Of a stretch of 64,000 bases of DNA, positions 1 through 64,000 are shown piece by piece. This DNA comes from Candidatus Heimdallarchaeum aukensis (GTDB lineage Archaea; Asgardarchaeota; Heimdallarchaeia; Heimdallarchaeales; Heimdallarchaeaceae), in the NCBI GenBank assembly GCA_021513695.1, contig CP084166.1, forward strand, positions 384,001-448,000, in the 5' to 3' direction. The first letter of the stretch is position 1. Every line of letters begins with the position of its first letter. Both the position numbers and the translations under genes were made by a program. Under the pieces are notes generated by a model. That model worked only from the letters and a program-made list of their open reading frames with translations. It made no database searches and was not told the origin of the DNA.

Positions 1-305
1 ATAGCTTCTTTAACATCTAAAGATAAACGATCCATATTTGCTTTGTGTCCCCACTTAACTTTAGCACTTTTCGTCTCTCTTTTCTCTTGTACATAAAGAT
101 TGTAGTCTTTATAGAGATGACTCCAAAGATCATTCCAAGAAAAAGGACCGGTGTTAAATCCAGGAACGAAAAAAATAGTGTAATCTTTATTCTTGTTAGT
201 GTAATAGTGGAGTAACTCAGCACCATCAGACATTGGAACATATTCTTTTTTTGCTTCATCATAAAAGGATGTATCTTGAATATAATCTTCTGGAAATTTG
301 TGCAT
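1..305 (-). CDS. alpha/beta-hydrolase-fold protein, N-terminal part (gene runs off window start)
   Basis: Reverse complement from ATG (303-305) reads MHKFPEDYIQDTSFYDEAKKEYVPMSDGAELLHYYTNKNKDYTIFFVPGFNTGPFSWNDLW... with no stop down to position 1. Absent from the ORF track because it is edge-truncated. The FFVPGF...W pattern is typical of the alpha/beta-hydrolase N-terminus. Confidence 0.4.
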   Translation of the reverse strand, partial: MHKFPEDYIQDTSFYDEAKKEYVPMSDGAELLHYYTNKNKDYTIFFVPGFNTGPFSWNDLWSHLYKDYNLYVQEKRETKSAKVKWGHKANMDRLSLDVKEA

Positions 306-552
306 GTTAATCAAGAGTAAATGAAGCAATGAGTATTTATTTTTTTGCTTGAAAAGTTGCTAATTTGTTTGAAACAATGCAACAAACTTCTCAATAATTG
401 GCTAATTTAGTATTGTAAGTTTATCAGGTTAAAAATTGTAAAAATAAAAAAATGAAAAATAATTAATAAAAATAAGAGATTTTTTGCTTTAAATGCTTGA
501 TCTTTTATTTAGGCACTATTTATTTAACGAAGAACCTTGATTTTTTTATTAT

Positions 553-900
553 TCATTGTGGCCAAGTTATTCTTATTATAAACTTTTTAGCTCTAGCACG
601 ATAAAATTTCATTAAAATTGAATATTCGTTGATTTTTTCTCTAGAGATAAATATTAAATTATGCTTCAGCAAATCAGTAATATGCCTCTTTATTGTTCCA
701 GGGTTCATTCCTGTTTTATTTTTTATGTCTATAATTGTCATTTCTTTATCTATTAACATTTTTAGAATAAAACCTTTTTTTTCGTGAAACAAAATGGGTA
801 CTACTTCAGGATTAGAAATAATTATCTCCTCTTGTTGTTCATTTCTTTCTTTTTCTTCTCTTGTTTTGCCCATTTTTTCAACTTCCATCTCTTTATTCAT
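553..900 (-). CDS. ArsR-like winged-helix transcriptional regulator
   Basis: Helix-turn-helix-like segment ILKMLIDKEMTIIDIKNKTGMNPGTIKRHITDLLKHNLI. Overlaps the upstream membrane-protein gene by 8 bp, so it is probably co-transcribed with the ABC transporter. Confidence 0.45.
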   Translation of the reverse strand: MNKEMEVEKMGKTREEKERNEQQEEIIISNPEVVPILFHEKKGFILKMLIDKEMTIIDIKNKTGMNPGTIKRHITDLLKHNLIFISREKINEYSILMKFYRARAKKFIIRITWPQ

Positions 901-1837
901 TCTGTTCTTTTTTCTTGTTCATAATTTCTTTCTTTTCCGTTTCTCCTTCTGTTTTTTGAACATTTGCAAAAATCAAACTATTATAAATTCTAGTTGCCAG
1001 CAATGCTCTCATTGGCATTCCAATAAATATAATTAGCAAGTATGATAAAACTACAAAAACTAACATTATTCTTATTAAAATTATATCTATTCCTGCTACA
1101 GTTAATGAAATGGTTAGAAGTGAGAATACCAGCAAGGGTAGCTGAAAGACTAAGAAATATACTCCCCATGTAGTTATCAAACGTTTAGGATTTTCTTTTA
1201 ATATTTTAAATGACTCATCAAAACTTTTAGTAAAACTTCCTTGTGCTGTAACGCTAGGTAAAGTAATACTAAATATAACTAAAAATATCCAAGATAAAAC
1301 AAACTGTAGAATTCTGAGTGTAATTACAAGAGTTATCTCGACAGAGGTAATAGAAGTTATTTTTACAGGATGAATAAACCTCCTATCAGGAATAAACATA
1401 CTTATTCCCATAATAAAAGTGAGTAAAACATATTTCCACCAATGTTTTCTGAAATAGCTAAAAGAACTCTTAAACTCTGCAAACATATCTCCAGAAGAAA
1501 AAATATCATAAGCTAGTCCATATTGGCAGTTCAAAAAACCAACTAACACAATGTATGATAATAAGGTTATTAAAGCAACAAATAATCTTGAAGAATTGTA
1601 ATTTTGCTTTATTGAAACAAAAAGATCACTTACAGATAAATTAGGAAGAATAATATAAATTAGAGATAATATTGAAAATAGAACCATATAAGTAATTAAG
1701 AAAGCAACAATAGCAAATAATTCTGTTGCAATAAAAGCTTTATAATTCTCCTTTAACATAGTAAAACTAACTTTAAAATCAGTTTTTGTACTCTCACCAA
1801 TTGTTTTTTTCTGCGTTTTTTGGTTCATTACTATCAC
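893..1837 (-). CDS. polytopic membrane protein, probably a second permease-like component of the ABC operon
   Basis: Several hydrophobic helices. Lies in a tight same-strand array with the ABC ATPase and permease genes. Confidence 0.45.
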   Translation of the reverse strand: MIVMNQKTQKKTIGESTKTDFKVSFTMLKENYKAFIATELFAIVAFLITYMVLFSILSLIYIILPNLSVSDLFVSIKQNYNSSRLFVALITLLSYIVLVGFLNCQYGLAYDIFSSGDMFAEFKSSFSYFRKHWWKYVLLTFIMGISMFIPDRRFIHPVKITSITSVEITLVITLRILQFVLSWIFLVIFSITLPSVTAQGSFTKSFDESFKILKENPKRLITTWGVYFLVFQLPLLVFSLLTISLTVAGIDIILIRIMLVFVVLSYLLIIFIGMPMRALLATRIYNSLIFANVQKTEGETEKKEIMNKKKEQNE

Positions 1838-2001
1838 TGTAAGTTTTCATTATTTATTTGTTGTGTGATTCTTTTCTTAACTTACTTTATTTTTCTAATT
1901 AACTTCCTAACGAAATTACTATTGGTTCATTGTGCTAAAGGAAAACAAAAGAAAATAAAGAAAACGAAAGAATAGAGAAAAAGCTTACTCTCTTTGTTCA
2001 T

Positions 2002-2883
2002 CTATCCTTGTTTTTGTTGCCTTCTTCTGAAGAAATAGTAAGCAAAGCCAAGTAATATCGCAGAATATACTAACATTCCAATTATTGCTCCTGTAACACT
2101 TGGAGTGATCCAACTCATATAAGTTGGTCCAGTACCTGTTCGAGACCTTAGTGCTCTTTCTACATATCTTTCTTCTGGCATAGCAAAGGATTCTGTGATA
2201 ATTGAACTATAATAAGTCAGTATAAAGAATGGCTCCCATGTTACTCCAGTAAACATAAGTATTGAGTTTACCAAATTGAATACCATTAAAATCATAAGTA
2301 TGCTTGTGACTACTGTTGCACTAGTACTTTTCATAAAACTACTAAAGAATGCTACAAAAGACAATACCAGAAAAGTATATAATAGAGCCCATAGCATTGA
2401 AATCCAAATAGTTCCAGGTAAAGAATTGTATTTTATTGCTGTTGTTATACCAACTAACAAATAGTAGATTATAACTGAAAGCGCTGAAAGTAGGTATCGA
2501 GCTAGCATTCTACCAGTAAAAAGTCGTCCTTTTGTAATTTTGGGGAAAATCAAGTTTCCTGTATGACTGTTATAATCTTCTGCAATTATTGAACCACCAA
2601 AAGTTGTCGCTATAATCATTATTAGAAAGTCAATTAGTATAAGATAACTTTTAATGTAGTCTACGGGATCCTCAGGGGCATCAGCTCCTCTACCTTCTTG
2701 AATAAGATTGATAGCCATTGACATCAAATAAATTAAAAGTAAAGCAATAAACATCATAAAGAAATTCTTTAGATTACGCTTAATTTCAAAATTTACTGTA
2801 GATTTTATCTGAACAAAACCTCTCCTTAACCCAGTTTTTGTTCTTTCTATTTCTAGATTTTCATTTTTATTGATTGTTATCAT
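2002..2883 (-). CDS. ABC-2 type transporter permease
   Basis: Six predicted TM helices. Immediately downstream of the ABC ATPase gene with a 35-bp gap. Confidence 0.6.
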   Translation of the reverse strand: MITINKNENLEIERTKTGLRRGFVQIKSTVNFEIKRNLKNFFMMFIALLLIYLMSMAINLIQEGRGADAPEDPVDYIKSYLILIDFLIMIIATTFGGSIIAEDYNSHTGNLIFPKITKGRLFTGRMLARYLLSALSVIIYYLLVGITTAIKYNSLPGTIWISMLWALLYTFLVLSFVAFFSSFMKSTSATVVTSILMILMVFNLVNSILMFTGVTWEPFFILTYYSSIITESFAMPEERYVERALRSRTGTGPTYMSWITPSVTGAIIGMLVYSAILLGFAYYFFRRRQQKQG

Positions 2884-2917
2884 TTTTTTTACCTCATATG
2901 TATTTTAATTCGTTTGT

Positions 2918-3994
2918 TTAATTCGCTACAGAGACAGCTACCCTTGTTTTTTCAATTTCGCCGTTTTCATGCTCAAAACCCAAGTCAGTTTGTGAAATGT
3001 ATTTAAGATACAAATCTTCCAACAAGTTAGTTCTTGGAACCGAAACTCCCAAAACTTTTAATCCGCTGTGAGCAAGAGCATCAAAAATAACTTGCTGTTT
3101 TTCAGGACTTCCATCAAATGTAACTTCAAACAGTTTTAAATCAGTGTTATAAGTAACTGCTTCTTTACCTAAATTACTTAAACCATTTATTTTACCTATA
3201 ATATCGTTTAAAACAACCAAAGTTTTTTCAGTATCATATGGTTGCAATATCTCTATTTGTAAGACACTTCTCTTTGACATCTTTTCGAGGTTTTCTAAAG
3301 TATCAAAAGCAATTAACTGACCATTATAAATAATACCTATCCTGTCAGCAAGCTCACTAATCTCATATAATAAATGACTACTAATGAAAACAGTCTTACC
3401 TTTGGCTTTTAGGCCTTTTATAAATGCCCGCACCTCTTTCCTCGCTTTAGGATCCAAACCAGTCTGGGGTTCATCAAGAATAACAACTTCAGGATCATGA
3501 ACTATGGCAGAAACAATACCTATTTTCTGTCTCATACCCTTAGAAAAAGTACCAAGCTTTTTGTCAATCCAATCAGACATACCAATTATCTCAACAACCT
3601 CTTCAACTCTGCTATTGATCAACTTTTTAGGATAACCCTTTAACTCAGCAAAATAACTTAAAACCTGTCTAGGAGTCATATGCTTATAAAAAGCAGGATT
3701 TTCAATGAGAAAACCAACATTGTCTAAAAGATAGTCTTTGGACTTATGAGTTAATTTCTGCAAAGAACCATTACCCTTTATCCAAATTTCACCATCGTCA
3801 GGAATTAATAACCTGGCAATCATTTTCATTGTAGTAGATTTTCCTGCTCCATTAGGACCCAAAAAACCTATTATCTCTCCCTTCTTTATGTCCAAGGAGA
3901 TATTATTAACTGCAATAAAACTTCCAAATGTCTTAGTGACATTCCTTAAGCTTATCACAATATCTTCATCATTTTTCAAACTAGCATTGTTCAT
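2918..3994 (-). CDS. ABC transporter ATP-binding protein
   Basis: Walker A GPNGAGKST, ABC signature FSKGMRQKIGI and Walker B VVILDEP. Confidence 0.9.
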   Translation of the reverse strand: MNNASLKNDEDIVISLRNVTKTFGSFIAVNNISLDIKKGEIIGFLGPNGAGKSTTMKMIARLLIPDDGEIWIKGNGSLQKLTHKSKDYLLDNVGFLIENPAFYKHMTPRQVLSYFAELKGYPKKLINSRVEEVVEIIGMSDWIDKKLGTFSKGMRQKIGIVSAIVHDPEVVILDEPQTGLDPKARKEVRAFIKGLKAKGKTVFISSHLLYEISELADRIGIIYNGQLIAFDTLENLEKMSKRSVLQIEILQPYDTEKTLVVLNDIIGKINGLSNLGKEAVTYNTDLKLFEVTFDGSPEKQQVIFDALAHSGLKVLGVSVPRTNLLEDLYLKYISQTDLGFEHENGEIEKTRVAVSVAN

Positions 3995-4347
3995 TTAATC
4001 ACCTTTCTATCTAAGAATAGAACAATTTTCAAGATATAAAAACGTTTGCATTTTTCGCAAACGCTTGACAAATATGAAAAAGGTGGAATAATCAGTGAAT
4101 ATCATTCATAAACTTAAACAACTTTAATCAGATAGTAACTGTTGATAAAGACAATGGGGTTATTCGTTTTCTTAACAAATATAATAATTTATGAAACAGT
4201 GGACGAAGATAAAAAGAAAAGATAGTTGGAAAACATTTTTTTCCTGTAAATTTGTGATTTATTGTTTAAATAGAAATATATTCGAGAATAATCTCTTTTA
4301 TGAATTTTCTAAAAATGCTTTTATGCTAGAACCCTAAGTTTGTTTAT

Positions 4348-4998
4348 ATGAAAAAGTCTTCTGAAAAAATAATTTTGACTATTTGTTATAATAACGAGGA
4401 AACATGTGATAGTTGTTCTCTTTTTGGTAATTTAATGTGTAAGTTAGATCACAAAGACTCGATTATATTTATTTGGCCATTTTTAACAATGATTGGCCTT
4501 TTAACTGCAGGTATTGTAATAACAAGAGTAAAGGTTGGTACTCCTTGGTGGGCAATAATTACTTTCATAGGGGTATATTTTCTGTATATGCTTTTTTTCT
4601 TTAACATCTGGGAAAGTAAGATTCTCTGCAGTCATTGTCCTTTCTATATTATCGACGATTCAAAGATTCTAAAATGTTATGCGAATTATGGTTTCTTAAA
4701 AACAGCTAAATACAACCCTGCACCCATTTCTAAATCTGAGCAAATACAGTTTTTAATAGGAGCTTTGTTGCTTTTTTTTATTCCGATAACTTTTCTTTTG
4801 ATTATTCAGAACTTTCTTTTTGCAGGGTTAGTTTCTTTAAGCACAATAATCTTTTTTGTTAATACTATGAATACTTCTTGTAAGAAATGTCCTAATTTCT
4901 CTTGTATCCTAAATAGGGTTCCTGAAGAGTGGAAAGAAGAATATTTTAAAAAGAATGAACTTATGAAAAAAGCATGGGAAGAAAGCAAACAAAAGTAA
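4348..4998 (+). CDS. Cys-rich membrane protein (hypothetical)
   Basis: N-terminal CxxC-like cluster (CDSCSLFGNLMC), C-terminal CKKCPNFSC and four hydrophobic helices. Confidence 0.4.
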   Translation: MKKSSEKIILTICYNNEETCDSCSLFGNLMCKLDHKDSIIFIWPFLTMIGLLTAGIVITRVKVGTPWWAIITFIGVYFLYMLFFFNIWESKILCSHCPFYIIDDSKILKCYANYGFLKTAKYNPAPISKSEQIQFLIGALLLFFIPITFLLIIQNFLFAGLVSLSTIIFFVNTMNTSCKKCPNFSCILNRVPEEWKEEYFKKNELMKKAWEESKQK

Positions 4999-5082
4999 TT
5001 TTTATTAACATTTTTTCTTCAATTTCTCTTTTTTGTAAATAAAATTAAAAAAATTTAAAAACAACTGACTATTTTAGAAACC

Positions 5083-6525
5083 ATGAGCATTGTAAAAAAA
5101 ACAAATAAAAAGAATGTTTTTCTATTTAGTTTCTACGACATTGCTAATACAGTTTATTCACAAGTTATACAAAGTACAATTATTTTGCGTTATATTCAAA
5201 TTATAGGTCAAGTAGAGAATGGAATGACTAAAGATCAAGCCTATTTTGTTTTTACCACAATTCAAGCTTTGAGTCAAATTTTAGTTGTTGCTCTCATTCC
5301 TCTTTTTGGAGCAATGATGGATAGAGCTGGTAGAAAAAAACCTTTTGTACTTACTATCACTGGAATTACTTTAATTAGCACTTCCCTTTTCTGGATTAAG
5401 AAGAGTATAGCTGTTGTGATGACGCTTTTTATTTTAGCGAACCTCGCTTATTGGGCTGCTCTTGCCGCTTATGATGCGATGATACCTTCTTTGGCTGCAG
5501 AAAAAGATATTGGTAAGACTTCAGGGATAGCAATGGGTTTAGGTTGGGTTTCTATAATTCCCGCTATAGGAATAACTATACTTGCTAATTCTCTTTGGGG
5601 ACAACCAAACGCTGACCCCAATCAAGGACCAGTTGTTTATGGTTATTATGCTAACCCTTGGACATATATTATGACTGTAGGTTTGTTTATTCTATTCTTA
5701 ATACCATTCTTGTTCACAAAAGAAAAAGCTAAACCTGGCGAGTTTCCTAAATTTAAGGAGTTACTAAATGATTCATTTGGAGAACTCTATCGTACCTTTA
5801 GAGATATTAGAAAACATAAAGAGATGTTCAAATTCATAATTGGCTACTTCTTCATTGTTGACATGGCCAACACAGCAAATATCATCCTCTTAGATGTTCT
5901 TAGAGATGCAATAGGTTTTCCTGAAAGTCAAAGTCTAATACTCCAGCTTCCTGTAGTCTTTGCAGCTATATTTGTTATTCCTATAATTGGTTGGATGGGT
6001 GATAAATTTGGTGCTAAAGCAACAGTATGGACTGTAGGAGCACTATATATTACAGGACTTATTTCAGGAATATTTGCTATATGGTATGGTAAGAAATCTG
6101 TCTCTCCTGGACTAACATTAATGTTCATTCTTACTTTCGTTATGATGATCTGTGTAGGTATAGGTTTAGGTTCAACGTGGGTAGTTCAAAGGGTAATGAT
6201 ACTAAAACTTGCTCCACCAGAAAAAGTAGGTGAATACGTGGGTTTCTCTTACATTGCAGGGAGATTGAACGCTTCTGTGGCGATTTTTATCTGGGGAGGA
6301 ATAATTAAGGTGTTCTATCCTATTTTCAATGCTAAAGGGTATGATTATCGAACTTATTCTGTAGGACTACTATTCTTGCTCTTTTTACTAGTTGTAGGAA
6401 TGGTAATAACATTCTTCGTTAAAATACCCACAGATGAAGAAAGAAAGAAGTGGGCAGAGGATTATATAAATAAAGGAATGAAAACACAAACTGAACTAGA
6501 AAAAGAGCAGATGAAGAAATCTTGA
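5083..6525 (+). CDS. MFS transporter
   Basis: About 12 TM helices. MFS signature motif A GAMMDRAGRKKP lies between TM2 and TM3. Confidence 0.75.
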   Translation: MSIVKKTNKKNVFLFSFYDIANTVYSQVIQSTIILRYIQIIGQVENGMTKDQAYFVFTTIQALSQILVVALIPLFGAMMDRAGRKKPFVLTITGITLISTSLFWIKKSIAVVMTLFILANLAYWAALAAYDAMIPSLAAEKDIGKTSGIAMGLGWVSIIPAIGITILANSLWGQPNADPNQGPVVYGYYANPWTYIMTVGLFILFLIPFLFTKEKAKPGEFPKFKELLNDSFGELYRTFRDIRKHKEMFKFIIGYFFIVDMANTANIILLDVLRDAIGFPESQSLILQLPVVFAAIFVIPIIGWMGDKFGAKATVWTVGALYITGLISGIFAIWYGKKSVSPGLTLMFILTFVMMICVGIGLGSTWVVQRVMILKLAPPEKVGEYVGFSYIAGRLNASVAIFIWGGIIKVFYPIFNAKGYDYRTYSVGLLFLLFLLVVGMVITFFVKIPTDEERKKWAEDYINKGMKTQTELEKEQMKKS

Positions 6526-6651
6526 TCCCTCTTTTACTCATAATTTTTTAAAAGAAATCTTAATTTCTCTTTTTTTATCATTTTTTTATCTATAAGAATC
6601 ATTTAAAGCTGAATAAGAAGATTTTTTTATTACGCTTCTATTGTTGTTTTA

Positions 6652-7692
6652 ATGAGGATTCTACAGAATAAAAAAAATAAAATCCTAGTTATCTTTACTT
6701 TTACGGTCTTTTGTTTAATGTTTGCTTACAACATTGTGGGAAAACCCACAAAAGATGAAAATGCAATGCTTTATTCTTATCAGAACATGTTAATCGTTCG
6801 ATATCACGATATAAGAGTAGATATTAGTTCTGTAGATGAGATTTTATGTAAGGAATCTTTTATTATTGAAAACTTTGAAAATAGTAGTCTTGACACAATT
6901 CCTTTGTGGTTCAATTATTCTATTAGTTCAATTAAAATTAAAGACATTAACGGTTCTCTTCTCTATAATTGGAAAGTTGTTGAAACTAATTCTAACTTTG
7001 TAGAAGTTTATTTAAGGAAAAACATAACATTACATGAAATTGCTTCCTTTTCGGTAGAATATGAACTGTTAAAAGATATTCCTCTGATACCAGCAGAAAA
7101 AAATTATTACTTATTTGAGTTTTATACATCTATTACCTATTCAACATCTGTATTAAATGTGGAGTTTTCTCTACCTGAAAATAGTTTTATTCATCAGAGT
7201 GATGAATCAATTTATCCAAACAATGGAGTACAGAAAATAAATTATAATAGAATAACTGTTTCATGGCAAAGCAATAATGTAAGTGCTTTCTCTAATCCCT
7301 TATTTTATGCTAAGTTTAACGAGCCCATAACTGTTGAAGAAAAACAAGGTTTTTTTGAAAAAGCTCTTAATCTTTTTCTTTCTGGTTTATTACTTGGCTT
7401 TTTCTTGGGTATAAGTTTTCTTTCTTGGTTTGCAAGATATAAAGAAAAAAGAGCAAAGAAGCAACTAGGTTTAACTCTTCTAGATGAAAATCAAAAAGAA
7501 TTGATTAAAATAGTTTATGAACACAATGGAAAAATAAGTCAGAAAGAAATGTGTACAGTTACAGGTTTTTCTAAATCAAAGATTAGCAGAAATTTGATTC
7601 CTTTAGAAAAAAGAGGGCTGATTTACAGAGAAAAATGGGGAAGAACATATGTTATCCACCTTACTAAAGAAGGAAAAACAGTTATTGAGTAA
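6652..7692 (+). CDS. membrane-anchored winged-helix regulator with an extracytoplasmic domain
   Basis: N-terminal signal-anchor, a ~250-aa N-glycosylation-sequon-rich domain, a TM helix (LLGFFLGISFLSWF), then a C-terminal MarR/TrmB-like wHTH (LIKIVYEHNGKISQKEMCTVTGFSKSKISRNLIPLEKRGLI). Confidence 0.5.
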   Translation: MRILQNKKNKILVIFTFTVFCLMFAYNIVGKPTKDENAMLYSYQNMLIVRYHDIRVDISSVDEILCKESFIIENFENSSLDTIPLWFNYSISSIKIKDINGSLLYNWKVVETNSNFVEVYLRKNITLHEIASFSVEYELLKDIPLIPAEKNYYLFEFYTSITYSTSVLNVEFSLPENSFIHQSDESIYPNNGVQKINYNRITVSWQSNNVSAFSNPLFYAKFNEPITVEEKQGFFEKALNLFLSGLLLGFFLGISFLSWFARYKEKRAKKQLGLTLLDENQKELIKIVYEHNGKISQKEMCTVTGFSKSKISRNLIPLEKRGLIYREKWGRTYVIHLTKEGKTVIE

Positions 7693-7822
7693 AACAAATG
7701 AAATTATAGATAGCAAATTCTTGTAGACTAGTTACTTTTTCAATTTTAGTTTCTAATTTCCTTTATTTGTTTATTTGTTTATTATAGGCCGTGATTTTAT
7801 ATGATTGTAAGTTTTTCAAATC

Positions 7823-7876
7823 GTTTCACTTTTGTTTCACAAGTCATGCAACCGTTTCTATACTGTTTCACTTTTG
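7823..7876 (+). promoter_or_regulatory. repeated GTTTCA(C) motif array (putative operator) upstream of the surface-protein gene
   Basis: gtttcacttttg occurs at 7823-7834 and 7865-7876. Additional gtttcac and cgtttct copies at 7834 and 7853 give spacings of 11, 20 and 11 bp, within 100 bp of the start at 7921. Confidence 0.3.
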
Positions 7877-7920
7877 ATGAATCCAACTTTTAATAAATCA
7901 TCATTTCAACATTTAATCAG

Positions 7921-9000
7921 GTGAAAAAAATGAACAAGAAACTAACCACATATTTGGCTATTACAGGAGTATTATTTTTAGTACTTATGAGTTCTTTACC
8001 ACTAACTTCTTTGGCTTACAAAGAAGATAATGTAAATGTAGGTAAAGATAATGGATCTTTTATTATTGATACTCCACTATTAAAAGTAAAGCTAATGGAC
8101 AATAAACCTGATATTATGTTCTGGATTGCAAACGATACTGATTCGAATAAAAGAAACCCTGTACCTGCTTATCACGTAGGATTCAACTATGTAACAGAGC
8201 TATTTGGAGATGATTTAGTAGTAGATAACAGAACTGAACTCGGTGGAAAATCATACAATTTAGCAGCAATTGATTGGACTTTAACAACTGAAAATTATAC
8301 TAACGAAATTGTTTCAACTTTAACTTCTGAGATTTTATCTAATGGTGCAACAATTAGTTTTATTTTCCATGTTTTCACAGAAGATACAACTGTTACAAGA
8401 GTATTAAATGATAGCACTACTGTGACCTATGATGTAAAAGCTCTCTCTGAAGTCAAATTTGATATTGTTGTTTCAAATTGGACCTTCACAGAAGGAGCAG
8501 TAGGATTAACTTTTATTACAACTATACATGAACTTGCATATAGACACAGAGTAAGGGCAGGAAATGCTACACATACCCAAGGTGAAACAGAAAATAGAAA
8601 CAGTACTGAAACCTATCCAAGCGATAAAAGAAATAATGACCCTGAAAGATGGGGTGTAGAATTTACTGATGAAAAAGGAAATCTACAAAGCTATTTTGCT
8701 TGGACACCAGAAGCTGATGTTTTTGATGCAGACGACAATTACTTAAAAACGGTAAACGTAACTGCCACTACAGCTGAGAAAGGTTTCAAAGAAACAGATC
8801 ACTTTAACAAAAGATTTGGAATTGATTACTTATTCCTCTACCTTACTTATCCAAATTACGGAGACAATTTAAAACTTGTACACGACCCAACAATTGGAGT
8901 AGTTGAAAGTACAGGCGGTATTTCATGGTCAACAACTGCATCAATAGTCTTACCTTTAGTAATCGTAGGTTTAATAGTAATAAATAGAAGAAGAAAATAA
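7921..9000 (+). CDS. secreted cell-surface protein with C-terminal TM anchor
   Basis: N-terminal signal peptide, many N-x-S/T sequons, and a C-terminal hydrophobic helix followed by RRRK. Confidence 0.55.
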   Translation: MKKMNKKLTTYLAITGVLFLVLMSSLPLTSLAYKEDNVNVGKDNGSFIIDTPLLKVKLMDNKPDIMFWIANDTDSNKRNPVPAYHVGFNYVTELFGDDLVVDNRTELGGKSYNLAAIDWTLTTENYTNEIVSTLTSEILSNGATISFIFHVFTEDTTVTRVLNDSTTVTYDVKALSEVKFDIVVSNWTFTEGAVGLTFITTIHELAYRHRVRAGNATHTQGETENRNSTETYPSDKRNNDPERWGVEFTDEKGNLQSYFAWTPEADVFDADDNYLKTVNVTATTAEKGFKETDHFNKRFGIDYLFLYLTYPNYGDNLKLVHDPTIGVVESTGGISWSTTASIVLPLVIVGLIVINRRRK

Positions 9001-9819
9001 TTATCCTTTTTCTTTCTTTTTACTTTTTTTCATTTTACTTAAACTTTTAGCGTATTCTAAAGCTTCTTTGTATCTTTCTATAGTCTCAACTTGTAATTCG
9101 TCATCTGAATCTAAATTGGAAATTTTTTCTCTTAAAGTTCTTATAAAGAGTTTGAGTTCATCATCAGGAAGTTCTTCAATTATTGTCTTCGCCAAAGAAA
9201 TATTAGCTGTATCGACATTCGGAATGTCTAATTCTAAAGGGTTTTTTTCCCATTCTTCTATAGAATAAGCTAATTGTTCTGTTCCTAAAAGATCTATTAT
9301 TTGATCAATCTTGAAAGGAACAAGTTCTTTAAATCTTTTAAAGGCATTAGCATATTTTTCACTTTCTGCAATCCTAGTTGCAAAAAATCTGTCTGTTGGA
9401 AACAGAATTTTGACAGCACTTAATACAAAAGTACCTGACTGAAAAATCAAAACTAATGAGTTTGCTTCTGTTGAGTTTTCATTTGGTGAGGATAGAAAAG
9501 CCTTTTCCAATCTCTCTTTGTTGGTTAGTTTCCATATTCTTCTTAATAACTTTATTTCAAAAGCTCCTTTTACCTTCTTATTTTTACTTTCAATGAATAT
9601 TATGTAATCTTTTTTTCTAATTGTTCCAGTGTAATTTTTCCTTAATTGAGTTAGATCTACTTCTTCTCCTTCTTCTTTCTTCTCTCTATAATAAAAAATA
9701 ATTTTCTTCTCACTACTAATGAAAGATTTTTTACTTTCAGTTACCTCTCTGTCTGTGTCTCTAAGAAGTAAAATCTTCTCAAGAATAAAAGGAAGATTTT
9801 CTTCAGAAACATCAATCAT
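9001..9819 (-). CDS. hypothetical protein (Lys/Glu-rich)
   Basis: Long ORF with coding-like composition and no recognisable motif. Confidence 0.4.
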   Translation of the reverse strand: MIDVSEENLPFILEKILLLRDTDREVTESKKSFISSEKKIIFYYREKKEEGEEVDLTQLRKNYTGTIRKKDYIIFIESKNKKVKGAFEIKLLRRIWKLTNKERLEKAFLSSPNENSTEANSLVLIFQSGTFVLSAVKILFPTDRFFATRIAESEKYANAFKRFKELVPFKIDQIIDLLGTEQLAYSIEEWEKNPLELDIPNVDTANISLAKTIIEELPDDELKLFIRTLREKISNLDSDDELQVETIERYKEALEYAKSLSKMKKSKKKEKG

Positions 9820-9855
9820 AAAAGAACTATATGAAAATAAGTTTTTAACCTTTGC

Positions 9856-11205
9856 TCAATTTTGACAATATTTTTTAAAAACTTTAAATAGGTATAATTG
9901 TTTGATGTACCAGTCGTGATAAGGTTTAGGATCGTATTCTTTAGGAATTTTAGTATAGTGGTTGAAAATGTAGTTAATTTTTCTCAAACCTTTCAAAAAT
10001 CTATAAGTAGTTTTTATGTCTGTCAGTCCCTTGAAGAATTTAACTAAAAAATCGAAAAATGTCTGTTTGGGATATTTATTAAGAAACATCCTGTGTATTT
10101 CTGCTTTACTAATTAATCCTTTGCTGAATAAAAAGTATAACTTTTCTTTATCAAAACTCAAAATAAGGCTTCTAAAAGCTTCTAAAGCTGCAAGATGTCT
10201 TCCAGCTATTTTGAAAAATTCTACATGATATTTCCATAATCGATAGATTGATACTTCTTTTTTCTGTAAGGCATCTAAAATTACTTCAGATAGAATGTTT
10301 AAAGCAATAAGAGATAAATTCTTCCCTTCAACAGTGAAAGGATTTGTCTGAAATGCTGCTTCTCCAATTGAAAGAAAACCATACCAAGCTAGAGTTATTG
10401 GTCTTCTTACAACAACTTTTTCTGAAAAGGAATTTATAGGTGAAAGGTTTATTCCTTTAGATCTGTTAATTATTTCATTAGTTACAGCTTTTGCTTTTCT
10501 TTTTGTGAGATTCTTGTTAACAACAGTGAAAAAAGATAGAGTATTATTTTCTTTTTCTACATTAGTTACAAACTCTCTATCGAATAAACAGTAGAAAGAA
10601 TCACCTTCTAGCTGGATTTGGTTGAGTATCTTTTCACTTTTCTCGATTTTATTTCTGGAATAAAAAGTATCAACATATTCTTTAGAGGAAATTTTTATGT
10701 TTAGGTCAAGTATTTCGATGTTTTTAGTCAAAATTCGTTCTGTTCCTGAACAGTCGACAATGATTTTTCCATTAACTATTTTCCCTTCTTTTGTTTTTAC
10801 ACCAATAACCCATTGCCCTCTTCCTACAGGGTCAGTAATTTCTGTTTCAAAATTGAACTTTGCTCCCGCTTTAATCGCACTTTCAACCATGTAATTGATA
10901 TATTCCTTAAGGTTGAACCTAACATATTCTCTTTTTTGTAAGGAAATAGAGAAATTTAAATCACTAGAATAAAAGAAAGTTTTTCTAACAACATTTTCTA
11001 TGTCCTTGTAGGTTTGAAGAAGTTTAGAAGAGTTGAAAATTTTTTTATCTAAATATATGATTTGATCTTGTCCAATTTCTTCTCTTTTCTTCTTATCAAA
11101 TACAATCACTTTTTTTCCAGTAATAGCTAAACTAAAAGCTAGAGTTGCTCCTGTGAAACCAGTACCTACAATTATTACATCATATTGTTCTTCTTTCTTT
11201 GACAT
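9856..11205 (-). CDS. FAD-dependent oxidoreductase (geranylgeranyl-reductase-like)
   Basis: N-terminal Rossmann dinucleotide motif DVIIVGTGFTGATLAFSLA...VIVFDKK. Size and layout fit the FAD-dependent reductase family. Confidence 0.55.
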   Translation of the reverse strand: MSKKEEQYDVIIVGTGFTGATLAFSLAITGKKVIVFDKKKREEIGQDQIIYLDKKIFNSSKLLQTYKDIENVVRKTFFYSSDLNFSISLQKREYVRFNLKEYINYMVESAIKAGAKFNFETEITDPVGRGQWVIGVKTKEGKIVNGKIIVDCSGTERILTKNIEILDLNIKISSKEYVDTFYSRNKIEKSEKILNQIQLEGDSFYCLFDREFVTNVEKENNTLSFFTVVNKNLTKRKAKAVTNEIINRSKGINLSPINSFSEKVVVRRPITLAWYGFLSIGEAAFQTNPFTVEGKNLSLIALNILSEVILDALQKKEVSIYRLWKYHVEFFKIAGRHLAALEAFRSLILSFDKEKLYFLFSKGLISKAEIHRMFLNKYPKQTFFDFLVKFFKGLTDIKTTYRFLKGLRKINYIFNHYTKIPKEYDPKPYHDWYIKQLYLFKVFKKYCQN

Positions 11206-11266
11206 TAAGTAAGCTTTCAGAATGAATTATTTGAACATTTTCTATTGCTTTGTTAGAGAGTGGATT

Positions 11267-11896
11267 TTACCCTGTTCCTCCAGTCACTAGTTCAAGCAAA
11301 AATGTTAGTAATGCAAGAATTATAATTGCTGGGAGAATTTTTAATGCGTAGATAATCTTATTTTCTTTTGAAATTGCTCCTAAAAGCATCCCCAGAATCA
11401 CTACTTCTACGACTATTAGAGAAATAGATATAATGTATCCCACTTGCATATTAAAAGCTTTAACTAGAACTAATAGAAACGGTGAAATTGAAATCGTGGC
11501 AAAGAGAAAGGGAGACAATCCATCTACAGCTGAAATGATCCAAGAGACCTTTAAATTTGCTTTGGCGAGCCTGGTGTTATTTAAGTTTGTAATCATATCT
11601 GCTTCCAAATCTTTAATTTCTTTAGTTCTTTCTGCTCGTTCAGTAAGATAAGCTATCCAAAAGCCTGAGATGCCCATAGCCATAGAAGCACTTATTCCAA
11701 GGATCAGCAATGTTTTAGCAGCAACCATGTCTTGTTCAGGGGTGCCAGACTTGAAACCGTGAGCTATCATCGATCCTATTATTAACCCTAAAGCTGTTAA
11801 AGCTCCATCAAAACCATTCATCACAAAATACCTGCGAAGGATATTTTCTCCTCCAGTTAAGGTGAGAATTTTACCTATGTCATTATCACTTTTCAA
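11267..11896 (-). CDS. VIT1/CCC1-family membrane protein
   Basis: RYFVMNGFDGALTALGLIIG segment typical of the VIT/DUF125 family. Five hydrophobic helices. Confidence 0.45.
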   Translation of the reverse strand: MKSDNDIGKILTLTGGENILRRYFVMNGFDGALTALGLIIGSMIAHGFKSGTPEQDMVAAKTLLILGISASMAMGISGFWIAYLTERAERTKEIKDLEADMITNLNNTRLAKANLKVSWIISAVDGLSPFLFATISISPFLLVLVKAFNMQVGYIISISLIVVEVVILGMLLGAISKENKIIYALKILPAIIILALLTFLLELVTGGTG

Positions 11897-12048
11897 TTTT
11901 GTATTCCCAAAGAAAACTTCTAAAATATTTTTTTTTGAATTCTTTAAAGATTTTTCGGAATGAATGTTTTTTTAAATAAGTTACTTTTTCACTTTCAAAC
12001 AAGTGTCTAAAAAAGATTTTAAATAGTATAAGATTTAGAAAAATAAAG

Positions 12049-13362
12049 ATGCAAACTTTCTTTGACTCAGCTTTAGAAGCAGAATTTAATAAAATATACG
12101 AAAAATTGAAAAAACTTGAACGAAAAAACGATGACGAGTATCAAAGTGACTTGTCTTTCCTACTTGAACATTTTAGGATTTTTGAACCACTTGATACTAC
12201 TTGTCAAAGAGAAGACTTTAGCGTTTCTGCAATAGATGGGAGTGGAGCCAGCGATTTAATTAAATTGAATAATATTTCAGTACACCTTATCACTGCAGGC
12301 TTTTCTGCAGATCAAACAGATTTTAAAAAAGGAACCACAACAGAATTAGATATTAGACCTGAAATTAGTACATATCCCAACGGTGTAACTAAACTTGTTT
12401 TAATAAGAGAAGATGAAGAACTAGAAGTATGGGAAGAAATTACCAATTTTGTAAGAGAAAATTATGGTAAAGAACCAAAAGAAATAGTTTTTGATGTTCT
12501 TAGGACCATGATTTTAAGAAAAATGGAAAATGAAGGTAAAGATATTTCCAAAATACGAATAAAAAACACTTTCGAATTATTACATCAAGCTAAACTTGCA
12601 GGTTTTACTCTTTATAATAAACCATTAGAAAAATTTCATGAATGGATGATAAGTCCGAGACCACAGACTGGATGGTATGACCAGTTTAGAGAAATATTAG
12701 AATATTCTCTGGCATTTTCTATTTTGAAAACTAATAAAAAAATAAAATATTTATTCATTGATGGTTCAATGAACATGCTAATCTCAAAGAATCATAATCA
12801 ACCAAGATTAATTTCTAATTACCTTTTACGTGATTTATGTACAGAAGCTCTAAAGCGAGACACATGTGTAGTAGCTGTAAGTAAAACAACTACTTTTCCT
12901 TTTATTTACAAAATAGCTCAAGATGTTAGAAATCATCTTAAAGGAGAAAAAAAATGGTTTTTCCGTGTTCCTTCTAAGGAATTAGGAGAGACTCCTCTTC
13001 GTCTGTTAGAAGGAAAAAGTATTCCTCCAGAGAATGCTATTACTTATCTTTTCCATTTTTCTGCAGATTTACCTGTTTTAAGGATAGACTTCGATTTAGA
13101 TTGGTGGAAGAAGAATATTCATTCAGAAGATAAAGAAAAAGAGAAAGAGAGAGAAGTTGAGATGTTTAAAGAAATTGATTGGTTGTCTCGAGATGTAAGA
13201 TATCATGGTTATCTTTTTGATCTTGCTTTCTCTCATTTTAATGCTCTAATAACTTTCAAAGAGAGAGATTTAATTGCGGATAGATTAATTGATTTCTTTA
13301 CTGAAAAAGGTGAAGATCCAAGGAGATATATACACCCAAGAAAAAGATTAGGATTAATGTAA
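12049..13362 (+). CDS. nurA: NurA-like 5'-3' nuclease
   Basis: Conserved IDGS motif (SAIDGSGASD) near the N-terminus as in NurA. Sits directly upstream of herA-mre11-rad50. A TATA-like ttttaaata lies ~30 nt before the ATG, suggesting a leaderless first gene. Confidence 0.5.
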   Translation: MQTFFDSALEAEFNKIYEKLKKLERKNDDEYQSDLSFLLEHFRIFEPLDTTCQREDFSVSAIDGSGASDLIKLNNISVHLITAGFSADQTDFKKGTTTELDIRPEISTYPNGVTKLVLIREDEELEVWEEITNFVRENYGKEPKEIVFDVLRTMILRKMENEGKDISKIRIKNTFELLHQAKLAGFTLYNKPLEKFHEWMISPRPQTGWYDQFREILEYSLAFSILKTNKKIKYLFIDGSMNMLISKNHNQPRLISNYLLRDLCTEALKRDTCVVAVSKTTTFPFIYKIAQDVRNHLKGEKKWFFRVPSKELGETPLRLLEGKSIPPENAITYLFHFSADLPVLRIDFDLDWWKKNIHSEDKEKEKEREVEMFKEIDWLSRDVRYHGYLFDLAFSHFNALITFKERDLIADRLIDFFTEKGEDPRRYIHPRKRLGLM

Positions 13363-13374
13363 AAAGGTGAAAAA

Positions 13375-15255
13375 ATGGTAAAATTAGAATTAACAGAACC
13401 AATAGGAATATTAGCAGAAGGAGATATCTCATCGTTAAAAGTGATATCAAAGGATATTAGATATCAAGTTGGTGAAATATTAATTATCACCCATCCTGAA
13501 ACTCCGGAAATCTATTTGTTTCGGGTGATGAATTATGAAAATATTCTCCGATCAAGTTCTGATATGAGCTATGTTGCTTCAAATATTTTGAAAAACAGAA
13601 CAGCATATATTGCGAGGGTAGAAAATGAGAAAATGGTAAAAGTATCTGGAATCTTGATGGGTTACTCTCTTTATGATGAAAATAAGAAAAAGTGGATTCT
13701 ACATAAACCTCGCTCTCTCCCTCCTCATTTTTCATATGTTTATCGAGGGTCTGAGTGTAAAGCAGCCTTACAAGATCTCTTATGGTCAGAATTTGGTAAT
13801 GATATAGAAATAGGAAAATTACAAGTAGGTGCTACAACCTTAGATATCCCAATTAAACTAGATGTAGAAGCTCTTCCAATGCATGTACAAGTAGCAGGAA
13901 CAACAGGAGCAGGAAAATCTTTCTTCATGTTGACAATGATTACTTCAAGTCTTAAAAATAATGTAATTAACGCTTTAAAACCTTCAAAGGCAGATACTAT
14001 TAACAAGAAAATTTCTTTCTTCATGGTAGACGTACATGATGAATACATGAGAGGAATGAAAGAACCTGAAACAAATGCAAGATATGGTATAAAAGATATA
14101 GCTGAAGCAAGCTTAAAGCAAGATAAAGATATTTACAACCTTCTATTTGGAAAGAATTTCTATCTTACTTCTGATATGGAAAGTGTAGAAAAAGATATGC
14201 AAAAATATGCTAAAGCCTTACGTTTCAGACTTGAAGATATAGAGGTAAGTGATATCATTTCAGTAATGGAAGTCACAGATCAAATGGCTTCATTCATGTA
14301 TTGGATTAAATCTCATAATGAAAATTGGATTTCAACTATTTTAGAATTAGGAGAAGAAGATGATCAAGGAGGATTTTCTAAAGGGACAGTAAATGCAGTA
14401 AAAAGAAGGCTCAGGAGTATATACAACTCTCCTATTTTCAGAGAGTCGAGAACTATCACAACTTCTGATGAAAAAAATCAAGAACAATCAAGCGTTAGTT
14501 TTAGTGATTTAGCAGAAATAGTTTACAATTTAGAACAAGGACATTTCTATAATTTTAGTTCAGCACTATTAAGTTCGACAGAACAATTTATCGTTTTAAC
14601 TATGTTAGCAAGAACAATCTTTGCTTTAAGACAATCTTTAATGTCTTCTACAAGATGGTCTCAGTTTGAAAAACAAGTAGAGTCAAGATTACCAAGACAA
14701 ATAAGTAACGAATTGCTAGGAAAAACAAATTCTTCTTTTTCGATAAAGGATCTCTATATTAAAAATAAAGAAGGAAACGACTATATTCTTAAAAAAGTGA
14801 ATGAACTTCCTGTAATTCTTCTCACAATTGAAGAAGCTCCAAGTATTTTGGGAGTACAGATGTCTAAACAAGGAAATGTGTTCGTTGACATTAGTAGACA
14901 AGGAAGAAAGTTTGGAATAGGCATGTTACTTATTACTCAAAATATTTCAGCGATGGAACCTTTGATTTTAGCCAATACAAACACAGAAATAAACATGATG
15001 CTAGGAAATGAGATAGAGATAAAACAAGCAATCATCAACGCCAGTAACAACATTACAGGATACGAACATGAGTTTAGAGTATTAAACAGAGGTGAAGCTA
15101 TAGTTACTAACTCTTTACGCAATATTCCCATGCCTGTGAAGATACACAATGCACCAGTTTTAATTAAAGAAAATTTGTCTTTCTTTGAAAATCCTTATGA
15201 TAGTTTGAAAATAAAAAAAGAAAAAAGGATATCTAAAGATATTCCTCTTCTTTAA
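13375..15255 (+). CDS. herA: HerA-type hexameric ATPase/helicase
   Basis: N-terminal HAS-barrel-like region, Walker A VAGTTGAGKSFF, Walker B LLTIEEAP, and GRKFGIGMLLITQ. SD aggtga lies 6 nt before the ATG. Confidence 0.7.
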   Translation: MVKLELTEPIGILAEGDISSLKVISKDIRYQVGEILIITHPETPEIYLFRVMNYENILRSSSDMSYVASNILKNRTAYIARVENEKMVKVSGILMGYSLYDENKKKWILHKPRSLPPHFSYVYRGSECKAALQDLLWSEFGNDIEIGKLQVGATTLDIPIKLDVEALPMHVQVAGTTGAGKSFFMLTMITSSLKNNVINALKPSKADTINKKISFFMVDVHDEYMRGMKEPETNARYGIKDIAEASLKQDKDIYNLLFGKNFYLTSDMESVEKDMQKYAKALRFRLEDIEVSDIISVMEVTDQMASFMYWIKSHNENWISTILELGEEDDQGGFSKGTVNAVKRRLRSIYNSPIFRESRTITTSDEKNQEQSSVSFSDLAEIVYNLEQGHFYNFSSALLSSTEQFIVLTMLARTIFALRQSLMSSTRWSQFEKQVESRLPRQISNELLGKTNSSFSIKDLYIKNKEGNDYILKKVNELPVILLTIEEAPSILGVQMSKQGNVFVDISRQGRKFGIGMLLITQNISAMEPLILANTNTEINMMLGNEIEIKQAIINASNNITGYEHEFRVLNRGEAIVTNSLRNIPMPVKIHNAPVLIKENLSFFENPYDSLKIKKEKRISKDIPLL

Positions 15256-15288
15256 TAATAGAATCAAAAATAATTTGAATGAAAGAAG

Positions 15289-16570
15289 GTGAAATTAGTG
15301 GTAAAAATAGCTCATATGTCTGATACTCATTTATCACATAGAAGAGTAAGAAATGTTAGAGATAGTTGGAAAGAAAGATATAGAGTAAGTTGGATAGAGA
15401 ATGACTTTTCATTAGCTTTTCAAAGAGCTTTAGATGCAGCTATTGAAACTAAATGTGATTTTCTAGTTCATTCAGGAGATTTGTTTGATGTTCCTGTAAA
15501 AAGAAATACAACTTCACCTTCTGAATATGCAAGAGCTATTGCAATAAGTGAAATAAGAAGATTTTTGGAAGCTACACATTTTAAAGTACCTATAATTATA
15601 ATTGATGGAAATCATGGAACTTATCTTTACAGGAATAATAGTACTATAGAATTCATAAAATCAGCTTTCCCTGAAAATGTGTTTATAGCCACAAATTATG
15701 ACCTTAAACGAGCAATAGTAAAAAATGAACCTTTGAAAGTAGAGTTTGAAGAGATTAACTTTTATCTGTTTCCTTATTTAGAATTCAAATCTATGGCTAA
15801 TTATGAAGAACTCTATGATGAATGGATAAGTAAATGCCAAGAGCCTGAAGACGGAAAAATTAATGTTGCAGTAGCTCACGGAATGTTTAGGAATTTGGAT
15901 TTGCATGAAAAATTATTCTCTTTTCCTTATGATTATGTAGCTTTAGGACACGATCACCAACAAAGAAAATATGCTCCAAACGCTTGGCAAGCAGGAAGTA
16001 CAGAAAAATATACCTTTGCTGAAAGAGGACAAGAAAAGTATTTTAGAAGTTATTATTGAGAAAGGAAAAAATTTACACATTAATCCAATAAAGGTTGTTA
16101 GCCAAAGAGAAATGAAACAATTCGAAGTAGAATTAAGTTCAGACATGAGTGCATTAACTGTAGAAGAAAAAATAAGAGAACTTGTAGCAAGTTATAGAAA
16201 GAACTTTGATGGAAACACAGCTGCGAGAATAAAAGTTAAGTTACAAGGAAAAACTTCTCTCTCCTACTGGTGGACAATAGAAGATCGTTTAGTAGAAATA
16301 CAGAAAAATGTTCTAACTGAAGAATATAACATCCTAGAATTTAGATGGGATGAAGAAGAGTTAAAGAAATCTATACCTCAAAGCCTAGCCAAAACACCAC
16401 AAATGGATCAATACCTAATTGAAGATCCAGTCAGGGATTTTGTAAATTATTTGAAAAACTTAGAAATAGATGATGAAGTAAAATTTGAACAATATGCAAA
16501 ACTAGGACCAGAAATAATTAAAGAGGTTTTTAGTGAAGGATTTATTTCTTCAAAGGAGGAGTTAGAATGA
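15289..16570 (+). pseudogene. mre11: Mre11 nuclease, copy 1, frameshifted
   Basis: Same sequence as the intact 427-aa copy, but caagaaaaaggtatttt is caagaaaagtatttt here (-2 bp). This splits the gene into the 15289-16059 and 15971-16570 ORFs. Phosphoesterase motifs HMSDTHL, GDLFD and GNHG are in the first part and GHDHQ is in the second. Confidence 0.65.
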
Positions 16571-18699
16571 AAATTCTTTGGATACACATGGAGAATTTTA
16601 AATGCTACCGCAATGAGAGGATTCCAGAAACAGGTATCCTTCCAAAAGGATTGATTTTTGTAGAGGGAGAGAATTCGGTAGGAAAAACTTCTTTGTTTGA
16701 TGCAATATATTACGCTCTTTTTTACGAACCTACAAAGGACAAAGCCATTTTAGGTACAAAAGATATGCTAGTAAAAAGAGGAGAAAAAGAGACTATCGTA
16801 GAAGTTGCTTTTGAAATAATGAATAAATACTTTGTAGTACAAAAGCAACATGGAATATCAACTCCTCTAAAAGTAGTTTTACTTCAAATTGATAGAGAGA
16901 TGGCTGAAAAAGGAGAATTAAAAAATCCCATTAAAATAGCAGAAGGACTAGAGGATGTAAACAAGAAATTGTTTGAACTATTAAATATCACAAGCGAAAG
17001 CGTGTTGAGCACTCTAATAGTAAATCAAGGAGAAGTGCAAAAACTAGCAGAAGCTAAAGGAGCAGAACTTAGAGATATAATTTACAAACTTTTTCATTTA
17101 GATGATATAAGAGAAAAGTTGAAACGTGTGATTAATAGAAAAATGGAGATTTTAGATGAAGAATGGGAAAAATACAAAATTGAGCGCACAACAGAGAATA
17201 TTCTTGAAGAAATTAAAGAAATAGAGATAGAGAAAGAAACGAAAGAGAAAGAGTTAGTAAAAGCAAAAAATGAACTGGAAAAAATAGAAGAGAAAATCTC
17301 TCAATATCCTAAACATGAAGATATTCAATCAATAAGCAATATTTTAACTCAAATACAGCAAACCAAAGAAACTATTTCTAAGCAAGAAAGAATAATTAAA
17401 CAAAAATCTGAAACTTTAGAAATCAAGGAACTAACACAAGAAGAAATAAAGGATAAAATCTTAGAAATAGAGAAGATTATTCAGAAAACTAACAATAACA
17501 TAGAAAATTTAAGAAACAAAAGAGATAAAGTCCAGAAAAAGTTGCATAGTCTCCAAAGAGATCTTGCTGAAATAAAAGAAAAAATCAAGAAACTAGAAAG
17601 TCATGAAGTAGGACATGAAGAAGATTTTACTTGCGAATTATGCGAACAAACGATGCCCTACTCGAAATTTAAGGAATTAGTAGAGAGTAAAAAACAATCA
17701 ATTACAAATATTGAATTAGGGATTAAGAAAAGAACTGCAGAAAAAAGAGAAGTAGAGAAACAAATTGAAAAAGAAAGCAATTATATTAATAAGCTAAAAG
17801 AACAAATTTTTTCACTTAATAATGTCAAAGATAGGCTAGATAATCTAGAGAATAACAAGAAAGAATTGGATAAAAAACAAAATAATTTAATAACACAACT
17901 TAAAAAATTCAAAGTCCAGACAGTTGATCAGCTTTCAAAGAAATATAATGTCGAAAACTTTGAGGAATTCTTTTCAATTATAAGTCAACTGAAATCTGAT
18001 AAAGCTAGTCTAAATGCATCAATAAGTCATCTAAATAAAACTATTGAAAAACTAAAACAAAGGAAAAATCAATTAGAAAAAGAAATAGACAAAAATAAGG
18101 AAAAGGAAGAGAAACAAGAGAGTATTCTTCAAGAACAAGCTGCACTAAAAGATGTAGAAGGTGTAGTTTCAAGTTTTATAGCTGAGGAGCTAATCTCCAA
18201 TAGATTGCTTGCAGGAATACAGCAGACAACTAATCCTAATATAAACTTGTTTACGAGAGGAAAATACTCAGAGATATATCTAGAAGCAACTACAAAGAAA
18301 ACTTTAAGGTTAAGCGTTTTAGACAAAGAAGAAGAATTCGTAAAAAATCAAGAGTTCCTTTCAGGAGGAGATAAAGCAGCTATAGGACTAGGATTGAGAT
18401 TAGGTATAAGCGAATTACTAAAACAAATTAGACCATTCAAAGATTCTCCTCATAATCCTCCAAGGATGGATATAATGATACTTGATGAGCCTTTGGGTTC
18501 ACTTGATAGTGAAAGAAGGAAAAAAGTTCTAGAAGGATTGTTGATACAGAAGAAATTCAGTCAAATATTTCTGATTACACATACAAATGTTAGAGAAGAA
18601 CTTCGAGCTCCTTCAATTCGAGTAAGTAGAACAGAAAAAGGTAGCTCTACAGCCTATTACCCTGCTCCAAGTAAAATAGAGTTAGAATCTGAAGAATGA
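16567..18699 (+). CDS. rad50: Rad50 ABC-type ATPase, copy 1
   Basis: Walker A GENSVGKTS, central coiled coil with CxxC zinc hook (FTCELCEQ), signature LSGGDKAA and Walker B MILDEP. SD ggagg lies 8 nt upstream. Start overlaps the mre11 stop. Confidence 0.8.
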   Translation: MKILWIHMENFKCYRNERIPETGILPKGLIFVEGENSVGKTSLFDAIYYALFYEPTKDKAILGTKDMLVKRGEKETIVEVAFEIMNKYFVVQKQHGISTPLKVVLLQIDREMAEKGELKNPIKIAEGLEDVNKKLFELLNITSESVLSTLIVNQGEVQKLAEAKGAELRDIIYKLFHLDDIREKLKRVINRKMEILDEEWEKYKIERTTENILEEIKEIEIEKETKEKELVKAKNELEKIEEKISQYPKHEDIQSISNILTQIQQTKETISKQERIIKQKSETLEIKELTQEEIKDKILEIEKIIQKTNNNIENLRNKRDKVQKKLHSLQRDLAEIKEKIKKLESHEVGHEEDFTCELCEQTMPYSKFKELVESKKQSITNIELGIKKRTAEKREVEKQIEKESNYINKLKEQIFSLNNVKDRLDNLENNKKELDKKQNNLITQLKKFKVQTVDQLSKKYNVENFEEFFSIISQLKSDKASLNASISHLNKTIEKLKQRKNQLEKEIDKNKEKEEKQESILQEQAALKDVEGVVSSFIAEELISNRLLAGIQQTTNPNINLFTRGKYSEIYLEATTKKTLRLSVLDKEEEFVKNQEFLSGGDKAAIGLGLRLGISELLKQIRPFKDSPHNPPRMDIMILDEPLGSLDSERRKKVLEGLLIQKKFSQIFLITHTNVREELRAPSIRVSRTEKGSSTAYYPAPSKIELESEE

Positions 18700-18775
18700 T
18701 TCTTTTTTCATTATCTTTATCTTTTTTGAGAATAATATTTATATCTAAAAATGGAAATGTTCTCTAGGGTTTGAA

Positions 18776-20146
18776 ATGATACCTGGAACACTTAGACCTT
18801 TACCAAAAAGATTAGCTAAAGTAAAAACAGAAGCTGAAAGGCTTTTTAGAGCAGTGGACTATGATTACGAGACTATTAAAGAAATACTAAAATCTAGTAA
18901 AAATTTTGAATTTGAAGAAATAAGAAGACAATATATTAATTGTATAAATCATCACATAAGAATAGTTCCACTCGTAAAAGAAGCAGATAAATTGTTAGTT
19001 AAATATTCAAGAGATCCACTTCTAAAAGAAATGGTTTTCAAACTATTTGATAAGTTGGAAAAATATGAATACAGATTGAATGGTGATATTCAACGACTTG
19101 ATACTATTTTAATGTCGAAAAGAAAAGAATACATCAATAAAACAATTCCACTAGTGAAATCAGAAATAAGAAGCAAGTTATCTTTCTTAAGAGACCTAGA
19201 TTTTGAGCAATTACTCGCTGACAGTGAAAAATATTCTGCTATTATTTCAGGCATCGTAGATCGTGTAAATATATTAAAAGACGAGTATCAAAAATTAATC
19301 GAAAATGCTCTTGAAAGCGCAGTAGAAGCTTATAAAGAGTTAAAAGAAAAACTAGACGAACTTGAAGATGAACTAAAAGAGTATGTTCTTATTCTTGCTA
19401 CTTGTAAGATGGAATTGCTAATTAACGATTCAAAAACTTTGCTTGAAGAAGGAGTTAAAATATTCGAACGTTTTGAATTAGAACAAACAACTGAACTCAT
19501 AGAAGAAGCACAAGAGTACCTAGAAAAAGCAAAACCAACTCTAAAAGAGATGAATGAATTAAAGGTAGATATTCCTAAAAAAGCAATGAAAAAGAGCTTT
19601 GAAACAAAATTCCGAGAATTAAGAAATAAATTCGAAGAAAATAAATTTACTCTAGATGAATTGATAAACAACATCGAAACTAGAAATAGGTTACTATCGA
19701 CAAATATTGAAAGAATTGATGCATTAAAAGAGCTAGCAAAATCAATGTCGAGTGACATCAAAGAAACAGGAGAAATATTAAAAATAAAAAGAATGGGTAC
19801 ATTTAAACTATACTTGAAAGAAAATCTTATTCCACACATGGAGTTGCAAGAAAATGGTATAGTAAAAATACCAAAGGCAGAAGAACTCACGGCAACTTTT
19901 ATAGATGAAATAATCTTGACTCTTGAAGATGTAGATAATAAAAATATAGTTAAGGACTGGTTCAATGCTTTTAGAGCAACAAAAGTAGGTAAGTGGATAT
20001 ATGAAACTTCAATCAAAATTAAAAATAAAATAGTAGACATAACAAAGAAGATTGTAAAAAAAACTAAAAAATGGATCCAAGAAATGAAAGAAAAAAGAGA
20101 ACAGAAAAAATCGCAAGAAAATCAACAAAAAGAAGAGAAGAAATAG
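18776..20146 (+). CDS. coiled-coil protein of unknown function, copy 1
   Basis: 456 aa, highly alpha-helical and E/K-rich. Co-duplicated with mre11-rad50. Confidence 0.55.
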   Translation: MIPGTLRPLPKRLAKVKTEAERLFRAVDYDYETIKEILKSSKNFEFEEIRRQYINCINHHIRIVPLVKEADKLLVKYSRDPLLKEMVFKLFDKLEKYEYRLNGDIQRLDTILMSKRKEYINKTIPLVKSEIRSKLSFLRDLDFEQLLADSEKYSAIISGIVDRVNILKDEYQKLIENALESAVEAYKELKEKLDELEDELKEYVLILATCKMELLINDSKTLLEEGVKIFERFELEQTTELIEEAQEYLEKAKPTLKEMNELKVDIPKKAMKKSFETKFRELRNKFEENKFTLDELINNIETRNRLLSTNIERIDALKELAKSMSSDIKETGEILKIKRMGTFKLYLKENLIPHMELQENGIVKIPKAEELTATFIDEIILTLEDVDNKNIVKDWFNAFRATKVGKWIYETSIKIKNKIVDITKKIVKKTKKWIQEMKEKREQKKSQENQQKEEKK

Positions 20147-20311
20147 CAACATTATGTGATTTTGTGTTTTTGTGTAAAAATTCTCTATTTTTTTGTTAAA
20201 TTTATTACTATATAATAATGAATACAAAAAGAAATTAGGTTGAAATTATATCATTCATTGAATTTTTGAAAAAATTTTTGCCAAAAAAAATAAATATTTA
20301 GTTATATATAT

Positions 20312-20542
20312 GTGGTATGTATTAAAATGACTTCAGATTCATCTTGTTATTGTATTGTAAGAATAACTTGGCCTAAATGGATAGTTGCAACTGGACAGAT
20401 AGCTTTAGGTATTGGAATACTCTTATTGATCATTTTTTCGATCTTTTACACAAAGACAAGTTGGGAAAATTTTTCGCTATACGGAATCTACGTGGGAGCA
20501 GGTTTTTTGCTACTTGGGGCACTAATTAGCTATAGTTACTAA
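20312..20542 (+). CDS. small two-TM membrane protein, copy 1 with chimeric 3' end created by the duplication junction
   Basis: Identical to 25743-25979 up to ...LLGALI, then reads into the junction (SYSY*) instead of LSSNDW*. Confidence 0.4.
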   Translation: MVCIKMTSDSSCYCIVRITWPKWIVATGQIALGIGILLLIIFSIFYTKTSWENFSLYGIYVGAGFLLLGALISYSY

Positions 20543-20687
20543 CTCTTTACGCAATATTCCCATGCCTGTGAAGATACACAATGCACCAGTTTTAATTAAA
20601 GAAAATTTGTCTTTCTTTGAAAATCCTTATGATAGTTTGAAAATAAAAAAAGAAAAAAGGATATCTAAAGATATTCCTCTTCTTTAA
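20528..20687 (+). pseudogene. duplicated 3' fragment of herA (last ~53 codons)
   Basis: Exact copy of 15096-15255 (…TNSLRNIPMPVKIHNAPVLIKENLSFFENPYDSLKIKKEKRISKDIPLL*) with no 5' part. Confidence 0.6.
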
Positions 20688-20720
20688 TAATAGAATCAAA
20701 AATAATTTGAATGAAAGAAG

Positions 20721-22004
20721 GTGAAATTAGTGGTAAAAATAGCTCATATGTCTGATACTCATTTATCACATAGAAGAGTAAGAAATGTTAGAGATAGTTG
20801 GAAAGAAAGATATAGAGTAAGTTGGATAGAGAATGACTTTTCATTAGCTTTTCAAAGAGCTTTAGATGCAGCTATTGAAACTAAATGTGATTTTCTAGTT
20901 CATTCAGGAGATTTGTTTGATGTTCCTGTAAAAAGAAATACAACTTCACCTTCTGAATATGCAAGAGCTATTGCAATAAGTGAAATAAGAAGATTTTTGG
21001 AAGCTACACATTTTAAAGTACCTATAATTATAATTGATGGAAATCATGGAACTTATCTTTACAGGAATAATAGTACTATAGAATTCATAAAATCAGCTTT
21101 CCCTGAAAATGTGTTTATAGCCACAAATTATGACCTTAAACGAGCAATAGTAAAAAATGAACCTTTGAAAGTAGAGTTTGAAGAGATTAACTTTTATCTG
21201 TTTCCTTATTTAGAATTCAAATCTATGGCTAATTATGAAGAACTCTATGATGAATGGATAAGTAAATGCCAAGAGCCTGAAGACGGAAAAATTAATGTTG
21301 CAGTAGCTCACGGAATGTTTAGGAATTTGGATTTGCATGAAAAATTATTCTCTTTTCCTTATGATTATGTAGCTTTAGGACACGATCACCAACAAAGAAA
21401 ATATGCTCCAAACGCTTGGCAAGCAGGAAGTACAGAAAAATATACCTTTGCTGAAAGAGGACAAGAAAAAGGTATTTTAGAAGTTATTATTGAGAAAGGA
21501 AAAAATTTACACATTAATCCAATAAAGGTTGTTAGCCAAAGAGAAATGAAACAATTCGAAGTAGAATTAAGTTCAGACATGAGTGCATTAACTGTAGAAG
21601 AAAAAATAAGAGAACTTGTAGCAAGTTATAGAAAGAACTTTGATGGAAACACAGCTGCGAGAATAAAAGTTAAGTTACAAGGAAAAACTTCTCTCTCCTA
21701 CTGGTGGACAATAGAAGATCGTTTAGTAGAAATACAGAAAAATGTTCTAACTGAAGAATATAACATCCTAGAATTTAGATGGGATGAAGAAGAGTTAAAG
21801 AAATCTATACCTCAAAGCCTAGCCAAAACACCACAAATGGATCAATACCTAATTGAAGATCCAGTCAGGGATTTTGTAAATTATTTGAAAAACTTAGAAA
21901 TAGATGATGAAGTAAAATTTGAACAATATGCAAAACTAGGACCAGAAATAATTAAAGAGGTTTTTAGTGAAGGATTTATTTCTTCAAAGGAGGAGTTAGA
22001 ATGA
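20721..22004 (+). CDS. mre11: Mre11 nuclease (intact, 427 aa)
   Basis: Calcineurin-like phosphoesterase motifs I-V present (D-x-H, GDLFD, GNHG, VAVAHG and GHDHQ), followed by the Mre11 capping/C-terminal region. Confidence 0.85.
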   Translation: MKLVVKIAHMSDTHLSHRRVRNVRDSWKERYRVSWIENDFSLAFQRALDAAIETKCDFLVHSGDLFDVPVKRNTTSPSEYARAIAISEIRRFLEATHFKVPIIIIDGNHGTYLYRNNSTIEFIKSAFPENVFIATNYDLKRAIVKNEPLKVEFEEINFYLFPYLEFKSMANYEELYDEWISKCQEPEDGKINVAVAHGMFRNLDLHEKLFSFPYDYVALGHDHQQRKYAPNAWQAGSTEKYTFAERGQEKGILEVIIEKGKNLHINPIKVVSQREMKQFEVELSSDMSALTVEEKIRELVASYRKNFDGNTAARIKVKLQGKTSLSYWWTIEDRLVEIQKNVLTEEYNILEFRWDEEELKKSIPQSLAKTPQMDQYLIEDPVRDFVNYLKNLEIDDEVKFEQYAKLGPEIIKEVFSEGFISSKEELE

Positions 22005-24130
22005 AAATTCTTTGGATACACATGGAGAATTTTAAATGCTACCGCAATGAGAGGATTCCAGAAACAGGTATCCTTCCAAAAGGATTGATTTTTGTAGAGG
22101 GAGAGAATTCGGTAGGAAAAACTTCTTTGTTTGATGCAATATATTACGCTCTTTTTTACGAACCTACAAAGGACAAAGCCATTTTAGGTACAAAAGATAT
22201 GCTAGTAAAAAGAGGAGAAAAAGAGACTATCGTAGAAGTTGCTTTTGAAATAATGAATAAATACTTTGTAGTACAAAAGCAACATGGAATATCAACTCCT
22301 CTAAAAGTAGTTTTACTTCAAATTGATAGAGAGATGGCTGAAAAAGGAGAATTAAAAAATCCCATTAAAATAGCAGAAGGACTAGAGGATGTAAACAAGA
22401 AATTGTTTGAACTATTAAATATCACAAGCGAAAGCGTGTTGAGCACTCTAATAGTAAATCAAGGAGAAGTGCAAAAACTAGCAGAAGCTAAAGGAGCAGA
22501 ACTTAGAGATATAATTTACAAACTTTTTCATTTAGATATAAGAGAAAAGTTGAAACGTGTGATTAATAGAAAAATGGAGATTTTAGATGAAGAATGGGAA
22601 AAATACAAAATTGAGCGCACAACAGAGAATATTCTTGAAGAAATTAAAGAAATAGAGATAGAGAAAGAAACGAAAGAGAAAGAGTTAGTAAAAGCAAAAA
22701 ATGAACTGGAAAAAATAGAAGAGAAAATCTCTCAATATCCTAAACATGAAGATATTCAATCAATAAGCAATATTTTAACTCAAATACAGCAAACCAAAGA
22801 AACTATTTCTAAGCAAGAAAGAATAATTAAACAAAAATCTGAAACTTTAGAAATCAAGGAACTAACACAAGAAGAAATAAAGGATAAAATCTTAGAAATA
22901 GAGAAGATTATTCAGAAAACTAACAATAACATAGAAAATTTAAGAAACAAAAGAGATAAAGTCCAGAAAAAGTTGCATAGTCTCCAAAGAGATCTTGCTG
23001 AAATAAAAGAAAAAATCAAGAAACTAGAAAGTCATGAAGTAGGACATGAAGAAGATTTTACTTGCGAATTATGCGAACAAACGATGCCCTACTCGAAATT
23101 TAAGGAATTAGTAGAGAGTAAAAAACAATCAATTACAAATATTGAATTAGGGATTAAGAAAAGAACTGCAGAAAAAAGAGAAGTAGAGAAACAAATTGAA
23201 AAAGAAAGCAATTATATTAATAAGCTAAAAGAACAAATTTTTTCACTTAATAATGTCAAAGATAGGCTAGATAATCTAGAGAATAACAAGAAAGAATTGG
23301 ATAAAAAACAAAATAATTTAATAACACAACTTAAAAAATTCAAAGTCCAGACAGTTGATCAGCTTTCAAAGAAATATAATGTCGAAAACTTTGAGGAATT
23401 CTTTTCAATTATAAGTCAACTGAAATCTGATAAAGCTAGTCTAAATGCATCAATAAGTCATCTAAATAAAACTATTGAAAAACTAAAACAAAGGAAAAAT
23501 CAATTAGAAAAAGAAATAGACAAAAATAAGGAAAAGGAAGAGAAACAAGAGAGTATTCTTCAAGAACAAGCTGCACTAAAAGATGTAGAAGGTGTAGTTT
23601 CAAGTTTTATAGCTGAGGAGCTAATCTCCAATAGATTGCTTGCAGGAATACAGCAGACAACTAATCCTAATATAAACTTGTTTACGAGAGGAAAATACTC
23701 AGAGATATATCTAGAAGCAACTACAAAGAAAACTTTAAGGTTAAGCGTTTTAGACAAAGAAGAAGAATTCGTAAAAAATCAAGAGTTCCTTTCAGGAGGA
23801 GATAAAGCAGCTATAGGACTAGGATTGAGATTAGGTATAAGCGAATTACTAAAACAAATTAGACCATTCAAAGATTCTCCTCATAATCCTCCAAGGATGG
23901 ATATAATGATACTTGATGAGCCTTTGGGTTCACTTGATAGTGAAAGAAGGAAAAAAGTTCTAGAAGGATTGTTGATACAGAAGAAATTCAGTCAAATATT
24001 TCTGATTACACATACAAATGTTAGAGAAGAACTTCGAGCTCCTTCAATTCGAGTAAGTAGAACAGAAAAAGGTAGCTCTACAGCCTATTACCCTGCTCCA
24101 AGTAAAATAGAGTTAGAATCTGAAGAATGA
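22001..24130 (+). CDS. rad50: Rad50 ABC-type ATPase, copy 2
   Basis: Identical to copy 1 except for a one-Asp deletion (HLDIREK versus HLDDIREK). Confidence 0.8.
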   Translation: MKILWIHMENFKCYRNERIPETGILPKGLIFVEGENSVGKTSLFDAIYYALFYEPTKDKAILGTKDMLVKRGEKETIVEVAFEIMNKYFVVQKQHGISTPLKVVLLQIDREMAEKGELKNPIKIAEGLEDVNKKLFELLNITSESVLSTLIVNQGEVQKLAEAKGAELRDIIYKLFHLDIREKLKRVINRKMEILDEEWEKYKIERTTENILEEIKEIEIEKETKEKELVKAKNELEKIEEKISQYPKHEDIQSISNILTQIQQTKETISKQERIIKQKSETLEIKELTQEEIKDKILEIEKIIQKTNNNIENLRNKRDKVQKKLHSLQRDLAEIKEKIKKLESHEVGHEEDFTCELCEQTMPYSKFKELVESKKQSITNIELGIKKRTAEKREVEKQIEKESNYINKLKEQIFSLNNVKDRLDNLENNKKELDKKQNNLITQLKKFKVQTVDQLSKKYNVENFEEFFSIISQLKSDKASLNASISHLNKTIEKLKQRKNQLEKEIDKNKEKEEKQESILQEQAALKDVEGVVSSFIAEELISNRLLAGIQQTTNPNINLFTRGKYSEIYLEATTKKTLRLSVLDKEEEFVKNQEFLSGGDKAAIGLGLRLGISELLKQIRPFKDSPHNPPRMDIMILDEPLGSLDSERRKKVLEGLLIQKKFSQIFLITHTNVREELRAPSIRVSRTEKGSSTAYYPAPSKIELESEE

Positions 24131-24206
24131 TTCTTTTTTCATTATCTTTATCTTTTTTGAGAATAATATTTATATCTAAAAATGGAAATGTTCTCTAGGG
24201 TTTGAA

Positions 24207-25577
24207 ATGATACCTGGAACACTTAGACCTTTACCAAAAAGATTAGCTAAAGTAAAAACAGAAGCTGAAAGGCTTTTTAGAGCAGTGGACTATGATTACG
24301 AGACTATTAAAGAAATACTAAAATCTAGTAAAAATTTTGAATTTGAAGAAATAAGAAGACAATATATTAATTGTATAAATCATCACATAAGAATAGTTCC
24401 ACTCGTAAAAGAAGCAGATAAATTGTTAGTTAAATATTCAAGAGATCCACTTCTAAAAGAAATGGTTTTCAAACTATTTGATAAGTTGGAAAAATATGAA
24501 TACAGATTGAATGGTGATATTCAACGACTTGATACTATTTTAATGTCGAAAAGAAAAGAATACATCAATAAAACAATTCCACTAGTGAAATCAGAAATAA
24601 GAAGCAAGTTATCTTTCTTAAGAGACCTAGATTTTGAGCAATTACTCGCTGACAGTGAAAAATATTCTGCTATTATTTCAGGCATCGTAGATCGTGTAAA
24701 TATATTAAAAGACGAGTATCAAAAATTAATCGAAAATGCTCTTGAAAGCGCAGTAGAAGCTTATAAAGAGTTAAAAGAAAAACTAGACGAACTTGAAGAT
24801 GAACTAAAAGAGTATGTTCTTATTCTTGCTACTTGTAAGATGGAATTGCTAATTAACGATTCAAAAACTTTGCTTGAAGAAGGAGTTAAAATATTCGAAC
24901 GTTTTGAATTAGAACAAACAACTGAACTCATAGAAGAAGCACAAGAGTACCTAGAAAAAGCAAAACCAACTCTAAAAGAGATGAATGAATTAAAGGTAGA
25001 TATTCCTAAAAAAGCAATGAAAAAGAGCTTTGAAACAAAATTCCGAGAATTAAGAAATAAATTCGAAGAAAATAAATTTACTCTAGATGAATTGATAAAC
25101 AACATCGAAACTAGAAATAGGTTACTATCGACAAATATTGAAAGAATTGATGCATTAAAAGAGCTAGCAAAATCAATGTCGAGTGACATCAAAGAAACAG
25201 GAGAAATATTAAAAATAAAAAGAATGGGTACATTTAAACTATACTTGAAAGAAAATCTTATTCCACACATGGAGTTGCAAGAAAATGGTATAGTAAAAAT
25301 ACCAAAGGCAGAAGAACTCACGGCAACTTTTATAGATGAAATAATCTTGACTCTTGAAGATGTAGATAATAAAAATATAGTTAAGGACTGGTTCAATGCT
25401 TTTAGAGCAACAAAAGTAGGTAAGTGGATATATGAAACTTCAATCAAAATTAAAAATAAAATAGTAGACATAACAAAGAAGATTGTAAAAAAAACTAAAA
25501 AATGGATCCAAGAAATGAAAGAAAAAAGAGAACAGAAAAAATCGCAAGAAAATCAACAAAAAGAAGAGAAGAAATAG
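24207..25577 (+). CDS. coiled-coil protein of unknown function, copy 2
   Basis: Identical to 18776-20146. Confidence 0.55.
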   Translation: MIPGTLRPLPKRLAKVKTEAERLFRAVDYDYETIKEILKSSKNFEFEEIRRQYINCINHHIRIVPLVKEADKLLVKYSRDPLLKEMVFKLFDKLEKYEYRLNGDIQRLDTILMSKRKEYINKTIPLVKSEIRSKLSFLRDLDFEQLLADSEKYSAIISGIVDRVNILKDEYQKLIENALESAVEAYKELKEKLDELEDELKEYVLILATCKMELLINDSKTLLEEGVKIFERFELEQTTELIEEAQEYLEKAKPTLKEMNELKVDIPKKAMKKSFETKFRELRNKFEENKFTLDELINNIETRNRLLSTNIERIDALKELAKSMSSDIKETGEILKIKRMGTFKLYLKENLIPHMELQENGIVKIPKAEELTATFIDEIILTLEDVDNKNIVKDWFNAFRATKVGKWIYETSIKIKNKIVDITKKIVKKTKKWIQEMKEKREQKKSQENQQKEEKK

Positions 25578-25742
25578 CAACATTATGTGATTTTGTGTTT
25601 TTGTGTAAAAATTCTCTATTTTTTTGTTAAATTTATTACTATATAATAATGAATACAAAAAGAAATTAGGTTGAAATTATATCATTCATTGAATTTTTGA
25701 AAAAATTTTTGCCAAAAAAAATAAATATTTAGTTATATATAT

Positions 25743-25979
25743 GTGGTATGTATTAAAATGACTTCAGATTCATCTTGTTATTGTATTGTAAGAATAACTT
25801 GGCCTAAATGGATAGTTGCAACTGGACAGATAGCTTTAGGTATTGGAATACTCTTATTGATCATTTTTTCGATCTTTTACACAAAGACAAGTTGGGAAAA
25901 TTTTTCGCTATACGGAATCTACGTGGGAGCAGGTTTTTTGCTACTTGGGGCACTAATTCTATCAAGTAATGACTGGTAG
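25743..25979 (+). CDS. small two-TM membrane protein (native copy)
   Basis: 78 aa with two hydrophobic helices. Its 3' end lies beyond the duplication boundary. Confidence 0.45.
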   Translation: MVCIKMTSDSSCYCIVRITWPKWIVATGQIALGIGILLLIIFSIFYTKTSWENFSLYGIYVGAGFLLLGALILSSNDW

Positions 25980-26014
25980 GTAGAAGAAAGAAAAAGAAAA
26001 GGAAAAAAGAAACT

Positions 26015-28051
26015 TTAGAAAAATGCAAACGTGATAAACAAAGGAAGAAGAGTGATTGAAAGTATATTTTGGAGTTTGATTAAAATATGTAGAGAAGGTC
26101 CGGCAGTATCTTTTAGAGGATCACCTACTGTGTCTCCTATTACTGCCGCATCATGCGTTTCTGTTCCTTTACCTCCAAAATGTCCAAGTTCTATGTATTT
26201 CTTAGCGTTATCCCATGCTCCACCAGCGTTAAACATAAACATCGCTAATATTCCAGAAACCACCTTAACTGCAACAAGATAAGCTGCTAGGTACCATACA
26301 CCAACAAGGAAACCCATTATTATTGGTGCCAAAATAGCTATGAAAGTGGGTACAATCATTTCTTTTAAAGCATTTGTTGTGCTTATTCCCACACATCGAG
26401 AATAATCTGCATTGGATTCTCCCTTCAAAATACCAGGGTTTTCTCTAAATTGTCTTCTTACTTCATCAGCCATTTTGAAAGAAGCTCTTCCAACAGCTTT
26501 GATGATTAATGCAGAGAAAAGAAAAGGCATCGTTGCTCCAATGAATATAGCAGCAATACCAATGGGACTTGCAATGTTAACAACAAGATTAGATAAATCA
26601 GAAGCATCCATTCCGAGTAAATCAGCTGCTTGTGTAAGAAAAGCAAACAAGATAACTACAGAAGTTAATATACAAGTGGACATGGCATAACCTTTGGTTA
26701 TTGCTTTAGTTACGTTTCCCACACCATCTAATTCTTCTAAAGCAGAGCCTACTTCATCATTTATACCAGACATTGTAGCTATTCCTTCTGCATTATCTGC
26801 AATTGGCCCAAAAGTATCTGAACTCATTATTATTCCTGTAGAAGCGAGAACACCCATAGTAGCAGCAGCTACTCCGAAAACTCCAAGCATTCCTCCTCCC
26901 ATAATGAAATATGAAGCTACAGAGACTCCAGCAACAACAATTAAGGGAATAACAGGACTTTCAAGACCATAAGCTAAACCTATTATTATGTTTAAAGCTG
27001 GCCCACTCTGAGAACTTTTAGCAATTTCTTTTGTTACTCTCCCTCCAGTAATTGTGTAATAATTTACAAGCATAGAAACTACAAGAGTAAGCACTAAACC
27101 TAAGCCTAAAGTATAAAATAATCGAATATCCTTCATTAACCAGAAAGCAATAGCAAAAAATCCAGCCAATGAAATGAGACCAGAGACCAAAAATGACATG
27201 TAAACATTAGTACTTGTTTTACTTTTTGTTGCACGAACAAAGAAGACTCCTACGATTGAGCTTATTATTCCCACAGATTCAATTAAAAGAGGAAATATAA
27301 GCGCATTGTAGCCATAAACAGGAATAAAAACTAAACCAAGTATCATTGTTGCGATAATATTGTCTGAAAATGATTCAAAGAGATCAGCTCCTCTGCCTGC
27401 GCAATCTCCTACATTATCTCCTACTTGGTCTGCTATAGCTGCTGGATTTCTAGGGTCATCTTCAGGAATCTTGTTTTCGACTTTACCAACGAGATCAGCT
27501 CCAACATCTGCTGCTTTTGTATATATTCCTCCTCCAATCTGAGCAAATAAAGCGGCCAAACTCGCTCCAAAACCATATCCTACAAGAACAGTAGGATCTT
27601 CGCCGAATATCATAAACAAAATACCAATTCCCAGTAAACTTAAACCAACGATTGAAATACCTGTAACAGCTCCTCCTCTAAAAGCTACAACTACAGCTTT
27701 TCGACTATCAGTTCGAGCTTTATTTGCGGTACGAACATTAGCTCTAACAGCAATGCTCATTCCAATATACGCTGCAACAAGAGAAGAAATTGAACCAATA
27801 ACAAAGCTTAAAGCCACTTCCCACTGTAAAACTAACCACAACAGTATAGCAAGCAGTACTATAAACACTCCTATAGTAATGAATTCTCTCTTAAGAAAGG
27901 CTTTGGCCCCTTCGCGTATGAAACCTGCAATTTCTTTCATTCTATCTGTTCCTTCATCTTCTTTCATTACTAGATAAATCAAAAGGAAGACTACTAAAAT
28001 AGCAACAGAGCCAACTATTATACTTATGTACGCCAAATCCACCGTTTTCAC
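26015..28051 (-). CDS. hppA: membrane-bound H+/Na+-translocating pyrophosphatase
   Basis: V-PPase motifs DNVGDCAGRGADLFES and GDTVGDPLKDTAGPSLHILIKL, with about 15 TM helices. Confidence 0.9.
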   Translation of the reverse strand: MKTVDLAYISIIVGSVAILVVFLLIYLVMKEDEGTDRMKEIAGFIREGAKAFLKREFITIGVFIVLLAILLWLVLQWEVALSFVIGSISSLVAAYIGMSIAVRANVRTANKARTDSRKAVVVAFRGGAVTGISIVGLSLLGIGILFMIFGEDPTVLVGYGFGASLAALFAQIGGGIYTKAADVGADLVGKVENKIPEDDPRNPAAIADQVGDNVGDCAGRGADLFESFSDNIIATMILGLVFIPVYGYNALIFPLLIESVGIISSIVGVFFVRATKSKTSTNVYMSFLVSGLISLAGFFAIAFWLMKDIRLFYTLGLGLVLTLVVSMLVNYYTITGGRVTKEIAKSSQSGPALNIIIGLAYGLESPVIPLIVVAGVSVASYFIMGGGMLGVFGVAAATMGVLASTGIIMSSDTFGPIADNAEGIATMSGINDEVGSALEELDGVGNVTKAITKGYAMSTCILTSVVILFAFLTQAADLLGMDASDLSNLVVNIASPIGIAAIFIGATMPFLFSALIIKAVGRASFKMADEVRRQFRENPGILKGESNADYSRCVGISTTNALKEMIVPTFIAILAPIIMGFLVGVWYLAAYLVAVKVVSGILAMFMFNAGGAWDNAKKYIELGHFGGKGTETHDAAVIGDTVGDPLKDTAGPSLHILIKLQNILSITLLPLFITFAFF

Positions 28052-28350
28052 CTTAATATTTTCTTTTCAATATTTTACAAAAAACCAAAAAACATTACTT
28101 TCTTTTAAATGTATTGCTAATTTTTGTACAGAAATGTTAATTAATTAACTATTATAATAGTTGTCTATGATGCTTTATAGACATAAACCGTTAATAAACG
28201 TTAAAAGCTAATAAGAATTGAAAAACGATAATAAAAATAGAATAATACATATTGTTATTAAAACAATTTTAAGGTTAATAAAACAAAGATTGTGTTATAG
28301 AGCAAAGAAAAAAGTTAAATGTAATTATATGAAATAAATTTGTTAATAGT

Positions 28351-29121
28351 GTGGATAAAATGGTTGAAAATAACTTTTTAAACAATCTAAATAGCTTTTT
28401 GAAAGAGTTTAGTTTGGAAAGTTCTAAGATTATGGAGAATATTAATTTCTTCTTTTTATTCTTCAATGATCTAAATGTAGAGATAGAAAAAAGCAATTTT
28501 TCTGAAATTGATAAAAAACTTGTTTCTTATTCTTTTGAAGCTTTTGATTTAACCTTAAAAAAAACCTATAGATTTATTCAAGATAACTGTTTGTATATTT
28601 TTGAAAAAAAACAAGATTACAATAATGATGTGAAAAAACTAGACATGTATGAAACAATCGTAAAAGAGATTTATTATGCCTTAGGAGATTTTTATTTAGA
28701 GAAATATGCTGGGTTAGTTTCATTTATTAAGGATAATGATATTAAAATAAATCTCAAATTATACTCTAAATTTAGGACTATTTTTCTCAGATTACTAAAT
28801 CAAATCCAATCTTTGAAACAATATATAATCAAAGATGAAGAACTAAACAAATTAACTAATTGGAGAAAAAGTAAATTACAAGAATTGATTCACTCTTCAA
28901 CTTCAATTAATCTTGAAAAATTATCTGAACAACTACATTTTGATAACTCTATTGAACTTGAGCAGTGGATAATACAGATTTCTTCAGACATTTTTCTTAT
29001 TGATGATAATATTCTCAAAATATCAAGGTCTGTTACTGATGACGAAATAGCTGAATCTATAGATTCTTTGCTAAACGAGTTTAAGAAATATGAAACATTA
29101 GGTTTAGGAAAAAAAATCTGA
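28351..29121 (+). CDS. hypothetical protein, member of a local family with a shared C-terminal module
   Basis: C-terminus ...DDEIAESIDSLLNEFKKYETLGLGKKI* parallels ...KKEIAEAIDSLLKDYEKWVKQGVGKKT* in the 40621-41511 product. Confidence 0.5.
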   Translation: MDKMVENNFLNNLNSFLKEFSLESSKIMENINFFFLFFNDLNVEIEKSNFSEIDKKLVSYSFEAFDLTLKKTYRFIQDNCLYIFEKKQDYNNDVKKLDMYETIVKEIYYALGDFYLEKYAGLVSFIKDNDIKINLKLYSKFRTIFLRLLNQIQSLKQYIIKDEELNKLTNWRKSKLQELIHSSTSINLEKLSEQLHFDNSIELEQWIIQISSDIFLIDDNILKISRSVTDDEIAESIDSLLNEFKKYETLGLGKKI

Positions 29122-29130
29122 GGAGTTAAA

Positions 29131-29931
29131 ATGGATTTAGTAGAAATTAATTTCATAGTAGACGATAGGAATGAAATTATAACTGTAGAATCATCAGTTG
29201 AAGAATTAGATTTATCGAATAGAAACATCAAGGACATCAATTTAGCAGGGGTAGAAAGACTTCCTTTTCTCAAAAAGATTGATCTTTCAAACAATAGTAT
29301 TGAAAAAATATATGAAAAACCTTTGAAATATTGTCCAAGCTTACAAATAGTTAACTTGTCAAATAATGAATTAGATGAAATAGATCTATCTTTCTGTTAT
29401 TATTTACCTGACTTAAGAGTTTTAGATTTATCAAAAAACAAATTAAGAAAAGTAAACCTTTATCACCTTCTTTTGTGCAACTTTCTAAATACATTAGATT
29501 TACAAGAAAATAATTTCGAAGAAATTGATTTAACTCCACTTATTTCTTTGCCTTCTCTTAATCATCTTTCACTCTCTGAAAAAGAAAAGAAAGTGATGAA
29601 GTTAGAAGGAATGCTATCTTCTTATTTAAAATCCAACTCTCCTATAAAAACCCAACTAGTTGAACTAAAAAAGCTATATACACAGAATAATAGGATGCTG
29701 CTAATTAAACAAATAGTCAAAACCTACAAAAAAATAAGGAAATCTAAAATAGCTCAGTTTCTTTCTTTTGAAAGTGAAATTGAGTTTGAGAATTGGTTAC
29801 TTACTGAATATGGAGATATAAAAGCTTTTGAAATGACTGAAGAGTATCTTATTATTCACAAAGAAGCAGTAAATGAGTTAGACGAGATGCTCTCAAAATT
29901 AGAGAAATCGTTTGAATCTCTACGTAGATGA
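29131..29931 (+). CDS. leucine-rich-repeat protein carrying the same C-terminal module
   Basis: Five or six LxxLxLxxNxL repeats ([50 protein letters not shown] and [13 protein letters not shown]). GGAG SD 7 nt upstream and a 9-bp gap to the preceding gene. C-terminal ~70 aa align with the module of the other two family members. Confidence 0.7.
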
Positions 29932-30369
29932 CAATCTATTGTTTTCTTTCACTTTTTTTTCAAATTTTAAAGACGTTGAATTAATACAATAGCGTAAACC
30001 TGTTTTATCTTTAGGCCCATCGTCAAAAACGTGTCCTAAATGACCTCCACAATTACTACAGACTATTTCTGTTCTAATCATTCCGTGAGAAGTATCTAAT
30101 TGTTCTTTTACGGCGTTTGGATCGACTGGTTCAAAAAAACTAGGCCATCCACAACCTGATTTGAATTTTGCAGATGATCTAAATAATTGTTGACCGCAAC
30201 CAGCACAACTGTAAATTCCACTTTCAAAATGGTCGTAATATTCTCCAGAAAAAGGTCTCTCTGTTCCCTTTAACCTTAAGATGTAATATTGGTCTTTGGT
30301 CAGCTTTTTTTTCCAATATTCATCTGTTGAATTTCCATTTTTAAATTTATTCACATTATAAAGTAGCAA
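29920..30369 (-). CDS. msrB: peptide-methionine (R)-S-oxide reductase
   Basis: Two CxxC zinc motifs (CAGCGQQLF and [12 protein letters not shown]) and the catalytic RYCINS. Confidence 0.9.
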
Positions 30370-30408
30370 TCGAGCTTTAAATCAATATTGATTTCACAAA
30401 TTTAAAAA

Positions 30409-30930
30409 ATGAATAAAAAGTTTAAACAAATAATAGGTGACAATATGCACTTTGAAATTGGTGACAATATGCACTTTGAAATTAAACAAATTGGAATAAT
30501 TCATTCTCCTTTTAAAAAAATGGAAGAAGCTCCTATTCAACCTCGTTTTTCAGATAAGCCTGGCAAAATAGAAGTTTTTCCTGAATACAAAGAAGGATTA
30601 AAAGATCTTGAAGGTTTTTCTCATATAATCTTGCTTTATTACTTCCATCTAGTAAAAGAAGAACAGTTAACTATTCGACCTTTTATGGAGCCAGATAAAC
30701 CAAAAGGTGTTTTTGCAACGCGGTACAATAAAAGACCCAATAAAATAGGTTTATCCATTTGCGAAATTGATAGAATTGAGGATAATATAATTTATGTTAA
30801 ATATATAGACGTGCTGGATAATACTCCTCTAATTGATATTAAACCTCTTGTTCCTTTATTTGATTTCAGAAATATTGAAAACATAAAAGTAGGTTGGTTA
30901 TCTAATAAAAAAGAAAGACCTAAAGAGTAA
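30409..30930 (+). CDS. trmO: TsaA/TrmO-family tRNA methyltransferase
   Basis: IGIIHSPFK...PIQPRF...GFSHIILLYYFH...TIRP...RPNKIGLS, characteristic of the YaeB/TsaA family. The true start is probably ATG 30469, inside the duplicated RBS unit. Confidence 0.8.
   Translation: MNKKFKQIIGDNMHFEIGDNMHFEIKQIGIIHSPFKKMEEAPIQPRFSDKPGKIEVFPEYKEGLKDLEGFSHIILLYYFHLVKEEQLTIRPFMEPDKPKGVFATRYNKRPNKIGLSICEIDRIEDNIIYVKYIDVLDNTPLIDIKPLVPLFDFRNIENIKVGWLSNKKERPKE
30436..30483 (+). repeat. perfect 24-bp tandem duplication (x2) spanning RBS plus start codon
   Basis: ggtgacaatatgcactttgaaatt occurs twice back to back. This produces GDNMHFEIGDNMHFEI in the long ORF. Confidence 0.85.
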
Positions 30931-31051
30931 TATTTCTTTTCCAAATTTCAGCTCTTTTGTACAATGTTTTAAACAGACAAAAATAATTAATTTCAATTTT
31001 TGAAATATGTGTTTCAAGATAGCTATTTATTATATTTCTTAAGGTATTAAA

Positions 31052-31483
31052 TTGAGAAAAATGGCTACACTTGAAGCAATGAAAATAATTCCTGACAGAA
31101 CTGTTGAAGAGTTAGAAAAAATTGATGTTGAAATTGGTAAGATTTTAACTAAAATACTTAATGAAGATGGAAATAATTTAGATTTTATAGAAAAACAAAT
31201 TTATGCTATTCTTCTAATCTCAAAAGCTGGATTACCAATGTATTCAAACGTAAATGCTGATTTTAAAGTAAATGAACTTTTGCTGTCAGGATTGCTAGGG
31301 GCTTTACAAATAGTAGGAAATTCAATTTTCAGAGACGATACAGTTATATGTTCGATAAATTATAAAGGTTTCACGATTTTATTTGAAGAAATGTCGTTTG
31401 GAAGTTTGGTTTTAATTGTTTCAGAAAATAATCAATTAACAAGAAAAATAATTAAGATAATTAAAGAAACTTTAACTGAATAA
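31052..31483 (+). CDS. Roadblock/LC7 (MglB-like) domain protein (tentative)
   Basis: About 140 aa. The segment AILLISKAGLPMYSNV...LLGALQIVG...GSLVLIVSE matches the alpha-beta-beta-alpha-beta pattern of Roadblock/LC7 domains. Assignment is by pattern only. Confidence 0.35.
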   Translation: MRKMATLEAMKIIPDRTVEELEKIDVEIGKILTKILNEDGNNLDFIEKQIYAILLISKAGLPMYSNVNADFKVNELLLSGLLGALQIVGNSIFRDDTVICSINYKGFTILFEEMSFGSLVLIVSENNQLTRKIIKIIKETLTE

Positions 31484-31487
31484 TGTC

Positions 31488-31580
31488 TGCTTCGATAATT
31501 CAATTAATCTGATAACATTATTGGGGTTATTTCTTACAAGGATAACATCTGCACTTTCTATTGCAACATCAGTTCCTGCC
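31488..31580 (+). pseudogene. about 93-bp remnant of a copB-like P-type ATPase 3' region
   Basis: About 93% identical to 32492-32583 inside copB (first 31 bp identical). Lies opposite in strand to copB and directly after the stop of the 31052-31483 gene. Confidence 0.5.
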
Positions 31581-31621
31581 TTAAGCACAATTTTTGAAAA
31601 AATTAAAGAGTTTGCAAAACA

Positions 31622-31981
31622 TTAATTGAGAAAAGAATCCCAAAAAATATTAAGTTTACAAAACTCAAAAAAAAAACCAATAAAGAATATTGACCAAGCT
31701 ATATTAGTTCTTTTTTTATCTATTTTTGATTTTCGTGATTTATCTTTTTGAAATGTGAATTCTATTAATGGATAAGCTTCTATTAACATTCCTGAGACCA
31801 TAATAATTATACTTATTACAAGAATAAGTATATATACTGTATACTTGATAGTCCAGGATAATTCTATAAGAATGTTATCAATAAATGATGCTAGTAATAA
31901 AGATCCAAAGATTCCTATTATGGAAAGAAAAGATTGAATCTGTAGATTTTTTACATCAAAGTTAATATTTGTTTCATTCAT
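31622..31981 (-). CDS. small membrane protein (hypothetical)
   Basis: 119 aa with three hydrophobic helices. Confidence 0.35.
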   Translation of the reverse strand: MNETNINFDVKNLQIQSFLSIIGIFGSLLLASFIDNILIELSWTIKYTVYILILVISIIIMVSGMLIEAYPLIEFTFQKDKSRKSKIDKKRTNIAWSIFFIGFFFEFCKLNIFWDSFLN

Positions 31982-32250
31982 TAATACTACCTACCTTATT
32001 TGTTACAAACCTATTGCTATATAGAATAGCCTCTTATAAGTGTTGGTCTAGCGAAAATGCAGATGATAAGGAAAATATCTATTGACATAATAATGTGTGC
32101 TGTCAGGCCCACGCTTTCATATGTTCTTAATGATTACTAGAAGTTTTCAAATAGTAGTGAATTTAATTTTTAGCGATAATATAGTCATTTATTCAAATTA
32201 TATGACATCACTATCCTATTTTTTTTTAAAAAAAAGAATAGAGTAAAAAG

Positions 32251-34464
32251 TTACGATTTATCTTTTTGTTCTTTCTTTGCAGATTTTTTATTGTTTTTTG
32301 GAGATATATCATATTTTCTTAAAGTTTGGGAATTGATAGCGACGATTACTGTACTCAAAGACATCAAAATTGCGCCTATAGCAGGGTTTATTATTACACC
32401 TACACTTGCTAGAACTCCTGCAGCTAAAGGAATAGCGATTATATTATATCCTGCTGCCCACCATAAATTTTGAATCATTTTCTTGTATGTTTGCTTCGAT
32501 AATTCAATTAATCTGATAACATCATTTGGGTTATTTCTTACAAGGATAATATCTGCGCTTTCTATTGCAACATCAGTTCCTGCCCCTACTGCAATTCCTA
32601 CATCAGCAGTAACTAATGCAGGAGCATCATTAATTCCGTCTCCGACCATAGCGACTTTGTATCCTTCCTCTTTTAATTTTGTAATTTTATCAGCTTTCTC
32701 ATGTGGAAGAACTTCTGCAAAATAGTCATCCATTTCTAATTCTTTTGCTACCCATTTTGCTACTTCTTCTGCATCGCCTGTAAGCATGTATGTTCTTATT
32801 CCTAAAGATTTTAACTTCTCAATAGCAATTCTTGAATCTTCTCTTATTTTATCTGCTAGAGCAAATGCGCCAGCAAGTTTGTCATCAATTATTGTAAAGA
32901 TTACAGTTTTTCCTTGTTGTTGCACTTGTTTTATCTTCTCATCTTCTATTTCTATTTTCAACTCGTCAAGTAAGTTTGGGCTACCAACATAGACTGTTTT
33001 TCCATTTATTTTACCTTTTACACCTTTACCTGGCATTACAGTAAAATCAATAGTTGAAGGGATCTTTATTTTCTTCTCTTTTGCATAATCTACTATAGCT
33101 TTTGCAATTATATGCTCAGAGTTAATCTCTAACGCTGCAGTTAACTCCAATAACTCTTCTTCAGGAATGTACGAGATAACATCAGTTACTCCAAAGTTTC
33201 CTTCAGTCAAAGTTCCTGTTTTATCAAAAACTATAGCATCTATGTTTCGAACGTTTTCAAATCCAGTTCTGTCTCTTATAAGTACTCCACTTTTAGCAGT
33301 AATAGAAGTAGATAAAGCAACAACTAGAGGAATAGCTAAACCTAACGCATGGGGGCAAGCAATAACTAATACTGTTACAGCTCTCTCTAAAGCGAAATCA
33401 GGAAAACCAAGAAGGAACCATGTAGTATAAGTTATGATTCCTGCGATAAGTGCTACATAAAATAATAATGCTGCTGCACGATTAGCTAAATCTTGTGTTC
33501 TTGATTTACTCATTTGTGCTTTTCTTACTAAGTCTATTACTTGAGCAAGATAATTTTCTTCACCAGTTTTAGTTATTTTTACATGTAAAATTCCTTCTGA
33601 ATTTATAGATCCACCAATAACCATGTCATCCACAGTTTTGGATACAGGCATTGATTCTCCAGTCAAAAAAGCTTCATTTACATATGAAGAACCGTCTATA
33701 ACTACACCATCTGAAGGAATTTTTTCTCCAGGTCTAACAAGTGTAACATCATTGATTTTAAGCTCGGAAACGGAGACATCAATGATTTCTCCATCCTTGA
33801 TTAAGTGAGCAGTAGTAGGCATAATCTTTACTAATTCCTCTAATGCTCTCGAAGCTCCCATAATACTTTTTGCTTCCACCCAGTGACCTAGTAGCATAAC
33901 ATCGATCAATGTAGCAAGCTCCCAAAAGAAATCTACTCCTTCAATGAAAAACACAGTAGCAGCCGAATAAAAGAAAGCTACAGATATTGCCATTGCAATA
34001 AGTGTCATCATACCAGGAAGTTTTTTCTTGATTTCGTTAAATAAGCCTTTTAGAAATGGCCAACCACCATAAAAATAGATAAGTGATGAGATTGCAAGAA
34101 CTAATTCTCTTTGAAAATTAAAGGTAATCTCAAAGTTTAACCATAGCTGAATTGTTTCAGATAGAAGTAAAACTGGAATGGTTAAAATTAAAGAGACAAA
34201 AAATCTTTTCTTGAAGTCAGAAATGTGAGCAGAATGGTCATGAGATTTGTGGTCCTGATGATCTCCATGTTTCATTTTAGTTCCTGTAGATCCATGATCT
34301 TTGTGTTCTTGATGATTTTGATGCGTAGTATGTGCTTCTGCAGAAACATGACTTTTATGATCCTTATGATCTTTATGTTTCATATGAGATTCTGAAGAAT
34401 CATGTTTTTTGTGATTTTGGTTATCATGATCTTGATTTTTATTTCCTTTGTTCATTTTTTTCAC
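32251..34464 (-). CDS. copB: copper-translocating P1B-type ATPase, His-rich N-terminus, CPH motif
   Basis: N-terminal His-rich metal-binding stretch (HKDHKDHKSH...), CPH in TM6 (ACPHALGLA), phosphorylation site DKTGTLT and hinge GDGINDAP. Confidence 0.9.
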   Translation of the reverse strand: MKKMNKGNKNQDHDNQNHKKHDSSESHMKHKDHKDHKSHVSAEAHTTHQNHQEHKDHGSTGTKMKHGDHQDHKSHDHSAHISDFKKRFFVSLILTIPVLLLSETIQLWLNFEITFNFQRELVLAISSLIYFYGGWPFLKGLFNEIKKKLPGMMTLIAMAISVAFFYSAATVFFIEGVDFFWELATLIDVMLLGHWVEAKSIMGASRALEELVKIMPTTAHLIKDGEIIDVSVSELKINDVTLVRPGEKIPSDGVVIDGSSYVNEAFLTGESMPVSKTVDDMVIGGSINSEGILHVKITKTGEENYLAQVIDLVRKAQMSKSRTQDLANRAAALLFYVALIAGIITYTTWFLLGFPDFALERAVTVLVIACPHALGLAIPLVVALSTSITAKSGVLIRDRTGFENVRNIDAIVFDKTGTLTEGNFGVTDVISYIPEEELLELTAALEINSEHIIAKAIVDYAKEKKIKIPSTIDFTVMPGKGVKGKINGKTVYVGSPNLLDELKIEIEDEKIKQVQQQGKTVIFTIIDDKLAGAFALADKIREDSRIAIEKLKSLGIRTYMLTGDAEEVAKWVAKELEMDDYFAEVLPHEKADKITKLKEEGYKVAMVGDGINDAPALVTADVGIAVGAGTDVAIESADIILVRNNPNDVIRLIELSKQTYKKMIQNLWWAAGYNIIAIPLAAGVLASVGVIINPAIGAILMSLSTVIVAINSQTLRKYDISPKNNKKSAKKEQKDKS

Positions 34465-34655
34465 TAAAGAGTTTTTATTATTTTTAAGATATTAAAGCTA
34501 TTGGTTAAACAATTTTTGAAATAATAATATCTTTCTCTTTAAGTGATATTGTTTTTCTACTCTAATTTGAGTAAAATCTCCTATTTTAGTTGTAATTCTT
34601 TCATTATTTTTTTAAGTCAAGAGATAAACCAATTTAAAAATTTAAATAATGTTAG

Positions 34656-37600
34656 TTAGTTCATGCTTTCTTTTAGATAAACCCAAGTATAACCCATTTG
34701 TTTTTGGACTATTTCTTCTGGTTTTCCTTCTGAGATTATGTACCCTCCTAGCTCTCCTCCTTCTAGACCTAAATCTATAACATAGTCTGCCTGTTTAATT
34801 AAATTCATTTCGTGATCAATTAGAACCACACTGTGTCCTTTATTTGCTAATCTATGAAGAATTTCAATAAGTTTTTCTAAATCAAAAAAGTGTAATCCTT
34901 GAGAAGGTTCATCTAGGATGTAAATACTATTTCCATAGGTTCTTTTAGATAGTTCTCTTACAATCTTTAATCTTTCAGCTTCTCCACCACTTATTGTTGT
35001 TGTTGGTTGTCCCATTTTCAAATAACCTAAACCTGCTTCAACAGCTAATTTTAATGGAGCACTTATTTTTTCTAGATCCCTAAATAACTCATATGCTTCT
35101 TCAATAGTCATCTCAAGAATATCAGAGATAGATTTTTGTTTGTACTTTACAGCTAGAACTTTTTTGTTATACCTTTTCCCCTTACAAATAGGACAAGTTA
35201 ACCATACATCAGATAAGAAAAGTAATTCTACCTTCTTTTGCCCTAATCCTTTACATTCTGGGCATTGTCCTTTTTTTACATTAAAACTAAAATGAGCAGA
35301 GCTCATTCCTCTGTTTCTTGATTCAGGTAGTTCAGCATAAAACTTTCTTATCTCGTCAAAAACTCCAAGATAAGTTGCTGGAGTTGAACGAACAGATTTA
35401 CTCATTGCAGATTGATCTACAGCAATAACTTTTTTGATATCTTCAAAACCTTTAATTTCTTTATGTTTTCCTGCTTCTATCTTCTTTTTAGAAATTTTTT
35501 TCTCTAAAGCTTTTTGTAAAGTATCTATAACCAAAGAAGATTTACCCGCACCTGATACTCCAGAAACAGCAGTAATAATTCCCTTTCCAAACTTTGCTGT
35601 AATATTTTTAAGATTATTTTCTTGTGCTCCTACTAAAGTTATATTTTCTGAAGTTTTTCTTCTTTTAGTAGGCGTTTTTATTTTTCTCTTGCCATAAATA
35701 TAGCTACCAGTAAGAGAAGATTCGCTTTTAAGAACCTCATTGGTTGAACCAAAGTTAATTATTTCTCCTCCTTCTTCTCCTCCCCTTGGTCCTAACTCAA
35801 TTATATAATCAGACTCTTTAATTATTGTATCGTCATGTTCTACTACTATTACGTGATTGCCATTTTCTTTTAATTTCTTCATGGTGTCTAATAGCCTGTT
35901 AATGTCTCTTGGATGTAAACCAATAGTGGGTTCGTCTAAGCAATAAGTTACCCCTATTAATCCACTTCCTATTTGAGAAGCTAAGCGTATTCTTTGTGCT
36001 TCTCCATTGGATAATGTACTTGCTCTTCGATCAAGAGTTAAATATTCTAACCCTACATCTACTAAATATTGAGCTCTTTTCTTTAATTCGGAAAGGATTC
36101 GCTCTGCTATTTTCGACCTTCTTTTATCTAATATTATATTATTCAGAAATACAAGAAAGTCTTTAACTGAATATTTTGTCAAATCTGTAATTGATTTGTT
36201 ATTAATTGTAATAGCTAAAACTTCTGGTTTAAGTTTTTCTCCCTTACAGTCGGGGCAAAGATACTCTGAATAATATTGGTTCATTTTTTCTTTATATTTA
36301 AGTGACCAAGTCGAATCTGTTTCAGATTTCATCCAATCATCCCAACGAGGAATTAATCCTTCCCAAGGTTTTTCTCTAATATACTCTGATACAGATTTAC
36401 GACTTTCTTGACGATAAACTATTTCTACTATTTCGCCATCTGAACCATAAAATAAAGCATGTAGTTGTTGAGGAGTAAAATCTTTTAGAGGAGTAGAGAG
36501 AGTGAAACCAAAGTGTTTTCCTACTGATTCTAACATACTTCGTCTCCAAGAGTTAGGATTACTCATTCTTTGTGCAGTATAAGGACCAATTGCTCCTTCA
36601 ATTATTGATTTATTCCAATCTGTAACTATCTTTCTAATATCAAATTTTCTGATCATTCCCAATCCTGTACAAGTTGGGCAAGCTCCTGAATAGTGATTAA
36701 AACTAAATAACCTTGGGTGAATCTCTTCTGGGACTTCAATTCCATGCTCTAAACATTCAGCATTGAATGAATACCTTTTTCCTTTTTTATCTGTAGAATA
36801 GACTTCTATTCTCCCTTTTCCAAGTTCTCTAGCTATTTCTAATGAATCAACAAATCTCGTATCTTCAACTTTTGATAAATCTATTCTATCAATCACAACT
36901 GAAAGTGTTTTAACATTATCAACACTAAACTCTTCATCTAAATGTAATAGTTTCTCATTTAGTAAAATCCTTGTATATCCTTCTTTCTTTAGTTCTTTTA
37001 CAATTTTAGATATATCTACTTGCTCTCCATTTAATACTGAAGCAGCAAGGTATATTTTCTTATCTTTGAACTCTTTTCTAATCAATTTTGCTATTTCTGT
37101 TTCTGTCCTTTGTTTTAATTCAATAGAACATTTAGGACAATGAGGAATACCTACTTTTGCAAAAAGAAGACGAAGATAATCATAAATTTCAGTAGTTGTG
37201 GCAACAGTGGAACGAGGATTATGTGAAATTGAATGTTGATCTATTGCAATTGAAGGAGTTAAGCCTACTATTTCTTCTACTTCTGTCCTTTCTGCCCGAT
37301 TTAGAAACTGTCTAGCATAACTGCTCAAACTTTCAATAAATCTTCTTTGCCCTTCAGCAAATAGTGTATCAATAACTAAACTACTTTTTCCACTACCAGA
37401 AACTCCAGTAACAACAACAAGATTATTTTTTGGAATAGTAAGATCAAGATTTTTTAGATTGTTCTTTTTTGCTCCTTTTACATAAAGAAAACTGCTTGGA
37501 TCTAATTCTTTATCTGATGTGGAAATAGAATTTTTACTTACTGTTTGCTCTTTTTCTAATTCTCTCTTTTCTCCTTCTAAAACCTTTTTTAGAGCTTGAC

Positions 37601-40445
37601 CTGTATATGACTCTTTAATTTTCACAATTTCTTCGGGAGTACCAAAACCAACTAAATATCCTCCCTTTTCTTCTCCTCCTTCAGGACCTAAATCAATGAT
37701 ATAATCTGCAGTCTTAATTACATCTAACTGATGCTCTATTACAAGAACGGTGTTTCCTTTATCTACTAATTCTTGTAAAACTTTGATTAGTTTCTTGATA
37801 TCTTCAAAACTTAAACCTGTAGTTGGTTCATCTAAGATATACAGAGTCTTACCAGTAGCTCTTTTAGCTAATTCTCTACTCAATTTTATTCTTTGCGCTT
37901 CTCCTCCAGAGAGAGTAGTAGAAGACTGACCTAATTTTATATAGTCTAAACCTACAGCTTCAAGAGTTTTGAGTATTCTAACAATTTTAGGTTGGTTCTC
38001 AAAAACATTTAATGCTTCACTTACAGTCAAGTTAAGTATATCTGCGATAGAATATCCTTTGTATTTAACTTTAAGTGTTTCATCATCATATCTGTTTCCT
38101 TTACAAATTTCACACTCTACCTCAACATCAGGTAAAAGAGACATCTCTATAGTGTTAAAACCTTTTCCTTGACAAGCTTCACATCTACCAGGGCTGTTAT
38201 TAAAACTAAATCTAGTTTTTGTATATCCTCTCAGTTTAGCAGTAGGAAGAGAAGCAAATAAGTCTCTAATAGGGTCAAGCATCTTTGTGTAAGTTGCAGG
38301 ATTTGAACGAGTAGTTCTACCTATAGGTGATTGGTCAATAACAACTACTTTATCGATATTCTCGACTCCTTTCAAAGTCTTGAATTTTCCTGCTTTCTGT
38401 TTTCCATGATGTAACTTATTTACTAAAGCGGGATAAAGGGTATCAGAAACTAAACTACTTTTACCGCTTCCAGAAACTCCAGTTACGCAAACAAATGTTC
38501 CTAAAGGTATCTTTACATCTATATTCTTTAGGTTATTGTGCTGAGCTCCTTTTAATTCAAGAAAAATATTGCTCTTTCTTCTCTTTTTAGGAACTGAAAT
38601 TGAGTCAAGGTTTAGTAAATATCTAGCTGTAAAAGAGCGTTTAGCGTCTTTTTCACTTATATCTCTAGGGTTTTTAGCAAAAAGTAATTCTCCGCCTAAA
38701 CTACCTGCTCGAGGTCCTAAATCTATTAAAACATCTGCACTCTGTAAAGTGTCTTCGTCATGTTCAACAACAATAACTGTATTCCCACCATCACGTAGAG
38801 TCTTTAAAGAAGAAAGAAGCTTTTCATTATCTCTATTTGCTAAACCTATGCTAGGTTCATCTAGAACATAATTAACTCCTTGAAGTTTAGCTCCTATTTG
38901 TGTTGCTAATCTAGTTCTTTGAGCTTCTCCGCCACTTAAATCAACAGCACTTCTATCTAAAGTGAGATAATGAAGACCCACCTCGATTAAAAAATATAAT
39001 CTGCTTATGATTTCCCTAAGAAGGGGTTTTGCTATCTTTTCTTCCTCTGGAGATAACTTTAAACTGTTAAAGAAATTGTAACATTCTTCTATAGACATTT
39101 GATTAAGTTCAGCAATATTTTTTCCATGGAAAAGTACAGATAGACTTTCATTCTTTAACCTTAGCCCTTTACAATCAGGACAAGTTTGAAGTTCCATATA
39201 TTGTTCTAAACGTTCTTTCATGCTTTTAGAAGAAGTTCTGTAATAACCCTCCATTGTTGCAGGAATAAAACCTTTCCATTTTACATCTGAAGTTCCCCGG
39301 GCTTTCCAGACACTATCTCTTGCTCCCCATTTCCAATTAATGGTATACTCTTTACTTCCAGTACCGTACATCAAGATTTGTTTGTGTTCTTCAGGCAAGT
39401 CCTTCCAAGGAATAGAAATATCAATACCTAACTGTTTAGCAATCTGTGCAATAGAATTTTTGCTCAATCCAGTATAAGTAAAGTGATCTCCACTTTTCGT
39501 CTGTAAAGCTATTGCATGTTCTAATAAAGGATTATCAGGATTAGTAACAAGTTTGTCGGGAACAATTTGAGGAAGCTTACCTAAACCTTTACATCTTGGA
39601 CAAGCTCCAACAGAAGAATTATAAGAAAAATCTCGAGGGTGAAATTCATTAACAGATAAACCACATTGAGGACAAACAAGCTTATTAGAAAAAATCTTTT
39701 TTTCCTTTTCTCCAATAATCTTTACTTTCCCATCAGCGAGATCTAAGCAAAGATCTACACTATCACGGATACTAGCTTCATTTTTCCTCAAACATTTATT
39801 TCTATCTACAACTATTTCAATATCATGGGCGACATATCTTTCCAATTTTGGAAACTTTTCATCCAGATTAATCTCTTCTCCATCAATGATTAAACGAGTA
39901 AAACCTTCTTCTTTCCATTTTGCTAGTTCTTTCCTGTACTCACCTTTTCTTTTTTTAAACATTGGTGCAACAATCTTGACTTTTTGTCCTTCAAAAGAAG
40001 CGAATATTTGATCTATTATCTGATCAGAAGGTTGTGCATCTATTTTAATATTACATATTGGACAATGAGGAACACCTACTCTAGCAAAAAGAACACGCAA
40101 GTAATCATATATTTCTGTTAAAGTTCCAACAGTACTTCGGGGATTCCTAGAAATGGTTTTCTGGTCAATAGAAATGGTAGGTCTTAAACCTTCAATATGT
40201 TCAACATCTGGACGATCAAAGTTGCCAATAAATTGTCTAGCATAAGCAGATAGAGTTTCCATATATCTTCTCTGAGCTTCTGAAAAAATAGTATTGAAAG
40301 CTAGTGAACTCTTCCCACTACCTGAAACGCCAGAAATTACCACTAGTTTATCATGTGGAATAGAAATAGTTATGTCTTTCAAGTTATTTTCTTTAGCTCT
40401 AATAATTTTAATACTGTCAGTACTAGAAGTCATATGATTATTCAC
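34656..40445 (-). CDS. uvrA: tandem-fused double UvrA (two complete UvrA units in one 1929-aa polypeptide)
   Basis: Four ABC Walker-A sites (GVSGSGKSSLAF, GVSGSGKSSLVSD, GVSGSGKSSLVID and GVSGAGKSSLVID), four LSGGE signatures and repeated Zn modules (CPIC, CPQC, CPRC / CPKC, CPTC and so on). Unit 2 starts around FLYVKGAKKNNLKNL. Confidence 0.85.
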   Translation of the reverse strand: MNNHMTSSTDSIKIIRAKENNLKDITISIPHDKLVVISGVSGSGKSSLAFNTIFSEAQRRYMETLSAYARQFIGNFDRPDVEHIEGLRPTISIDQKTISRNPRSTVGTLTEIYDYLRVLFARVGVPHCPICNIKIDAQPSDQIIDQIFASFEGQKVKIVAPMFKKRKGEYRKELAKWKEEGFTRLIIDGEEINLDEKFPKLERYVAHDIEIVVDRNKCLRKNEASIRDSVDLCLDLADGKVKIIGEKEKKIFSNKLVCPQCGLSVNEFHPRDFSYNSSVGACPRCKGLGKLPQIVPDKLVTNPDNPLLEHAIALQTKSGDHFTYTGLSKNSIAQIAKQLGIDISIPWKDLPEEHKQILMYGTGSKEYTINWKWGARDSVWKARGTSDVKWKGFIPATMEGYYRTSSKSMKERLEQYMELQTCPDCKGLRLKNESLSVLFHGKNIAELNQMSIEECYNFFNSLKLSPEEEKIAKPLLREIISRLYFLIEVGLHYLTLDRSAVDLSGGEAQRTRLATQIGAKLQGVNYVLDEPSIGLANRDNEKLLSSLKTLRDGGNTVIVVEHDEDTLQSADVLIDLGPRAGSLGGELLFAKNPRDISEKDAKRSFTARYLLNLDSISVPKKRRKSNIFLELKGAQHNNLKNIDVKIPLGTFVCVTGVSGSGKSSLVSDTLYPALVNKLHHGKQKAGKFKTLKGVENIDKVVVIDQSPIGRTTRSNPATYTKMLDPIRDLFASLPTAKLRGYTKTRFSFNNSPGRCEACQGKGFNTIEMSLLPDVEVECEICKGNRYDDETLKVKYKGYSIADILNLTVSEALNVFENQPKIVRILKTLEAVGLDYIKLGQSSTTLSGGEAQRIKLSRELAKRATGKTLYILDEPTTGLSFEDIKKLIKVLQELVDKGNTVLVIEHQLDVIKTADYIIDLGPEGGEEKGGYLVGFGTPEEIVKIKESYTGQALKKVLEGEKRELEKEQTVSKNSISTSDKELDPSSFLYVKGAKKNNLKNLDLTIPKNNLVVVTGVSGSGKSSLVIDTLFAEGQRRFIESLSSYARQFLNRAERTEVEEIVGLTPSIAIDQHSISHNPRSTVATTTEIYDYLRLLFAKVGIPHCPKCSIELKQRTETEIAKLIRKEFKDKKIYLAASVLNGEQVDISKIVKELKKEGYTRILLNEKLLHLDEEFSVDNVKTLSVVIDRIDLSKVEDTRFVDSLEIARELGKGRIEVYSTDKKGKRYSFNAECLEHGIEVPEEIHPRLFSFNHYSGACPTCTGLGMIRKFDIRKIVTDWNKSIIEGAIGPYTAQRMSNPNSWRRSMLESVGKHFGFTLSTPLKDFTPQQLHALFYGSDGEIVEIVYRQESRKSVSEYIREKPWEGLIPRWDDWMKSETDSTWSLKYKEKMNQYYSEYLCPDCKGEKLKPEVLAITINNKSITDLTKYSVKDFLVFLNNIILDKRRSKIAERILSELKKRAQYLVDVGLEYLTLDRRASTLSNGEAQRIRLASQIGSGLIGVTYCLDEPTIGLHPRDINRLLDTMKKLKENGNHVIVVEHDDTIIKESDYIIELGPRGGEEGGEIINFGSTNEVLKSESSLTGSYIYGKRKIKTPTKRRKTSENITLVGAQENNLKNITAKFGKGIITAVSGVSGAGKSSLVIDTLQKALEKKISKKKIEAGKHKEIKGFEDIKKVIAVDQSAMSKSVRSTPATYLGVFDEIRKFYAELPESRNRGMSSAHFSFNVKKGQCPECKGLGQKKVELLFLSDVWLTCPICKGKRYNKKVLAVKYKQKSISDILEMTIEEAYELFRDLEKISAPLKLAVEAGLGYLKMGQPTTTISGGEAERLKIVRELSKRTYGNSIYILDEPSQGLHFFDLEKLIEILHRLANKGHSVVLIDHEMNLIKQADYVIDLGLEGGELGGYIISEGKPEEIVQKQMGYTWVYLKESMN

Positions 40446-40620
40446 TTAAAAGCGACTAGTAAGTGTAAAAAATGCCTAGATTTCAATATTTAAACTTGTA
40501 TATTTAACAAGAAATAAAGAATCAGAATAAAAGTTAATGTTTAGTTGCTGAAATAAGAGCGTTGATTCTTTGTTAAAAACAAAAGATTGAACAAAATTTA
40601 TAATAGTTAATCAAATTAAA

Positions 40621-41511
40621 TTGTTGGTTATCTTTATGTTCATCTTTAAAAGAGTAAAAAGAAGAATTATTCTGAAAAGATTTTTTGTTACGCAAAACCA
40701 ACTATTAAGTGAATTTTTTGAAGAAACAGAGAAAGCATTGGGGAAAAAAATTACAATAATAGAATTTAATGAAGCCTTTAATCCAATAATAGAAAAATTA
40801 AATCAGATTATAGAAAACCATTCCAAAAGTAAAATCCTTAAAAAAACTATGAAAAAAAGATGGGCTAGGATTCTGTGGAGAAAGAAAGGAAAGGCTAAAG
40901 AAATTGAAAAGAGTCTTGTTAATATAACAGCAATTTTGGACAAATTAGATTTTTCAATTATTAATAATGATTTAGAAGAAATTGAATATTTATTAGAAGA
41001 TATAATAGAGATCGATTATGCATATGAAAAATTAAATAAATTAAAAAACGCAATAAATAGCTTCGATATTTTGTTAGAAAAAATGCTTTCAGTATTCAAC
41101 TTTTATGCAATACTAATTTCAAACGAGTCAATAAAAAATTTTGACAATTTAATAGTTAGAATTGAGAAAGATAGTTTAAGATGGAAAGCAGAAATAGATA
41201 CTTACGAAATATTAAAAGAAGCTATAGAAGAAAGAGCAGAACGAATAAACAGGCTTAAAGTATTTAATGATATGCTTGTTAAGAAAGAAAGTGTAAGCAT
41301 TACTGAAATGATGGACAAATTGGATTTTGAAAATAGAGAAAATCTAGAAAAATGGTTATTAGAAAATGTTCCTGCTAATACAATACTAATTAGCAGAGAG
41401 ATAATACAATTTAATAAAAATGTAAGTAAAAAAGAAATAGCTGAAGCAATAGATTCTTTGTTAAAAGATTACGAAAAATGGGTTAAGCAAGGAGTAGGAA
41501 AAAAAACCTAA
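40621..41511 (+). CDS. hypothetical protein, member of the local family with a shared C-terminal module
   Basis: C-terminal FENRENLEKWLLENV...KKEIAEAIDSLLKDYEKWVKQGVGKKT* aligns with the 28351 and 29131 products. Confidence 0.5.
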   Translation: MLVIFMFIFKRVKRRIILKRFFVTQNQLLSEFFEETEKALGKKITIIEFNEAFNPIIEKLNQIIENHSKSKILKKTMKKRWARILWRKKGKAKEIEKSLVNITAILDKLDFSIINNDLEEIEYLLEDIIEIDYAYEKLNKLKNAINSFDILLEKMLSVFNFYAILISNESIKNFDNLIVRIEKDSLRWKAEIDTYEILKEAIEERAERINRLKVFNDMLVKKESVSITEMMDKLDFENRENLEKWLLENVPANTILISREIIQFNKNVSKKEIAEAIDSLLKDYEKWVKQGVGKKT

Positions 41512-41722
41512 AAATTTTTGATGTTCTTCTTTTTGGAATTAAAGATATTTTAGATAAAATTAAAGAAATAAATGTACAGGAAATGATTTCTTTCTAATTC
41601 TTTATGTTTTTAGAATTTATGATTGATGCAGTGCTGATCATTGAAAAGCATTTTCTGTAAAGAATAAGAGAAAATAAGGAAAAAAACAAAAATATTTAAT
41701 TTTCAATAAAAAAGTAAAAAAA

Positions 41723-42121
41723 CTAACAATTACTAGAAATTAAACAGTTAATCTTTTCTAATATTGTCTTTAGTCTAAAGGGTTTTCTAAGATAATGTAA
41801 CCCTAATTCTTCAACTTGTTTCTGAATTGAACCTTGAAATGCTGTTATTGCAATAATAGGAAGATTAGCATTAGAAAGAATAATTCTAGAAGCTTCAATT
41901 CCACTCATTTCTGGCATCTTAATGTCCATCAAGATAAGATCTGGTTTCCATTCTCTTGCAATAACTACAGCCTCTTTGCCGTTTTTTGCCATCCTAACTT
42001 CAAAAGAATCTTTCAAAAATTCATGGAATATTTTTCTTATATCCTCTTCGTCATCTGCTACAAGAATCTTCTTTGTTGGGTTAGAAAAAGGAGCAAGATT
42101 GTTTGATAAATTTAATAACAT
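41723..42121 (-). CDS. single-domain response regulator (CheY-like receiver)
   Basis: KILVADDEEDIRKIF...PDLILMDIKMPEMSGIEA, with the phospho-acceptor Asp in LILMD and the conserved Lys in YLRKPF. Confidence 0.8.
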   Translation of the reverse strand: MLLNLSNNLAPFSNPTKKILVADDEEDIRKIFHEFLKDSFEVRMAKNGKEAVVIAREWKPDLILMDIKMPEMSGIEASRIILSNANLPIIAITAFQGSIQKQVEELGLHYLRKPFRLKTILEKINCLISSNC

Positions 42122-42229
42122 AATAACCTGTCTATGAAAACAGAATTATCTATACTTAAAAGCACTATTATGTTACAAAAATAAATAACTATAGAAAAAG
42201 GATTTAAGTTCAAAAAACTATTTTTTATT

Positions 42230-42706
42230 ATGAATGAAATTTCAAAAGCTCTCGAAATAGAGATGAAGTCAGTTTTTAAAATGTTAAAAAACGCAGTAAG
42301 CAGAATCGAAGGAGATTATTGGAAAAAAAAGGAAAATAACTGGATGTACGGATATGTTTTATTTCATACGATAGAAGCAATTGATTACTATCTCTCTGAA
42401 TCAGCAGAAGAGTGGAAACCTCTAAATGATGTTTCTAACTATTCAGAAGAAAAAGAAACAGAAGCATTAAAAACAAAAGATAAGCATTTCTTTGAAGAAT
42501 ATTTAAGAAAAATAGAAGAAAAAACCTTTGAAACTCTTGAAAAACTTTCTGATGAAAAATTATTAGAAAAAGACGGGTTTGGAAAAAAAGGATTTACTTC
42601 AAGATTGCACAAATATATTTACTTGATAAGACATTGTATGGTGCATTTAGGAGAATTATCTAAAACTTTGAGAGACAAAGGAGAAGAAAACATTAAGTGG
42701 GAATAA
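42230..42706 (+). CDS. DinB/YfiT-like four-helix-bundle protein (tentative)
   Basis: His-containing helices (FHTIEAIDYY and RHCMVHLGEL) resembling the DinB_2 metal-binding triad. Low certainty. Confidence 0.3.
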   Translation: MNEISKALEIEMKSVFKMLKNAVSRIEGDYWKKKENNWMYGYVLFHTIEAIDYYLSESAEEWKPLNDVSNYSEEKETEALKTKDKHFFEEYLRKIEEKTFETLEKLSDEKLLEKDGFGKKGFTSRLHKYIYLIRHCMVHLGELSKTLRDKGEENIKWE

Positions 42707-42890
42707 ATTCAAAGAATCTCTATCAGTTAATTCATTTCTAGAAATAGTAAAATAGAAAATCCCATTTAGTAGCTTCAAATAGAAGTTCTTAAGCTAAAAA
42801 TATTGATTAATTATAGATTATTTGAAAAATGGATATTCTTTTTGCATTGTACTGATAAATAAAAAAAAGAGAAAATTGTTTTCTACAAGC

Positions 42891-43439
42891 TTAATCTAAA
42901 AATGGAAATTTCTTTGAAACCTTTTCCCAAATTTTTAATCTCCAGCCAATGTTTGTTCCATGTGCAAAGAGTAAGAGAAATGCGCCATATACTAGATGAT
43001 CGTCGAATACAGGATTATGACCTGTACCTTTTTCAGTCCAGGGAGCAACAGCTAACCACATAAGCAATAGTAAAATGAATCCTCCGTAGCCAGCAATCTT
43101 TCGACCAATACCAAAAATCAATGAAAAGCCTAATCCGTATAAAGCAATCATAAATAGCCAGTCAAGAACAGCATTTCCAGCCATAGCATCAAAAACCTTG
43201 TACAAAGGACTGTTAACAGCACCAAAATGTAAAAAACCATAGGTAGGAGAACCAGGACCGAATCCAAAAAGCCATTTATTTTCAGGAGAAGTACTATAGT
43301 TAAGCCCAAAAGTTTTGTCCAATGCAGCCCATAGAAAAATTCCAGCAAGAAAAATTCTAGTTAACATAAAGAAGATGTATTCTAAAAGATTCTTTTTTGG
43401 ATCAGTTAAATCTATTTTTTCATCCAATTTTATCACCAT
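42891..43439 (-). CDS. DoxX-like membrane protein (tentative)
   Basis: Four hydrophobic helices. LAGIFLWAALDK resembles the DoxX/TQO small-subunit family. Confidence 0.3.
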   Translation of the reverse strand: MVIKLDEKIDLTDPKKNLLEYIFFMLTRIFLAGIFLWAALDKTFGLNYSTSPENKWLFGFGPGSPTYGFLHFGAVNSPLYKVFDAMAGNAVLDWLFMIALYGLGFSLIFGIGRKIAGYGGFILLLLMWLAVAPWTEKGTGHNPVFDDHLVYGAFLLLFAHGTNIGWRLKIWEKVSKKFPFLD

Positions 43440-44043
43440 TTAATAATTTGAAAGAGCGAATTATGATGTTTAATTCCGTTCTTCTCTTTCAATCGATTAC
43501 GATACGAATGCTTGCTTTAATAGTGCATCATTAAAATAATTAAGTAAACCATATTTTAGAAAAAAAAACGATAACTGTGCATCATCTTGTCTAAGACTGC
43601 AATGTTCTTACATTTAATCAAAAAGGAGTCTAGTCTTTTTATTGTATTACTTAATAAATGCCTTTTTTGACTTTACTTTTTAAATAGAAAAAATATTGTC
43701 AAAAGTTAAGAAAATAACAAGTTCAACCTTCGAAACAAGAATTAAACTGAGAAATTAGGTAATTAATATATTTAAAAATATATTATGGTTGACATACCTT
43801 ATTATTAGGAGCTACTTTATTAAATGGATATATGTTTTGGTATGGACATCCTTGTTAGAAGAACAAGCATTTACAAAAAAATGGAAACTATACCCTTACA
43901 AGAAGGTAGGGAAAAATCAGTAAAAACAAGAAAAATGGAGAAAATAGACGCAGAAACAGAGAAATATAAATAAGGTTAATTTGTTAAAGCTGAATGTAAA
44001 GTTAATATGATCATCAGAATTTTTAAAAAGACAATAACAAATA

Positions 44044-44529
44044 TTGTTTTCCATGTCTTACCAAACTTTTGCTGAGAAGTGCGAACCTGCTGTTCCAAAG
44101 TATGTACATTACATTATTGCAGGTCTTGCATGGTTAGGAGTAGGAATAATGTTATCTAATTTTGCTATTCAATGGTTAATCGTTGCAGAGGTACCTCTTG
44201 TTTGGATTTATGGTTTAATTGGAACAATTGCTGGTTTTATCATCTACTACTTTGGTTTTTCGCATATTGCCAAAAAGAATGTTAAAAGAATAGTTGAAAA
44301 AAGGCATAAATTCTGTGTTTTTGCTTTTATTTCTTGGAAATCATACTTGACAATACTTGTTATGGTTGCAATGGGGATAGGATTGAGATTGTCTCCTATA
44401 CCTAAACACTATCTAGCCGTCTTATACATTGGTTTAGGAATAGGTTTAGGTCTGTCTAGTTTTGTTTATTTTGGAAAAACTATTCTTCATTTCAGAAATA
44501 ACCAACCAGATCAAATAACAAACAATTAG
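44044..44529 (+). CDS. membrane protein (hypothetical)
   Basis: Four hydrophobic helices. Its stop overlaps the methyltransferase stop by 4 bp (convergent genes). Confidence 0.4.
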   Translation: MFSMSYQTFAEKCEPAVPKYVHYIIAGLAWLGVGIMLSNFAIQWLIVAEVPLVWIYGLIGTIAGFIIYYFGFSHIAKKNVKRIVEKRHKFCVFAFISWKSYLTILVMVAMGIGLRLSPIPKHYLAVLYIGLGIGLGLSSFVYFGKTILHFRNNQPDQITNN

Positions 44530-45422
44530 TTTTTTTCTCTTTTATCATTAGTTCTTTCTGAATATGGGGTATAGAATTCTCCCAATTTAATCTTGCTCAG
44601 GTTCCACTCTATTATTTCTTGCAATTGTTTGTTTATTTCGTATCCTATATAATGTCTATAAGCTCCTTTACACACCACTGCTGTTGTACCGTTTCCCATA
44701 AAAGGGTCTAGAATTATATCTCCAGGTTTGCTTCCAAAATCTATACATCTTAAAACAACATCTGTTGGAAGTTTTGTTGCATTCTTTTTTATTCCCGTGT
44801 GATATACTCTTTTTATATTCCAAACATCTTCTGGGTAGTGTTCAATTTTATTAAAAAAATAGTTTCTTTTGTTTTTTACAGCAAAAAGAATATGATAATG
44901 ACTTGTAACAAATTTTCTTTTTGTAAAAACTCCAAATTGATATTTCCAAATTATGTGATTAATTAACTCCAAATTGTTTTTTTCCAGAGCAAATAGTATA
45001 TCTTTTAAATTTGTCCACCCACTGAAAATCCACACTCCTCCACTTTTTTTTAATATTCTCGGCAGTTCACTTATCCATCTATTTGTAAATTCAGAGTAAT
45101 TACTAATTTCTACCTCTTTGTAACCCTCAATTACATTATTTTTGTCTCTATTGTATATACCTTCTTTTCCGTTAAAATTTATTCCAAAGGGAGGATCAGC
45201 AACAACCATGTCAATGCTATTATCAGGAAGTTTTCGCATACCTTCAATGCAATCTTCATAATGGATAATATCAATATCAAAATTACATTTAGAACTCTCA
45301 TAAAGAGCTCTAGCTTCTGAAATAGTCCAATCATAAGTGGGTTTAAACTTTTTAGAGCTTTTTTTAGTGCTATGCTTATTTTTTCCTTTTTTGGTTGTTT
45401 GAGATTCCATAGATTTCTTCAT
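44526..45422 (-). CDS. beta-class N6-adenine/N4-cytosine DNA methyltransferase
   Basis: Motif IV DPPF (VVADPPFGINF) precedes motif I FxGxG (ILDPFMGNGTTAVV). This order defines beta-class amino-methyltransferases. Confidence 0.85.
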   Translation of the reverse strand: MKKSMESQTTKKGKNKHSTKKSSKKFKPTYDWTISEARALYESSKCNFDIDIIHYEDCIEGMRKLPDNSIDMVVADPPFGINFNGKEGIYNRDKNNVIEGYKEVEISNYSEFTNRWISELPRILKKSGGVWIFSGWTNLKDILFALEKNNLELINHIIWKYQFGVFTKRKFVTSHYHILFAVKNKRNYFFNKIEHYPEDVWNIKRVYHTGIKKNATKLPTDVVLRCIDFGSKPGDIILDPFMGNGTTAVVCKGAYRHYIGYEINKQLQEIIEWNLSKIKLGEFYTPYSERTNDKREKN

Positions 45423-45582
45423 ACCTCTTCACAGATACAATAAAGATTTATCGGTTGAATAAATTAGAATATTACAACAAAAGTAAGACAATTGCTTTTT
45501 TCTTTACATTTAAAGGAAATTCAATATAAAAAACAGAAACAATTATCCCTAAACAAAGAATAGAAAAAAAGAAAAAAACTAA

Positions 45583-46020
45583 TTATATATCGAAGGATTC
45601 TCCTTTAACTTGTTTAATATGGTGTAAATCGTGTTTCCATAGACCAAATAAATCTGCAGCTTTTTCCTCAAGATTCTTTTCTATAAGTAATTTATAGTTT
45701 TTAATTAATTCTTCTCTTTTTTCTTTAAACATGTCTACTACTTCATTCAGACTTTTTTCTTTATATTGTTCTAGTTGTTTATCGTTCCATTCGTCAAGCT
45801 TTGAACCTGAATATTCTTCAGACCATACAACTTCTTTACCCTCAAATACATCTTTTACAATTCTCAAAATTTCAATGTCCCAGACTAATAAGTGTGCAAT
45901 AAGTTCTTTCTTTCCCCAACCGTTTGATAAACTAAAATCTTCGGAAAGATCTAACACAATTTCAGTTGTTTTTTCAAATTTGTTTATATGCTCAGTTGGT
46001 TTAATTTTTTCTTGAGTCAT
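45583..46020 (-). CDS. hypothetical protein
   Basis: 145 aa with no PD-(D/E)xK or other nuclease motif recognisable. Confidence 0.4.
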   Translation of the reverse strand: MTQEKIKPTEHINKFEKTTEIVLDLSEDFSLSNGWGKKELIAHLLVWDIEILRIVKDVFEGKEVVWSEEYSGSKLDEWNDKQLEQYKEKSLNEVVDMFKEKREELIKNYKLLIEKNLEEKAADLFGLWKHDLHHIKQVKGESFDI

Positions 46021-46191
46021 AAAAACAATGTTAAAATTGTATTTTTATCTTTTTCTTTAGGTATTTAAACTGTTATTTTCTCTTATTTTCAATTGATTCA
46101 TTGGTTGTTTTTTTCTCACTTTATTCTTGTAAAGTAGTATACTTTACTTTTCTAAATAGTAAAGTATTCATAAAAGAATGATAATTGTCAT

Positions 46192-47262
46192 TTGGTGAAA
46201 AAAATGTTCACAAAAACAAAAATTATTGGTTTGGGAATACTTCTTTCAATGCTGGTAAGCTCTTTAGCTATATCAGCTGAAAGTCAAGGGTTGCAATATT
46301 CAGAACAAAATAAGCTCGTAACAATAAGCTATGAGGATCTTACACTCATGGTTAATGCTGGAGGTCAAGTACCTAAGTTTCATATCATTCAGGATGGTGG
46401 AATAGAGTTCCAAGTAATGTTCAAGCTTCTAGCCGAATATTATGACGAAAACGGAGATGGAGCTTTTCAATATGATGAACTAAATATAGCCCAAACGGGA
46501 CAGACAGGTCCTCCTACTGCTAGAACTAACATTTTAGCTCTACCAAGTGTCATCTGGTCATTCAGCGGTTTTGAAGCAGAATACGAAGAAGGAACAGAAA
46601 ATATTGTAGCTATACACTTCAGTTTTGTCAGTGATCAAATACTTATTCCATTTTACGCTGATTTTTCTATGGAAATAAAGGCCCATTTCTATCTAGATAA
46701 CAAGACCATTGATGGATATGAGATCATTGGCGGAAGAGAACTCAAATTTGATATAATCATGAACAATTGGCCATGGGAAAGAGATGATACTTACCTTGCT
46801 TTAAGATTTGACATTTCCCCTCAAAATGATGTTGCAGAAGTAAAAGATGCTGAAGGAAAACCTATTGACACAAAAACTAACTCTACAGGTGCTGAACACA
46901 AAGTCAATAATCAAAATAAAATGAAAAATTCTTTTGAGTTAGGGAATGCTACAGATAAAGGATTCTTTGCTTACTCTAATACGGCCAACTATTCCTATCA
47001 AAATGAATACCAACAAGGAACAGTAAATTGCTCTTATGCTACAAACGGAGATAACACAATTCAAACTTATTTAAGTTTCGAGCATTTCGATGAAGAAGTT
47101 GTTTATGATCCTTCACTAGGAATCGTTTCTGATACTGAAGAAGATACAGAAGGAGATACTGACGAAGATACAAGTGGTCTAGGAAATATTGAAATATTGA
47201 CAATCAGCGTATTTTCGATATCAGCCATTACTGCTGTAGCTATCATAAGAAAGAAGAAATAA
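46192..47262 (+). CDS. secreted cell-surface protein with acidic stalk and C-terminal TM anchor
   Basis: Signal peptide, then a C-terminal DTEEDTEGDTDEDTSG stalk, a hydrophobic helix and RKKK. Confidence 0.55.
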   Translation: MVKKMFTKTKIIGLGILLSMLVSSLAISAESQGLQYSEQNKLVTISYEDLTLMVNAGGQVPKFHIIQDGGIEFQVMFKLLAEYYDENGDGAFQYDELNIAQTGQTGPPTARTNILALPSVIWSFSGFEAEYEEGTENIVAIHFSFVSDQILIPFYADFSMEIKAHFYLDNKTIDGYEIIGGRELKFDIIMNNWPWERDDTYLALRFDISPQNDVAEVKDAEGKPIDTKTNSTGAEHKVNNQNKMKNSFELGNATDKGFFAYSNTANYSYQNEYQQGTVNCSYATNGDNTIQTYLSFEHFDEEVVYDPSLGIVSDTEEDTEGDTDEDTSGLGNIEILTISVFSISAITAVAIIRKKK

Positions 47263-47300
47263 TATCCTTTTTTTCTTTTTTTCTTTTTTTTTCTTTTTTT
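47263..47300 (+). terminator. poly-T transcription terminator
   Basis: tatcctttttttctttttttcttttttttcttttttttg immediately after the stop codon. Archaeal-type oligo-T terminator. Confidence 0.4.
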
Positions 47301-47394
47301 TGATTTTAATCAAAAATCTTTAGAAAATAAGACCATTCAAAACTTAATTTTGTATTATATTGAAAAAAAAAGGATTTTAGTTTAACCACTAAAA

Positions 47395-49251
47395 TTAATA
47401 TTTCTTTCCACAGATATCAATTTCTTCAAAAGTTTCCTTAACTTTATTTTTCTTTTGTTTTGTTCTGAAGATAATTTCAAATAAAACAATTGAAAAAATG
47501 AAAATCATCCAAACTATACTTTTACTGATAATTTCTTTTCTTCTAGTAATACCTATGTTTGAATTAGGATCTAATGGGTCAAAATCATTCATTACTTCTT
47601 CATAATCAGTATATGAATCTCCATCTGTATCAGGATCGTTGGGATCAGTATTATAAAATTTTACTTCTTCAAAATCGTCCAATCCATCAAAGTCACTATC
47701 TATGCGTAAAGGATTAGTATGGTAAATAAATAATTCTTCATAATCATCTAGTAAGTCACCATCTGTATCACGATTTAGGGGACTAGTATTGTAATTATTT
47801 ACTTCTTCTCCGTCTTTTAATCCATCATTATCAGAATCACTATCATTGGGGTCAGTATCGTACATGTAAATTTCAAGATTATCAGACAAACCATCCAAAT
47901 CTGAATCTTTTAATGTAGGATTTGTTCCATAAACAAATACTTCTACTCCATCATCTATTCCATCATTATCTGAATCATCATTTGTAGGATCTGTTCCATA
48001 AGCGTATATTTCATCACCATCTAATAATCCATCAAAGTCAGTATCATTATTCCTTGGATCAGTATTGTTTTCAAATTCGTGAATATTATATAATTCATCA
48101 TTATCAAAGTCAACATAGGCATCAATTGGATTAGCAACATCTAAACCATAGTAATATTCCCAGTAATTTGTCATTCCATCGCTGTCTAAATCTCCATCAG
48201 CATCGCTTGGATCATCAGGATCTAATCCTACACTAACTTCCCAGTAATCAGGCATTTTATCGTTATCACTATCTCTTACTAGTTTTATGATAAAAGCATC
48301 AATATATCCTTCCAAAGTGGAATTTAAAGGGCTTTTTAAAAGAAGATCATTACTCTCTGTACTCCCTACTATGTAGATAGAACCATCACTATCCACTGCT
48401 ATATCTCTACCTACATCTTCTTCTCTTCCACCAAAATATGTGCTAAAAACTAAATTTGTTCCACTTCTGTTTAACATAGAAACAAAAATATCGGAATAAT
48501 AAGTAGGATTTCTTTCTTCAATTGCATTTTTAATCGGAAAATCATTGCTCCATGTTCCACCTGTTAAATAGACGTTTTGATCATTATCTACCGTTATTGA
48601 CAAACAAGTATCATTTGATGAACCACCTAAAAATGTACTATAGATTATATTATCAGCTGTTGAACTTATTTTTGTTAAAAATATGTTAGAATATCCATTT
48701 AGTGTGTCATCAAAGGCATTTTTTGTTGGAAAGTCAGTACTATTTGTAACACCAGTGATATATACATAACCTTCACTATCAATAGTTATTCCTCTGGCAT
48801 AATCATTATACTTTCCCCCTAAATAAGTGCTAAAGATTAACCCATTTCCTGTAGAGTTAATATAGGATAAATAAACATCAAAAAAGCTTCCACCACCATA
48901 AGTAGAATTAAAAGCATTTACAGTCGGAAAATCATCACTTCTTGTAGATCCAGTAATGAAAATAGAACCATTAGAGAAAACTTTACCTTTAGCAAAGTAT
49001 TCAGCATCACTTCCCCCTATTATTGTGGTGAAAATAGGTTCAAGAGTTTCTCCATCAAGTTTAGTAACAAAAGCATCATAATCATCATCTGAAATATTTC
49101 CAAAAGCAAAGTTGTTGAATAAAGAAGTGCTCATAGTATCTCCAAAAATGTATATATTTCCATCATTTCCTATTTCTATCTTGCGTCCATAATCAAAAAT
49201 ATCCCCGCTTAAATAAGAACTAAAATCTACTAAATAAGGATCAATAATCAA
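47395..49251 (-). CDS. SBBP beta-propeller-repeat / thrombospondin-type-3-like Ca-binding surface protein, C-terminal part (after an in-frame TAA)
   Basis: Repeated ...GG..D.A.GI..D..G..YITG.T.S.DFP... (SBBP) units, then more than ten DxDxDGxxDxxE repeats, then a C-terminal TM helix. The track start is TTG. Confidence 0.6.
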   Translation of the reverse strand: MIIDPYLVDFSSYLSGDIFDYGRKIEIGNDGNIYIFGDTMSTSLFNNFAFGNISDDDYDAFVTKLDGETLEPIFTTIIGGSDAEYFAKGKVFSNGSIFITGSTRSDDFPTVNAFNSTYGGGSFFDVYLSYINSTGNGLIFSTYLGGKYNDYARGITIDSEGYVYITGVTNSTDFPTKNAFDDTLNGYSNIFLTKISSTADNIIYSTFLGGSSNDTCLSITVDNDQNVYLTGGTWSNDFPIKNAIEERNPTYYSDIFVSMLNRSGTNLVFSTYFGGREEDVGRDIAVDSDGSIYIVGSTESNDLLLKSPLNSTLEGYIDAFIIKLVRDSDNDKMPDYWEVSVGLDPDDPSDADGDLDSDGMTNYWEYYYGLDVANPIDAYVDFDNDELYNIHEFENNTDPRNNDTDFDGLLDGDEIYAYGTDPTNDDSDNDGIDDGVEVFVYGTNPTLKDSDLDGLSDNLEIYMYDTDPNDSDSDNDGLKDGEEVNNYNTSPLNRDTDGDLLDDYEELFIYHTNPLRIDSDFDGLDDFEEVKFYNTDPNDPDTDGDSYTDYEEVMNDFDPLDPNSNIGITRRKEIISKSIVWMIFIFSIVLFEIIFRTKQKKNKVKETFEEIDICGKKY

Positions 49252-49335
49252 TTTTTTAGCTGTATCATATTGTTCAATATTAAAAATATAACAGTTGTCA
49301 TCAAGAGTAAAATAAGCGGGGATAATTTTTCCTTC

Positions 49336-50067
49336 TTAAAAAACTTTTAAGTTTCTATCATTAAAAATTCTATATTCTGTATTTCCGATTCTTGAGATTC
49401 CAACTATATTAGTTTCATCTTCTTGTTTTAAGTAAAACTTTGAATCTGATGATAGTTGAACCTTAATAACTGAAGGATCAGCGTTTGGTTCAACAATAAA
49501 TTCGTATTTCAGAAATGAACCTGTAAAATAGTATCTTAAAGATATTCCGGGGTATATATCTTCATATATTATTTCTTGATAACAGCTTATTTGAGTAATT
49601 GCTTTATCTTTGTAAAAAAAGTTAGAATAGTAATTTGCTAATGCTTTTGCCTGTGGTACAACGATATTTGAATCAGGAAAAGAGACATTAATTAAGAAAA
49701 ATTTAGTATTTTCTTCTTTATTCGGTTTAAGATTCTGAATAAAGTAGACCTTAGATTCTCCAAAGTAAACATTTGTTAAAGGAGATTGAGCATAATAAAA
49801 AACTGTCTTGTCAAATATATGCCCTTTATTTTTCATAAAAAAGTATTTAGAATTGTAATCACTGACATAGTTCTCTTCAATTTCGCCGGAAACACTGTAA
49901 AAATTAATTTTTGCTTTATTTTGCTGTTGTGAATATTTTATGCTGTAAGAGCCAACTAAAGTGTTATTTTTGACATAAAATCCAGATAAACTGCTCACAC
50001 TTACAAGAAAGATTAAAAACAAACAAACAATAAATGAAACATTTCCTTTGCTTTGATTTTCATTCAT
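49336..50067 (-). CDS. N-terminal part of the same surface protein (signal peptide plus N-domain)
   Basis: Signal peptide MNENQSKGNVSFIVCLFLIFLVSVSS. Same reading frame as 47395-49251, separated only by TAA (49336-49338) and 28 sense codons that already show SBBP-like sequence (YFTLDDNCYIFNIEQYDTAKK). Confidence 0.55.
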   Translation of the reverse strand: MNENQSKGNVSFIVCLFLIFLVSVSSLSGFYVKNNTLVGSYSIKYSQQQNKAKINFYSVSGEIEENYVSDYNSKYFFMKNKGHIFDKTVFYYAQSPLTNVYFGESKVYFIQNLKPNKEENTKFFLINVSFPDSNIVVPQAKALANYYSNFFYKDKAITQISCYQEIIYEDIYPGISLRYYFTGSFLKYEFIVEPNADPSVIKVQLSSDSKFYLKQEDETNIVGISRIGNTEYRIFNDRNLKVF

Positions 50068-50350
50068 TTTTCTAAATATTTTAGGTTGAAAAATATTATA
50101 TAAATATTATCAAATGATTTTTGGATAGTTTTTTATTTAAAGTTTAAAATAAAGCTTGAATAGATTTTAGAATAAAAAGAAAAATTTTGCCAATTATATC
50201 TTTTTTGTAAGATTTAATCTAAAAAAGATAAATTCAAATTATAAGAAATAAGACAGATAATATTAGGCTAATTATCAGTTTTTCTATTAAATTCAAAATA
50301 GTGTTCTAGAAATCTAAAAAAATAGAATGAGGAAAACAGTAAAAAGCTAT

Positions 50351-50458
50351 AGTACTTCCGCAATAAGTTGACTGATTTCTATAGGTTAAAATTATAGGAG
50401 TTCATACTATCATTGGTGTGTTCTCAATTCATACTTTTTGAGATAATTCGGAAGTACT
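50351..50458 (+). mobile_element. MITE-like 108-bp element with 10-11-bp terminal inverted repeats, copy A
   Basis: agtacttccg......cggaagtact. 106/108 identical to the reverse complement of 60436-60543. Lies 47 bp upstream of the 50505 start codon. Flanks aaagcta / aagcta form a possible short target-site duplication. Confidence 0.6.
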
Positions 50459-50504
50459 AAAGCTAATAACAATTTTTTTAAGTATAATTATTAAATAAAA
50501 CACA

Positions 50505-51326
50505 ATGGACAATTCTAATGATTCAATCAAGGAAATGAAACTTTTTTCAAATCAAACAAGAAGGGATTTGTTAAAACTTCTTGGAGAATCAGGAGGATTG
50601 TCTTTTACTAACATTAAAGAAGAATTGAGACTTACAGATGGAAGATTATATTTCCATCTAAAGAAATTAGAAGGCTATATTGAGAAAGATACACAAAATA
50701 ATTACAAATTAACTTTAGATGGTAAGAAAATCTATGATTCTTTGTTTTTTAGTCATATTAAAGAACAGAAAAAATTTGAAGAAGATGTTTCATCGAAATC
50801 TCTTAACAAAATCTTTCCAGAAGACATTGTTTATTATTTAATTGGAACAAAAACGAGAAGTATGATAGAATTAAATATGTTATTGTTAATTTTATGTTGG
50901 TTTTTTGCAGTTACAGACAGTTACTTTAGTTCTATTGAAACAATAGTTTTGGGGGGAGCTATAGTCAATTTTGTCATTAACCTTATCCATTGGTATTTTT
51001 ACTGTTTACTCATTTATATAATATTAAAAATTGCAAAGAAAGGAATAGACTTTGTAGAATTAACTATTGTTACAATAATAGGAATTGCCCCATATTTCCT
51101 CTATTTACTAATAAAAGGGATTTTGCAATTATTGAATATAGAAATAATTGGTTTGATAAATATTGTTCTGGTAATTTTATTTGTTATTTGTAAGATATGG
51201 TCTTCACTAATAATAGCACAAGGATTAACAGTCGTCTCAAAGATCCATCCATCACAATCTTTACTAGCTGTAATTTCATTAACAATTATTGATTATTTGT
51301 ATTTGTTTATTACTTTATCAATGTAA
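50505..51326 (+). CDS. N-terminal winged-helix DNA-binding domain fused to a polytopic membrane domain
   Basis: NQTRRDLLKLLGESGGLSFTNIKEELRLTDGRLYFHLKKLEGYI (ArsR/PadR-like wHTH), followed by about five hydrophobic helices. Confidence 0.45.
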   Translation: MDNSNDSIKEMKLFSNQTRRDLLKLLGESGGLSFTNIKEELRLTDGRLYFHLKKLEGYIEKDTQNNYKLTLDGKKIYDSLFFSHIKEQKKFEEDVSSKSLNKIFPEDIVYYLIGTKTRSMIELNMLLLILCWFFAVTDSYFSSIETIVLGGAIVNFVINLIHWYFYCLLIYIILKIAKKGIDFVELTIVTIIGIAPYFLYLLIKGILQLLNIEIIGLINIVLVILFVICKIWSSLIIAQGLTVVSKIHPSQSLLAVISLTIIDYLYLFITLSM

Positions 51327-51401
51327 TGATAGAACTTTAGAAAAATAAATAAGAAGAATAATAAAAAAGAAAGAGAAAAAATAAATAGAGAGCTGAAAAA
51401 C

Positions 51402-52070
51402 ATGGAAAAAAGAAATATACTGTCTCTGTTTCTACTAGTTGTAATAACTAGTTCTATAGTCGTCTCTGGGATGCTTACAATTAGAAATTATGAAGAAATA
51501 GTCGAAGATTTACATAACACTAATATTTTTCCTACCGAACCAATAGATAATGGAGATGACGATATAAAAACAGGAATATTAGAATTGTTTTATCTCGGCT
51601 CTGTTTCTGAAAATCAAGTTTTAAAAAGTATGACCAGTTATGGTCCCCCGAATGCGACAGAAACTTTGCAGAATGTTTGGATAAATGTTACAAAAATTGA
51701 ACTGGTAGGAAATGATTCAAGTTTAGTTAAGTTGTTTGAAGACCATGTCCAGCTTGATATAAAAAAGGCAGAAGAAGAAACAATATTCTTGTTTTCATTT
51801 AACATCACAGAAGGAACATACCCTGCAATTAAAATATTCTATGAAAACACTTTGATAGTAAAAACAACAGAAGGAACGGTTAAAACATATATAATTCAAG
51901 GATCGAACTTTCTAGTTATACCTTTCATGCAAGATAAGTACTCCACTAACCAATCAAATCTAGAAATATCGAAGAATGTAAAAAAATCTACCTACTTAGA
52001 TTTCAACGTGAATTTAATTTCATTTACTCAGTCAGCAGTAATAAATATACAAGCATTCTTAAGCCTTTAA
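51402..52070 (+). CDS. secreted/anchored hypothetical protein
   Basis: N-terminal hydrophobic signal/anchor and several N-x-S/T sequons. Confidence 0.4.
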   Translation: MEKRNILSLFLLVVITSSIVVSGMLTIRNYEEIVEDLHNTNIFPTEPIDNGDDDIKTGILELFYLGSVSENQVLKSMTSYGPPNATETLQNVWINVTKIELVGNDSSLVKLFEDHVQLDIKKAEEETIFLFSFNITEGTYPAIKIFYENTLIVKTTEGTVKTYIIQGSNFLVIPFMQDKYSTNQSNLEISKNVKKSTYLDFNVNLISFTQSAVINIQAFLSL

Positions 52071-52241
52071 GTAAAAAAAATTATTTTGCAGAGTCTATTT
52101 ATTTTTAGATATTTACAGTTTTAATTCTCACAGATTCACTTCATTATTTTTAAGAGATTATATCATATAAATAATTAATAGAAAATTTATAGAAGATACT
52201 AAGATAGTTTTTTATATCTTCTTTAATTTGAATGTATAATA

Positions 52242-53156
52242 ATGAAAATTGGTTTTTCTATTCCAATATCAGAAAATAATAAAAATCAGTTACATTATGT
52301 TAAAAATCTTAACGATTTAGGAATAGAACAATTTTGGATAGGAGATAATCCTCCTGTAAACAACGCTTTTCTCACTATTGAACATATTTTAAGTAGAATA
52401 GAAAAAATTACTTTAGGAACAGGAATTACTTCTCCCTTTTATTATTCTAAACAGACTTTAGTAGGCACAGTAGAGTATTTCATAAAAAATTATGGTAAAA
52501 GATTCATTTTGGGGTTGGGTTTTGGAAAAAAGAAGTCTTTTTTTGACAGTAATGAGAGATTAGATTTTAGAAAATTTCAATCTTACACTCATGAATTAGT
52601 AGAAACAGTTAGACACAGATTACAGAAAAACAATTTGCAAGATTCTTTTTCTTATGCTATAGGAGGTTTAGGTAATAGTATATCAAAATTTGCTATTCTC
52701 AATGCTGACATATTCTTGGTGAATAGTGCTTCTAAATATGATCTCAAGCGAATAAATAAGATATTCAACAGTTTTGATGATAAAAAGAAAAGCCAAGTGT
52801 TTCTTTATTGTATGATGGAAATAAGAGAGAAGAAAGAAAACATTTCTCTCAAATTATGGAATATAGTTAAAGACATAGCTCGCAACTCATCTCTAAATAT
52901 ATTGGAAGAGCATAACTACTCTCAAAGTATGATAGAAAAAATAAAGCAATTACCTCCAGAATACATGTTTAAAATTCCTGAAGGAGAAGTAGTTCATATA
53001 GTCAATGATTTTGCTTTGGTTGGTAAAATCGATGAATTAGCGGAAAAGGTTTCTAATTTAATGAAAACTTCTAAAATAATCGATGGCTTAATTTTTGGGT
53101 GGACCAACGAAATTTATGACTACAAAAAAATAGCTGATTTTCTAGAATTGCTTTGA
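52242..53156 (+). CDS. luciferase-like monooxygenase-family (F420-dependent-like) oxidoreductase
   Basis: MKIGFSIP...LGIEQFWIGDNPP...LGTGITSP...ILGLGFGKK matches the conserved N-terminal TIM-barrel pattern of LLM-family enzymes. Confidence 0.5.
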   Translation: MKIGFSIPISENNKNQLHYVKNLNDLGIEQFWIGDNPPVNNAFLTIEHILSRIEKITLGTGITSPFYYSKQTLVGTVEYFIKNYGKRFILGLGFGKKKSFFDSNERLDFRKFQSYTHELVETVRHRLQKNNLQDSFSYAIGGLGNSISKFAILNADIFLVNSASKYDLKRINKIFNSFDDKKKSQVFLYCMMEIREKKENISLKLWNIVKDIARNSSLNILEEHNYSQSMIEKIKQLPPEYMFKIPEGEVVHIVNDFALVGKIDELAEKVSNLMKTSKIIDGLIFGWTNEIYDYKKIADFLELL

Positions 53157-53211
53157 ATTACGCCAATTTATTTGAATATATTTAAATATTTAATTATTAA
53201 GCGAAAAATCT

Positions 53212-54174
53212 ATGAGCTCTTCAGATTTTGCTGTAGAAACCAATAGGTTAACAAAAGATTATGGATCATTAAGGGCAGTAAATGAAATTGATCTATCTAT
53301 TGAAAAATCAGAAATTTTTGGTTTGCTTGGTCCAAACGGTGCAGGAAAAACTACTACCATCAGGCTTCTTTCTGGAATGCTAACACCTACTTTTGGAAAA
53401 GCTAAAGTTTTAGGTATGGATTCTGTGGAAAAATCCCTCCAAATCAGAGAAAAAACAGGATTACTGACTGAAACCCCTTCGATTTATGACAGATTAACTG
53501 TTAGAGAAAACCTTACTTTCTTTGGTAGAATATATGGAGTTAAAACTGATTCCTTGAGAAAGAACATTGATAAATTGTTGGATATTTTTGATTTAGAGGA
53601 GAAAATAGATACAAAGGCAGGTACCTTATCAAAGGGTATGCGACAGAAAGTAGCAATAGCAAGAACACTTATTCATGATCCTGAACTCATATTTCTTGAT
53701 GAACCTACAGCTTCTCTTGCTCCTGAATCAGCTAAAGTTGTTAGAGATCTAATCCTTAATTTAGCAAAGGAGAGTAAAAAAACTTTCTTTATTGCAACAC
53801 ACAACCTCTATGAAGCTGAAATACTTTGTGATAGAGTAGCAATTATAAACAGAGGAAAAATTCTTGCAGTAGGAAAGCCTAAAGAACTCAAAGAAATGAT
53901 GAAGGGAGAAACATATACGATTATTAAATTCCAAGAATGGAACAAGGAAATAGAAAACTTTCTTGAAGCACATAATTACAAGATAAGTAATCTTGCCAAA
54001 GAAGAAAGAAAAATACACATAAAATTAAAGGACATTGAAAAAGAAACACCAGCTTTAATTAAAAAATTAATTGAGAATAATTACAACATTGTAGAAGTTT
54101 TCCACGAGAGACCTTCTTTAGAAAAGATCTATCTTGAACTAATAGAAAAAGAATCAAATGGAGGATTGAATTAG
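53212..54174 (+). CDS. ABC transporter ATP-binding protein
   Basis: Walker A GPNGAGKTT, signature LSKGMRQKVAIA and Walker B IFLDEPT. Confidence 0.9.
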   Translation: MSSSDFAVETNRLTKDYGSLRAVNEIDLSIEKSEIFGLLGPNGAGKTTTIRLLSGMLTPTFGKAKVLGMDSVEKSLQIREKTGLLTETPSIYDRLTVRENLTFFGRIYGVKTDSLRKNIDKLLDIFDLEEKIDTKAGTLSKGMRQKVAIARTLIHDPELIFLDEPTASLAPESAKVVRDLILNLAKESKKTFFIATHNLYEAEILCDRVAIINRGKILAVGKPKELKEMMKGETYTIIKFQEWNKEIENFLEAHNYKISNLAKEERKIHIKLKDIEKETPALIKKLIENNYNIVEVFHERPSLEKIYLELIEKESNGGLN

Positions 54175-54990
54175 ATGAGATGGGATAGAATTTGGGCTTT
54201 AGCTAAAAAAGATATTAAAGATTATACTAAATCTAAATATGTTTTCTTTACAATTATCTTCATGCCATTATTTCTTTCTCTTATAATGGCAATATCAGGT
54301 GTTTTACCACTAGTTAGTATTCCTGAAGATGAGGTCGATGAAGATGATTTTGCTTCTATCGATAATATTGTAGCAAATGTGGTAAAAGGCTGGAATGACT
54401 TTAATCCCAAACAGAAAATGCTAATTATTAGTGCTTATGGGATGCTATTCTTTGTTGCTCTCATACCAATAATTATACCGTCAATAATAGCTTCGGAAAC
54501 AATAGTAGGCGAAAAAGAAAGGAAAACAATGGAAGGATTAATTGCGTCTCCTCTCAGCGAAGGAGAGATAGTAGTAGGAAAAATAGTTTCTGCTTTTCTA
54601 CCCTCAATTATAGGAACAATTGTTGCTTCAATTGTTTATGCGGTAAGTGTTGATATTATGCTATATCGTGAGATAGGAAGACTTCTCTTTCCAGATCCTT
54701 TGATTATTTTATTTACATTCGTTATCAGCCCCATAACAACTATCCTTTGCGTAGAACTGATGATAATGATTTCAACAAAGATGTCAAGTGTAAGAGATGC
54801 CTATCAAATTGGTTCGCTTGTAGTTATGCCTGTGTTCTTCTTTGTTTTTCTTCAGATGGTGACCTTCTTCTTTTCAAGTTTATTATCAATACTAGCAGGA
54901 ACTACAATACTTATCCTATCTACAATTTTCTTCTACAAGCTTGCAGAGAATATTTTTGACAGAGAAAAAGCATTGGTAAAATTAGTTTGA
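54175..54990 (+). CDS. ABC-2 type transporter permease
   Basis: Start overlaps the ATPase stop (ttagATGa). Six hydrophobic helices. Confidence 0.65.
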   Translation: MRWDRIWALAKKDIKDYTKSKYVFFTIIFMPLFLSLIMAISGVLPLVSIPEDEVDEDDFASIDNIVANVVKGWNDFNPKQKMLIISAYGMLFFVALIPIIIPSIIASETIVGEKERKTMEGLIASPLSEGEIVVGKIVSAFLPSIIGTIVASIVYAVSVDIMLYREIGRLLFPDPLIILFTFVISPITTILCVELMIMISTKMSSVRDAYQIGSLVVMPVFFFVFLQMVTFFFSSLLSILAGTTILILSTIFFYKLAENIFDREKALVKLV

Positions 54991-55063
54991 TTTTCTTTTC
55001 TCTTTTTTATTTTTATTTTCAGAAAAATTTTTATTAAATATATAAGGATATAATTGAAGGGGT

Positions 55064-57118
55064 TTGAACAGAGCAAAAAAAATAGTACCTTTAGCTATAA
55101 TATTTGTTCAAATAATTCTTTTTACTAGCTTACAGTATAGTTCCGTCAATGCAGATGAGATTCAGTATAACGTAATTGGAATAAACATCAATTCCGATAG
55201 TGATTTTATTGATTTTGCAAGGACAGGAGCAGGAACTAAAGAAGATCCCTACATAATTTCAGGGTATCACTTTGAGTACTATGAAATTGGGATATTTATT
55301 TCACAAACAAGTAAATATGTCATAATAACTAACTGTTCTTTTTCTAACATCAAATATGAAGCAATAAGATTGTGGTCTGTCAAATCTGGAACAGTAAGAA
55401 TAGAAAACAATACGATTGTTAATGCAAAAGTGGGAATATTCCTATATGAAGCTCCAGATTGTACAATAATAAGTAATAAAATAATGAACTGTTCTGCTTT
55501 TGCAATTAAAGATGATTTTTCTAGAATAGGATCAAAAATTATGAACAATACACTTTATAACAACGAAGAAGGAATAACCATAAGTGAAACTAATTACACT
55601 CAAATACTGAATAATTACATAATTTACAGTAGAAATGTTGGCATTTATTTAATGGATACCACAAATGGAACAGAAATACATCATAACTTCTTCTTAAATG
55701 CTAACAAACCTGCTTTTACAACAGCTTGTAGTTATGGATATTATAATAATTGGACATCAAATTATTGGAGTGATTGGGATGGTTCAAGTCCATATAAAAT
55801 AGAGAGTAAATATGAACAAACTTTTGACACAAATCCTTTAAGTTTCGATGACTCTGATGGAGACAAAATAATCGATATTTTAGAACTTGTTATGGATATG
55901 AATCCAGAATCAACCGACAACGACTCTGATGAAATTTCAGATTATGATGAATTACTTATTTATGCAACAAACCCTAATACAATAGATACAGATGAAGATG
56001 GAATAACAGATTATGATGAAATATTTGTATATTTAACAAATCCGAATACACAAGATACAGATAAAGATGGAATAACAGATTATGATGAAGTATTTGTATA
56101 TCATACAGATCCGAATAAAAAAGACTCAGATGGTGATACCTTTTCAGATTATGAAGAAATATTACAGAAAACCAATCCTAGGAAAAGTTATAGTAATCCA
56201 ATTACAAAAAAATATTTGACAATCTTTCTTCCAATTTTTTCAGGTTTATTTGGTGTTGCATTTCTTTCAACTAGATATTACTCTAACTCAAAGAAAAACA
56301 AAATTAAGGTAATCTTTGACACATGGAATGAATTTTTCAATGAATGGGAAAAAATAATTGAACAGATAAATAAATCAGGAAATTCAGAAATAGAAGAAAT
56401 AATCTTTGAGGTAAATCAGTTAAAAGAAAAAAAAGTAGATGAGCTTGAATTTGTCAAAAAAATAGTAGCTCAATCAAAGAAACTACTTATAGAACATATG
56501 AAATTCAACGTTGAATTAAGTTTACAAAAATACAAAAAGCAAATAGAAATTTTTGTTAACCTACAGAGTAATTTGATTGATAAAGCTTTAATTACCCTTA
56601 ATCAAATAACAGAAAATACAATTCTTAATGCTGTAAAAGATTATTTGTGGATGAGATTCGTTTATTTGTATAGTACTACTAGCAAATCAGAAGCAATTAC
56701 CACTATTGAAGATGTGAGTGGAGATGCACTTTTTAACAAGTTCATTAAATTTTATAGATCTTTAGATTATGAGGAAAGACTGAAAAAAGAAATATCCAAC
56801 TTAGCAGAAGAAGTAAAATTTCAGATAAATCAAGCAAAAAAATATGAAATTGAGCTTATAGAAAGTTCAATAAACTCTATTATTGATTCTCTATTTGATA
56901 AATTTAATAAACTTGAGATCGATATAAATATTCTTCAAGAAAAAATCAAGGATATAAACATCGCTCAGATTAAACTAGATAATCCTTCCGAAACTTTTGT
57001 TAGAATCGAAAATATAGTAAAAGAAGAAGTGAACATACAAATGAAAGATAAAGAAGAGTCTATTCAGTCTAATCTTTTCTCTAATCAAGAAAAAGGGTTA
57101 AAGAATCCGCGTGAATAG
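55064..57118 (+). CDS. receptor-like type-I membrane protein: beta-helix plus TSP3-like Ca-binding repeats, TM, cytoplasmic coiled-coil domain
   Basis: Signal peptide. Parallel beta-helix-like repeats (NNTIVNAKVGIFLYEAPDCTIISNKIMNC...). Three or four D-x-D-x-DGxxDYDE repeats. TM helix YLTIFLPIFSGLFGVAFLS. About 290-aa cytoplasmic domain conserved with the next gene. TTG start with GGGG SD. Confidence 0.6.
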   Translation: MNRAKKIVPLAIIFVQIILFTSLQYSSVNADEIQYNVIGININSDSDFIDFARTGAGTKEDPYIISGYHFEYYEIGIFISQTSKYVIITNCSFSNIKYEAIRLWSVKSGTVRIENNTIVNAKVGIFLYEAPDCTIISNKIMNCSAFAIKDDFSRIGSKIMNNTLYNNEEGITISETNYTQILNNYIIYSRNVGIYLMDTTNGTEIHHNFFLNANKPAFTTACSYGYYNNWTSNYWSDWDGSSPYKIESKYEQTFDTNPLSFDDSDGDKIIDILELVMDMNPESTDNDSDEISDYDELLIYATNPNTIDTDEDGITDYDEIFVYLTNPNTQDTDKDGITDYDEVFVYHTDPNKKDSDGDTFSDYEEILQKTNPRKSYSNPITKKYLTIFLPIFSGLFGVAFLSTRYYSNSKKNKIKVIFDTWNEFFNEWEKIIEQINKSGNSEIEEIIFEVNQLKEKKVDELEFVKKIVAQSKKLLIEHMKFNVELSLQKYKKQIEIFVNLQSNLIDKALITLNQITENTILNAVKDYLWMRFVYLYSTTSKSEAITTIEDVSGDALFNKFIKFYRSLDYEERLKKEISNLAEEVKFQINQAKKYEIELIESSINSIIDSLFDKFNKLEIDINILQEKIKDINIAQIKLDNPSETFVRIENIVKEEVNIQMKDKEESIQSNLFSNQEKGLKNPRE

Positions 57119-57302
57119 CTTTATTTCTCTTTTATAGTTGATACTTTTATTACAATGAACTTACTCACAATCTCTCTCCAAAAATATGAAATATAATCTT
57201 TCTTCCTAATGAATCAAACATTATTTATAATCTAATTTCACTTTTCTTTTTTCAATTTTAGAAAAATTTTTATTAAAGGTACAAAGATATGATTGAAGGG
57301 GT

Positions 57303-59288
57303 TTGAAAATAAAAAAGTCAAAATCTAATCTGTTAGTTTTGTTTTTAATATTGTTCTTTACTAGTTCTACCTATTTTCATATAAAAGCAGATGATAATAC
57401 AAAATCAGGTTTTGCAATTCAAATCTCTTCTAACGATGAATTTTCTTTATTTTCAAAAGCAGGTAACGGAACTAAAGAAAATCCCTATGTTATCTCAGGA
57501 TATATCATTGAACACTTCGAAGCAGGTATTTTTATATCTCAAACAACCAAATTTTTCGTTATTACTAATTGTACTTTTCTTAATCTAAAATATGAAGCCA
57601 TACGAATAATGACAGTAGATGTTGGTAATGTTAGAATAGAAAATAATACGATTATTAATACAAAGTTTGGAATTTATATATATCAAGCTCCAAAAAGTAT
57701 TATTGTAAATAACAAAATCGTTAATTGCACTGTATCAGGAATAAGAGACGAATTTTCAGGAATAGGTTCTAAAATTGAAAACAACACTCTTTACAACAAT
57801 GAAGAAGCTATTACAATTTATTCAACAAATTATACTCAAATATTAAATAATTATATAATCAAAAGTCGGAAAGCTGGCATATTTCTATTGTGGAAACCAA
57901 ATGGAACAGAAATACATTATAACTTTATTCTAAACTCAGTAAAACCTTATATTGCAACTGCTCACAACGAAGGATTCAATAATAATTGGACATCAAATTA
58001 TTGGAATGACTGGAATGGAACAGGAGATTATCAAATAAGTAGCATTTATGAAACAACATTTGATAAAAATCCTTTGAGTTTTAATGACACTGATGGAGAT
58101 AAAATAATTGATATTTTGGAACTTGTAATGAATACAGATCCTTATGTGGTAGATAGCGACAATGACGGAATTGATGACTATAATGAATTGCTTAATTATG
58201 CAACAAACCCTAATGCCCAAGACAGTGATGGAGATGGAATATCTGATTATGACGAAATAATTGTATATACAACAAATCCCAATGCACAAGACACTGATGG
58301 AGATGGAATAACAGATTATGATGAAGTATTTGTTTATGGAACTGATGCAAAGAAACGAGATACTGATGGCGATACTTTTTCTGATTATGAAGAAATATTA
58401 ATGAAAACTAACCCTAAAAAAAGTTACAGTAATCCTATTATTAGAAGATATCTAACCATCTTAATTCCTACTTTTTCAGGAGTACTTGTTATTGCAGCTT
58501 TTTCAACTAGATACTATACCAACTCAAGGAGAAACAAAATTAAGGTGATTTTTGAAACATGGAATGAATTTTTCACTGAGTGGGAGAAAATAATTGAGCA
58601 GATAAACAATACAAAAAATTCAGAAGTTGAAGAAATAATATTTGAGGTAAAGGAACTTAAAAATAAGAAAATTGACGAACTTGAGCTTGTAAAGAAAATA
58701 ATCAGTCAAGCTAAAAAATTACTTATCAATCATATGAAGTTCAATGTTGAATTAAGCTTACAAAGATATAAAAAGCAAGCTGAAATTGTAATTAATCTAC
58801 AGAATAACTTAATTAGCCAAGCATTAACTGCTCTTAATCAAATAACAAAGAATACAATACTAAACGCTGTAAAAGATTACTTGTGGATGAGATTTGTTTA
58901 TCTATATAGCACAACAGAAAAATCTGAAGCCATAACTACTATTGAAGATATAAGTGGAGACACTCTTTTTAACAAGTTTGTCAAATTTTACAAATCATTA
59001 GATTATGAAGAGAGATTGAAAGAAGAAGTTGCTCATTTGGCAGAAGAAATCAAATATCAAATAAGAAAAGCCAAAGATTATGAAATTGATCTTTTAGAGA
59101 GTTCAATAAATTCAATTATAGACTCTTTACTTGATAAGTTTAACAAGCTTGAAGTTGATATTAATTTTCTTGAAGAAAAAATAAAAGACATTAGTGTTGA
59201 ACAGTCCAAGATCGATAATCCAAAAGATGCCTTCTTAAAAATAGAAAAAATAGTTAAAGAAGAAGTGAAAGAACAAAAAAGCAATTAA
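57303..59288 (+). CDS. receptor-like type-I membrane protein, tandem paralog of the previous gene
   Basis: Same architecture. The cytoplasmic domain is about 75% identical and the 5' UTR / start region is also conserved (aattgaaggggtttgaa). Confidence 0.6.
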   Translation: MKIKKSKSNLLVLFLILFFTSSTYFHIKADDNTKSGFAIQISSNDEFSLFSKAGNGTKENPYVISGYIIEHFEAGIFISQTTKFFVITNCTFLNLKYEAIRIMTVDVGNVRIENNTIINTKFGIYIYQAPKSIIVNNKIVNCTVSGIRDEFSGIGSKIENNTLYNNEEAITIYSTNYTQILNNYIIKSRKAGIFLLWKPNGTEIHYNFILNSVKPYIATAHNEGFNNNWTSNYWNDWNGTGDYQISSIYETTFDKNPLSFNDTDGDKIIDILELVMNTDPYVVDSDNDGIDDYNELLNYATNPNAQDSDGDGISDYDEIIVYTTNPNAQDTDGDGITDYDEVFVYGTDAKKRDTDGDTFSDYEEILMKTNPKKSYSNPIIRRYLTILIPTFSGVLVIAAFSTRYYTNSRRNKIKVIFETWNEFFTEWEKIIEQINNTKNSEVEEIIFEVKELKNKKIDELELVKKIISQAKKLLINHMKFNVELSLQRYKKQAEIVINLQNNLISQALTALNQITKNTILNAVKDYLWMRFVYLYSTTEKSEAITTIEDISGDTLFNKFVKFYKSLDYEERLKEEVAHLAEEIKYQIRKAKDYEIDLLESSINSIIDSLLDKFNKLEVDINFLEEKIKDISVEQSKIDNPKDAFLKIEKIVKEEVKEQKSN

Positions 59289-59295
59289 AAAGTTT

Positions 59296-60411
59296 CTAAT
59301 GTATCCTTAGATTAGGTGGAATAAGGTTTAGAACTCCACAGGCTGGACATTCTATTACTCCATTTTCGTTCATGTCTTTTAGATCTAAGAGTTCTCCACA
59401 ATTCCCTGCACAATACATGGGAATTAATTCTGGTCCTTCCTTTACTCCTTCAATTGCACTATTAATCTTTGGAATAACTTCTTTGTAGAGCCTTTCGTGT
59501 ATTTGATCCACTTCATAACCGTAGACCCATATAGCTATATTTCCACTTTTTTCTTTTCCTGTGATTATAAGTTCAACTATAGAAATATCTTTTTTTCCGA
59601 TTTGGGAGACAAACATCAGGTTTCCAATGAAATTTTCACTTGTATCCATTACTATCTGTTCGTTCACTGTTTTATAAGAATCAAATAAGGTTTTTAAAAC
59701 TTTAAAAGCGACTTTTGGCTTTGCATGGAATTCTATTGATCTTCCTAATGAATCGAGCTTGTTGTTCTTTAATTCCATTAAAGCTTCATAATAACCATTT
59801 TCTATTCTTTCTTTAAGTATTAAAGCTCGTTCCTCTCTTTTTTTGTAAGCTTCATAGATTAGTTCTGTAAATTCAGCTTGTTTTTTCTTAACTATTGTAA
59901 ATTTCGTTCCTTCATGTATCTTTACAGGGGGAAAAGGCAAGCTACCTATTATTTGAGACTGAACAATATATGGTTCTCTTAAAGTTGAAGGAACAATAAA
60001 GCTTAACGAAGTACCGTAATCGATTATTTTTCCAATGTTTCCCTCTCTTACTATTGAACTCCAATCTCCTCCAGGAATTGTAACTGTATCTGGAACAGCC
60101 AAAAACACAACATCTGCTCTCGGGGGAGCAGAAGATATTAAAGCTGTTACTTCTTCTCCATCACCTATTTCTCCTGCAATTCTTTTGTCCAAGTATATTA
60201 AAGGATTTTTTCCTTTTTTTACTATCTCATTGATTTCAGCAAAAACTGAACTAGTCCTTCCAATTGTAGAAGAAAAGAGAAGAGCATATTTTTCATCATC
60301 TGCAAGTTCTAATTCAGTATCTTCTGGTAAAACTATACCTATACCGTTTCTAAAAACTAGTTTAACTTTACATGTAACCGTTTTCACATTCCTCTCTAAG
60401 AAAATCCTCAC
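59296..60411 (-). CDS. hypothetical protein with C-terminal zinc ribbon
   Basis: C-terminal CAGNCGELLD...CPACG four-Cys ribbon. No other motif recognised. Confidence 0.45.
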   Translation of the reverse strand: MRIFLERNVKTVTCKVKLVFRNGIGIVLPEDTELELADDEKYALLFSSTIGRTSSVFAEINEIVKKGKNPLIYLDKRIAGEIGDGEEVTALISSAPPRADVVFLAVPDTVTIPGGDWSSIVREGNIGKIIDYGTSLSFIVPSTLREPYIVQSQIIGSLPFPPVKIHEGTKFTIVKKKQAEFTELIYEAYKKREERALILKERIENGYYEALMELKNNKLDSLGRSIEFHAKPKVAFKVLKTLFDSYKTVNEQIVMDTSENFIGNLMFVSQIGKKDISIVELIITGKEKSGNIAIWVYGYEVDQIHERLYKEVIPKINSAIEGVKEGPELIPMYCAGNCGELLDLKDMNENGVIECPACGVLNLIPPNLRIH

Positions 60412-60435
60412 ATTTATATTTTCCTATAAGAAAAT

Positions 60436-60543
60436 AGTACTTCCGAATTATCTCAAAAAGTATGAATTGAGAACACGCCAATGATAGTATGAACTCCTAT
60501 AATTTTAACCTATAGAAATCGGTCAACTTATTGCGGAAGTACT
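60436..60543 (-). mobile_element. MITE-like 108-bp element, copy B (inverted relative to copy A)
   Basis: Its reverse complement matches 50351-50458 with 2 mismatches. Lies 24 bp upstream of the start codon of the 59296-60411 gene. Confidence 0.6.
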
Positions 60544-60752
60544 AAAGAAAAAGAAAAAATAAAATTCTAAAAAGGTAGTTGGGGAAGAAATTCCAGAAAA
60601 TTAGCTAAAGTCCCATATAAGCCAAATAAAGAACCTAGAATTGAATAAACAAGTAAAGCATATTTTTGAAACCCAGAAATATTTATGCCTAACAAGGCTT
60701 CAAATTGTTTTTTATAGAATTTAACAGGAATATTAACAACAAAAAGTTGTTT

Positions 60753-61529
60753 TTAATTTTGTTCAAATTCTATTCTAATCTCATATGCAGTTTTTGAAGT
60801 CCAAATAGTTGGTGTGATGAAAAATTCTGCAACTATTTCTTCTTTATCTGGATCAAAATATACATTTCTTTCAGACGGGACAATATAACCAATTCCATTT
60901 GTAAAATAAGCTCTTACAGTCATTGAACCTTGATTAAGTCCATTTAGTTTTACTGTTGCTTCAGTTAATTTTTTACCCAATTTTTCTGTTGTCAAACTAT
61001 AAAGTCTAGCTTCTTCAGAACTAACTCTAGAGCAAGTAATTTCTAACTCATCCAGAGCATAACCAGTTTTTTTGATAAAAATAACTAATTTAAAGACTTC
61101 ATTAATACAAAAATTATATGGTACTTTTATCATTAAATTTCTACTATAGGTCTTTTCTTCTTTATCAACAGAGAGTGAAAGAGATTCTGTTTCTTCTGCT
61201 TCTTCGATCATTTCCAATTCAGGAGATTCAATTAATTTCTCATCAAGTGTCATAGGAGCAAAAGGAATAGGAGAGCGTACAGATTTTGGAAGTTCAGTTT
61301 CTTCTTCTGATGACATTGTTTTTACTGAAGAAGGAATAGAACGTCTTCTTTTTTTCTTACTTTTCTTATCTTTTCTAGATAATCTCATTTTATCCGTTAT
61401 TAGATCCTTTACATTTGAAGTGAAAATTTTCTCTTTTTGAAAATCTATCTTCTTAGAACTGAAAACAATAACAAATGTTACTAAGCTACTAACTAGAAAA
61501 ATTATTCCTAAAATAAAAGATGTTGACAT
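60753..61529 (-). CDS. N-terminally membrane-anchored hypothetical protein
   Basis: Single N-terminal TM helix (ILGIIFLVSSLVTFVIVF), followed by a basic/acidic linker and a globular domain. Confidence 0.4.
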   Translation of the reverse strand: MSTSFILGIIFLVSSLVTFVIVFSSKKIDFQKEKIFTSNVKDLITDKMRLSRKDKKSKKKRRRSIPSSVKTMSSEEETELPKSVRSPIPFAPMTLDEKLIESPELEMIEEAEETESLSLSVDKEEKTYSRNLMIKVPYNFCINEVFKLVIFIKKTGYALDELEITCSRVSSEEARLYSLTTEKLGKKLTEATVKLNGLNQGSMTVRAYFTNGIGYIVPSERNVYFDPDKEEIVAEFFITPTIWTSKTAYEIRIEFEQN

Positions 61530-61702
61530 TTATATGAGGATATATATTATGTTTGATGAAAATATATTCCTAATAACAAAAATAATTGAAATATCAACTT
61601 TAAAGTTATACAGAAGACAAAAAAAAGTTTTTTTGATAATTATGTAGTACCCATTAATTTTAAAAATAAATAAATAGATTTGTTTTTTGAGCAAATGGGA
61701 TA

Positions 61703-62755
61703 ATGATGAGTAAACAAAAAAACAAAAAAACAAATAACACAGAAGTATACAAGAAAATTTTTCAGACGGCTCAAGATTCAATTTTTTTGCTTAATAAGAA
61801 TAATGTCTTTATAGATTGCAATCCTTATACTTGTGATATGTTTAATTGTGAGAAAGAAGATATTATTGGAACAACCCCAGTTGAATGGTCTCCTGAACTA
61901 CAGTTTGATGAAGTTCCTTCAGAAAAAAAGGCTAAACAATATATAAACAAAGCCTTTTCTGGAACACCTCAACGCTTTGAGTGGATTCACAAAAAAAAGA
62001 CAGGAGAATTATTTTATTGCGAAGTTTCTCTTAATAAGGTTGTAATAGATGGAGAAGATTTTTTACAAGCAATAGTACGTGAGATAACAGAAAAAAAATT
62101 TATTGAAGAAGTTGATTTAATATTCTCAAAAATAATTGACCATGATACCAGAAATATAGCCTTTGCAACTACTTCATACATCAATCTAATTCGAAATAAC
62201 TTTGAAGTAAATGAAAAACTAGATAATTATCTTAAAAGAATAGAAGATAATTTAGAAGAATTAATGAGTATTATAAATAAATTTTCAATTTTACATGAAG
62301 TCATGTATGAAACAAAAAAGCAAGTAATAAACCTTTATGAGACTGTTTGCAAAAGCATTCAACTTTTTGAAGAGAAATTAGGAGAAAAAAAAGTTGTAGT
62401 TGAAAACAAGATTAACAAAAATCACAAAGTAATTGCGGGGAATTTATTGATTGAAGTAATTAACAATTTAATAAGTAATTCCCTTCGGCACGCAAATGCT
62501 AATAAAGTTTTAATAAAAAGCAAAGAAACTCCAGAAAAAATAATTCTTGTTTTTGCAGATGATGGAAAAGGTTTTGACGAAAATTTATTACCTAATTTAT
62601 TTAAAGAAGGAATAAAAGGTCGTGATTCAAAAGGATCTGGTCTCGGTTTATATATTTCTAAAAAAATAATTAATTTATATGAAGGACATATTTCAGCAAG
62701 AAATGCAAGTAAAGGCGGAGCTGAATTTATTATTGAATTAGAAAAAGCAGATTGA
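61703..62755 (+). CDS. cytoplasmic PAS-domain sensor histidine kinase
   Basis: N-terminal PAS-like region. H-box IIDHDTRN. HATPase N/G boxes NLISNSLRHAN, DDGKGFDE and GSGLGLYISKKII. Confidence 0.7.
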   Translation: MMSKQKNKKTNNTEVYKKIFQTAQDSIFLLNKNNVFIDCNPYTCDMFNCEKEDIIGTTPVEWSPELQFDEVPSEKKAKQYINKAFSGTPQRFEWIHKKKTGELFYCEVSLNKVVIDGEDFLQAIVREITEKKFIEEVDLIFSKIIDHDTRNIAFATTSYINLIRNNFEVNEKLDNYLKRIEDNLEELMSIINKFSILHEVMYETKKQVINLYETVCKSIQLFEEKLGEKKVVVENKINKNHKVIAGNLLIEVINNLISNSLRHANANKVLIKSKETPEKIILVFADDGKGFDENLLPNLFKEGIKGRDSKGSGLGLYISKKIINLYEGHISARNASKGGAEFIIELEKAD

Positions 62756-62829
62756 TTTAAACAAATTTAAACCCAAAAAATATAATAAAGATAAAAGAAT
62801 AATATTCGCTAACTCACGCAAAAATTCAT

Positions 62830-63693
62830 GTGAAAGATATGAATGATAAAAAAAGATACTTAAGGTTAAAGAATTTAAAAGAATTTGGAGTAGATATTAC
62901 TTGGGAAAATCTTTTTTCAAAAACCGTTTTATTTGCAGGAGTAGGTGGAGTAGGAAGTATTGCTGCTGAAATGTTTGCTCGATGTGGAATAGGAAAAATG
63001 ATTTTGATAGACTTAGATATTGTAGAAGAAGTAAATTTAAACAGACTATTTTATACTCAGGAAAATATAGGAAAGCCAAAAGTAGAAGTAGCAAAAGAAA
63101 TTTTAACAAAAATTAATAGAGACGTGGAAATTGAAACATATCATTCTGATATCTGTGCAATCGATTTTGAAGAAAAATTTGAACAATTGATAAAAGAATC
63201 AGATTTAGTTATTTCTAGTTTAGACAATATACCTGCAAGATTATATATTAATGAAAAATGCGTTCAACTAAGAAAAGAGTATATCGATTCAGGAGCAAGC
63301 AGATCAGGTTTAGGAGGATATGTTCATTTAGTTATTCCATTTAAAACTGCTTGCTATCAATGTACAGGTTCAATAGATTTAGGAGAAAAAAAGCATGGAG
63401 AACCATGTACTGCTTCTTTACCTTCTACAATAGCTATTATAGCTTCACTCACAGTGGAAATTGCACTTAAACATTTGTTAAATTTTGGAGTGATTCCTGA
63501 TTATATCGGTTTTAACGCTTTGACCGACCAGTATATAATACAAAAGATGAATAGAGATCCTTCATGTTATATATGTGGAGAAAGAAAAACGAATCTAAAA
63601 GAGCAGAGGAAATCTTTGCAAGAAATTGATGAATTAACGGAAGGAAAAACTGTAGATGAGTTAATTCAAAATTTGGATTCTCATGAGAAGTAG
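62830..63693 (+). CDS. E1-like ThiF/MoeB-family adenylyltransferase
   Basis: Nucleotide-binding GVGGVGSIAAEMFARCGIGKMILIDLD. Two CxxC pairs (CYQCTG and CYICGE), as in the MoeB/E1 zinc site. Confidence 0.85.
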   Translation: MKDMNDKKRYLRLKNLKEFGVDITWENLFSKTVLFAGVGGVGSIAAEMFARCGIGKMILIDLDIVEEVNLNRLFYTQENIGKPKVEVAKEILTKINRDVEIETYHSDICAIDFEEKFEQLIKESDLVISSLDNIPARLYINEKCVQLRKEYIDSGASRSGLGGYVHLVIPFKTACYQCTGSIDLGEKKHGEPCTASLPSTIAIIASLTVEIALKHLLNFGVIPDYIGFNALTDQYIIQKMNRDPSCYICGERKTNLKEQRKSLQEIDELTEGKTVDELIQNLDSHEK

Positions 63694-63715
63694 AACTAAT
63701 TAAAAAGTGGTAAGA

Positions 63716-64000
63716 ATGGTTAAAGTTCAAATTTCTAAACATATCTTAAAAGCAATAGAGAAACACGCTATTGAATTTAAAGGAAAAGAAATCTATGGTT
63801 GGTTGTTAGGATACGATAATGGTTCAAATTTGAAAGTTATTGCAAGTGTTCCTTGTAAAATGTACAAAATTCAAAATGAAGTAAGAGCAGAACCATCAAC
63901 AGAAGAAGCTTTTGAAATTGTAAAGAACATTCCTAAAGGAATAGGAATCATAGGTATTTATCATAGTCATCCAAATAAGGTTTATCACAGCGTAACTGAT
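63716..64000 (+). CDS. JAB/MPN+ (JAMM) metalloprotease, N-terminal part (runs off window end)
   Basis: ATG 63716. Translation ...GYDNGSNLKVIASVPCKMYKIQNEVRAEPS...IIGIYHSHPNKVYHSVTD contains the JAMM E...HxH...S..D motif. Absent from the ORF track because it is edge-truncated. Confidence 0.75.
   Translation, partial: MVKVQISKHILKAIEKHAIEFKGKEIYGWLLGYDNGSNLKVIASVPCKMYKIQNEVRAEPSTEEAFEIVKNIPKGIGIIGIYHSHPNKVYHSVTD

Follow-up and report, generated by a model that had tools for sequence, protein, structure and literature searches.

A probable single-copy DNA-end-resection operon of Candidatus Heimdallarchaeum aukensis and a family-specific gene downstream of rad50

Introduction

In Sulfolobus and the Thermococcales, a herA-mre11-rad50-nurA operon serves end resection in archaeal homologous recombination (PMC4351679, PMC3326311, PMC3300031). 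Genes of the same four families lie in a 64,000-nucleotide stretch of the genome of Candidatus Heimdallarchaeum aukensis (contig CP084166.1, positions 384,001 to 448,000; hereafter the window), where rad50 is followed by a gene for a 456-aa helical protein and a large part of the cluster appears twice. Does this locus represent a core repair operon or, as an earlier note on this DNA left open, a defence system, and do the genes behind rad50 belong to it? In the literature we found no account of this cluster, or of its fifth gene, in Asgard archaea. We propose that the locus is probably a single-copy chromosomal DNA-end-resection operon, the duplication in the record being most likely an artefact.

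Results and Discussion

Gene order and expression signals

The earlier note described a complete same-strand array in the order nurA-herA-mre11-rad50. Order and strand are borne out (Table 1), but the array is not complete, as mre11 is split within 12049-20227. The nurA-like gene and herA are separated by 12 nt in the window and are adjacent in all related loci. Likewise, mre11 adjoins rad50 in all loci compared, with its stop codon and the rad50 start overlapping as ATGA. The Shine-Dalgarno (SD) boxes expected for the internal genes were found, GGTGA before herA and before the GTG start of mre11 (15298) and GGAGG before rad50. The TATA-like box expected about 30 nt from the first ATG is also present, at -32 to -24, and no SD precedes this ATG; the nurA-like gene is thus probably leaderless. 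Relatives carry a similar ATTTTAA(T/A)A box before nurA, but further upstream and together with a GGAGG SD. Both this TATA-like box upstream of nurA and the GGTGA of herA recur in relatives. A sigma-70 promoter and terminator scan performed no better than on shuffled sequence; sigma-70 models are not applicable to archaea.

Table 1. Positions, within the window, of the genes, promoter-like elements and repeat copies
Feature	Position	Strand	Remark
TATA-like box TTTTAAATA	12017-12025	+	-32 to -24 from the nurA-like ATG
nurA-like	12049-13362	+	437-aa ORF; divergent NurA-like nuclease
herA	13375-15255	+	626-aa ORF; HerA/DUF87 hexameric translocase/helicase; GGTGA SD
Tandem repeat, copy 1	15096-20527	.	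5432 bp; left edge inside the 3' end of herA
mre11, copy 1	15298-16570	+	frameshifted by a 2-bp deletion at 16038 (AAAAAGG to AAAAG)
rad50, copy 1	16567-18699	+	710-aa ORF; Rad50-like
TATA-like box TTTATATC	18738-18745	+	-38 to -31 from the ATG of the 456-aa gene
456-aa helical gene, copy 1	18776-20146	+	all-helical product
72-aa antisense ORF	20009-20227	-	supplies the end coordinate of the earlier finding; overlaps the 456-aa gene at its Lys/Glu-rich 3' end
Small two-TM gene, copy 1	20327-20542	+	3' end replaced at the repeat junction
Tandem repeat, copy 2	20528-25958	.	5431 bp; opens with the herA 3' fragment, stops inside the small TM gene
Duplicated herA 3' fragment	20528-20687		start of repeat copy 2
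mre11, copy 2	20730-22004	+	intact, 424 aa from GTG; GGTGA SD; ORF opens at 20721
rad50, copy 2	22001-24130	+	709 aa; one GAT (Asp) codon missing
456-aa helical gene, copy 2	24207-25577	+	identical to copy 1
Small two-TM gene, native	25758-25979	+	73 aa, intact; two hydrophobic segments

The 5.4-kb tandem repeat

Two head-to-tail copies of a 5.4-kb segment are present in the window, with 0 mismatches and 2 indels between them. The segment starts with the final 53 codons of herA, runs through mre11, rad50 and the 456-aa gene and breaks off inside the small membrane gene. The first copy of mre11 is broken into two ORFs, 15289-16059 and 15971-16570. The 710-aa form of rad50 is the version found in independent assemblies; the 709-aa form occurs in the NCBI genome record only and is absent from L032, L033 and L034 (our labels for loci compared). 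L032 is a same-strain contig of 115.9 kb from an independent short-read assembly, recovered by look-up with the Rad50 sequence. It shows 0 mismatches over about 25 kb and runs through both repeat boundaries with one copy. The 40-mer across the junction (TGCTACTTGGGGCACTAATT followed directly by AGCTATAGTTACTAACTCTT) was not found in L032, nor was either indel, and the 2-bp deletion in mre11 is also missing from L033 and L034. No second copy was seen in L032, L033, L034 or L006. The locus is single-copy in two JGI contigs and in H. endolithica, the sister species, whose genome is closed, and no relative is duplicated at this locus among the related contigs compared.

As the same-strain short-read contig and the sister-species genome are both single-copy, the duplication is most likely a scaffolding artefact of the hybrid assembly, for which SPAdes contigs, LRScaf scaffolding and Nanopore reads from MDA-amplified DNA were used. 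Its simplest origin would be that two contigs with overlapping ends were joined one after the other, which would produce the duplication as well as both indels. A real and very recent tandem duplication, in which one mre11 was inactivated by the 2-bp deletion and one rad50 lost a codon by slippage, seems improbable to us. Both rad50 copies are annotated in the public genome record, the change from GATGAT to GAT is typical of slippage, and the genome paper describes abundant repeats in these genomes; in principle, a short-read assembler could also prune a junction carried by a minority of cells. However, L032 spans both boundaries with neither the junction nor the indels, the copies differ by no substitution, the relatives are not duplicated, and the scaffolding relied on the MDA-amplified reads. 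The junction itself points to no mechanism, because there is no microhomology at it. With the duplication taken as an artefact, neither the mre11 frameshift nor the 709-aa form of rad50 is biological.

The earlier note had regarded the 456-aa and two-TM genes as accessory components because they are duplicated together with rad50. The duplication does stand in the record, but it is absent from L032 and from the sister species, and the co-duplication therefore holds no functional information. The H. aukensis reference is one of only two closed Heimdallarchaeum genomes, and it most likely contains a false 5.4-kb tandem duplication, the source of an mre11 with a spurious frameshift, a rad50 that lacks one codon, a membrane gene cut short and a leftover piece of herA. 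Counts of paralogues and pseudogenes in this genome should allow for it.

HerA, Mre11 and Rad50

Profile searches, as suggested in the earlier note, recovered HerA/DUF87, Mre11 and Rad50, but not NurA, and all four enzymes score far under the NCBIfam equivalog cutoffs. HerA matches DUF87 with 47.2 bits (Pfam cutoff 23.2) and reaches 50 against an equivalog cutoff of 970. Its best PDB match is Thermococcus HerA (9x1l), and its Walker A (GTTGAGKS) and Walker B (LLTIEEAP) motifs are invariant in 23 relatives. Mre11 matches Metallophos with 42.7 bits (Pfam cutoff 21.5) and scores 42 against an equivalog cutoff of 550; in the PDB, bacterial SbcD ranks first, ahead of P. furiosus Mre11. The calcineurin-like phosphoesterase motifs I-V (DxH, GDxxD, GNH, H and GHxH) do not vary across 23 relatives.

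Rad50 matches AAA_23 with 51 bits (Pfam cutoff 27) and the NCBIfam Rad50 models with 113-120 bits, under their cutoffs of 700-1087. The same protein scores 83.6 bits with the model of archaea-specific SMC-related proteins (ASRP; own cutoff 300) and 78 bits with LmuB, and in the PDB it comes closest to Rad50 of M. jannaschii and P. furiosus. The split ABC head (Walker A, Q-loop, signature motif, Walker B, D-loop and H-loop, its halves parted by a coiled coil) is present, with GENSVGKTS, QG, LSGGD, LDEPL and ITHT, and the CxxC zinc hook in mid-coil, C356-E-L-C359, is invariant in 24 sequences. Judging from its sequence, the Rad50 found here is a divergent, short member of its family.

A NurA-like protein recognised by its predicted fold

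The 437-aa protein escaped all sequence searches. Neither the protein nor its 23-sequence alignment matched anything in Pfam, NCBIfam, PADLOC or the PDB sequences and profiles, and with the E limit relaxed to 1, Pfam NurA still matched 0 of the 23 family members. Fold comparison was the sole method that gave a match, finding in the predicted model a PIWI/RNase-H-like fold resembling solved NurA structures, with a model confidence that is only moderate (pLDDT 72). The NurA identity claimed in the earlier note, which hinged on an RNase-H-like fold, is thereby supported at the level of the model. D63 (AIDGSG, strand end), E215/E218 (helix), D238 (FIDGS, strand end) and H396 are invariant in 23 sequences. 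By their order they are candidate counterparts of the catalytic D51, E105, D126 and H411 of PfNurA; in the NurA-like protein, about 100 extra residues separate the strand of the first Asp from the helix that bears the Glu. The predicted fold indicates that Heimdallarchaeaceae encode a NurA family missed by current sequence profiles. Profile-based surveys would therefore wrongly score Heimdallarchaeaceae as NurA-less.

A probable core repair operon rather than a defence system

The same five-gene order, in single copy and with conserved upstream neighbours, is found in more than 20 species-level genomes. The neighbours of the cluster are housekeeping genes, encoding an H+-PPase, MsrB, a P-type ATPase and UvrA. 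Like the operon of Sulfolobus and the Thermococcales, the locus has the four families on one strand, with mre11 and rad50 coupled and herA adjacent to nurA, and the catalytic motifs, the zinc hook and the predicted PIWI/RNase-H-like fold of NurA are all present. It differs in its order (nurA-herA-mre11-rad50), in a NurA beyond the reach of any sequence profile, in a Rad50 of only 710 aa, in a host enriched at 37 °C, and in the fifth, family-specific gene that follows, L039 excepted. Archaeal Rad50 and HerA relatives outscore bacterial SbcCD and Deinococcus HerA-NurA, and here all four genes form one cluster.

If the locus works like the characterised archaeal system to which it is homologous, dimers of Mre11 and of Rad50 would recognise and trim DNA ends, with Rad50 acting as an ATP-driven clamp joined via its CxxC zinc hook. 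A HerA hexamer would then thread the duplex into a NurA dimer, which would degrade the 5' strand and leave 3' single-stranded DNA for RadA. What suggests this mechanism for the present locus is family or fold membership together with the conserved catalytic motifs.

HerA/NurA-like and SbcCD-like modules also belong to defence systems such as the TdpAB, HerA-associated and Lamassu types, and PADLOC returned generic HerA matches (60 bits or less) and the LmuB match, these only, with nothing specific to an anti-phage HerA, Lamassu or PbeC-type system and no credible match for the NurA-like, 456-aa and TM proteins. We nevertheless consider it very unlikely that the cluster is an anti-virus defence system, the role that the earlier note had left open. 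The Rad50 repair models beat LmuB (120 against 78 bits), and the TdpB score of the NurA-like protein is indistinguishable from its NurA score (12.4 and 11.5). No SIR2, DUF4297 or LmuA-type effector gene occurs in the cluster or the scanned neighbours, and a scan of viral contigs with the 456-aa family found no relatives. Furthermore, unlike patchy defence islands, the locus keeps, in more than 20 genomes, a fixed chromosomal position flanked by conserved housekeeping genes. TdpAB (PDB 8wet, consisting of TdpA and the NurA-like TdpB), which we take to be a defence system, shares only 10% sequence identity, and to our knowledge Mre11-Rad50 is not among its partners, whereas the pair described here sits in a fixed core-genome operon with Mre11-Rad50.

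We consider it just as unlikely that the 710-aa ATPase is an ASRP of the ClsN/Sph type rather than Rad50, which would place the cluster in chromosome organisation. ASRPs are short SMC-superfamily ATPases with a zinc hook that occur in Heimdallarchaeota (PMC9389158), and the NCBIfam ASRP model matches the protein, weakly, over nearly its full length. Because ASRPs share the hook, the CxxC motif alone does not discriminate between the two. However, the ASRP score is lower than those of the Rad50 models and far under its own cutoff, and the PDB sequence matches (E up to 1e-5) are Rad50 proteins and one weak match to E. coli SbcC. Translation of the gene is also coupled to that of an Mre11 whose nuclease site is intact, and we know of no ASRP described as coupled to an Mre11. 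We thus retain the assignment as Rad50 in an end-resection operon.

The 456-aa helical protein downstream of rad50

The 456-aa gene is real, conserved and restricted to Heimdallarchaeaceae. Its 31 homologues all come from this family, and a HMMER profile search of 1.84 billion representatives returned 13 matches, all family members, with no distant relatives. As the earlier note had supposed, the gene is kept behind rad50: it lies 47-76 nt after it on the same strand, down to 33% protein identity, in every informative contig (those with enough upstream DNA) except L039, an odd 1.2-kb contig. T-rich tracts after the rad50 stop precede TTTATATC, and relatives keep a CTTTCACAAGATTTTTCAATAAT element at the equivalent place; the gene probably has its own promoter. 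In the metagenome-assembled genome L031, the genes behind a second copy are those of the main locus, which is most simply explained by a second strain in the bin and not by a paralogue.

The N-terminus of the protein, MIPGTLRPLPK, is invariant, its core is acidic and its Lys-rich tail basic. The structure prediction called for in the earlier note gave an all-helical AF2 model (pLDDT 85) whose structural matches are only generic three-helix bundles and spectrin; the protein is predicted to be a rod of helical bundles. Searches of Pfam, NCBIfam and PADLOC gave noise only, including a weak Fzo_mitofusin coiled-coil match in 11 of the 31 members. The possibility that the protein is a detached Rad50 coiled coil was rejected, because hhalign of the family against the neighbouring Rad50 gave nothing.

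At present, the one link between this protein and repair is adjacency. We incline slightly to the reading that it is unconnected to DNA repair, a mere syntenic neighbour with its own promoter. Between it and rad50 lie T-rich tracts and a promoter-like element that is conserved, the synteny of the unrelated genes upstream is as good throughout the family, and neither fold nor sequence links it to any repair protein. On the other hand, it stays at the same close distance and on the same strand in all informative contigs but L039, and this adjacency survives the sole synteny break seen, where the TM and PPase genes of Heimdallarchaeum are replaced by a HAD hydrolase elsewhere. Tentatively, the protein might instead be an adaptor or scaffold, whose N-terminal peptide would dock on the repair machinery while its tail would touch DNA.

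Eukaryotic Mre11-Rad50 has third subunits or cofactors, Nbs1/Xrs2 and CtIP/Sae2. By analogy, a non-enzymatic and possibly scaffold-like partner may be encoded beside Mre11-Rad50 in an archaeon closely related to eukaryotes, although no sequence or fold similarity to these partners was detected and the 456-aa family is confined to Heimdallarchaeaceae. It is somewhat doubtful that the protein is a fifth component of Mre11-Rad50/HerA-NurA invented in Heimdallarchaeaceae, with MIPGTLRPLPK for docking and the basic tail on DNA; it would then be a functional analogue, not a homologue, of the non-enzymatic eukaryotic partners. The gene offers a cheap candidate Mre11-Rad50 partner in a lineage close to eukaryotes, next to the mere-neighbour reading that we slightly prefer.

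The small membrane gene

The earlier note ended the cluster with a two-TM gene at 20227. The 72-aa minus-strand ORF at that position is spurious, its frame being broken by stops in H. endolithica, and the real gene lies further downstream on the plus strand. Within the family, this small membrane gene is specific to the genus Heimdallarchaeum, and its place is taken elsewhere by the HAD hydrolase. It is called as a 73-aa gene in L032, and between the native gene and its conserved H. endolithica counterpart 25 codon changes are synonymous and 11 non-synonymous.

Composition of the resection operon

The window carries a system of known kind in a lineage where it was previously not described, and a family-specific gene follows rad50. 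The G+C content of the region is about 30%, and an H+-pyrophosphatase gene on the opposite strand comes next after the 78-aa ORF.

Features of the region, in window positions
Feature	Position	Strand	Remark
NurA-like ORF	12049-13362	+	437 aa
HerA ORF	13375-15255	+	626 aa
mre11 copy 1	15289-16059, 15971-16570	+	split ORF pair, 256 aa + 199 aa
rad50 copy 1	16567-18699	+	710 aa
456-aa gene copy 1	18776-20146	+	
mre11 copy 2 ORF	20721-22004	+	427 aa
rad50 copy 2	22001-24130	+	709 aa
456-aa gene copy 2	24207-25577	+	
Small ORF after 456-aa gene copy 2	25743-25979	+	78 aa
Small membrane-protein gene	ATG at 25758	+	73 aa, two hydrophobic segments
Leucine-rich-repeat protein	29131-29931	+	266 aa
Direct repeat	31483-31580, 32487-32584		98 nt, 95%
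Double-UvrA ORF	34656-40445	-	1929 aa
Inverted repeat	50347-50459, 60435-60547		113 nt, 97% complementary
NosD/beta-helix + TSP3 paralogues	55064-57118, 57303-59288	+	684 and 661 aa

HerA matched DUF87 above the Pfam threshold, with Thermococcus HerA as its best solved relative and the Walker A and B motifs invariant in 23 relatives. Mre11 matched Metallophos above threshold and has all five of the five phosphoesterase motifs invariant; its start is likely the GTG at 15298/20730 behind GGTGA, the same start being chosen by gene callers in relatives. Rad50 matched AAA_23 above threshold, and the NCBIfam Rad50 models scored the protein at 113-120 bits, against 84 for an archaea-specific SMC-related family and 78 for Lamassu LmuB. 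Its PDB matches were the Rad50 proteins of M. jannaschii and P. furiosus, and it carries Walker A, Q-loop, LSGGD, Walker B, H-loop and an invariant CxxC hook (C356/C359). The mre11 and rad50 genes overlap by ATGA. NCBIfam equivalog cutoffs were reached by none of the four enzymes, which by sequence are all divergent members of their families.

The 437-aa protein sequence found no match in Pfam, NCBIfam, PADLOC or PDB. A profile of 23 NurA-like homologues revealed nothing in PDB, and Pfam NurA was matched by none of the homologues, probably because about 100 additional helical residues separate the first Asp from the Glu. The NurA of H. aukensis is invisible to sequence profiles, and it is the RNase-H-like NurA fold that supports the identification made in the earlier note. 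The residues D63, E215/E218, D238 and H396 are invariant, in the order and with the Glu-to-Asp spacing of D51, E105, D126 and H411 in the P. furiosus NurA, and we infer their residue-level equivalence to these catalytic residues.

The element TTTTAAATA occupies positions -32 to -24 relative to the nurA-like ATG with no SD after it, which fits a leaderless first gene in the genus Heimdallarchaeum; in relatives, a similar box lies further upstream and GGAGG is present. The GGTGA of herA is conserved in relatives, and in the window mre11 has GGTGA and rad50 GGAGG, in agreement with the TATA-like box about 30 nt from the first ATG and the internal GGTGA/GGAGG boxes described earlier. The rad50 stop is followed by T-rich tracts. 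About 30-40 nt ahead of the ATG of the 456-aa gene there is a TATA-like element, and the motif CTTTCACAAGATTTTTCAATAAT is conserved at this place in relatives; a separate promoter for this gene is probable.

The tandem repeat

BLAST and direct comparison revealed that 15096-20527 and 20528-25958 form an exact head-to-tail repeat, with 0 mismatches and 2 indels. The left edge falls within herA, so that the last 53 herA codons recur at 20528-20687; the right edge cuts the small membrane-protein gene, whose copy 1 (20312-20542) therefore ends in foreign sequence. The mre11 ORF of copy 1 is split because 2 bp are missing (AAAAAGG to AAAAG at 16038), and rad50 of copy 2 is without one GAT. Relatives have an intact mre11 like copy 2 and Asp-Asp like copy 1, indicating one defect per copy. 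No microhomology was found at the repeat junction by direct comparison. The 456-aa and 710-aa proteins match proteins of Candidatus Heimdallarchaeum aukensis at 100% identity, and the genome of this organism was assembled from Illumina reads with SPAdes, scaffolded by LRScaf with Nanopore reads from MDA-amplified DNA and polished with pilon (PMC8813620).

The exact 710-aa Rad50 is also present on three further contigs, one of which is L032, an independent short-read contig of the same strain (Logan, 115,904 bp, run SRR15988954). L032 shows 0 mismatches to the window across 6569-20527 and 20528-31517, and contains the locus once, with NurA-like 437, HerA 626, intact Mre11 424, Rad50 710, the 456-aa protein, the 73-aa membrane protein and the pyrophosphatase. 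Both repeat-boundary 40-mers are continuous in L032, and a search of that contig found neither the junction 40-mer nor either indel. In a de Bruijn assembly, branches in the graph would be expected at both boundaries of a true tandem repeat; L032 runs straight through them, which speaks against a junction of appreciable frequency. A genuine duplication may be carried by a minority of cells. The locus is also single-copy in two JGI contigs (98.6% identical) and in the closed genome of the sister species H. endolithica. Over about 25 kb, the hybrid assembly departs from the short-read contig only by the repeat and by a single indel in each copy. Taking these comparisons together, the duplication and both indels are very probably assembly artefacts, and the simplest origin would be two contig ends overlapping by 5.4 kb that were concatenated instead of merged. 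The co-duplication of rad50 with the 456-aa and two-TM genes, previously read as a hint of a functional link, is most likely this assembly artefact.

Position 20227, where the cluster had been taken to end with a two-TM gene, is the start of a 72-aa Phe/Leu-rich ORF (20009-20227, minus strand) that runs antisense to the part of the 456-aa gene coding for its Lys/Glu-rich tail. This ORF is spurious, as stops break its frame in H. endolithica. The 73-aa gene is the real two-TM gene after rad50; it differs from that of H. endolithica by 25 synonymous and 11 non-synonymous codon changes and was found only inside the genus Heimdallarchaeum.

The 456-aa protein

The 456-aa protein has 31 homologues with identity down to about 38%; where a source is named, the label is Heimdallarchaeaceae, Heimdallarchaeota or Asgard archaea. 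A profile search of all 1.84 billion representative proteins yielded 13 matches, each a family member or fragment. The N-terminus MIPGTLRPLPK and the motif LIL(R/A)TC(K/R)M are almost invariant. The confident structural model (pLDDT 85) consists of long antiparallel helices and a small strand element; a relationship to the Rad50 coiled coil was considered, and the two proved unrelated on comparison. An acidic core (pI 5.6) contrasts with a basic stretch (pI 10) formed by the last 56 residues. Of the codon changes relative to H. endolithica, counted over 410 codons, 83 are synonymous and 32 non-synonymous, indicating that the gene is real and under purifying selection.

In the family alignment, 11 of the 31 members match Pfam Fzo_mitofusin (the mitofusin coiled-coil region) weakly, with a best E of 7e-5; these matches are probably compositional. 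Several members have a terminal acidic tail that bears a conserved IPxPP motif. A relative at 94% identity is represented by contigs of two MAGs, both of which break off at one position (L004 13889-14117, L005 8523-8751), 228 nt into the gene, and the partial homologue P0031 begins at residue 39, which suggests an assembly-graph branch inside the gene in these samples.

Neighbourhood and function

We compared 26 loci from species-level genomes and 5 from metagenomes, plus contigs fetched by exact protein look-up. Wherever the DNA suffices, the genes of NurA-like, HerA, Mre11, Rad50 and the 456-aa protein occur once each, in constant order and on the same strand, rad50 and the 456-aa gene being 47-76 nt apart, so that the retention of this gene downstream of rad50 held up. 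The only exception is L039 (BARU01007869.1), a 1165 bp metagenome contig in which the Rad50 C-terminus (minus strand) directly abuts the middle of the 456-aa gene (plus strand), and which looks chimeric. The divergent upstream genes encode a 209-aa protein (weak VIT1 match in relatives), an FAD oxidoreductase and a 272-aa protein; they are unrelated and no less conserved. Conserved adjacency in Heimdallarchaeaceae therefore gives weak support to a functional link. The sole synteny break seen comes immediately after the 456-aa gene, which is followed by the small membrane gene and pyrophosphatase in Heimdallarchaeum and by a HAD hydrolase in the rest.

The earlier note had left a defence role open, and the evidence favours a housekeeping repair operon over a defence system. 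The chromosomal position is fixed in more than 20 genomes, the neighbours are housekeeping genes (pyrophosphatase, MsrB, P-type ATPase and a fused double UvrA), scores are better against repair models than against defence models, and no relative of the 456-aa protein was found on viral contigs. As in Sulfolobus, the Mre11-Rad50 pair is coupled to HerA-NurA; herA, nurA, mre11 and rad50 are all four essential there (PMC4351679).

Other features of the window

The double-UvrA ORF consists of two fused units, with UvrA_inter and UvrA_DNA-bind matched twice each. In L001, a contig of a distant relative, a counterpart of 1920 aa is encoded about 8 kb downstream of the 456-aa gene, and the double UvrA thus seems conserved near the resection operon in Heimdallarchaeaceae. 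The leucine-rich-repeat protein lies downstream of the pyrophosphatase and is preceded by a 256-aa ORF without family match. The direct repeat is close to the 3' end of the P-type ATPase gene, a site at which the H. endolithica sequence is locally rearranged and inverted.

No tRNA or Rfam matches were found in the window. The arms of the inverted repeat are 9975 nt apart, each immediately preceding a gene start (50505, plus strand, for a winged-helix regulator; 60411, minus strand, for a 371-aa ORF), and may represent either a shared regulatory leader or the termini of an element. Between them lie a luciferase-like enzyme, an ABC transporter and NosD-like beta-helix proteins, and the tandem NosD/TSP3 paralogues are 68-80% identical at the DNA level.

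Follow-up and report, generated by a model that had tools for sequence, protein, structure and literature searches.

A tandem mre11–rad50 duplication in the deposited Candidatus Heimdallarchaeum aukensis chromosome is probably a mis-assembly

The mre11–rad50 locus

The window, that is, the whole 64,000-nt stretch of contig CP084166.1 analysed here, carries a co-directional cluster of DNA-end-resection genes in which mre11, rad50 and a gene for a 456-aa protein (hereafter X) are present twice. The genes are as follows.

12049..13362, + strand: nurA-like nuclease gene (437 aa); opens the operon, not part of the duplication
13375..15255, + strand: herA, 626 aa; final 160 nt within unit 1; PF01935 DUF87/HerA, FtsK_SpoIIIE
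15289..16570, + strand: mre11 copy 1; split by a 2-nt deletion into ORFs 15289-16059 and 15971-16570
16567..18699, + strand: rad50 copy 1, 710 aa; same allele in Logan and JGI assemblies
18776..20146, + strand: 456-aa all-alpha protein, copy 1 (K9W45_01560)
20327..20542, + strand: chimeric 71-aa ORF over the junction (UJG41164.1, K9W45_01565); in the NCBI record only
20528..20687, + strand: herA 3′ fragment, the last 52 codons and stop codon; opens unit 2
20721..22004, + strand: mre11 copy 2, intact; 427-aa ORF, called as 424 aa (UJG41165.1); metallophosphoesterase motifs
22001..24130, + strand: rad50 copy 2 (UJG41166.1), 709 aa; Walker A at aa 34, CxxC hook at aa 355; allele in the NCBI record only
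24207..25577, + strand: 456-aa all-alpha protein, copy 2 (K9W45_01580)
25758..25979, + strand: native 73-aa membrane ORF (K9W45_01585); kept in Ca. H. endolithica; straddles the right duplication boundary
26015..28051, − strand: H+-pyrophosphatase gene, right flank; PF03030, E 1e-233

Profile matches agreed at family level with the herA, mre11 and rad50 assignments made in a preliminary description of this DNA. The central domain of HerA matched PF01935 at E 4e-12, over the cut-off, and its NCBIfam HerA matches were weak and below cut-off. Mre11 matched PF00149 at E 1e-10, contains the DTH, GDLFD and GNH motifs, and reached E 1e-9 to 1e-11 against the Mre11/SbcD NCBIfam models, under their equivalog cut-offs. 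Rad50 matched AAA_23 and the SbcC Walker B region, has a CxxC zinc hook, and reached E 1e-28 to 1e-34 with NCBIfam models, again under the cut-offs. The NurA nuclease (RNase H-like fold) is encoded beside herA by the upstream 437-aa gene; the 456-aa gene was considered for this role and ruled out, being all-alpha and without a fold match. The two accessory genes of the preliminary description proved to be this Heimdallarchaeia-specific all-alpha 456-aa protein and the conserved 73-aa membrane ORF. The GenBank entries UJG41160-UJG41168 of Ca. H. aukensis (3,081,793-bp contig) include the 456-aa protein, the junction ORF, the two Rad50 variants and the Mre11 fragment; the last is the 253-aa UJG41160.1, annotated from the N-terminal piece of mre11 copy 1.

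Two units identical except for two indels

Self-BLAST and exact extension placed the duplicated units, the novel junction between them and the two positions at which they differ as listed below.

15096..20527, + strand: duplicated unit 1, 5432 nt; herA 3′ end, frameshifted mre11, rad50 (710 aa), 456-aa gene, truncated small ORF
20528..25958, + strand: duplicated unit 2, 5431 nt; herA 3′ fragment, intact mre11, rad50 (709 aa), 456-aa gene, most of the small ORF
20520..20535 (20527/20528), unstranded: novel junction, CACTAATT/AGCTATAG; no microhomology
16034..16038, + strand: private deletion of unit 1, AAAAG; AAAAAGG in unit 2 (21466-21472), the Logan contig and three JGI contigs
22535..22537, + strand: private deletion of unit 2, GAT; GATGAT in unit 1 (17101-17106), the Logan contig and three JGI contigs

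The comparison revealed 0 mismatches and exactly two indels between the units. Unit 1 begins 160 nt upstream of the herA stop and unit 2 ends 21 nt upstream of the stop of the small ORF 25758-25979, such that both breakpoints interrupt genes on the ORF map of the window. The preliminary description had reported the same tandem units, identical apart from two indels, starting within the end of herA, finishing inside a small membrane-protein gene and creating a herA 3′ fragment and a chimeric small ORF; in the deposited sequence each of these elements was recovered, with exact boundaries and with the two by-products at 20528-20687 and 20327-20542. A perfect 5.4-kb repeat cannot be due to chance. 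Exact comparison of the boundaries found 0 nt of microhomology, the bases that flank the breakpoints being different, and self-BLAST and annotation of the window showed the breakpoints to be free of repeats, tRNA genes and mobile-element genes, with no repeat family reaching the unit boundaries. Breakpoint repeats or microhomology are common, not obligatory, in genuine duplications.

The first indel sets GAAAAGT in unit 1 (A4 at 16034-16037, G at 16038) against GAAAAAGGT in unit 2 (A5 at 21466-21470, GG at 21471-21472). It frameshifts the unit 1 mre11, an effect missing from the preliminary description; the product departs at aa 251 and reaches a stop 6 codons later. A 2-bp loss in an A-run had been described near position 16039; the 2-nt loss is there, but it removes one A and one G and is not a pure A-run slip. 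The second indel, GATGAT in unit 1 against GAT in unit 2, lies at 17101-17106 and 22535-22537, as had been noted around 17105, and is an in-frame loss of one Asp codon (Asp180) from the unit 2 rad50. Both AAAAAGG and GATGAT occur in the Logan contig described below and in JGI contigs L002 and L003 (about 98.6% identical). Because these contigs carry the longer alleles, both indels are derived deletions, one private to each unit. The resemblance to long-read errors that had been remarked on is supported, each difference being a deletion relative to Illumina-derived sequence and to three environmental contigs. The adjacent copies are thus identical save for error-type changes.

These data bear on the reading that mre11–rad50–X was truly duplicated in tandem, clonally and very recently, and that short-read assemblers collapse the two copies; each copy would since have gained one indel, and the herA-adjacent mre11 would be turning into a pseudogene. 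Loss of one redundant mre11 copy would be a plausible fate, and the rad50 change stays in frame. Against it, two indels with no substitution between the copies in 10.9 kb form an error-like rather than a mutation-like spectrum, the ancestral allele stands at both sites in Logan, and the derived alleles occur in no read-derived assembly.

A read-derived control

Each Logan contig is a path without branches in a simplified k = 31 de Bruijn graph (PMC12424806). Aligned to the window, three such contigs from SRR15988954 showed 0 mismatches across 3375-31517, 32493-50377 and 50431-56094 (~51.7 kb), the two indels being the only differences over the matched spans. The paper on the Ca. H. aukensis genome reports a single DNA sample, FW4588 (PMC8813620), and we infer from this single sample with the organism, together with the 100% identity over ~51.7 kb, that SRR15988954 is the Illumina library of the assembled sample and presumably belongs to BioProject PRJNA721962; no mention of SRR15988954 or of the JGI sample ids was found in the literature. 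The PCR primers that were published for the genome do not occur in the window.

With the duplication collapsed, the window holds just four exact repeats of at least 31 nt, and every observed Logan contig end sits at one of them (31517, 32493, 50377/50431 and 56094). A 115.9-kb Logan contig runs unbranched across the equivalents of 15096 and 20527/25958, without either indel, and breaks at one shared 31-mer 5.6 kb beyond the unit. The contigs therefore break at all other exact repeats of at least 31 nt and give no read-derived support for the junction, of which GGGGCACTAATTAGCTATAGTTACTAACTCT is an example of a specific 31-mer. As a 45-mer, the junction was found neither in the same-strain Logan contigs nor in the JGI metagenome contigs nor in any fetched locus; the JGI strains without it keep both half-sequences unchanged.

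The presence of a single copy in Logan is by itself uninformative, because Logan collapses repeats by construction, and the argument rests on the missing branch. A clonal junction would add a path at flank coverage and break the contig at both boundaries. That two identical copies are invisible to k-mer assemblies speaks for a clonal duplication; flank-level junction k-mers and branches at both boundaries would still be expected from it, and the same-strain contig is unbranched there. The missing branch at 15096 and 20527/25958 in the read-derived graph indicates that the junction is absent from, or rare in, the SRR15988954 reads.

Simplification of the Minia or SPAdes style drops a connecting path only if the neighbouring paths have several-fold higher coverage, and a junction in less than roughly a quarter of genomes would be erased from the Logan graph. 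This leaves room for a minority of the cells or molecules of the enrichment to carry a true tandem duplication, or the unit as an excised circle; a few junction-bearing long reads would then have led the scaffolder to write the minority structure, the indels still being errors. An unbranched contig fits such a low-frequency junction, prokaryotic populations commonly contain spontaneous tandem duplications at low frequency, and the exact head-to-tail junction needs some source. On the other side, the breakpoints offer no repeat or microhomology to drive unequal recombination, and the junction is in no independent assembly.

Cluster look-ups of the proteins gave the same separation: the 71-aa junction ORF, the 253-aa Mre11 fragment and the 709-aa Rad50 occur in NCBI/UniRef only, whereas the native 73-aa ORF, the 424-aa Mre11, the 710-aa Rad50 and the 456-aa X protein are also in Logan, and most of them in JGI. 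A gene-position index returned no exact-protein entry for the junction ORF or the 709-aa Rad50; this negative weighs little, because the same index also failed on the 456-aa protein, which is known to be in it.

Copy number in relatives

Related genomes had been proposed as a check for single-copy mre11–rad50, and every relative examined has one copy of nurA–herA–mre11–rad50–X. The loci L001, L009, L010, L004 (PR6), L006 and L007 each have the genes once, in the same order. Among the single-copy cases are Ca. H. endolithica PR6, assembled from long reads with Canu, and three further Heimdall MAGs, besides JGI contigs L009 and L010, and in a 98.8%-identical environmental strain one contig covers the entire locus in single copy. 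A broader census of relatives among metagenome contigs added one 2.3-kb contig only. Single copies in close relatives and in independent assemblies, including that environmental strain, argue further against a clonal duplication.

Origin of the duplication

The chromosome was built from metaSPAdes Illumina contigs that LRScaf joined in two rounds on the basis of MDA-amplified Nanopore reads; it was then polished with Pilon and was published as complete, circularised and polished at 346x; the Nanopore DNA was MDA-amplified and then PCR-amplified (PMC8813620). On the present evidence we consider it probable that the mre11–rad50 tandem duplication is a mis-assembly in the deposited Ca. H. aukensis chromosome and not a feature of the dominant genome. 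The preliminary description had left the choice between a recent amplification and an assembly artefact. The unbranched Logan contig without the indels, the duplication-specific proteins confined to the deposited record and the single-copy relatives favour the artefact, and the same evidence disfavours the clonal amplification.

We propose that the true locus would be a single nurA–herA–mre11–rad50–X(456 aa)–small ORF operon with the H+-PPase gene after it, and that the hybrid assembly may have put one 5.43-kb stretch down twice, end to end. The doubling could have come from an untrimmed overlap of two sequence pieces or from a chimeric long read. LRScaf was rejected as the direct cause, since its paper has overlapping contigs merged and gaps filled with Ns (PMC6902338). 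The indels would be leftover deletion-type sequence errors, one in each copy, both of which short-read polishing would have left in place, presumably because any read with the true allele has a perfect match in the other copy. Two points count against an artefact: two deletion-type errors are hard to account for in an Illumina-first, Pilon-polished sequence, and the genome was published as complete with 346x polishing.

That the structure sits in a published, circularised genome at this polishing depth also favours the clonal duplication, which we nevertheless regard as very improbable in view of the unbranched contig, the alleles and the relatives. The minority variant is unlikely, if less so. 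Amplification by MDA and PCR generates chimeric molecules, and DNA amplified in both ways before Nanopore sequencing is a simpler source of a spurious junction; even if the variant were true, the deposited sequence would misrepresent the dominant genome.

Consequences

Very few genomes have been circularised in the Asgard clade that is nearest to eukaryotes; that of Ca. H. aukensis is one of them and serves as a reference. If the duplication is false, the mre11 pseudogene fragment UJG41160.1, the 709-aa Rad50 UJG41166.1 and the chimeric 71-aa UJG41164.1 would be artefact entries, and three genes would each have gained a spurious second copy, doubling gene counts in public databases. Such entries could mislead studies of copy number or pseudogenisation of Asgard DNA-repair genes. 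A cheap test for suspect perfect repeats is to look for branching of a read-derived de Bruijn contig at the two edges of the repeat. Apart from this check and the flag on a reference-genome error, a mis-assembly has no biological significance. If the junction were real in a subpopulation of the ethane/sulfate enrichment, it would represent a fresh homology-independent amplification, or an excised circle, of mre11–rad50–X, and thus a snapshot of DNA-repair gene amplification in an Asgard archaeon.

Comparison with known systems

The genes themselves resemble the archaeal HerA–NurA–Mre11–Rad50 end-resection operon, with a NurA-fold nuclease, a HerA-type ATPase, an Mre11 phosphoesterase and a Rad50 with Walker A and CxxC hook in one co-directional cluster; solved structures returned for NurA and HerA were S. 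solfataricus NurA (2ygk) and Thermococcus HerA–NurA (9x1l). The cluster is set apart from the known operon by its gene order (nurA–herA–mre11–rad50), by scores far under the NCBIfam equivalog cut-offs for all four proteins, and by a fifth conserved gene after rad50, encoding the all-alpha 456-aa protein that occurs only in Heimdallarchaeia and has no known fold relative.

As in spontaneous tandem amplification in prokaryotes, a few kb are doubled head to tail into identical copies with one novel junction. Real amplifications give junction reads and doubled depth, and often have breakpoint repeats or microhomology. In Ca. H. aukensis, by contrast, the read-derived graph lacks the junction, and the breakpoints share no microhomology.

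The closer likeness is to false duplications in assemblies. The cases described by Ko et al. 2022 (PMC9516828) and by Kelley and Salzberg 2010 (PMC2864568) differ in that they are diploid eukaryote assemblies, doubled by heterozygous haplotypes or sequencing errors, whereas the Ca. H. aukensis genome is a haploid archaeal genome from a metagenome, for which an untrimmed overlap or a chimeric MDA/Nanopore read in scaffolding would be the likely cause. Shared with those cases are adjacent near-identical copies with an arbitrary junction, an independent read-derived assembly that gives no support, copies that differ by error-type indels only, and the annotation of false extra genes and a false pseudogene.

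A perfect tandem repeat at the mre11–rad50 locus

Repeat scanning and self-BLAST of the window revealed one long direct repeat, 15096–20527 (unit 1) against 20528–25958 (unit 2), with 99.9% identity, 0 mismatches and 2 gaps, and exact extension of one unit against the other delimited three perfectly matching blocks and two indels. At indel 1, unit 1 reads GAAAAGT (16034–16038) versus GAAAAAGGT in unit 2 (21466–21472), one A and one G being lost; at indel 2, unit 2 reads GAT (22535–22537) versus GATGAT in unit 1 (17101–17106). The junction was blunt, CACTAATT running directly into AGCTATAG, and exact extension showed no microhomology at the breakpoints, because the bases flanking them differ. 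The unit starts 160 nt upstream of the herA stop codon and breaks off 21 nt short of that of a small membrane-protein ORF; it comprises the herA tail, mre11, rad50, a gene for a 456-aa protein (X) and the greater part of the small ORF.

Features of the mre11–rad50 locus (window coordinates)
13375–15255, HerA (PF01935; Pfam and NCBIfam searches)
18776–20146 and 24207–25577, plus strand, X, 456-aa protein, two copies
20327–20542, chimeric 71-aa ORF produced by the unit boundaries
20528–20687, herA 3′ fragment produced by the unit boundary
20721–22004, Mre11-type phosphoesterase (Pfam, NCBIfam)
22001–24130, Rad50-type ATPase (Pfam, NCBIfam), Walker A at residue 34, CxxC hook at residue 355
25758–25979, native 73-aa small membrane ORF
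26015–28051, minus strand, H+-pyrophosphatase of the right flank (Pfam, NCBIfam)

Indel 1 shifts the mre11 frame in unit 1, with divergence at residue 251 and a stop 6 codons on, and indel 2 leaves Rad50 of unit 2 without Asp180. Self-BLAST, exact extension and the ORF coordinates thus bore out the preliminary description of a tandem duplication with two indels, a herA 3′ fragment and a chimeric ORF.

X was confidently modelled as all-alpha (pLDDT 84.5), with a tail rich in lysine and glutamate; neither fold nor sequence comparison gave a significant relative, and the occurrence of X was limited to Heimdallarchaeia. In all Heimdall loci examined (L004 of Ca. H. endolithica PR6, the MAGs L006 and L007, and the JGI metagenome contig L009) it directly follows rad50; a role as a fifth, uncharacterised partner in the HerA–NurA–Mre11–Rad50 operon is possible. 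The native locus order is nurA–herA–mre11–rad50–X–small ORF.

The locus is single copy in related genomes

The preliminary description had called for a check of mre11–rad50 copy number in relatives, and we found the same gene order in single copy in PR6 (long reads, Canu), in three more distant Heimdall MAGs and in JGI contigs spanning one or both boundaries. The 45-mer across the junction was not found in JGI metagenome contigs, a search sensitive enough given that both of its halves are unchanged in the JGI strains. The 71-aa junction ORF, a 253-aa Mre11 fragment and a 709-aa Rad50, which exist solely through the duplication, occurred in NCBI/UniRef only; native products were also present in Logan, and most of them in JGI too.

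Two JGI contigs from different samples, L002 and L003, both terminate some 100 nt short of the unit's right boundary (window-equivalent 25847 and 25862), in the small membrane ORF. This shared end point may be a coincidence or a spot prone to short-read graph breaks in this lineage; if such graphs tend to break there, these ends could bear on a mis-join origin.

The read-derived assembly is unbranched at the unit boundaries

Through exact-protein look-ups we found Logan contigs of SRA run SRR15988954, from the same strain and presumably the genome's own sample, which are assembled directly from reads. Three of them matched the window with zero mismatches over 3375–31517, 32493–50377 and 50431–56094, the two indels being all that separates the sequences over about 51.7 kb. 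Each Logan contig represents a non-branching path through a k=31 de Bruijn graph that Minia3 has simplified, with each 31-mer retained once by construction (PMC12424806). A single Logan copy is therefore uninformative in itself, and graph branching is what counts.

With unit 2 removed, the window contains only four exact repeats of at least 31 nt (31488/32492, 50374/60490, 50418/60446 and 56065/58301), and all observed contig ends (31517, 32493, 50377, 50431 and 56094) coincide with them, indicating that the graph breaks even at one shared 31-mer. A clonal tandem duplication would carry its junction path at flank-level coverage and hence create branch points at both boundaries. A 115.9-kb Logan contig nevertheless runs unbroken across the equivalents of 15096 and 20527/25958, which means that the junction is absent from the SRR15988954 reads, or else so rare that simplification discarded it as a low-coverage connection. 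The limit at which Minia-type simplification removes connections lies several-fold below neighbouring coverage. A real duplication, or an excised circle, confined to a minority of genomes would have its rare junction erased in this way; we consider this unlikely, and if it were true the deposited consensus would still misrepresent the dominant genome.

Other repeats and ORFs of the window

A 98-nt direct repeat (95%; 31483–31580 and 32487–32584, about 1 kb apart) has its second copy within the 3′ portion of a P-type ATPase gene (32251–34464, minus strand), and its single shared exact 31-mer is the end point of two Logan contigs. At 31052–31483 (plus strand), a 143-aa ORF weakly matches the first longin domain of FUZ/MON1/HPS1 (PF19036, E 8e-4, below cut-off) and may, on this match, encode a eukaryotic-signature-type protein. 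A 113-nt inverted repeat (97% complementary; 50347–50459 and 60435–60547), whose left arm is the end point of two Logan contigs, surrounds about 10 kb containing an HTH regulator, an ABC transporter and beta-helix paralogues. The latter form an old tandem duplication (54997–59182, plus strand; about 75% nucleotide identity, 2.24-kb period, upstream regions included) of a beta-helix/NosD/TSP3-repeat protein of 684 and 661 aa; unlike the perfect 5.4-kb repeat, they are genuine diverged paralogues. Finally, a 1929-aa ORF (34656–40445, minus strand) is a tandem fusion of two complete UvrA units, with UvrA_inter and UvrA_DNA-bind each matched twice and four ABC signatures (repeat family D6). At 39780 in this gene, contig L015 of Logan run SRR15988958 (same organism) has T6 versus T5 in the window and SRR15988954, a difference due either to low-coverage error or to polymorphism.

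Each unit carries one private deletion

The Logan contig, with mre11 intact and a 710-aa Rad50, and L002 and L003, from environmental strains about 98.6% identical, all carry AAAAAGG and GATGAT; Ca. H. endolithica has a 426-aa Mre11 and a 710-aa Rad50. By this comparison, AAAAAGG and GATGAT are the ancestral state at both sites, which leaves one private deletion per unit. The spectrum across 10.9 kb, two deletions with not one substitution, is error-like, not mutation-like. Nanopore-type errors typically include under-calling of adjacent homopolymers and the dropping of a short tandem unit. The preliminary description had offered either a very recent amplification of the end-resection nuclease module or an assembly artefact. 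Amplification is not supported; a real clonal duplication, contradicted both by the unbranched Logan graph and by the allele pattern at the two indels, is highly improbable.

Proposed origin of the probably false duplication

X, both Rad50 variants, the Mre11 fragment, the junction ORF and the native small ORF correspond to GenBank UJG41160 to UJG41168 (locus tags K9W45_01560–01585), carried on the 3,081,793-bp contig of Candidatus Heimdallarchaeum aukensis. According to the available text of Wu et al. 2022 (PMC8813620), this genome came from one DNA sample, FW4588; metaSPAdes contigs of Illumina PE150 reads were scaffolded by LRScaf in two iterations with Nanopore reads from MDA-amplified DNA (additionally PCR-amplified for the high-yield run), and Pilon polishing was performed at 346x. 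That text treats non-tandem repeats and CRISPR or intragenic tandem repeats, and the 5.4-kb duplication is not described in it. The authors trimmed identical sequence from both ends of the final scaffold, so redundant overlapping ends existed in the scaffolder output. If such an overlap at an internal join had escaped trimming, a blunt, perfect tandem duplication of exactly this kind would result; the LRScaf paper states that overlapping contigs are merged and gaps given Ns. Another possible source of the false junction is a chimeric MDA/PCR Nanopore molecule. With two copies present, an error in one would escape short-read polishing, because reads of the true allele would find a perfect match in the other copy. 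The sole two discrepancies from the read-derived sequence both lie inside the duplicated segment, one per copy, which fits such shielding.

Together, these results suggest that the 5.4-kb repeat is most probably a false duplication, in consequence of which the mre11 pseudogene is false as well and several protein entries are spurious; the value of the result lies in flagging an error in a public reference genome.

Follow-up and report, generated by a model that had tools for sequence, protein, structure and literature searches.

Three proteins (A, B and C) encoded in a 64,000-nucleotide stretch of the Candidatus Heimdallarchaeum aukensis genome, further referred to as the window, carry a common C-terminal module which most resembles a divergent PCI-type winged helix. 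Genes A and B represent an operon type that occurs repeatedly: its first gene encodes a small helical protein whose module is tailed, its second a leucine-rich repeat (LRR) protein whose module is tail-less. By analogy to PCI subunits, we lean towards a PCI-like function in protein-protein assembly, with A, B and C being members of a multi-copy Heimdallarchaeial family.

The open reading frames of all three genes are present as delimited in the preliminary description, and for A and C a start codon slightly further downstream is listed as well (Table 1). The product of A is identical to K9W45_01595 (Ca. Heimdallarchaeum aukensis). As described earlier, A and B are adjacent with a gap of 9 nt: the TGA stop codon of A (29119-29121) is directly followed by GGAG, after which B starts with the ATG at 29131. 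The gap is likewise 9 nt in Ca. H. endolithica, and a comparison with this species indicates purifying selection on both genes, with dN/dS values of 0.13 for A and 0.11 for B. Two antisense ORFs (28275-28496 and 28890-29294) overlap A and B, which are both under purifying selection. At the gathering thresholds, no Rfam match was obtained for region 27500-42500. The LRRs of B are supported by the Pfam models LRR_4 (61.6 bits) and LRR_8 (57.2 bits) over residues 22-148 (cut-off 27), in agreement with the earlier count of five or six repeats; Pfam gives neither a GTPase nor a kinase, as was also stated before.

Table 1 Features of genes A, B and C, with positions in the window
Feature	Position	Strand	Description
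Gene A	28360..29121	+	253 aa, start ATG 28360 (database version); small helical protein, tailed module
Gene A, longer ORF	28351-29121	+	256 aa, start GTG 28351
A winged-helix subdomain	28873..29022	+	Residues 175-224 (256-aa numbering); H1, b1, H2, H3, b2, b3
A C-terminal amphipathic acidic helix	29038..29100	+	Residues 230-250; conserved I-D-x-L-L-x-x-F-x-x-[WFY]-E
A basic tail GLGKKI	29101..29118	+	Extreme C-terminus; predicted disordered
GGAG	29122..29125	+	Shine-Dalgarno-like; inside the 9-nt A/B gap
Gene B	29131..29931	+	266 aa; LRR protein, tail-less C-terminal module
B leucine-rich repeats	29197..29580	+	Residues 23-150; 24-residue repeats, five complete plus one partial (counted by eye)
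B module	29704..29922	+	Residues 192-264; winged helix and helix; family profile positions 2-74 of 83
Gene C	40636..41511	+	291 aa, probable start ATG 40636
Gene C, longer ORF	40621-41511	+	296 aa, start TTG 40621
C module	41290..41508	+	Residues 224-296; winged helix, helix, tail GVGKKT (41491-41508)

The preliminary description proposed a common C-terminal module for the three proteins. For A and C this is directly visible, with their C-termini aligning over 72 residues at 35% identity (BLASTP, E=7e-13) and both ending in G[LV]GKK[IT]. For B, pairwise BLASTP is significant neither against A (best E=0.22) nor against C (E=0.023, in an alignment ending where the module begins), and a profile built from the two sequences of A and C alone fails (E=1.2). 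However, a family profile of 45 modules finds residues 192-264 of B with E=2.3e-9 when all 431 ORFs from a six-frame translation of the window are searched; the runner-up has an E-value of 0.23. This profile sets A, B and C apart from the other ORFs by more than seven orders of magnitude in E-value. Since the match covers residues 192-264 only, B has the winged helix and the helix without the basic tail. Its chain stops two residues past the module in ...KSFESLRR, and the G[LV]GKK ending claimed for all three proteins thus holds for A and C only.

An exhaustive search of 1.84 billion proteins resulted in 44 cluster representatives, and the module is located C-terminally in 41 of them. All representatives bearing an organism name are Heimdallarchaeial, which is in line with the lineage specificity suggested earlier; the family is multi-copy and, as far as the named sequences indicate, restricted to Heimdallarchaeia. 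Fusion partners of the module are LRR, WD40 and TPR/HEAT repeats as well as type-I membrane proteins that expose beta-helix/TSP3 or beta-propeller arrays on the outside of the cell, and in many members the module faces the cytoplasm from a membrane protein. Protein C is a soluble paralog of the entire cytoplasmic domain of the beta-helix/TSP3 transmembrane proteins: its N-terminal 215 residues match the relatives P0006 and P0011 with an E-value of about 3e-10 (phmmer), and its basic, juxtamembrane-like N-terminus MFIFKRVKRRIILKRFF is homologous to the stretch following the transmembrane segment in these two proteins. For C, first-iteration phmmer results alone were used, as a C-seeded jackhmmer search extended its alignments over almost the full length of nearly all sequences, even across the LRRs of B, which was judged to be drift with the module as its anchor. 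The module is not represented among the NCBIfam models, full-length A or C as a query in a protein homology search retrieves close orthologs only, and a locus scan with B alone retrieves the H. endolithica ortholog only. No relatives beyond orthologs were detected for the N-terminal region of A, nor any homology (phmmer, profile) to the small tailed partners P0008, P0009 and P0010, suggesting that these N-terminal regions are either fast-evolving or unrelated.

The module consists of an acidic PCI-like winged helix with a preceding helix of PCI-like pattern (L-x-x-I-x-x-Y-x-x-I-S-L-x-x-L-A-x-L-L-x-F), an acidic amphipathic helix of about 20 residues and, in most members, the G-x-G-K-K tail at the extreme C-terminus. 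In 41 of the 44 representatives, the G-K core is separated from the end of the chain by 0-3 residues. Among the 45 aligned modules, conserved columns include W (44/45), F (42/45), I (45/45), L (44/45), G (41/45) and K (45/45). With a mean net charge of -4.0 and a range from -10 to 0, the winged helix is positive in no member; the mean values are -1.6 for H3, the recognition-helix position, and -0.9 for the wing. The C-terminal helix has a mean of -3.0 and the tail of +1.8. A eukaryote-like dilysine (KKXX/KXKXX) retrieval signal is not supported for the tail, as the positions suit some members only and no coat machinery is evident, and the resemblance of the helix to an ESCRT-III MIM-like helix is loose.

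Next, the fold was considered. An AF2 model of the module shows a winged helix and a helix with a pLDDT of 79, bearing out the earlier guess of a winged-helix-like domain, and full-length C was modelled with a pLDDT of 87.4 and a pTM of 0.70. In both models the tail is predicted to be disordered and the C-terminal helix has a lower pLDDT than the winged helix, which would fit a helix that is ordered only in a complex. In structure, the winged-helix subdomain, H1-b1-H2-H3-b2-b3, comes closest to its equivalents in PCI subunits. A PCI domain is defined by an N-terminal TPR-like/HAM helical-repeat subdomain packed on a winged helix (Scheel and Hofmann 2005, PMC1274264). With the N-terminal helices of C, generic helical bundles (CorA, MukF) are matched as strongly as PCI proteins, and therefore a canonical TPR-like PCI helical subdomain is not evident.

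On the sequence level, A (14.5 bits, E 0.041) and C (12.7 bits, E 0.16) fall short of the gathering cut-off of 22 bits for Pfam PCI (PF01399), and B has no match to this model. Among the relatives, 14 out of 42 match at E<0.01, with P0038 (32.0 bits), P0037 (28.0 bits) and P0013 (27.2 bits) exceeding the cut-off; CSN8_PSD8_EIF3K and Paf67 are also among their Pfam matches. A profile search against PDB sequences gave an Rpn12-like PCI protein as best match (E 0.073), and with a second profile only eIF3a and PSMD12 were found at E<1; all PDB sequence matches have E>0.05 and all Foldseek matches E>0.1. Four routes, covering both sequence and structure, agree on PCI as the best match, and the module, which had not been recognised in the preliminary description, most resembles a divergent PCI-type winged helix.

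The arrangement of A and B is repeated elsewhere. A small helical protein with a tailed module, followed after 9-15 bp by an LRR protein with a tail-less module, is found at five independent loci and one ortholog. These unit loci are A-B itself, L002 (ortholog), L003, L005 (where the gap is 61 bp) and L008; at L007, the contig end cuts the downstream LRR gene, leaving its C-terminus outside view. The paralog of B at L003 (309 aa) scores 81.8 bits with LRR_8, and that at L008 (307 aa) is recorded as an LRR protein. The adjacency of A and B is therefore no local accident but one instance of a recurring two-gene unit, and the tail-less ending is conserved throughout an LRR subfamily. The products of the adjacent pair probably form a protein complex. 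Clusters of four module-bearing surface proteins are located at L004 and L005.

A partner-binding role, as guessed before, is the most plausible one for the module. By analogy to PCI complexes, the modules would oligomerise through side-by-side contacts of their winged helices and bundling of their C-terminal helices, such that A and B may form an asymmetric heterodimer or a higher oligomer with one basic tail per pair. This tail may touch a partner module on its acidic side, or a different partner altogether. On a larger scale, common sub-membrane assemblies would arise in which the family links cytosolic repeat scaffolds with adhesin-like surface proteins at their cytoplasmic ends. The strict G-K at the extreme C-terminus is foreign to PCI proteins and is left unexplained by such an assembly.

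The PCI domain is usually taken as a hallmark of eukaryotic multi-subunit complexes (the proteasome lid, the COP9 signalosome, eIF3 and TREX-2), and Heimdallarchaeia are usually placed closest to eukaryotes among the archaea. If the module indeed serves assembly, it would offer a concrete example, accessible to experiment, of scaffolds being assembled from modules in the eukaryotic manner in the archaea most closely related to eukaryotes, and possibly an outgroup from which the PCI fold could be traced to its origin. The new point here is the recurrent tailed/tail-less operon of which A-B is one copy. Its two-gene units (about 250 and 270 aa, apparently soluble) suit co-expression and structural work. 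If the PCI similarity is convergent or generic to winged helices, a lineage-specific domain family remains that is useful for annotating 'hypothetical proteins'. A bolder version, speculative and unlikely in our view, is an expanded Heimdallarchaeial PCI-type system to which the PCI scaffold shared by the proteasome lid, CSN and eIF3 would be related, or from which it would descend. In such a system, heteromeric contacts between the winged helices and helices of tailed and tail-less modules would couple adhesin- or receptor-like surface proteins to cytosolic LRR, WD40 and TPR scaffolds. The result would be a network of a primitive kind, for transmembrane signalling or cortical scaffolding, in which the C-terminal G-x-G-K-K serves as a separate recognition code.

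Other explanations start from the tail. It could be a linear docking or sorting motif read by one common receptor, e.g. a trafficking, ESCRT-like, proteolytic or lysine-modifying machine, with the winged helix merely presenting it and the tail-less LRR partners riding on the tailed ones. We consider this unlikely. The near-terminal position of the G-K core in 41 of 44 representatives and the conservation of its residues (K 45/45, G 41/45) fit a motif of this kind, as do the predicted disorder of the tail and the module-bearing cluster of L005, which adjoins an EAP30/ESCRT-II-like gene and a Band7 gene. In addition, archaeal ESCRT loci are reported to encode membrane kinases that end in PCI-like winged helices (Makarova et al. 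2024, PMC10936438). However, no candidate receptor was found, the ESCRT neighbourhood occurs at one of nine loci only, and in the window there are no ESCRT, ubiquitin or proteasome genes near A-B or C. The winged helix and the helix are conserved as well as the tail, and therefore are more than a scaffold for a motif. Peripheral anchoring, with the basic tail and the amphipathic helix lying on the acidic cytoplasmic face of the membrane, would make these proteins membrane-proximal scaffolds without specific module-module contacts. The mean charge of the tail (+1.8), the many membrane proteins with a cytoplasmic module and the juxtamembrane-like N-terminus kept by C would suit this, but two to three lysines beside an acidic helix (-3) and winged helix (-4) form a poor anchor, which would moreover be superfluous for the integral membrane members. 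As the invariant glycines also suggest specific recognition over bulk electrostatics, anchoring seems quite improbable.

A further reading is nucleic-acid binding, by which A, B and C would be transcriptional or RNA regulators. The tail is rich in lysine, and some eukaryotic PCI proteins (eIF3, TREX-2) contact RNA. Against this, the winged helix is acidic throughout the family, with negative averages for the recognition-helix position and the wing, and many members are membrane-tethered behind large extracellular domains. A, B and C have no Pfam DNA-binding HTH match at E<=1, and none is present among the 25 commonest families of the 42 relatives. A role of this type is thus very improbable, and a DNA-binding wHTH regulator of the MarR/ArsR/TrmB type was rejected on the acidic H3 and wing and the lack of an HTH profile match. 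Finally, the module might be an artefact of low-complexity, K/E-rich and AT-biased coding sequence, given a genome of about 30% G+C and coiled-coil-like flanks into which jackhmmer alignments drift. This is effectively refuted by the specific hydrophobic and aromatic positions that are conserved (such as W, F, I and L), the profile separation from other window ORFs, the confident and compact predicted fold and the purifying selection on both A and B.

Compared to known PCI proteins (PF01399, CSN8/PSMD8/eIF3k, Paf67/eIF3l), the proteins that support an assembly function by analogy, the module has the same Y-x-x-I-S-L-x-x-L-A-x-L-L helix, winged helix and C-terminal helix, is located C-terminally on proteins with helical N-terminal parts and occurs in several paralogs per genome. 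In PCI complexes, the C-terminal helix joins a helical bundle, and the winged helices contact each other laterally to give a horseshoe of several subunits together with MPN proteins. Here, the winged helix is followed by a predicted helix of about 20 residues. Unlike PCI, the host is archaeal, A and C remain under the Pfam threshold, and LRR, WD40 and beta-helix/TSP3 transmembrane proteins are fusion partners. We know of no such fusions of eukaryotic PCI and, to our knowledge, the extreme C-terminal G-x-G-K-K tail is absent from PCI proteins.

DDRGK1/UFBP1 of the UFM1 E3 complex has an N-terminal membrane anchor, a long helical region and a C-terminal PCI-like winged helix for assembly with UFL1, a layout which matches that of many family members. 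As far as we know, DDRGK1 lacks a G-x-G-K-K tail and a large extracellular domain. Pfam DDRGK is not among the families reported for the scanned members, and no UFM1 or UFL1 gene context was seen. Asgard archaea have abundant LRR and small-GTPase proteins, and B shares canonical LRRs with Roco (LRR-Roc-COR) proteins. Unlike these, B and its paralogs are without Roc GTPase, COR and kinase: Roc, Ras and COR gave no Pfam match in B at E<=1, and the sole COR-B match, in one paralog of B (E=0.018, 15.3 bits versus a cut-off of 27 bits), is not significant. The winged helices of ESCRT-II (EAP30/Vps22/Vps25/Vps36), also present in Asgard archaea, are used purely for protein-protein assembly. The module shares the winged-helix fold with them, and one EAP30 gene lies beside the L005 cluster; membership of the EAP30 family itself (PF04157, tandem winged helices) was rejected.

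According to Makarova et al. (2024, PMC10936438), archaeal ESCRT loci encode membrane Ser/Thr kinases with C-terminal PCI-like winged helices, and Asgard ESCRT-associated proteins contain 'HTH/PCI' domains. Oligomerisation or contacts between winged helices were proposed for these domains, and neither the tail motif nor the LRR operon is part of that report. Compared by description, both sets comprise PCI-like winged helices that end multidomain proteins of archaea associated with the membrane, the partners being kinases and Ig-like repeats in the former and LRRs, beta-helix/TSP3 arrays and propellers in the family described here.

All three ORFs of the preliminary description, here called A, B and C, are present in the ORF listing of the window, which has a G+C content of ~30% and belongs to the circular, 3.08-Mb genome of the Asgard archaeon Candidatus Heimdallarchaeum aukensis. 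Protein A is 100% identical to K9W45_01595 of this organism. The database version of A, and probably that of C, starts slightly downstream of the start proposed earlier, while the 9-nt gap between A and B with its GGAG was found as described. B and the convergent msrB (-) overlap by 12 nt at their 3' ends, therefore leaving no space for a separate terminator between the two. The neighbours of A, B and C are unrelated housekeeping genes (H+-pyrophosphatase, MsrB, TrmO, P-type ATPase, response regulator and DinB), and no Rfam family was detected at gathering thresholds in window 27500-42500. A and B are both kept in Ca. H. endolithica, where neither the 9-nt gap nor the flanking genes differ. 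Based on this conservation and dN/dS values of 0.13 (A) and 0.11 (B), both are real genes.

Positions, in window coordinates, of the genes and sequence elements discussed in the text
Feature	Position	Strand	Remark
HerA-like gene	13375-15255		
5.43-kb duplication, copy 1	15096-20527		
Mre11-like phosphoesterase, copy 1	15289-16059, 15971-16570		two ORFs
Rad50/SMC-like ATPase, copy 1	16567-18699		
456-aa ORF, copy 1	18776-20146		
5.43-kb duplication, copy 2	20528-25958		
Mre11-like phosphoesterase, copy 2	20721-22004		intact
Rad50/SMC-like ATPase, copy 2	22001-24130		
456-aa ORF, copy 2	24207-25577		
A start (ATG), database version	28360	+	253 aa
A stop (TGA)	29119-29121	+	
GGAG between A and B	29122-29125	+	
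B start (ATG)	29131	+	
B/msrB 3' overlap	29920-29931	+/-	12 nt
143-aa ORF	31052-31483	+	
1929-aa ORF	34656-40445	-	
C start (ATG), database version	40636		probable start; 291 aa
C N-terminal stretch	40636-40690		
Surface-type protein	47395-49251	-	SBBP, TSP3
DUF7948 protein	49336-50067	-	
273-aa protein	50505-51326	+	

According to the preliminary description, the three proteins have a C-terminal module in common that ends in G[LV]GKK. For A and C this holds, with a 72-residue alignment of their C-termini at 35% identity (BLASTP, E=7e-13) and both ending in G[LV]GKK[IT]. B ends in ...KSFESLRR, shows no significant pairwise similarity to A or C and is missed by a two-sequence A+C profile (E=1.2). 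When all six-frame ORFs of the window (431) are searched with a profile of 45 modules, residues 192-264 of B match at E=2.3e-9 and the next best match has E=0.23; therefore, B carries the module but without its last ~8 residues. B has five full leucine-rich repeats (LRRs) and a partial sixth, and no other domain by Pfam, in agreement with the earlier count of five or six repeats and no GTPase or kinase. The observation is thus confirmed in part, the feature being genuine and more structured than first seen.

An exhaustive HMMER search with the A+C module against 1.84 billion cluster representatives identified 44 proteins with the module at E<1e-3, in 41 of which it lies at the very C-terminus. 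The most highly conserved positions are a W in helix 3 (44/45 modules), an F (42/45), and the I (45/45) and L (44/45) of a C-terminal helix with the pattern I-D-x-L-L-x-x-F-x-x-[WFY]-E, followed by the G (41/45) and K (45/45) of the tail. N-terminal partners are a signal peptide with a right-handed beta-helix (NosD-like), bacterial TSP3 repeats and one TM segment; LVIVD or FG-GAP beta-propellers with a TM segment; LRR, WD40 or TPR/HEAT repeats; or coiled coils. Stand-alone modules of ~75-150 aa occur as well, and a few proteins (P0012, P0024 and P0029) have two winged-helix copies. Past the TM segment, the membrane proteins have a stretch rich in K and R, so that by the positive-inside rule the module is probably cytoplasmic. 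All members with an organism name in a source are Heimdallarchaeial: Ca. H. aukensis, Ca. H. endolithica, 'Heimdallarchaeaceae archaeon' and 'Heimdallarchaeota archaeon GF308', which contributes at least four. As many members sit on metagenome contigs, restriction to Heimdallarchaeia is provisional.

An AlphaFold2 model built on a 40-sequence alignment (pLDDT 79) gives the order H-b-H-H-b-b, a 21-residue helix and a disordered tail. The module is thus predicted to be a winged helix with a C-terminal helix, bearing out the earlier guess of a winged-helix-like fold; the interpretation offered with it, a partner-binding or winged-helix-like domain specific to the lineage, is supported in part. 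Independent routes point to a winged helix of the PCI flavour, the domain of the proteasome lid, COP9 signalosome (CSN) and eIF3. A and C match Pfam PCI (PF01399) below threshold only; among their relatives 14 of 42 match it, three above the 22-bit cut-off (32.0, 28.0 and 27.2 bits), and the PCI-clan families CSN8/PSMD8/eIF3k and Paf67/eIF3l are also matched. Against all PDB sequences the matches are weak (E 0.05-0.6): an Rpn12-like 'PCI domain-containing protein' was the best for a first profile, and eIF3a and PSMD12/Rpn5 were the only chains at E<1 for a second. Foldseek returned the same ordering with non-significant E-values. The mean net charge is -4.0 for the winged helix, never positive in any member, -3.0 for the C-terminal helix and +1.8 for the basic tail. 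The acidic winged helix and helix, together with membrane tethering, argue against nucleic-acid binding.

Over its full length, C is homologous to the region that P0006 and P0011, two beta-helix/TSP3 membrane proteins, have on the cytoplasmic side (phmmer E ~3e-10). Its N-terminus starts with MFIFKRVKRRIILKRFF, which aligns with the end of their TM segment and with the basic juxtamembrane stretch behind it. This stretch is included in the homology. C thus looks like a copy of a receptor tail that is soluble or attached peripherally, and the alignment suggests an origin from a beta-helix/TSP3-type membrane protein minus its extracellular and TM parts.

The A-B arrangement recurs: it was seen at six loci, the window and five contigs encoding other family members. 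In all five loci with a visible C-terminus, the LRR partner ends at or just past the conserved helix aromatic, without G-x-G-K-K. The genomic pairing of tailed and tail-less forms is fixed.

Loci in which a module gene is paired with an LRR gene
Locus	Upstream product	LRR partner	Gap	LRR C-terminus
Window	A, GLGKKI	B	9 nt	...FESLRR
L002 (H. endolithica ortholog)	A ortholog	B ortholog	9 nt	...KSFESL
L003 (second H. aukensis pair)	P0049 (K9W45_02740), 281 aa, GLGKKI	309 aa	9 nt	...QSFDGLNR
L005 (another MAG)	288 aa with TM segment, GEGKKK	228 aa	61 nt	...DQFQEW
L008	P0010, 283 aa, GIGKKI	307 aa	13 nt	...RQFDEF
L007	P0009, 269 aa	cut by contig end	15 nt	outside contig

The two modules of the L005 pair are far more alike than those of A and B, and in L008 a third module gene (P0012) is convergent to the pair. 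The LRR fusions P0035 and P0022 have the tail and are solitary where the context is visible, and a further locus (L009) holds a pair of two tailed helical proteins.

Large surface proteins with the module also cluster. In Ca. H. endolithica (CP084167.1 611845-624956; L004, locus 10001-23112), four proteins of 849-1155 aa in a row all have the tailed module; NosD/beta-helix/TSP3 Pfam matches are on record for three, and none for the 1155-aa one. This locus is bordered by an integrase/transposase fragment on one side and a small Arf/Ras/Roc-type GTPase on the opposite one. In L005 (1-15703 of Ga0366832_1003043, JGI metagenome 3300033148), four consecutive large surface proteins each end in the tailed module, followed by EAP30 (ESCRT-II Vps22/36-like), Band7/SPFH and, on the opposite strand, the LRR pair. 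This EAP30 gene is the sole ESCRT link seen in the loci examined. The window itself encodes a surface-type protein with an SBBP beta-propeller and TSP3 repeats, of the extracellular type of many family members, adjoining a DUF7948 protein; the family profile finds no module in it.

The family presents a conserved acidic PCI-like winged helix, a helix and a basic tail, C-terminal and predicted to be cytoplasmic, with many paralogs per genome. The PCI subunits of the lid, CSN and eIF3 pack their winged helices laterally, and a bundle of their C-terminal helices drives assembly (see also Scheel and Hofmann 2005, PMC1274264, and the overview by Makarova et al. 2024, PMC10936438). By analogy, the module would mediate hetero- or homo-oligomerisation, A and B would form an asymmetric complex with one tail, and the family would link surface proteins with cytosolic repeat scaffolds. 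The C-terminal helix is less confident than the winged helix in the models of both the module and full-length C, which would fit a helix requiring a partner. However, the PCI analogy leaves the invariant extreme C-terminal G-K unaccounted for, and this leaves room for another explanation, unlikely in our view, in which the tail serves some reader as a linear motif for docking, sorting or modification.

Makarova et al. (2024, PMC10936438) described C-terminal PCI-like wH domains on membrane kinases encoded in archaeal ESCRT loci, as well as 'HTH/PCI' domains in some Asgard proteins associated with ESCRT. This was the only paper found in full-text literature on the PCI domain and Asgard or archaea; for Asgard with COP9 or the proteasome lid, nothing relevant was among the matches listed, and the family goes unmentioned in the Heimdallarchaeum genome paper (Wu et al. 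2022, PMC8813620). Therefore, it is regarded as a lineage-restricted, hitherto undescribed variant within a known domain type and not as a new fold.

Elsewhere in the window, immediately downstream of a HerA-like gene, a 5.43-kb segment is duplicated in tandem almost perfectly (99.9% identity, 2 indels). Each copy encodes an Mre11-like phosphoesterase, a Rad50/SMC-like ATPase and a 456-aa ORF, the Mre11 gene being split into two ORFs in copy 1 and intact in copy 2; the duplication could be a genuine recent event with a frameshift or an assembly artefact. The single 1929-aa ORF contains four GVSGSGKSSL-type Walker A motifs and, on visual inspection, resembles a head-to-tail fusion of two complete UvrA proteins. 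The 143-aa ORF matches the first longin domain of FUZ/MON1/HPS1 below threshold (E=8e-4, 20 vs 26.1-bit cut-off) and may be an Asgard longin/roadblock-like protein. Finally, the 273-aa protein has an N-terminal ArsR-like winged-helix/DUF7347 region and also matches the Yip1 membrane domain below threshold (E=5.6e-4, 20.3 vs 28.6-bit cut-off), which would make an unusual combination if the Yip1 match is genuine.

Follow-up and report, generated by a model that had tools for sequence, protein, structure and literature searches.

The window, by which we mean the whole 64,000-nucleotide stretch of the Candidatus Heimdallarchaeum aukensis genome that was analyzed, contains on its reverse strand a gene for two UvrA units fused head-to-tail. 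The open reading frame between 34656 and 40445 comprises 1929 codons, starts with GTG and has no internal stop. An earlier interpretation of the same DNA, made from the letters alone (the sequence-only reading), had described it as an uninterrupted ORF of 1929 amino acids (aa). While the absence of stops was confirmed, the length has most likely to be corrected: the identical GenBank protein and the orthologs begin with MTSSTDSIK and therefore the ATG at position 40433 is most likely the true start, which leaves the GTG frame as a mechanical maximum and gives a protein of 1925 aa. It consists of an N-terminal unit (N unit), a linker and a C-terminal unit (C unit), and the positions of these and of all other features are listed in Table 1. 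The linker is hydrophilic and variable, has a length of 25-32 aa among the members of the family and ends with a conserved DP(S/A)x(Y/F) motif.

Table 1. Features of the fused uvrA gene (positions refer to the window, residues to the 1925-aa protein, substitutions to E. coli numbering).
Feature	Position	Strand	Remarks
uvrA-uvrA fusion gene	34656..40433	(-)	1925 codons + stop; identical to GenBank UJG41177.1 (Ca. Heimdallarchaeum aukensis)
Four upstream codons of the mechanical ORF (GTG AAT AAT CAT)	40434..40445	(-)	probably untranslated
N unit, residues 1-951	37581..40433	(-)	complete class I UvrA, canonical ATPase motifs
Linker, residues 952-983 (LEGEKRELEKEQTVSKNSISTSDKELDPSSFL)	37485..37580	(-)	32 aa
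C unit, residues 984-1925	34659..37484	(-)	complete class I UvrA fold, diverged further than the N unit
N-unit UvrB-binding domain, residues 122-257	39663..40070	(-)	
C-unit UvrB-binding domain, residues 1097-1230	36744..37145	(-)	
N-unit insertion (DNA-binding) domain, residues 288-410	39204..39572	(-)	Pfam
C-unit insertion (DNA-binding) domain, residues 1262-1385	36279..36650	(-)	Pfam
N-unit S221	39771-39773	(-)	R216 equivalent
N-unit D227	39753-39755	(-)	E222 equivalent
C-unit R1193	36855-36857	(-)	R216 equivalent
C-unit E1199	36837-36839	(-)	E222 equivalent
C-unit signature I LSNGE (G489N)	36000..36014	(-)	distal ATP site; N in 19/19 orthologs
C-unit NBD-II Walker A GVSGAGKS (S644A)	35538..35561	(-)	distal ATP site; A in 19/19 orthologs
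C-unit NBD-II H-loop D-H, not E-H (E889D)	34812..34817	(-)	distal ATP site; 19/19 orthologs
C-unit signature II ISGGE, then A-E, not A-Q (Q836E)	34980..34994	(-)	19/19 orthologs
C-unit H1714	35292..35294	(-)	R730 equivalent; H in 19/19 orthologs

Both units are complete. Using phmmer, E. coli UvrA aligned twice and from end to end, with its residues 2-939 covering residues 6-951 and its residues 5-938 covering residues 984-1922 of the fusion protein. Scored separately, the two halves exceeded the NCBIfam equivalog cut-offs for UvrA in both models (NF001503, cut-off 1147: 1309 bits for the N half and 1160 bits for the C half; TIGR00630, cut-off 730: 1248 and 1116 bits) and covered 3-942 and 5-941 of the 943 profile positions. 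The Pfam domains UvrA_inter (PF17760) and UvrA_DNA-bind (PF17755) were each found twice, meaning that the UvrB-binding domain and the insertion domain are kept in each half, and the UvrB-binding region of both halves aligns to residues 118-256 of the E. coli protein. A search of solved structures with the whole protein returned 2r6f at 1042 bits with the N half as the best-matching stretch (residues 5-961). The C unit alone was modelled with AlphaFold2 (pLDDT 85.5, pTM 0.75), and the best match of this model was 3uwx_A, the UvrA of a UvrA-UvrB crystal structure, with a TM score of 0.84 over 946 columns. Taken together, a 32-aa linker connects two class I UvrA units that are both full-length and have diverged to 42 % identity over 947 aa. 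Instead of a homodimer of identical subunits of ~940 aa we found a single chain with two non-identical units, which may reasonably be regarded as the covalently linked pseudo-dimer suggested by the sequence-only reading.

All four Walker A sites that had been counted before are present, three of them as GVSGSGKS and one as GVSGAGKS. In contrast, the claim of four LSGGE signatures did not hold, as LSGGE occurs only twice and is replaced by LSNGE and ISGGE in the C half. The Walker A lysine, the Asp-Glu pair of Walker B and the histidine of the H-loop are retained at all four sites, and the ATPase motifs of the N unit are canonical throughout. LSNGE, ISGGE and GAGKS of the C unit are non-consensus but, judged by sequence, would not be inactivating. 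The exchange from VSGSGKS to VSGAGKS, which had been cited as an example for the divergence of the halves, is fixed in the C unit of all orthologs (19/19). The duplication of the zinc modules was confirmed as well: there are six in total, three per unit, with 11 CxxC pairs and a single CxxH pair (CLEH), which is the second ligand pair of Zn1 in the C unit. A CxxH pair in Zn1 is also seen in the single UvrAs of E. coli and clostridia.

The fusion is not restricted to this genome. A gapless copy of the same 1925-aa frame with 95 % identity is encoded in the circularized genome of Ca. H. endolithica PR6 (CP084167.1), a further copy of this frame is present in another MAG (MHA1868172.1), and about 18 more distant orthologs with 1915-1921 aa carry the fused frame. 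In a genome scan for relatives, PR6 was the only close relative returned, with all remaining matches being unrelated ABC sequences. In comparison to the PR6 copy, dN/dS was 0.072 for the whole gene, with 0.062 in the N half, 0.087 in the C half and as little as 0.013 in the insertion domain of the C unit, indicating that purifying selection acts on both halves. We also considered that two neighbouring uvrA genes had been joined by an assembly or sequencing artefact. The window indeed holds a suspicious tandem duplication of 5.4 kb that is perfect apart from single-base indels between its copies, and therefore local assembly errors exist; in addition, a split version of the gene occurs in one MAG. 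This only split, however, goes back to a frameshift beyond residue 1000 within the C unit, away from the junction, and two circularized genomes together with many MAGs show the same frame and length, with a gapless PR6 alignment and a dN/dS of 0.07. An artefact has thus a negligible probability and was rejected, as independent genomes carry the fusion. The same data rule out that a frameshift or stop was overlooked where the halves meet and agree with the earlier statement that this is no recent artefactual duplication.

The fused architecture as such is not new and is less novel than the sequence-only reading had implied, since it is common in public data from Chlamydiae, Planctomycetes and other Asgard archaea. 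The 120 best database matches were all double UvrAs, originating from Asgard archaea, Bathyarchaeia, Planctomycetes and Chlamydiae. Reviews may divide UvrA proteins into classes beyond I and II, with duplicated forms included. In the literature covered, our full-text searches found no paper discussing a tandem-fused UvrA. Each half matches the canonical class I proteins of E. coli, Geobacillus stearothermophilus, Thermotoga maritima, Clostridium thermocellum and Mycobacterium tuberculosis from end to end and shares with them two ABC modules, three zinc modules, the UvrB-binding domain and the insertion domain; single UvrAs from clostridia and coriobacteria reach 53-56 % identity to the N half. 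In contrast to these homodimers of ~940-aa subunits, the Heimdallarchaeum units reside on one chain, are 42 % identical and differ by unit-specific fixed substitutions at otherwise invariant positions. The long UvrAs of Chlamydiae and Planctomycetes (e.g., Parachlamydia acanthamoebae UV-7, 1927 aa; Calycomorphotria hydatis, 2345 aa) have the same head-to-tail layout with linkers of 20-46 aa, and in these as in Heimdallarchaeum it is always the C unit that has diverged more strongly from E. coli UvrA. Both also have the C-unit states L32P, F42L/I, loss of G160 and S516T in common. Nevertheless, the long forms are only 42-45 % identical to the window protein, which scored 1389 bits against the long-UvrA model NF001885 / PRK00635 (1809 positions) and did not reach its cut-off of 3054, and planctomycete proteins are extended by a tail of about 350 aa. 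A second archaeal clade of double UvrAs, from other Heimdallarchaeota and Asgard archaea as well as Bathyarchaeia, has about 1960 aa and 47-49 % identity to the window protein. Here, the deviations lie in the N unit (H-loop 1 SEHD, Walker B 2 EEP), whereas the C-unit ATP sites are canonical.

What distinguishes the window family is the distribution of substitutions between the two units, which we analyzed in 19 Heimdallarchaeaceae orthologs. The double exchange R216A/E222A is a published mutant of the UvrB interaction surface (E. coli numbering; PMC3025350). At the corresponding positions, the N units of the orthologs carry S, I or L (position 216, with R in 1/19) and N, T, S or D (position 222), whereas the C units have the R216 equivalent in 18/19 and the E222 equivalent in 19/19 cases. 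Expressed as the share of positions conserved in 72 single UvrAs, retention in the UvrB-binding domain was 0.93 in the N unit versus 0.57 in the C unit, in signature II 0.82 versus 0.63 and in ATP-II 0.94 versus 0.79. At positions with at least 97 % conservation in single UvrAs (n = 72), the C unit has 47 fixed departures, compared with 15 for the N unit. Three of the C-unit substitutions (Table 1) belong to the distal ATP site, which is composed of K647 and S490 of signature I, while K39 and S831 form the proximal site. A further one affects the equivalent of R730, one of four arginines altered in a published DNA-binding mutant.

The UvrB-binding domain of the N unit is 75 % conserved within the family with a dN/dS of 0.05, and it has a conserved arginine (IRDSV) two positions beyond the lost R216. 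It may bind UvrB in a shifted geometry or interact with another partner. The C-unit domain is without the RKG motif and H198, both invariant in single UvrAs, and therefore its competence for UvrB binding is also uncertain. The pattern of fixed departures at these highly conserved positions fits specialisation over decay. Other double UvrAs retain R216 and E222 in both halves, and therefore the fusion itself needs no one-sided UvrB binding. Only the Heimdallarchaeaceae family shows this loss in the N unit and the combination of LSNGE, GAGKS and DH at the distal site, save exceptions in chlamydial forms: two chlamydia-like C units also have LSNGE, and chlamydial N units are without E222. As judged from these alignments, the complementary asymmetry that is fixed across the 19 Heimdallarchaeaceae orthologs, and not the fusion, which is ordinary in databases, is the new part of the finding and appears to make up its value.

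Based on these data, we propose with a probability of roughly 0.6 that the gene encodes the damage sensor UvrA of a bacterial-type UvrABC excision repair system and that the protein acts as an intramolecular pseudo-heterodimer with specialised units and perhaps one canonical UvrB load. The two units would fold back on each other and, with this pairing assumed, be equivalent to a UvrA2 dimer whose four ATP sites lie on a single polypeptide. As partners could never exchange, we infer that the units became specialised. The N unit would keep consensus ATPase and DNA-contact residues without R216 and E222, and the C unit would keep R216 and E222 but have R730H, a diverged signature-II domain and a distal ATP site that departs from the consensus. 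These unit-specific changes in the UvrB-binding domains and in signature II would leave the UvrB docking site made of the N-unit UvrB-binding domain and the C-unit signature II altered on both faces. The other site, made of the C-unit UvrB-binding domain and the N-unit signature II, would be nearer to the canonical state, though its UvrB-binding domain is strongly diverged. With one docking site altered and the other nearer canonical, the protein may be an asymmetric sensor, hard-wired to load one UvrB canonically, possibly with only one canonical docking site. The normal UvrA dimer is functionally asymmetric, with recognition and support insertion domains and with A2B1 and A2B2 complexes (PMC11985968).

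The same protein could also be a functionally symmetric dimer, in which the fusion merely secures dimerisation and 1:1 expression. UvrB binding and ATP hydrolysis would then take place in both units, as in a normal UvrA2, and the substitutions would reflect drift or co-evolution with the organism's own UvrB. This would be in agreement with the intact catalytic residues at all four ATP sites, with two Pfam-recognised UvrB-binding domains under purifying selection, with the presence of R216 and E222 in both halves of most other double-UvrA clades and with the N-unit arginine two residues away from the lost R216. However, the departures concern positions with an invariance of at least 97 % among the 72 single UvrAs and are fixed in 19/19 orthologs. 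They also concentrate in a single composite ATP site and on the two faces of the same UvrB docking site. Such clustering is not expected from drift, and we regard functional symmetry as rather doubtful. Two fused chains could also pair with each other, by contact between the N unit of one and the C unit of the other or by domain swap, which would result in an assembly of four UvrA equivalents. The linkers are indeed short (20-46 aa across >100 proteins), but similar lengths are kept over very diverse clades, and an obligate N:C pair would be the simplest explanation for the complementary specialisation of the halves, with an N:C pair between two chains fitting as well. We consider this arrangement very improbable.

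Finally, the protein could be a UvrA-like paralog outside excision repair, with a role for example in DNA-drug tolerance like the class II proteins UvrA2 or Ecm16. As stated by the sequence-only reading, no uvrB or uvrC is adjacent: Pfam identified neither gene among the window ORFs scanned, including every ORF of 600-740 aa and thus all of UvrB/UvrC size, and none was present within 10 kb of the fusion gene in a relative. The supplementary tables of the Heimdallarchaeum genome paper have no Uvr entries. Fused doubles of about 1640 aa also exist among class II UvrAs. In bacterial genomes, however, uvrA commonly lies apart from uvrB and uvrC, and both halves pass the equivalog cut-offs over their entire length. 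Class II proteins (D. radiodurans UvrA2, Ecm16) share the ABC-ATPase core and the zinc modules with the window protein but lack the UvrB-binding domain, which is present in both halves, so class II membership was rejected. The model of the C unit is likewise nearer to class I UvrA than to D. radiodurans UvrA2 (TM about 0.7) or Ecm16 (0.62). A function outside excision repair is thus quite improbable, and UvrABC has been reported in Asgard archaea (PMC12993045, review).

Going one step further than the pseudo-heterodimer, we can only tentatively suggest a strict division of labour in a natural single-chain heterodimer. One unit would contribute the canonical residues for UvrB docking and a distal ATP site that is modified and possibly regulatory, consensus ATPase and DNA-contact chemistry would come from the other, and exactly one UvrB would be loaded on a predetermined side. 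Such a protein would parallel, for UvrA, the transition from the MutS homodimer to MSH2-MSH6, would have arisen in the archaeal lineage closest to eukaryotes and would be a ready-made tool for studying how the symmetric UvrA2 handles an asymmetric lesion. UvrA is normally a symmetric homodimer with four ATP sites. The next repair intermediate is asymmetric, with one UvrB on the damaged strand, and how the symmetry is broken is still debated (PMC11985968). In a natural single-chain UvrA, each of the four ATP sites and the two UvrB-binding domains can be mutated separately, which is impossible in a homodimer, and the Heimdallarchaeaceae family has already made such changes by itself in a coherent pattern.

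The occurrence of a bacterial-type repair protein with this unusual architecture in both Asgard archaea and Planctomycetes/Chlamydiae also bears on gene flow across domains. We calculated a neighbour-joining tree from 123 half-sequences (921 columns, 100 bootstraps). A single origin of the archaeal and bacterial fusions was not supported by this tree, as the backbone remained below 50 % and support was confined to clades within groups and to the archaeal N units. The N units of the second archaeal clade and of the window family form one group (bootstrap support 95 %), suggesting that both descend from a shared fused ancestor.

The E. coli UvrA sequence was matched twice, end to end, within the fused protein (phmmer; residues 6-951 to E. 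coli 2-939 and residues 984-1922 to E. coli 5-938), and each half alone passed the curated NCBIfam UvrA equivalog cut-offs. This bears out the sequence-only reading, which had proposed two UvrA units in one ORF. We place the gene start at the ATG at 40433, because a GenBank entry of identical sequence begins there, as do the orthologs (see table). Pfam assigned two UvrB-interaction domains and two UvrA DNA-binding (insertion) domains, and the protein contains four Walker A motifs, four Walker B motifs (DEP) and six zinc modules. The expected four Walker A sites and duplicated zinc modules are thus all present, one zinc ligand pair in the C half being CLEH, but only two of the four expected signatures read LSGGE, as the C half has LSNGE and ISGGE. 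The halves have indeed diverged from each other, with 42 % identity across 947 aa. The C unit (944 aa) was modelled with AlphaFold2 from 62 aligned sequences (mean pLDDT 85.5, pTM 0.75). The model superimposed on UvrA of the UvrA-UvrB complex (3uwx_A) with a TM-score of 0.84 across 946 columns, and class II proteins matched less well. Taken together, these results support a single-chain tandem class I UvrA, a damage sensor of excision repair.

Table. Position of the uvrA-uvrA gene and of other features in the window
Feature	Position	Strand	Details
Longest ORF	34656-40445	minus	1929 codons, GTG start, no internal stop
uvrA-uvrA gene	34656-40433	minus	1925 aa; ATG is the fifth codon of the longest ORF
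HerA-like gene	13375-15255		directly upstream of the 5.43-kb duplication
Tandem duplication	15096-20527, 20528-25958		head-to-tail, 5.43 kb; 0 mismatches, 5 single-base gaps
Mre11 ORF, copy 1	15289-16059, 15971-16570		split
Mre11 ORF, copy 2	20721-22004		intact
LRR protein	29131-29931		close to the longin-like ORF
ORF with longin-like match	31052-31483		143 aa; Fuz_longin_1 20 bits, cut-off 26 (weak, sub-threshold)
Direct repeat	31483-31580, 32487-32584		98 nt, 95 % identical
Inverted repeat	50347-50459, 60435-60547		110 nt, 97-98 % identical; flanks ~10 kb
NosD/beta-helix + TSP3-repeat paralogs	55064-57118, 57303-59288		~75 % nucleotide identity; between the inverted repeats

The protein is identical to UJG41177.1, annotated as 'excinuclease ABC subunit UvrA' on a 3.08-Mb contig of Candidatus Heimdallarchaeum aukensis. 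A gap-free copy of equal length and 95 % identity lies on the complete 3.33-Mb chromosome of Ca. H. endolithica PR6 (CP084167.1), and about 18 more orthologs (61-80 % identity, 1915-1921 aa) share the two-copy layout. The same fusion is therefore found in related genomes, and the frame hides no frameshift or stop between the halves. One 7.7-kb Heimdallarchaeaceae MAG contig does carry a 99 %-identical copy in two pieces (P0390 and P0397), the frame being interrupted after residue 1000 by a frameshift. This break sits within the C unit, away from the unit junction, and the second ORF restarts only at residue 1036, so that the C-unit Walker A1 is lost; we rejected it as a natural two-gene form, and it is probably a sequencing error. 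Whole-gene dN/dS (Nei-Gojobori) between the aukensis and PR6 copies was 0.072, with 0.062 in the N half and 0.087 in the C half, indicating that selection maintains each half. An assembly artefact is the only rival explanation that we exclude. As a side observation, dS between the two species was higher in the N half (0.47) than in the C half (0.19; window 34659-40433 against positions 10001-15775 of the PR6 locus), a difference that could reflect recombination or codon-usage constraint.

All of the best 120 matches to the full protein were two-copy UvrAs, among them proteins named as coming from Heimdallarchaeaceae, other Heimdallarchaeota and Asgard archaea and Bathyarchaeia as well as from Gemmataceae, Calycomorphotria (Planctomycetes), Parachlamydia and other Chlamydiae. 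Linkers span 20-46 aa, and some 30 planctomycete proteins are extended at the C terminus by a further ~350 aa. In an exhaustive search of 50 %-identity cluster representatives, the best 150 were almost only proteins of 1.3-2.3 kaa, a ranking biased towards doubles by the summed scores of two matched copies; this suggests distinct double-UvrA clusters in the order of a hundred or more. As a separate class, doubles of ~1640 aa (P0121, P0122, P0132-P0136, P0158 and others, one named as Bacteroidales) consist of two class II units, each without the UvrB-binding domain (E. coli residues ~118-262). Two planctomycete 'UvrA' proteins of ~1250 aa, P0152 (Planctomicrobium) and P0155 (Thalassoglobus), comprise a full unit and the first ~258 residues of a second. 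NCBIfam also holds a long 'excinuclease ABC subunit A' model (NF001885, 1809 positions), so the fusion as such is already in curated resources, although our protein reaches only 1389 bits against a cut-off of 3054. In the literature searched, we found no paper analysing a UvrA fusion. The gene is thus real, its protein already deposited and its architecture common in several phyla.

Regarding the origin of the fusion, the N half shares 53-56 % identity with single UvrAs of Clostridia and Coriobacteriia, and slightly less (46-52 %) with N units of doubles outside the family. We built a neighbour-joining tree from 123 sequences, combining both units of the doubles with single-length UvrAs. In it, N units from the two archaeal clades grouped together with 95 % bootstrap, bacterial-type N units at 76 % and bacterial-type C units at 73 %; the backbone was not resolved. 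C units across clades have the derived states L32P, F42L/I, loss of G160 and S516T in common, a weak hint at common ancestry. The fusion may have arisen once and then crossed between domains, or it may have formed repeatedly.

To compare the two units, we aligned 19 Heimdallarchaeaceae orthologs with 72 single UvrAs, using positions at least 97 % invariant in the singles. Departures fixed in the family numbered 47 in the C unit with consensus in the N unit, versus 15 in the opposite direction. Three changes occur in 19/19 C units (E. coli numbering): G489N in signature I (LSNGE), S644A in Walker A2 (GAGKS) and E889D beside the H-loop 2 histidine. Since published structures build the distal site from the NBD-II Walker A lysine and the signature-I serine, all three fall in one composite site, the C-unit distal site; in UvrA this site binds nucleotide tightly and is implicated in damage discrimination. 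R730, one of four arginines changed in a DNA-binding mutant (PMC3025350), is His in all 19 C units. The UvrB-interaction surface, defined by the R216A/E222A mutant (PMC3025350), differs between the units as well. The N units have S, I or L at position 216 (R in a single ortholog) and N, T, S or D at position 222, a loss confined to the family, while the C units keep R216 in 18/19 and E222 in 19/19. The N-unit UvrB-binding domain otherwise retains 93 % of the conserved positions, with a dN/dS of 0.05; that of the C unit retains 57 %, and the invariant RKG motif and H198 are missing from it. Among the core domains, signature II of the C unit has diverged most (63 % retention), so the docking site that it forms with the N-unit UvrB-binding domain is altered on both faces. 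The reciprocal site retains the R/E pair, and its signature II is canonical. In the second archaeal clade (~1960 aa) the asymmetry differs: the unusual ATPase motifs are in the N unit and not in the C unit, with EEP in place of DEP at Walker B2 and SEHD at H-loop 1 (P0020, P0033, P0035, P0046, P0120 and others). Which unit became non-consensus differs between lineages. As judged from sequence, the family-specific complementary degeneration of both units would be the only new element.

These patterns are best explained by an intramolecular pseudo-heterodimer whose units may be specialised in complementary ways. Such a protein might load a single UvrB canonically, and one of its distal ATP sites would be modified. 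The ordinary UvrA dimer is already asymmetric on a lesion, with A2B1 and A2B2 complexes both forming (PMC11985968), which makes a hard-wired asymmetric sensor plausible. The catalytic residues of the ATP sites are all kept in both units, and a functionally symmetric dimer, at odds with the 19/19 substitutions, is unlikely but carries appreciable weight. Pairing of two fused chains with each other, next to a chain that holds both units itself, appears very improbable.

Slightly less improbable, but still doubtful, is a role outside excision repair. As the sequence-only reading had stated, uvrB and uvrC are not adjacent: neither was found among the window ORFs scanned, which took in all those of suitable size, and another Heimdallarchaeaceae genome has neither of them within 10 kb of its ortholog. 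According to a 2026 review (PMC12993045), the bacterial UvrABC system is present in Asgard archaea. Both units have the UvrB-binding domain. Neighbouring genes encode an H+-pyrophosphatase, the LRR protein, TrmO, a P-type ATPase, a DinB-family protein and a DNA methylase, and the longin-like ORF also lies among them. The LRR protein and the longin-like ORF, the latter by a sub-threshold match, would be of kinds typical of eukaryote-like Asgard genes.

A HerA/Mre11/Rad50-like cluster lies further upstream. Its tandem duplication contains an Mre11-like phosphoesterase, a Rad50-like ATPase (709-710 aa) and a 456-aa protein of no assigned function. It resembles either an artefact of assembly or a duplication of very recent date with indel errors in homopolymers. 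The segment between the inverted repeats could be invertible or mobile. One copy of the direct repeat runs from the last base of the longin-like ORF into the following spacer, and the other lies within the P-type ATPase ORF.
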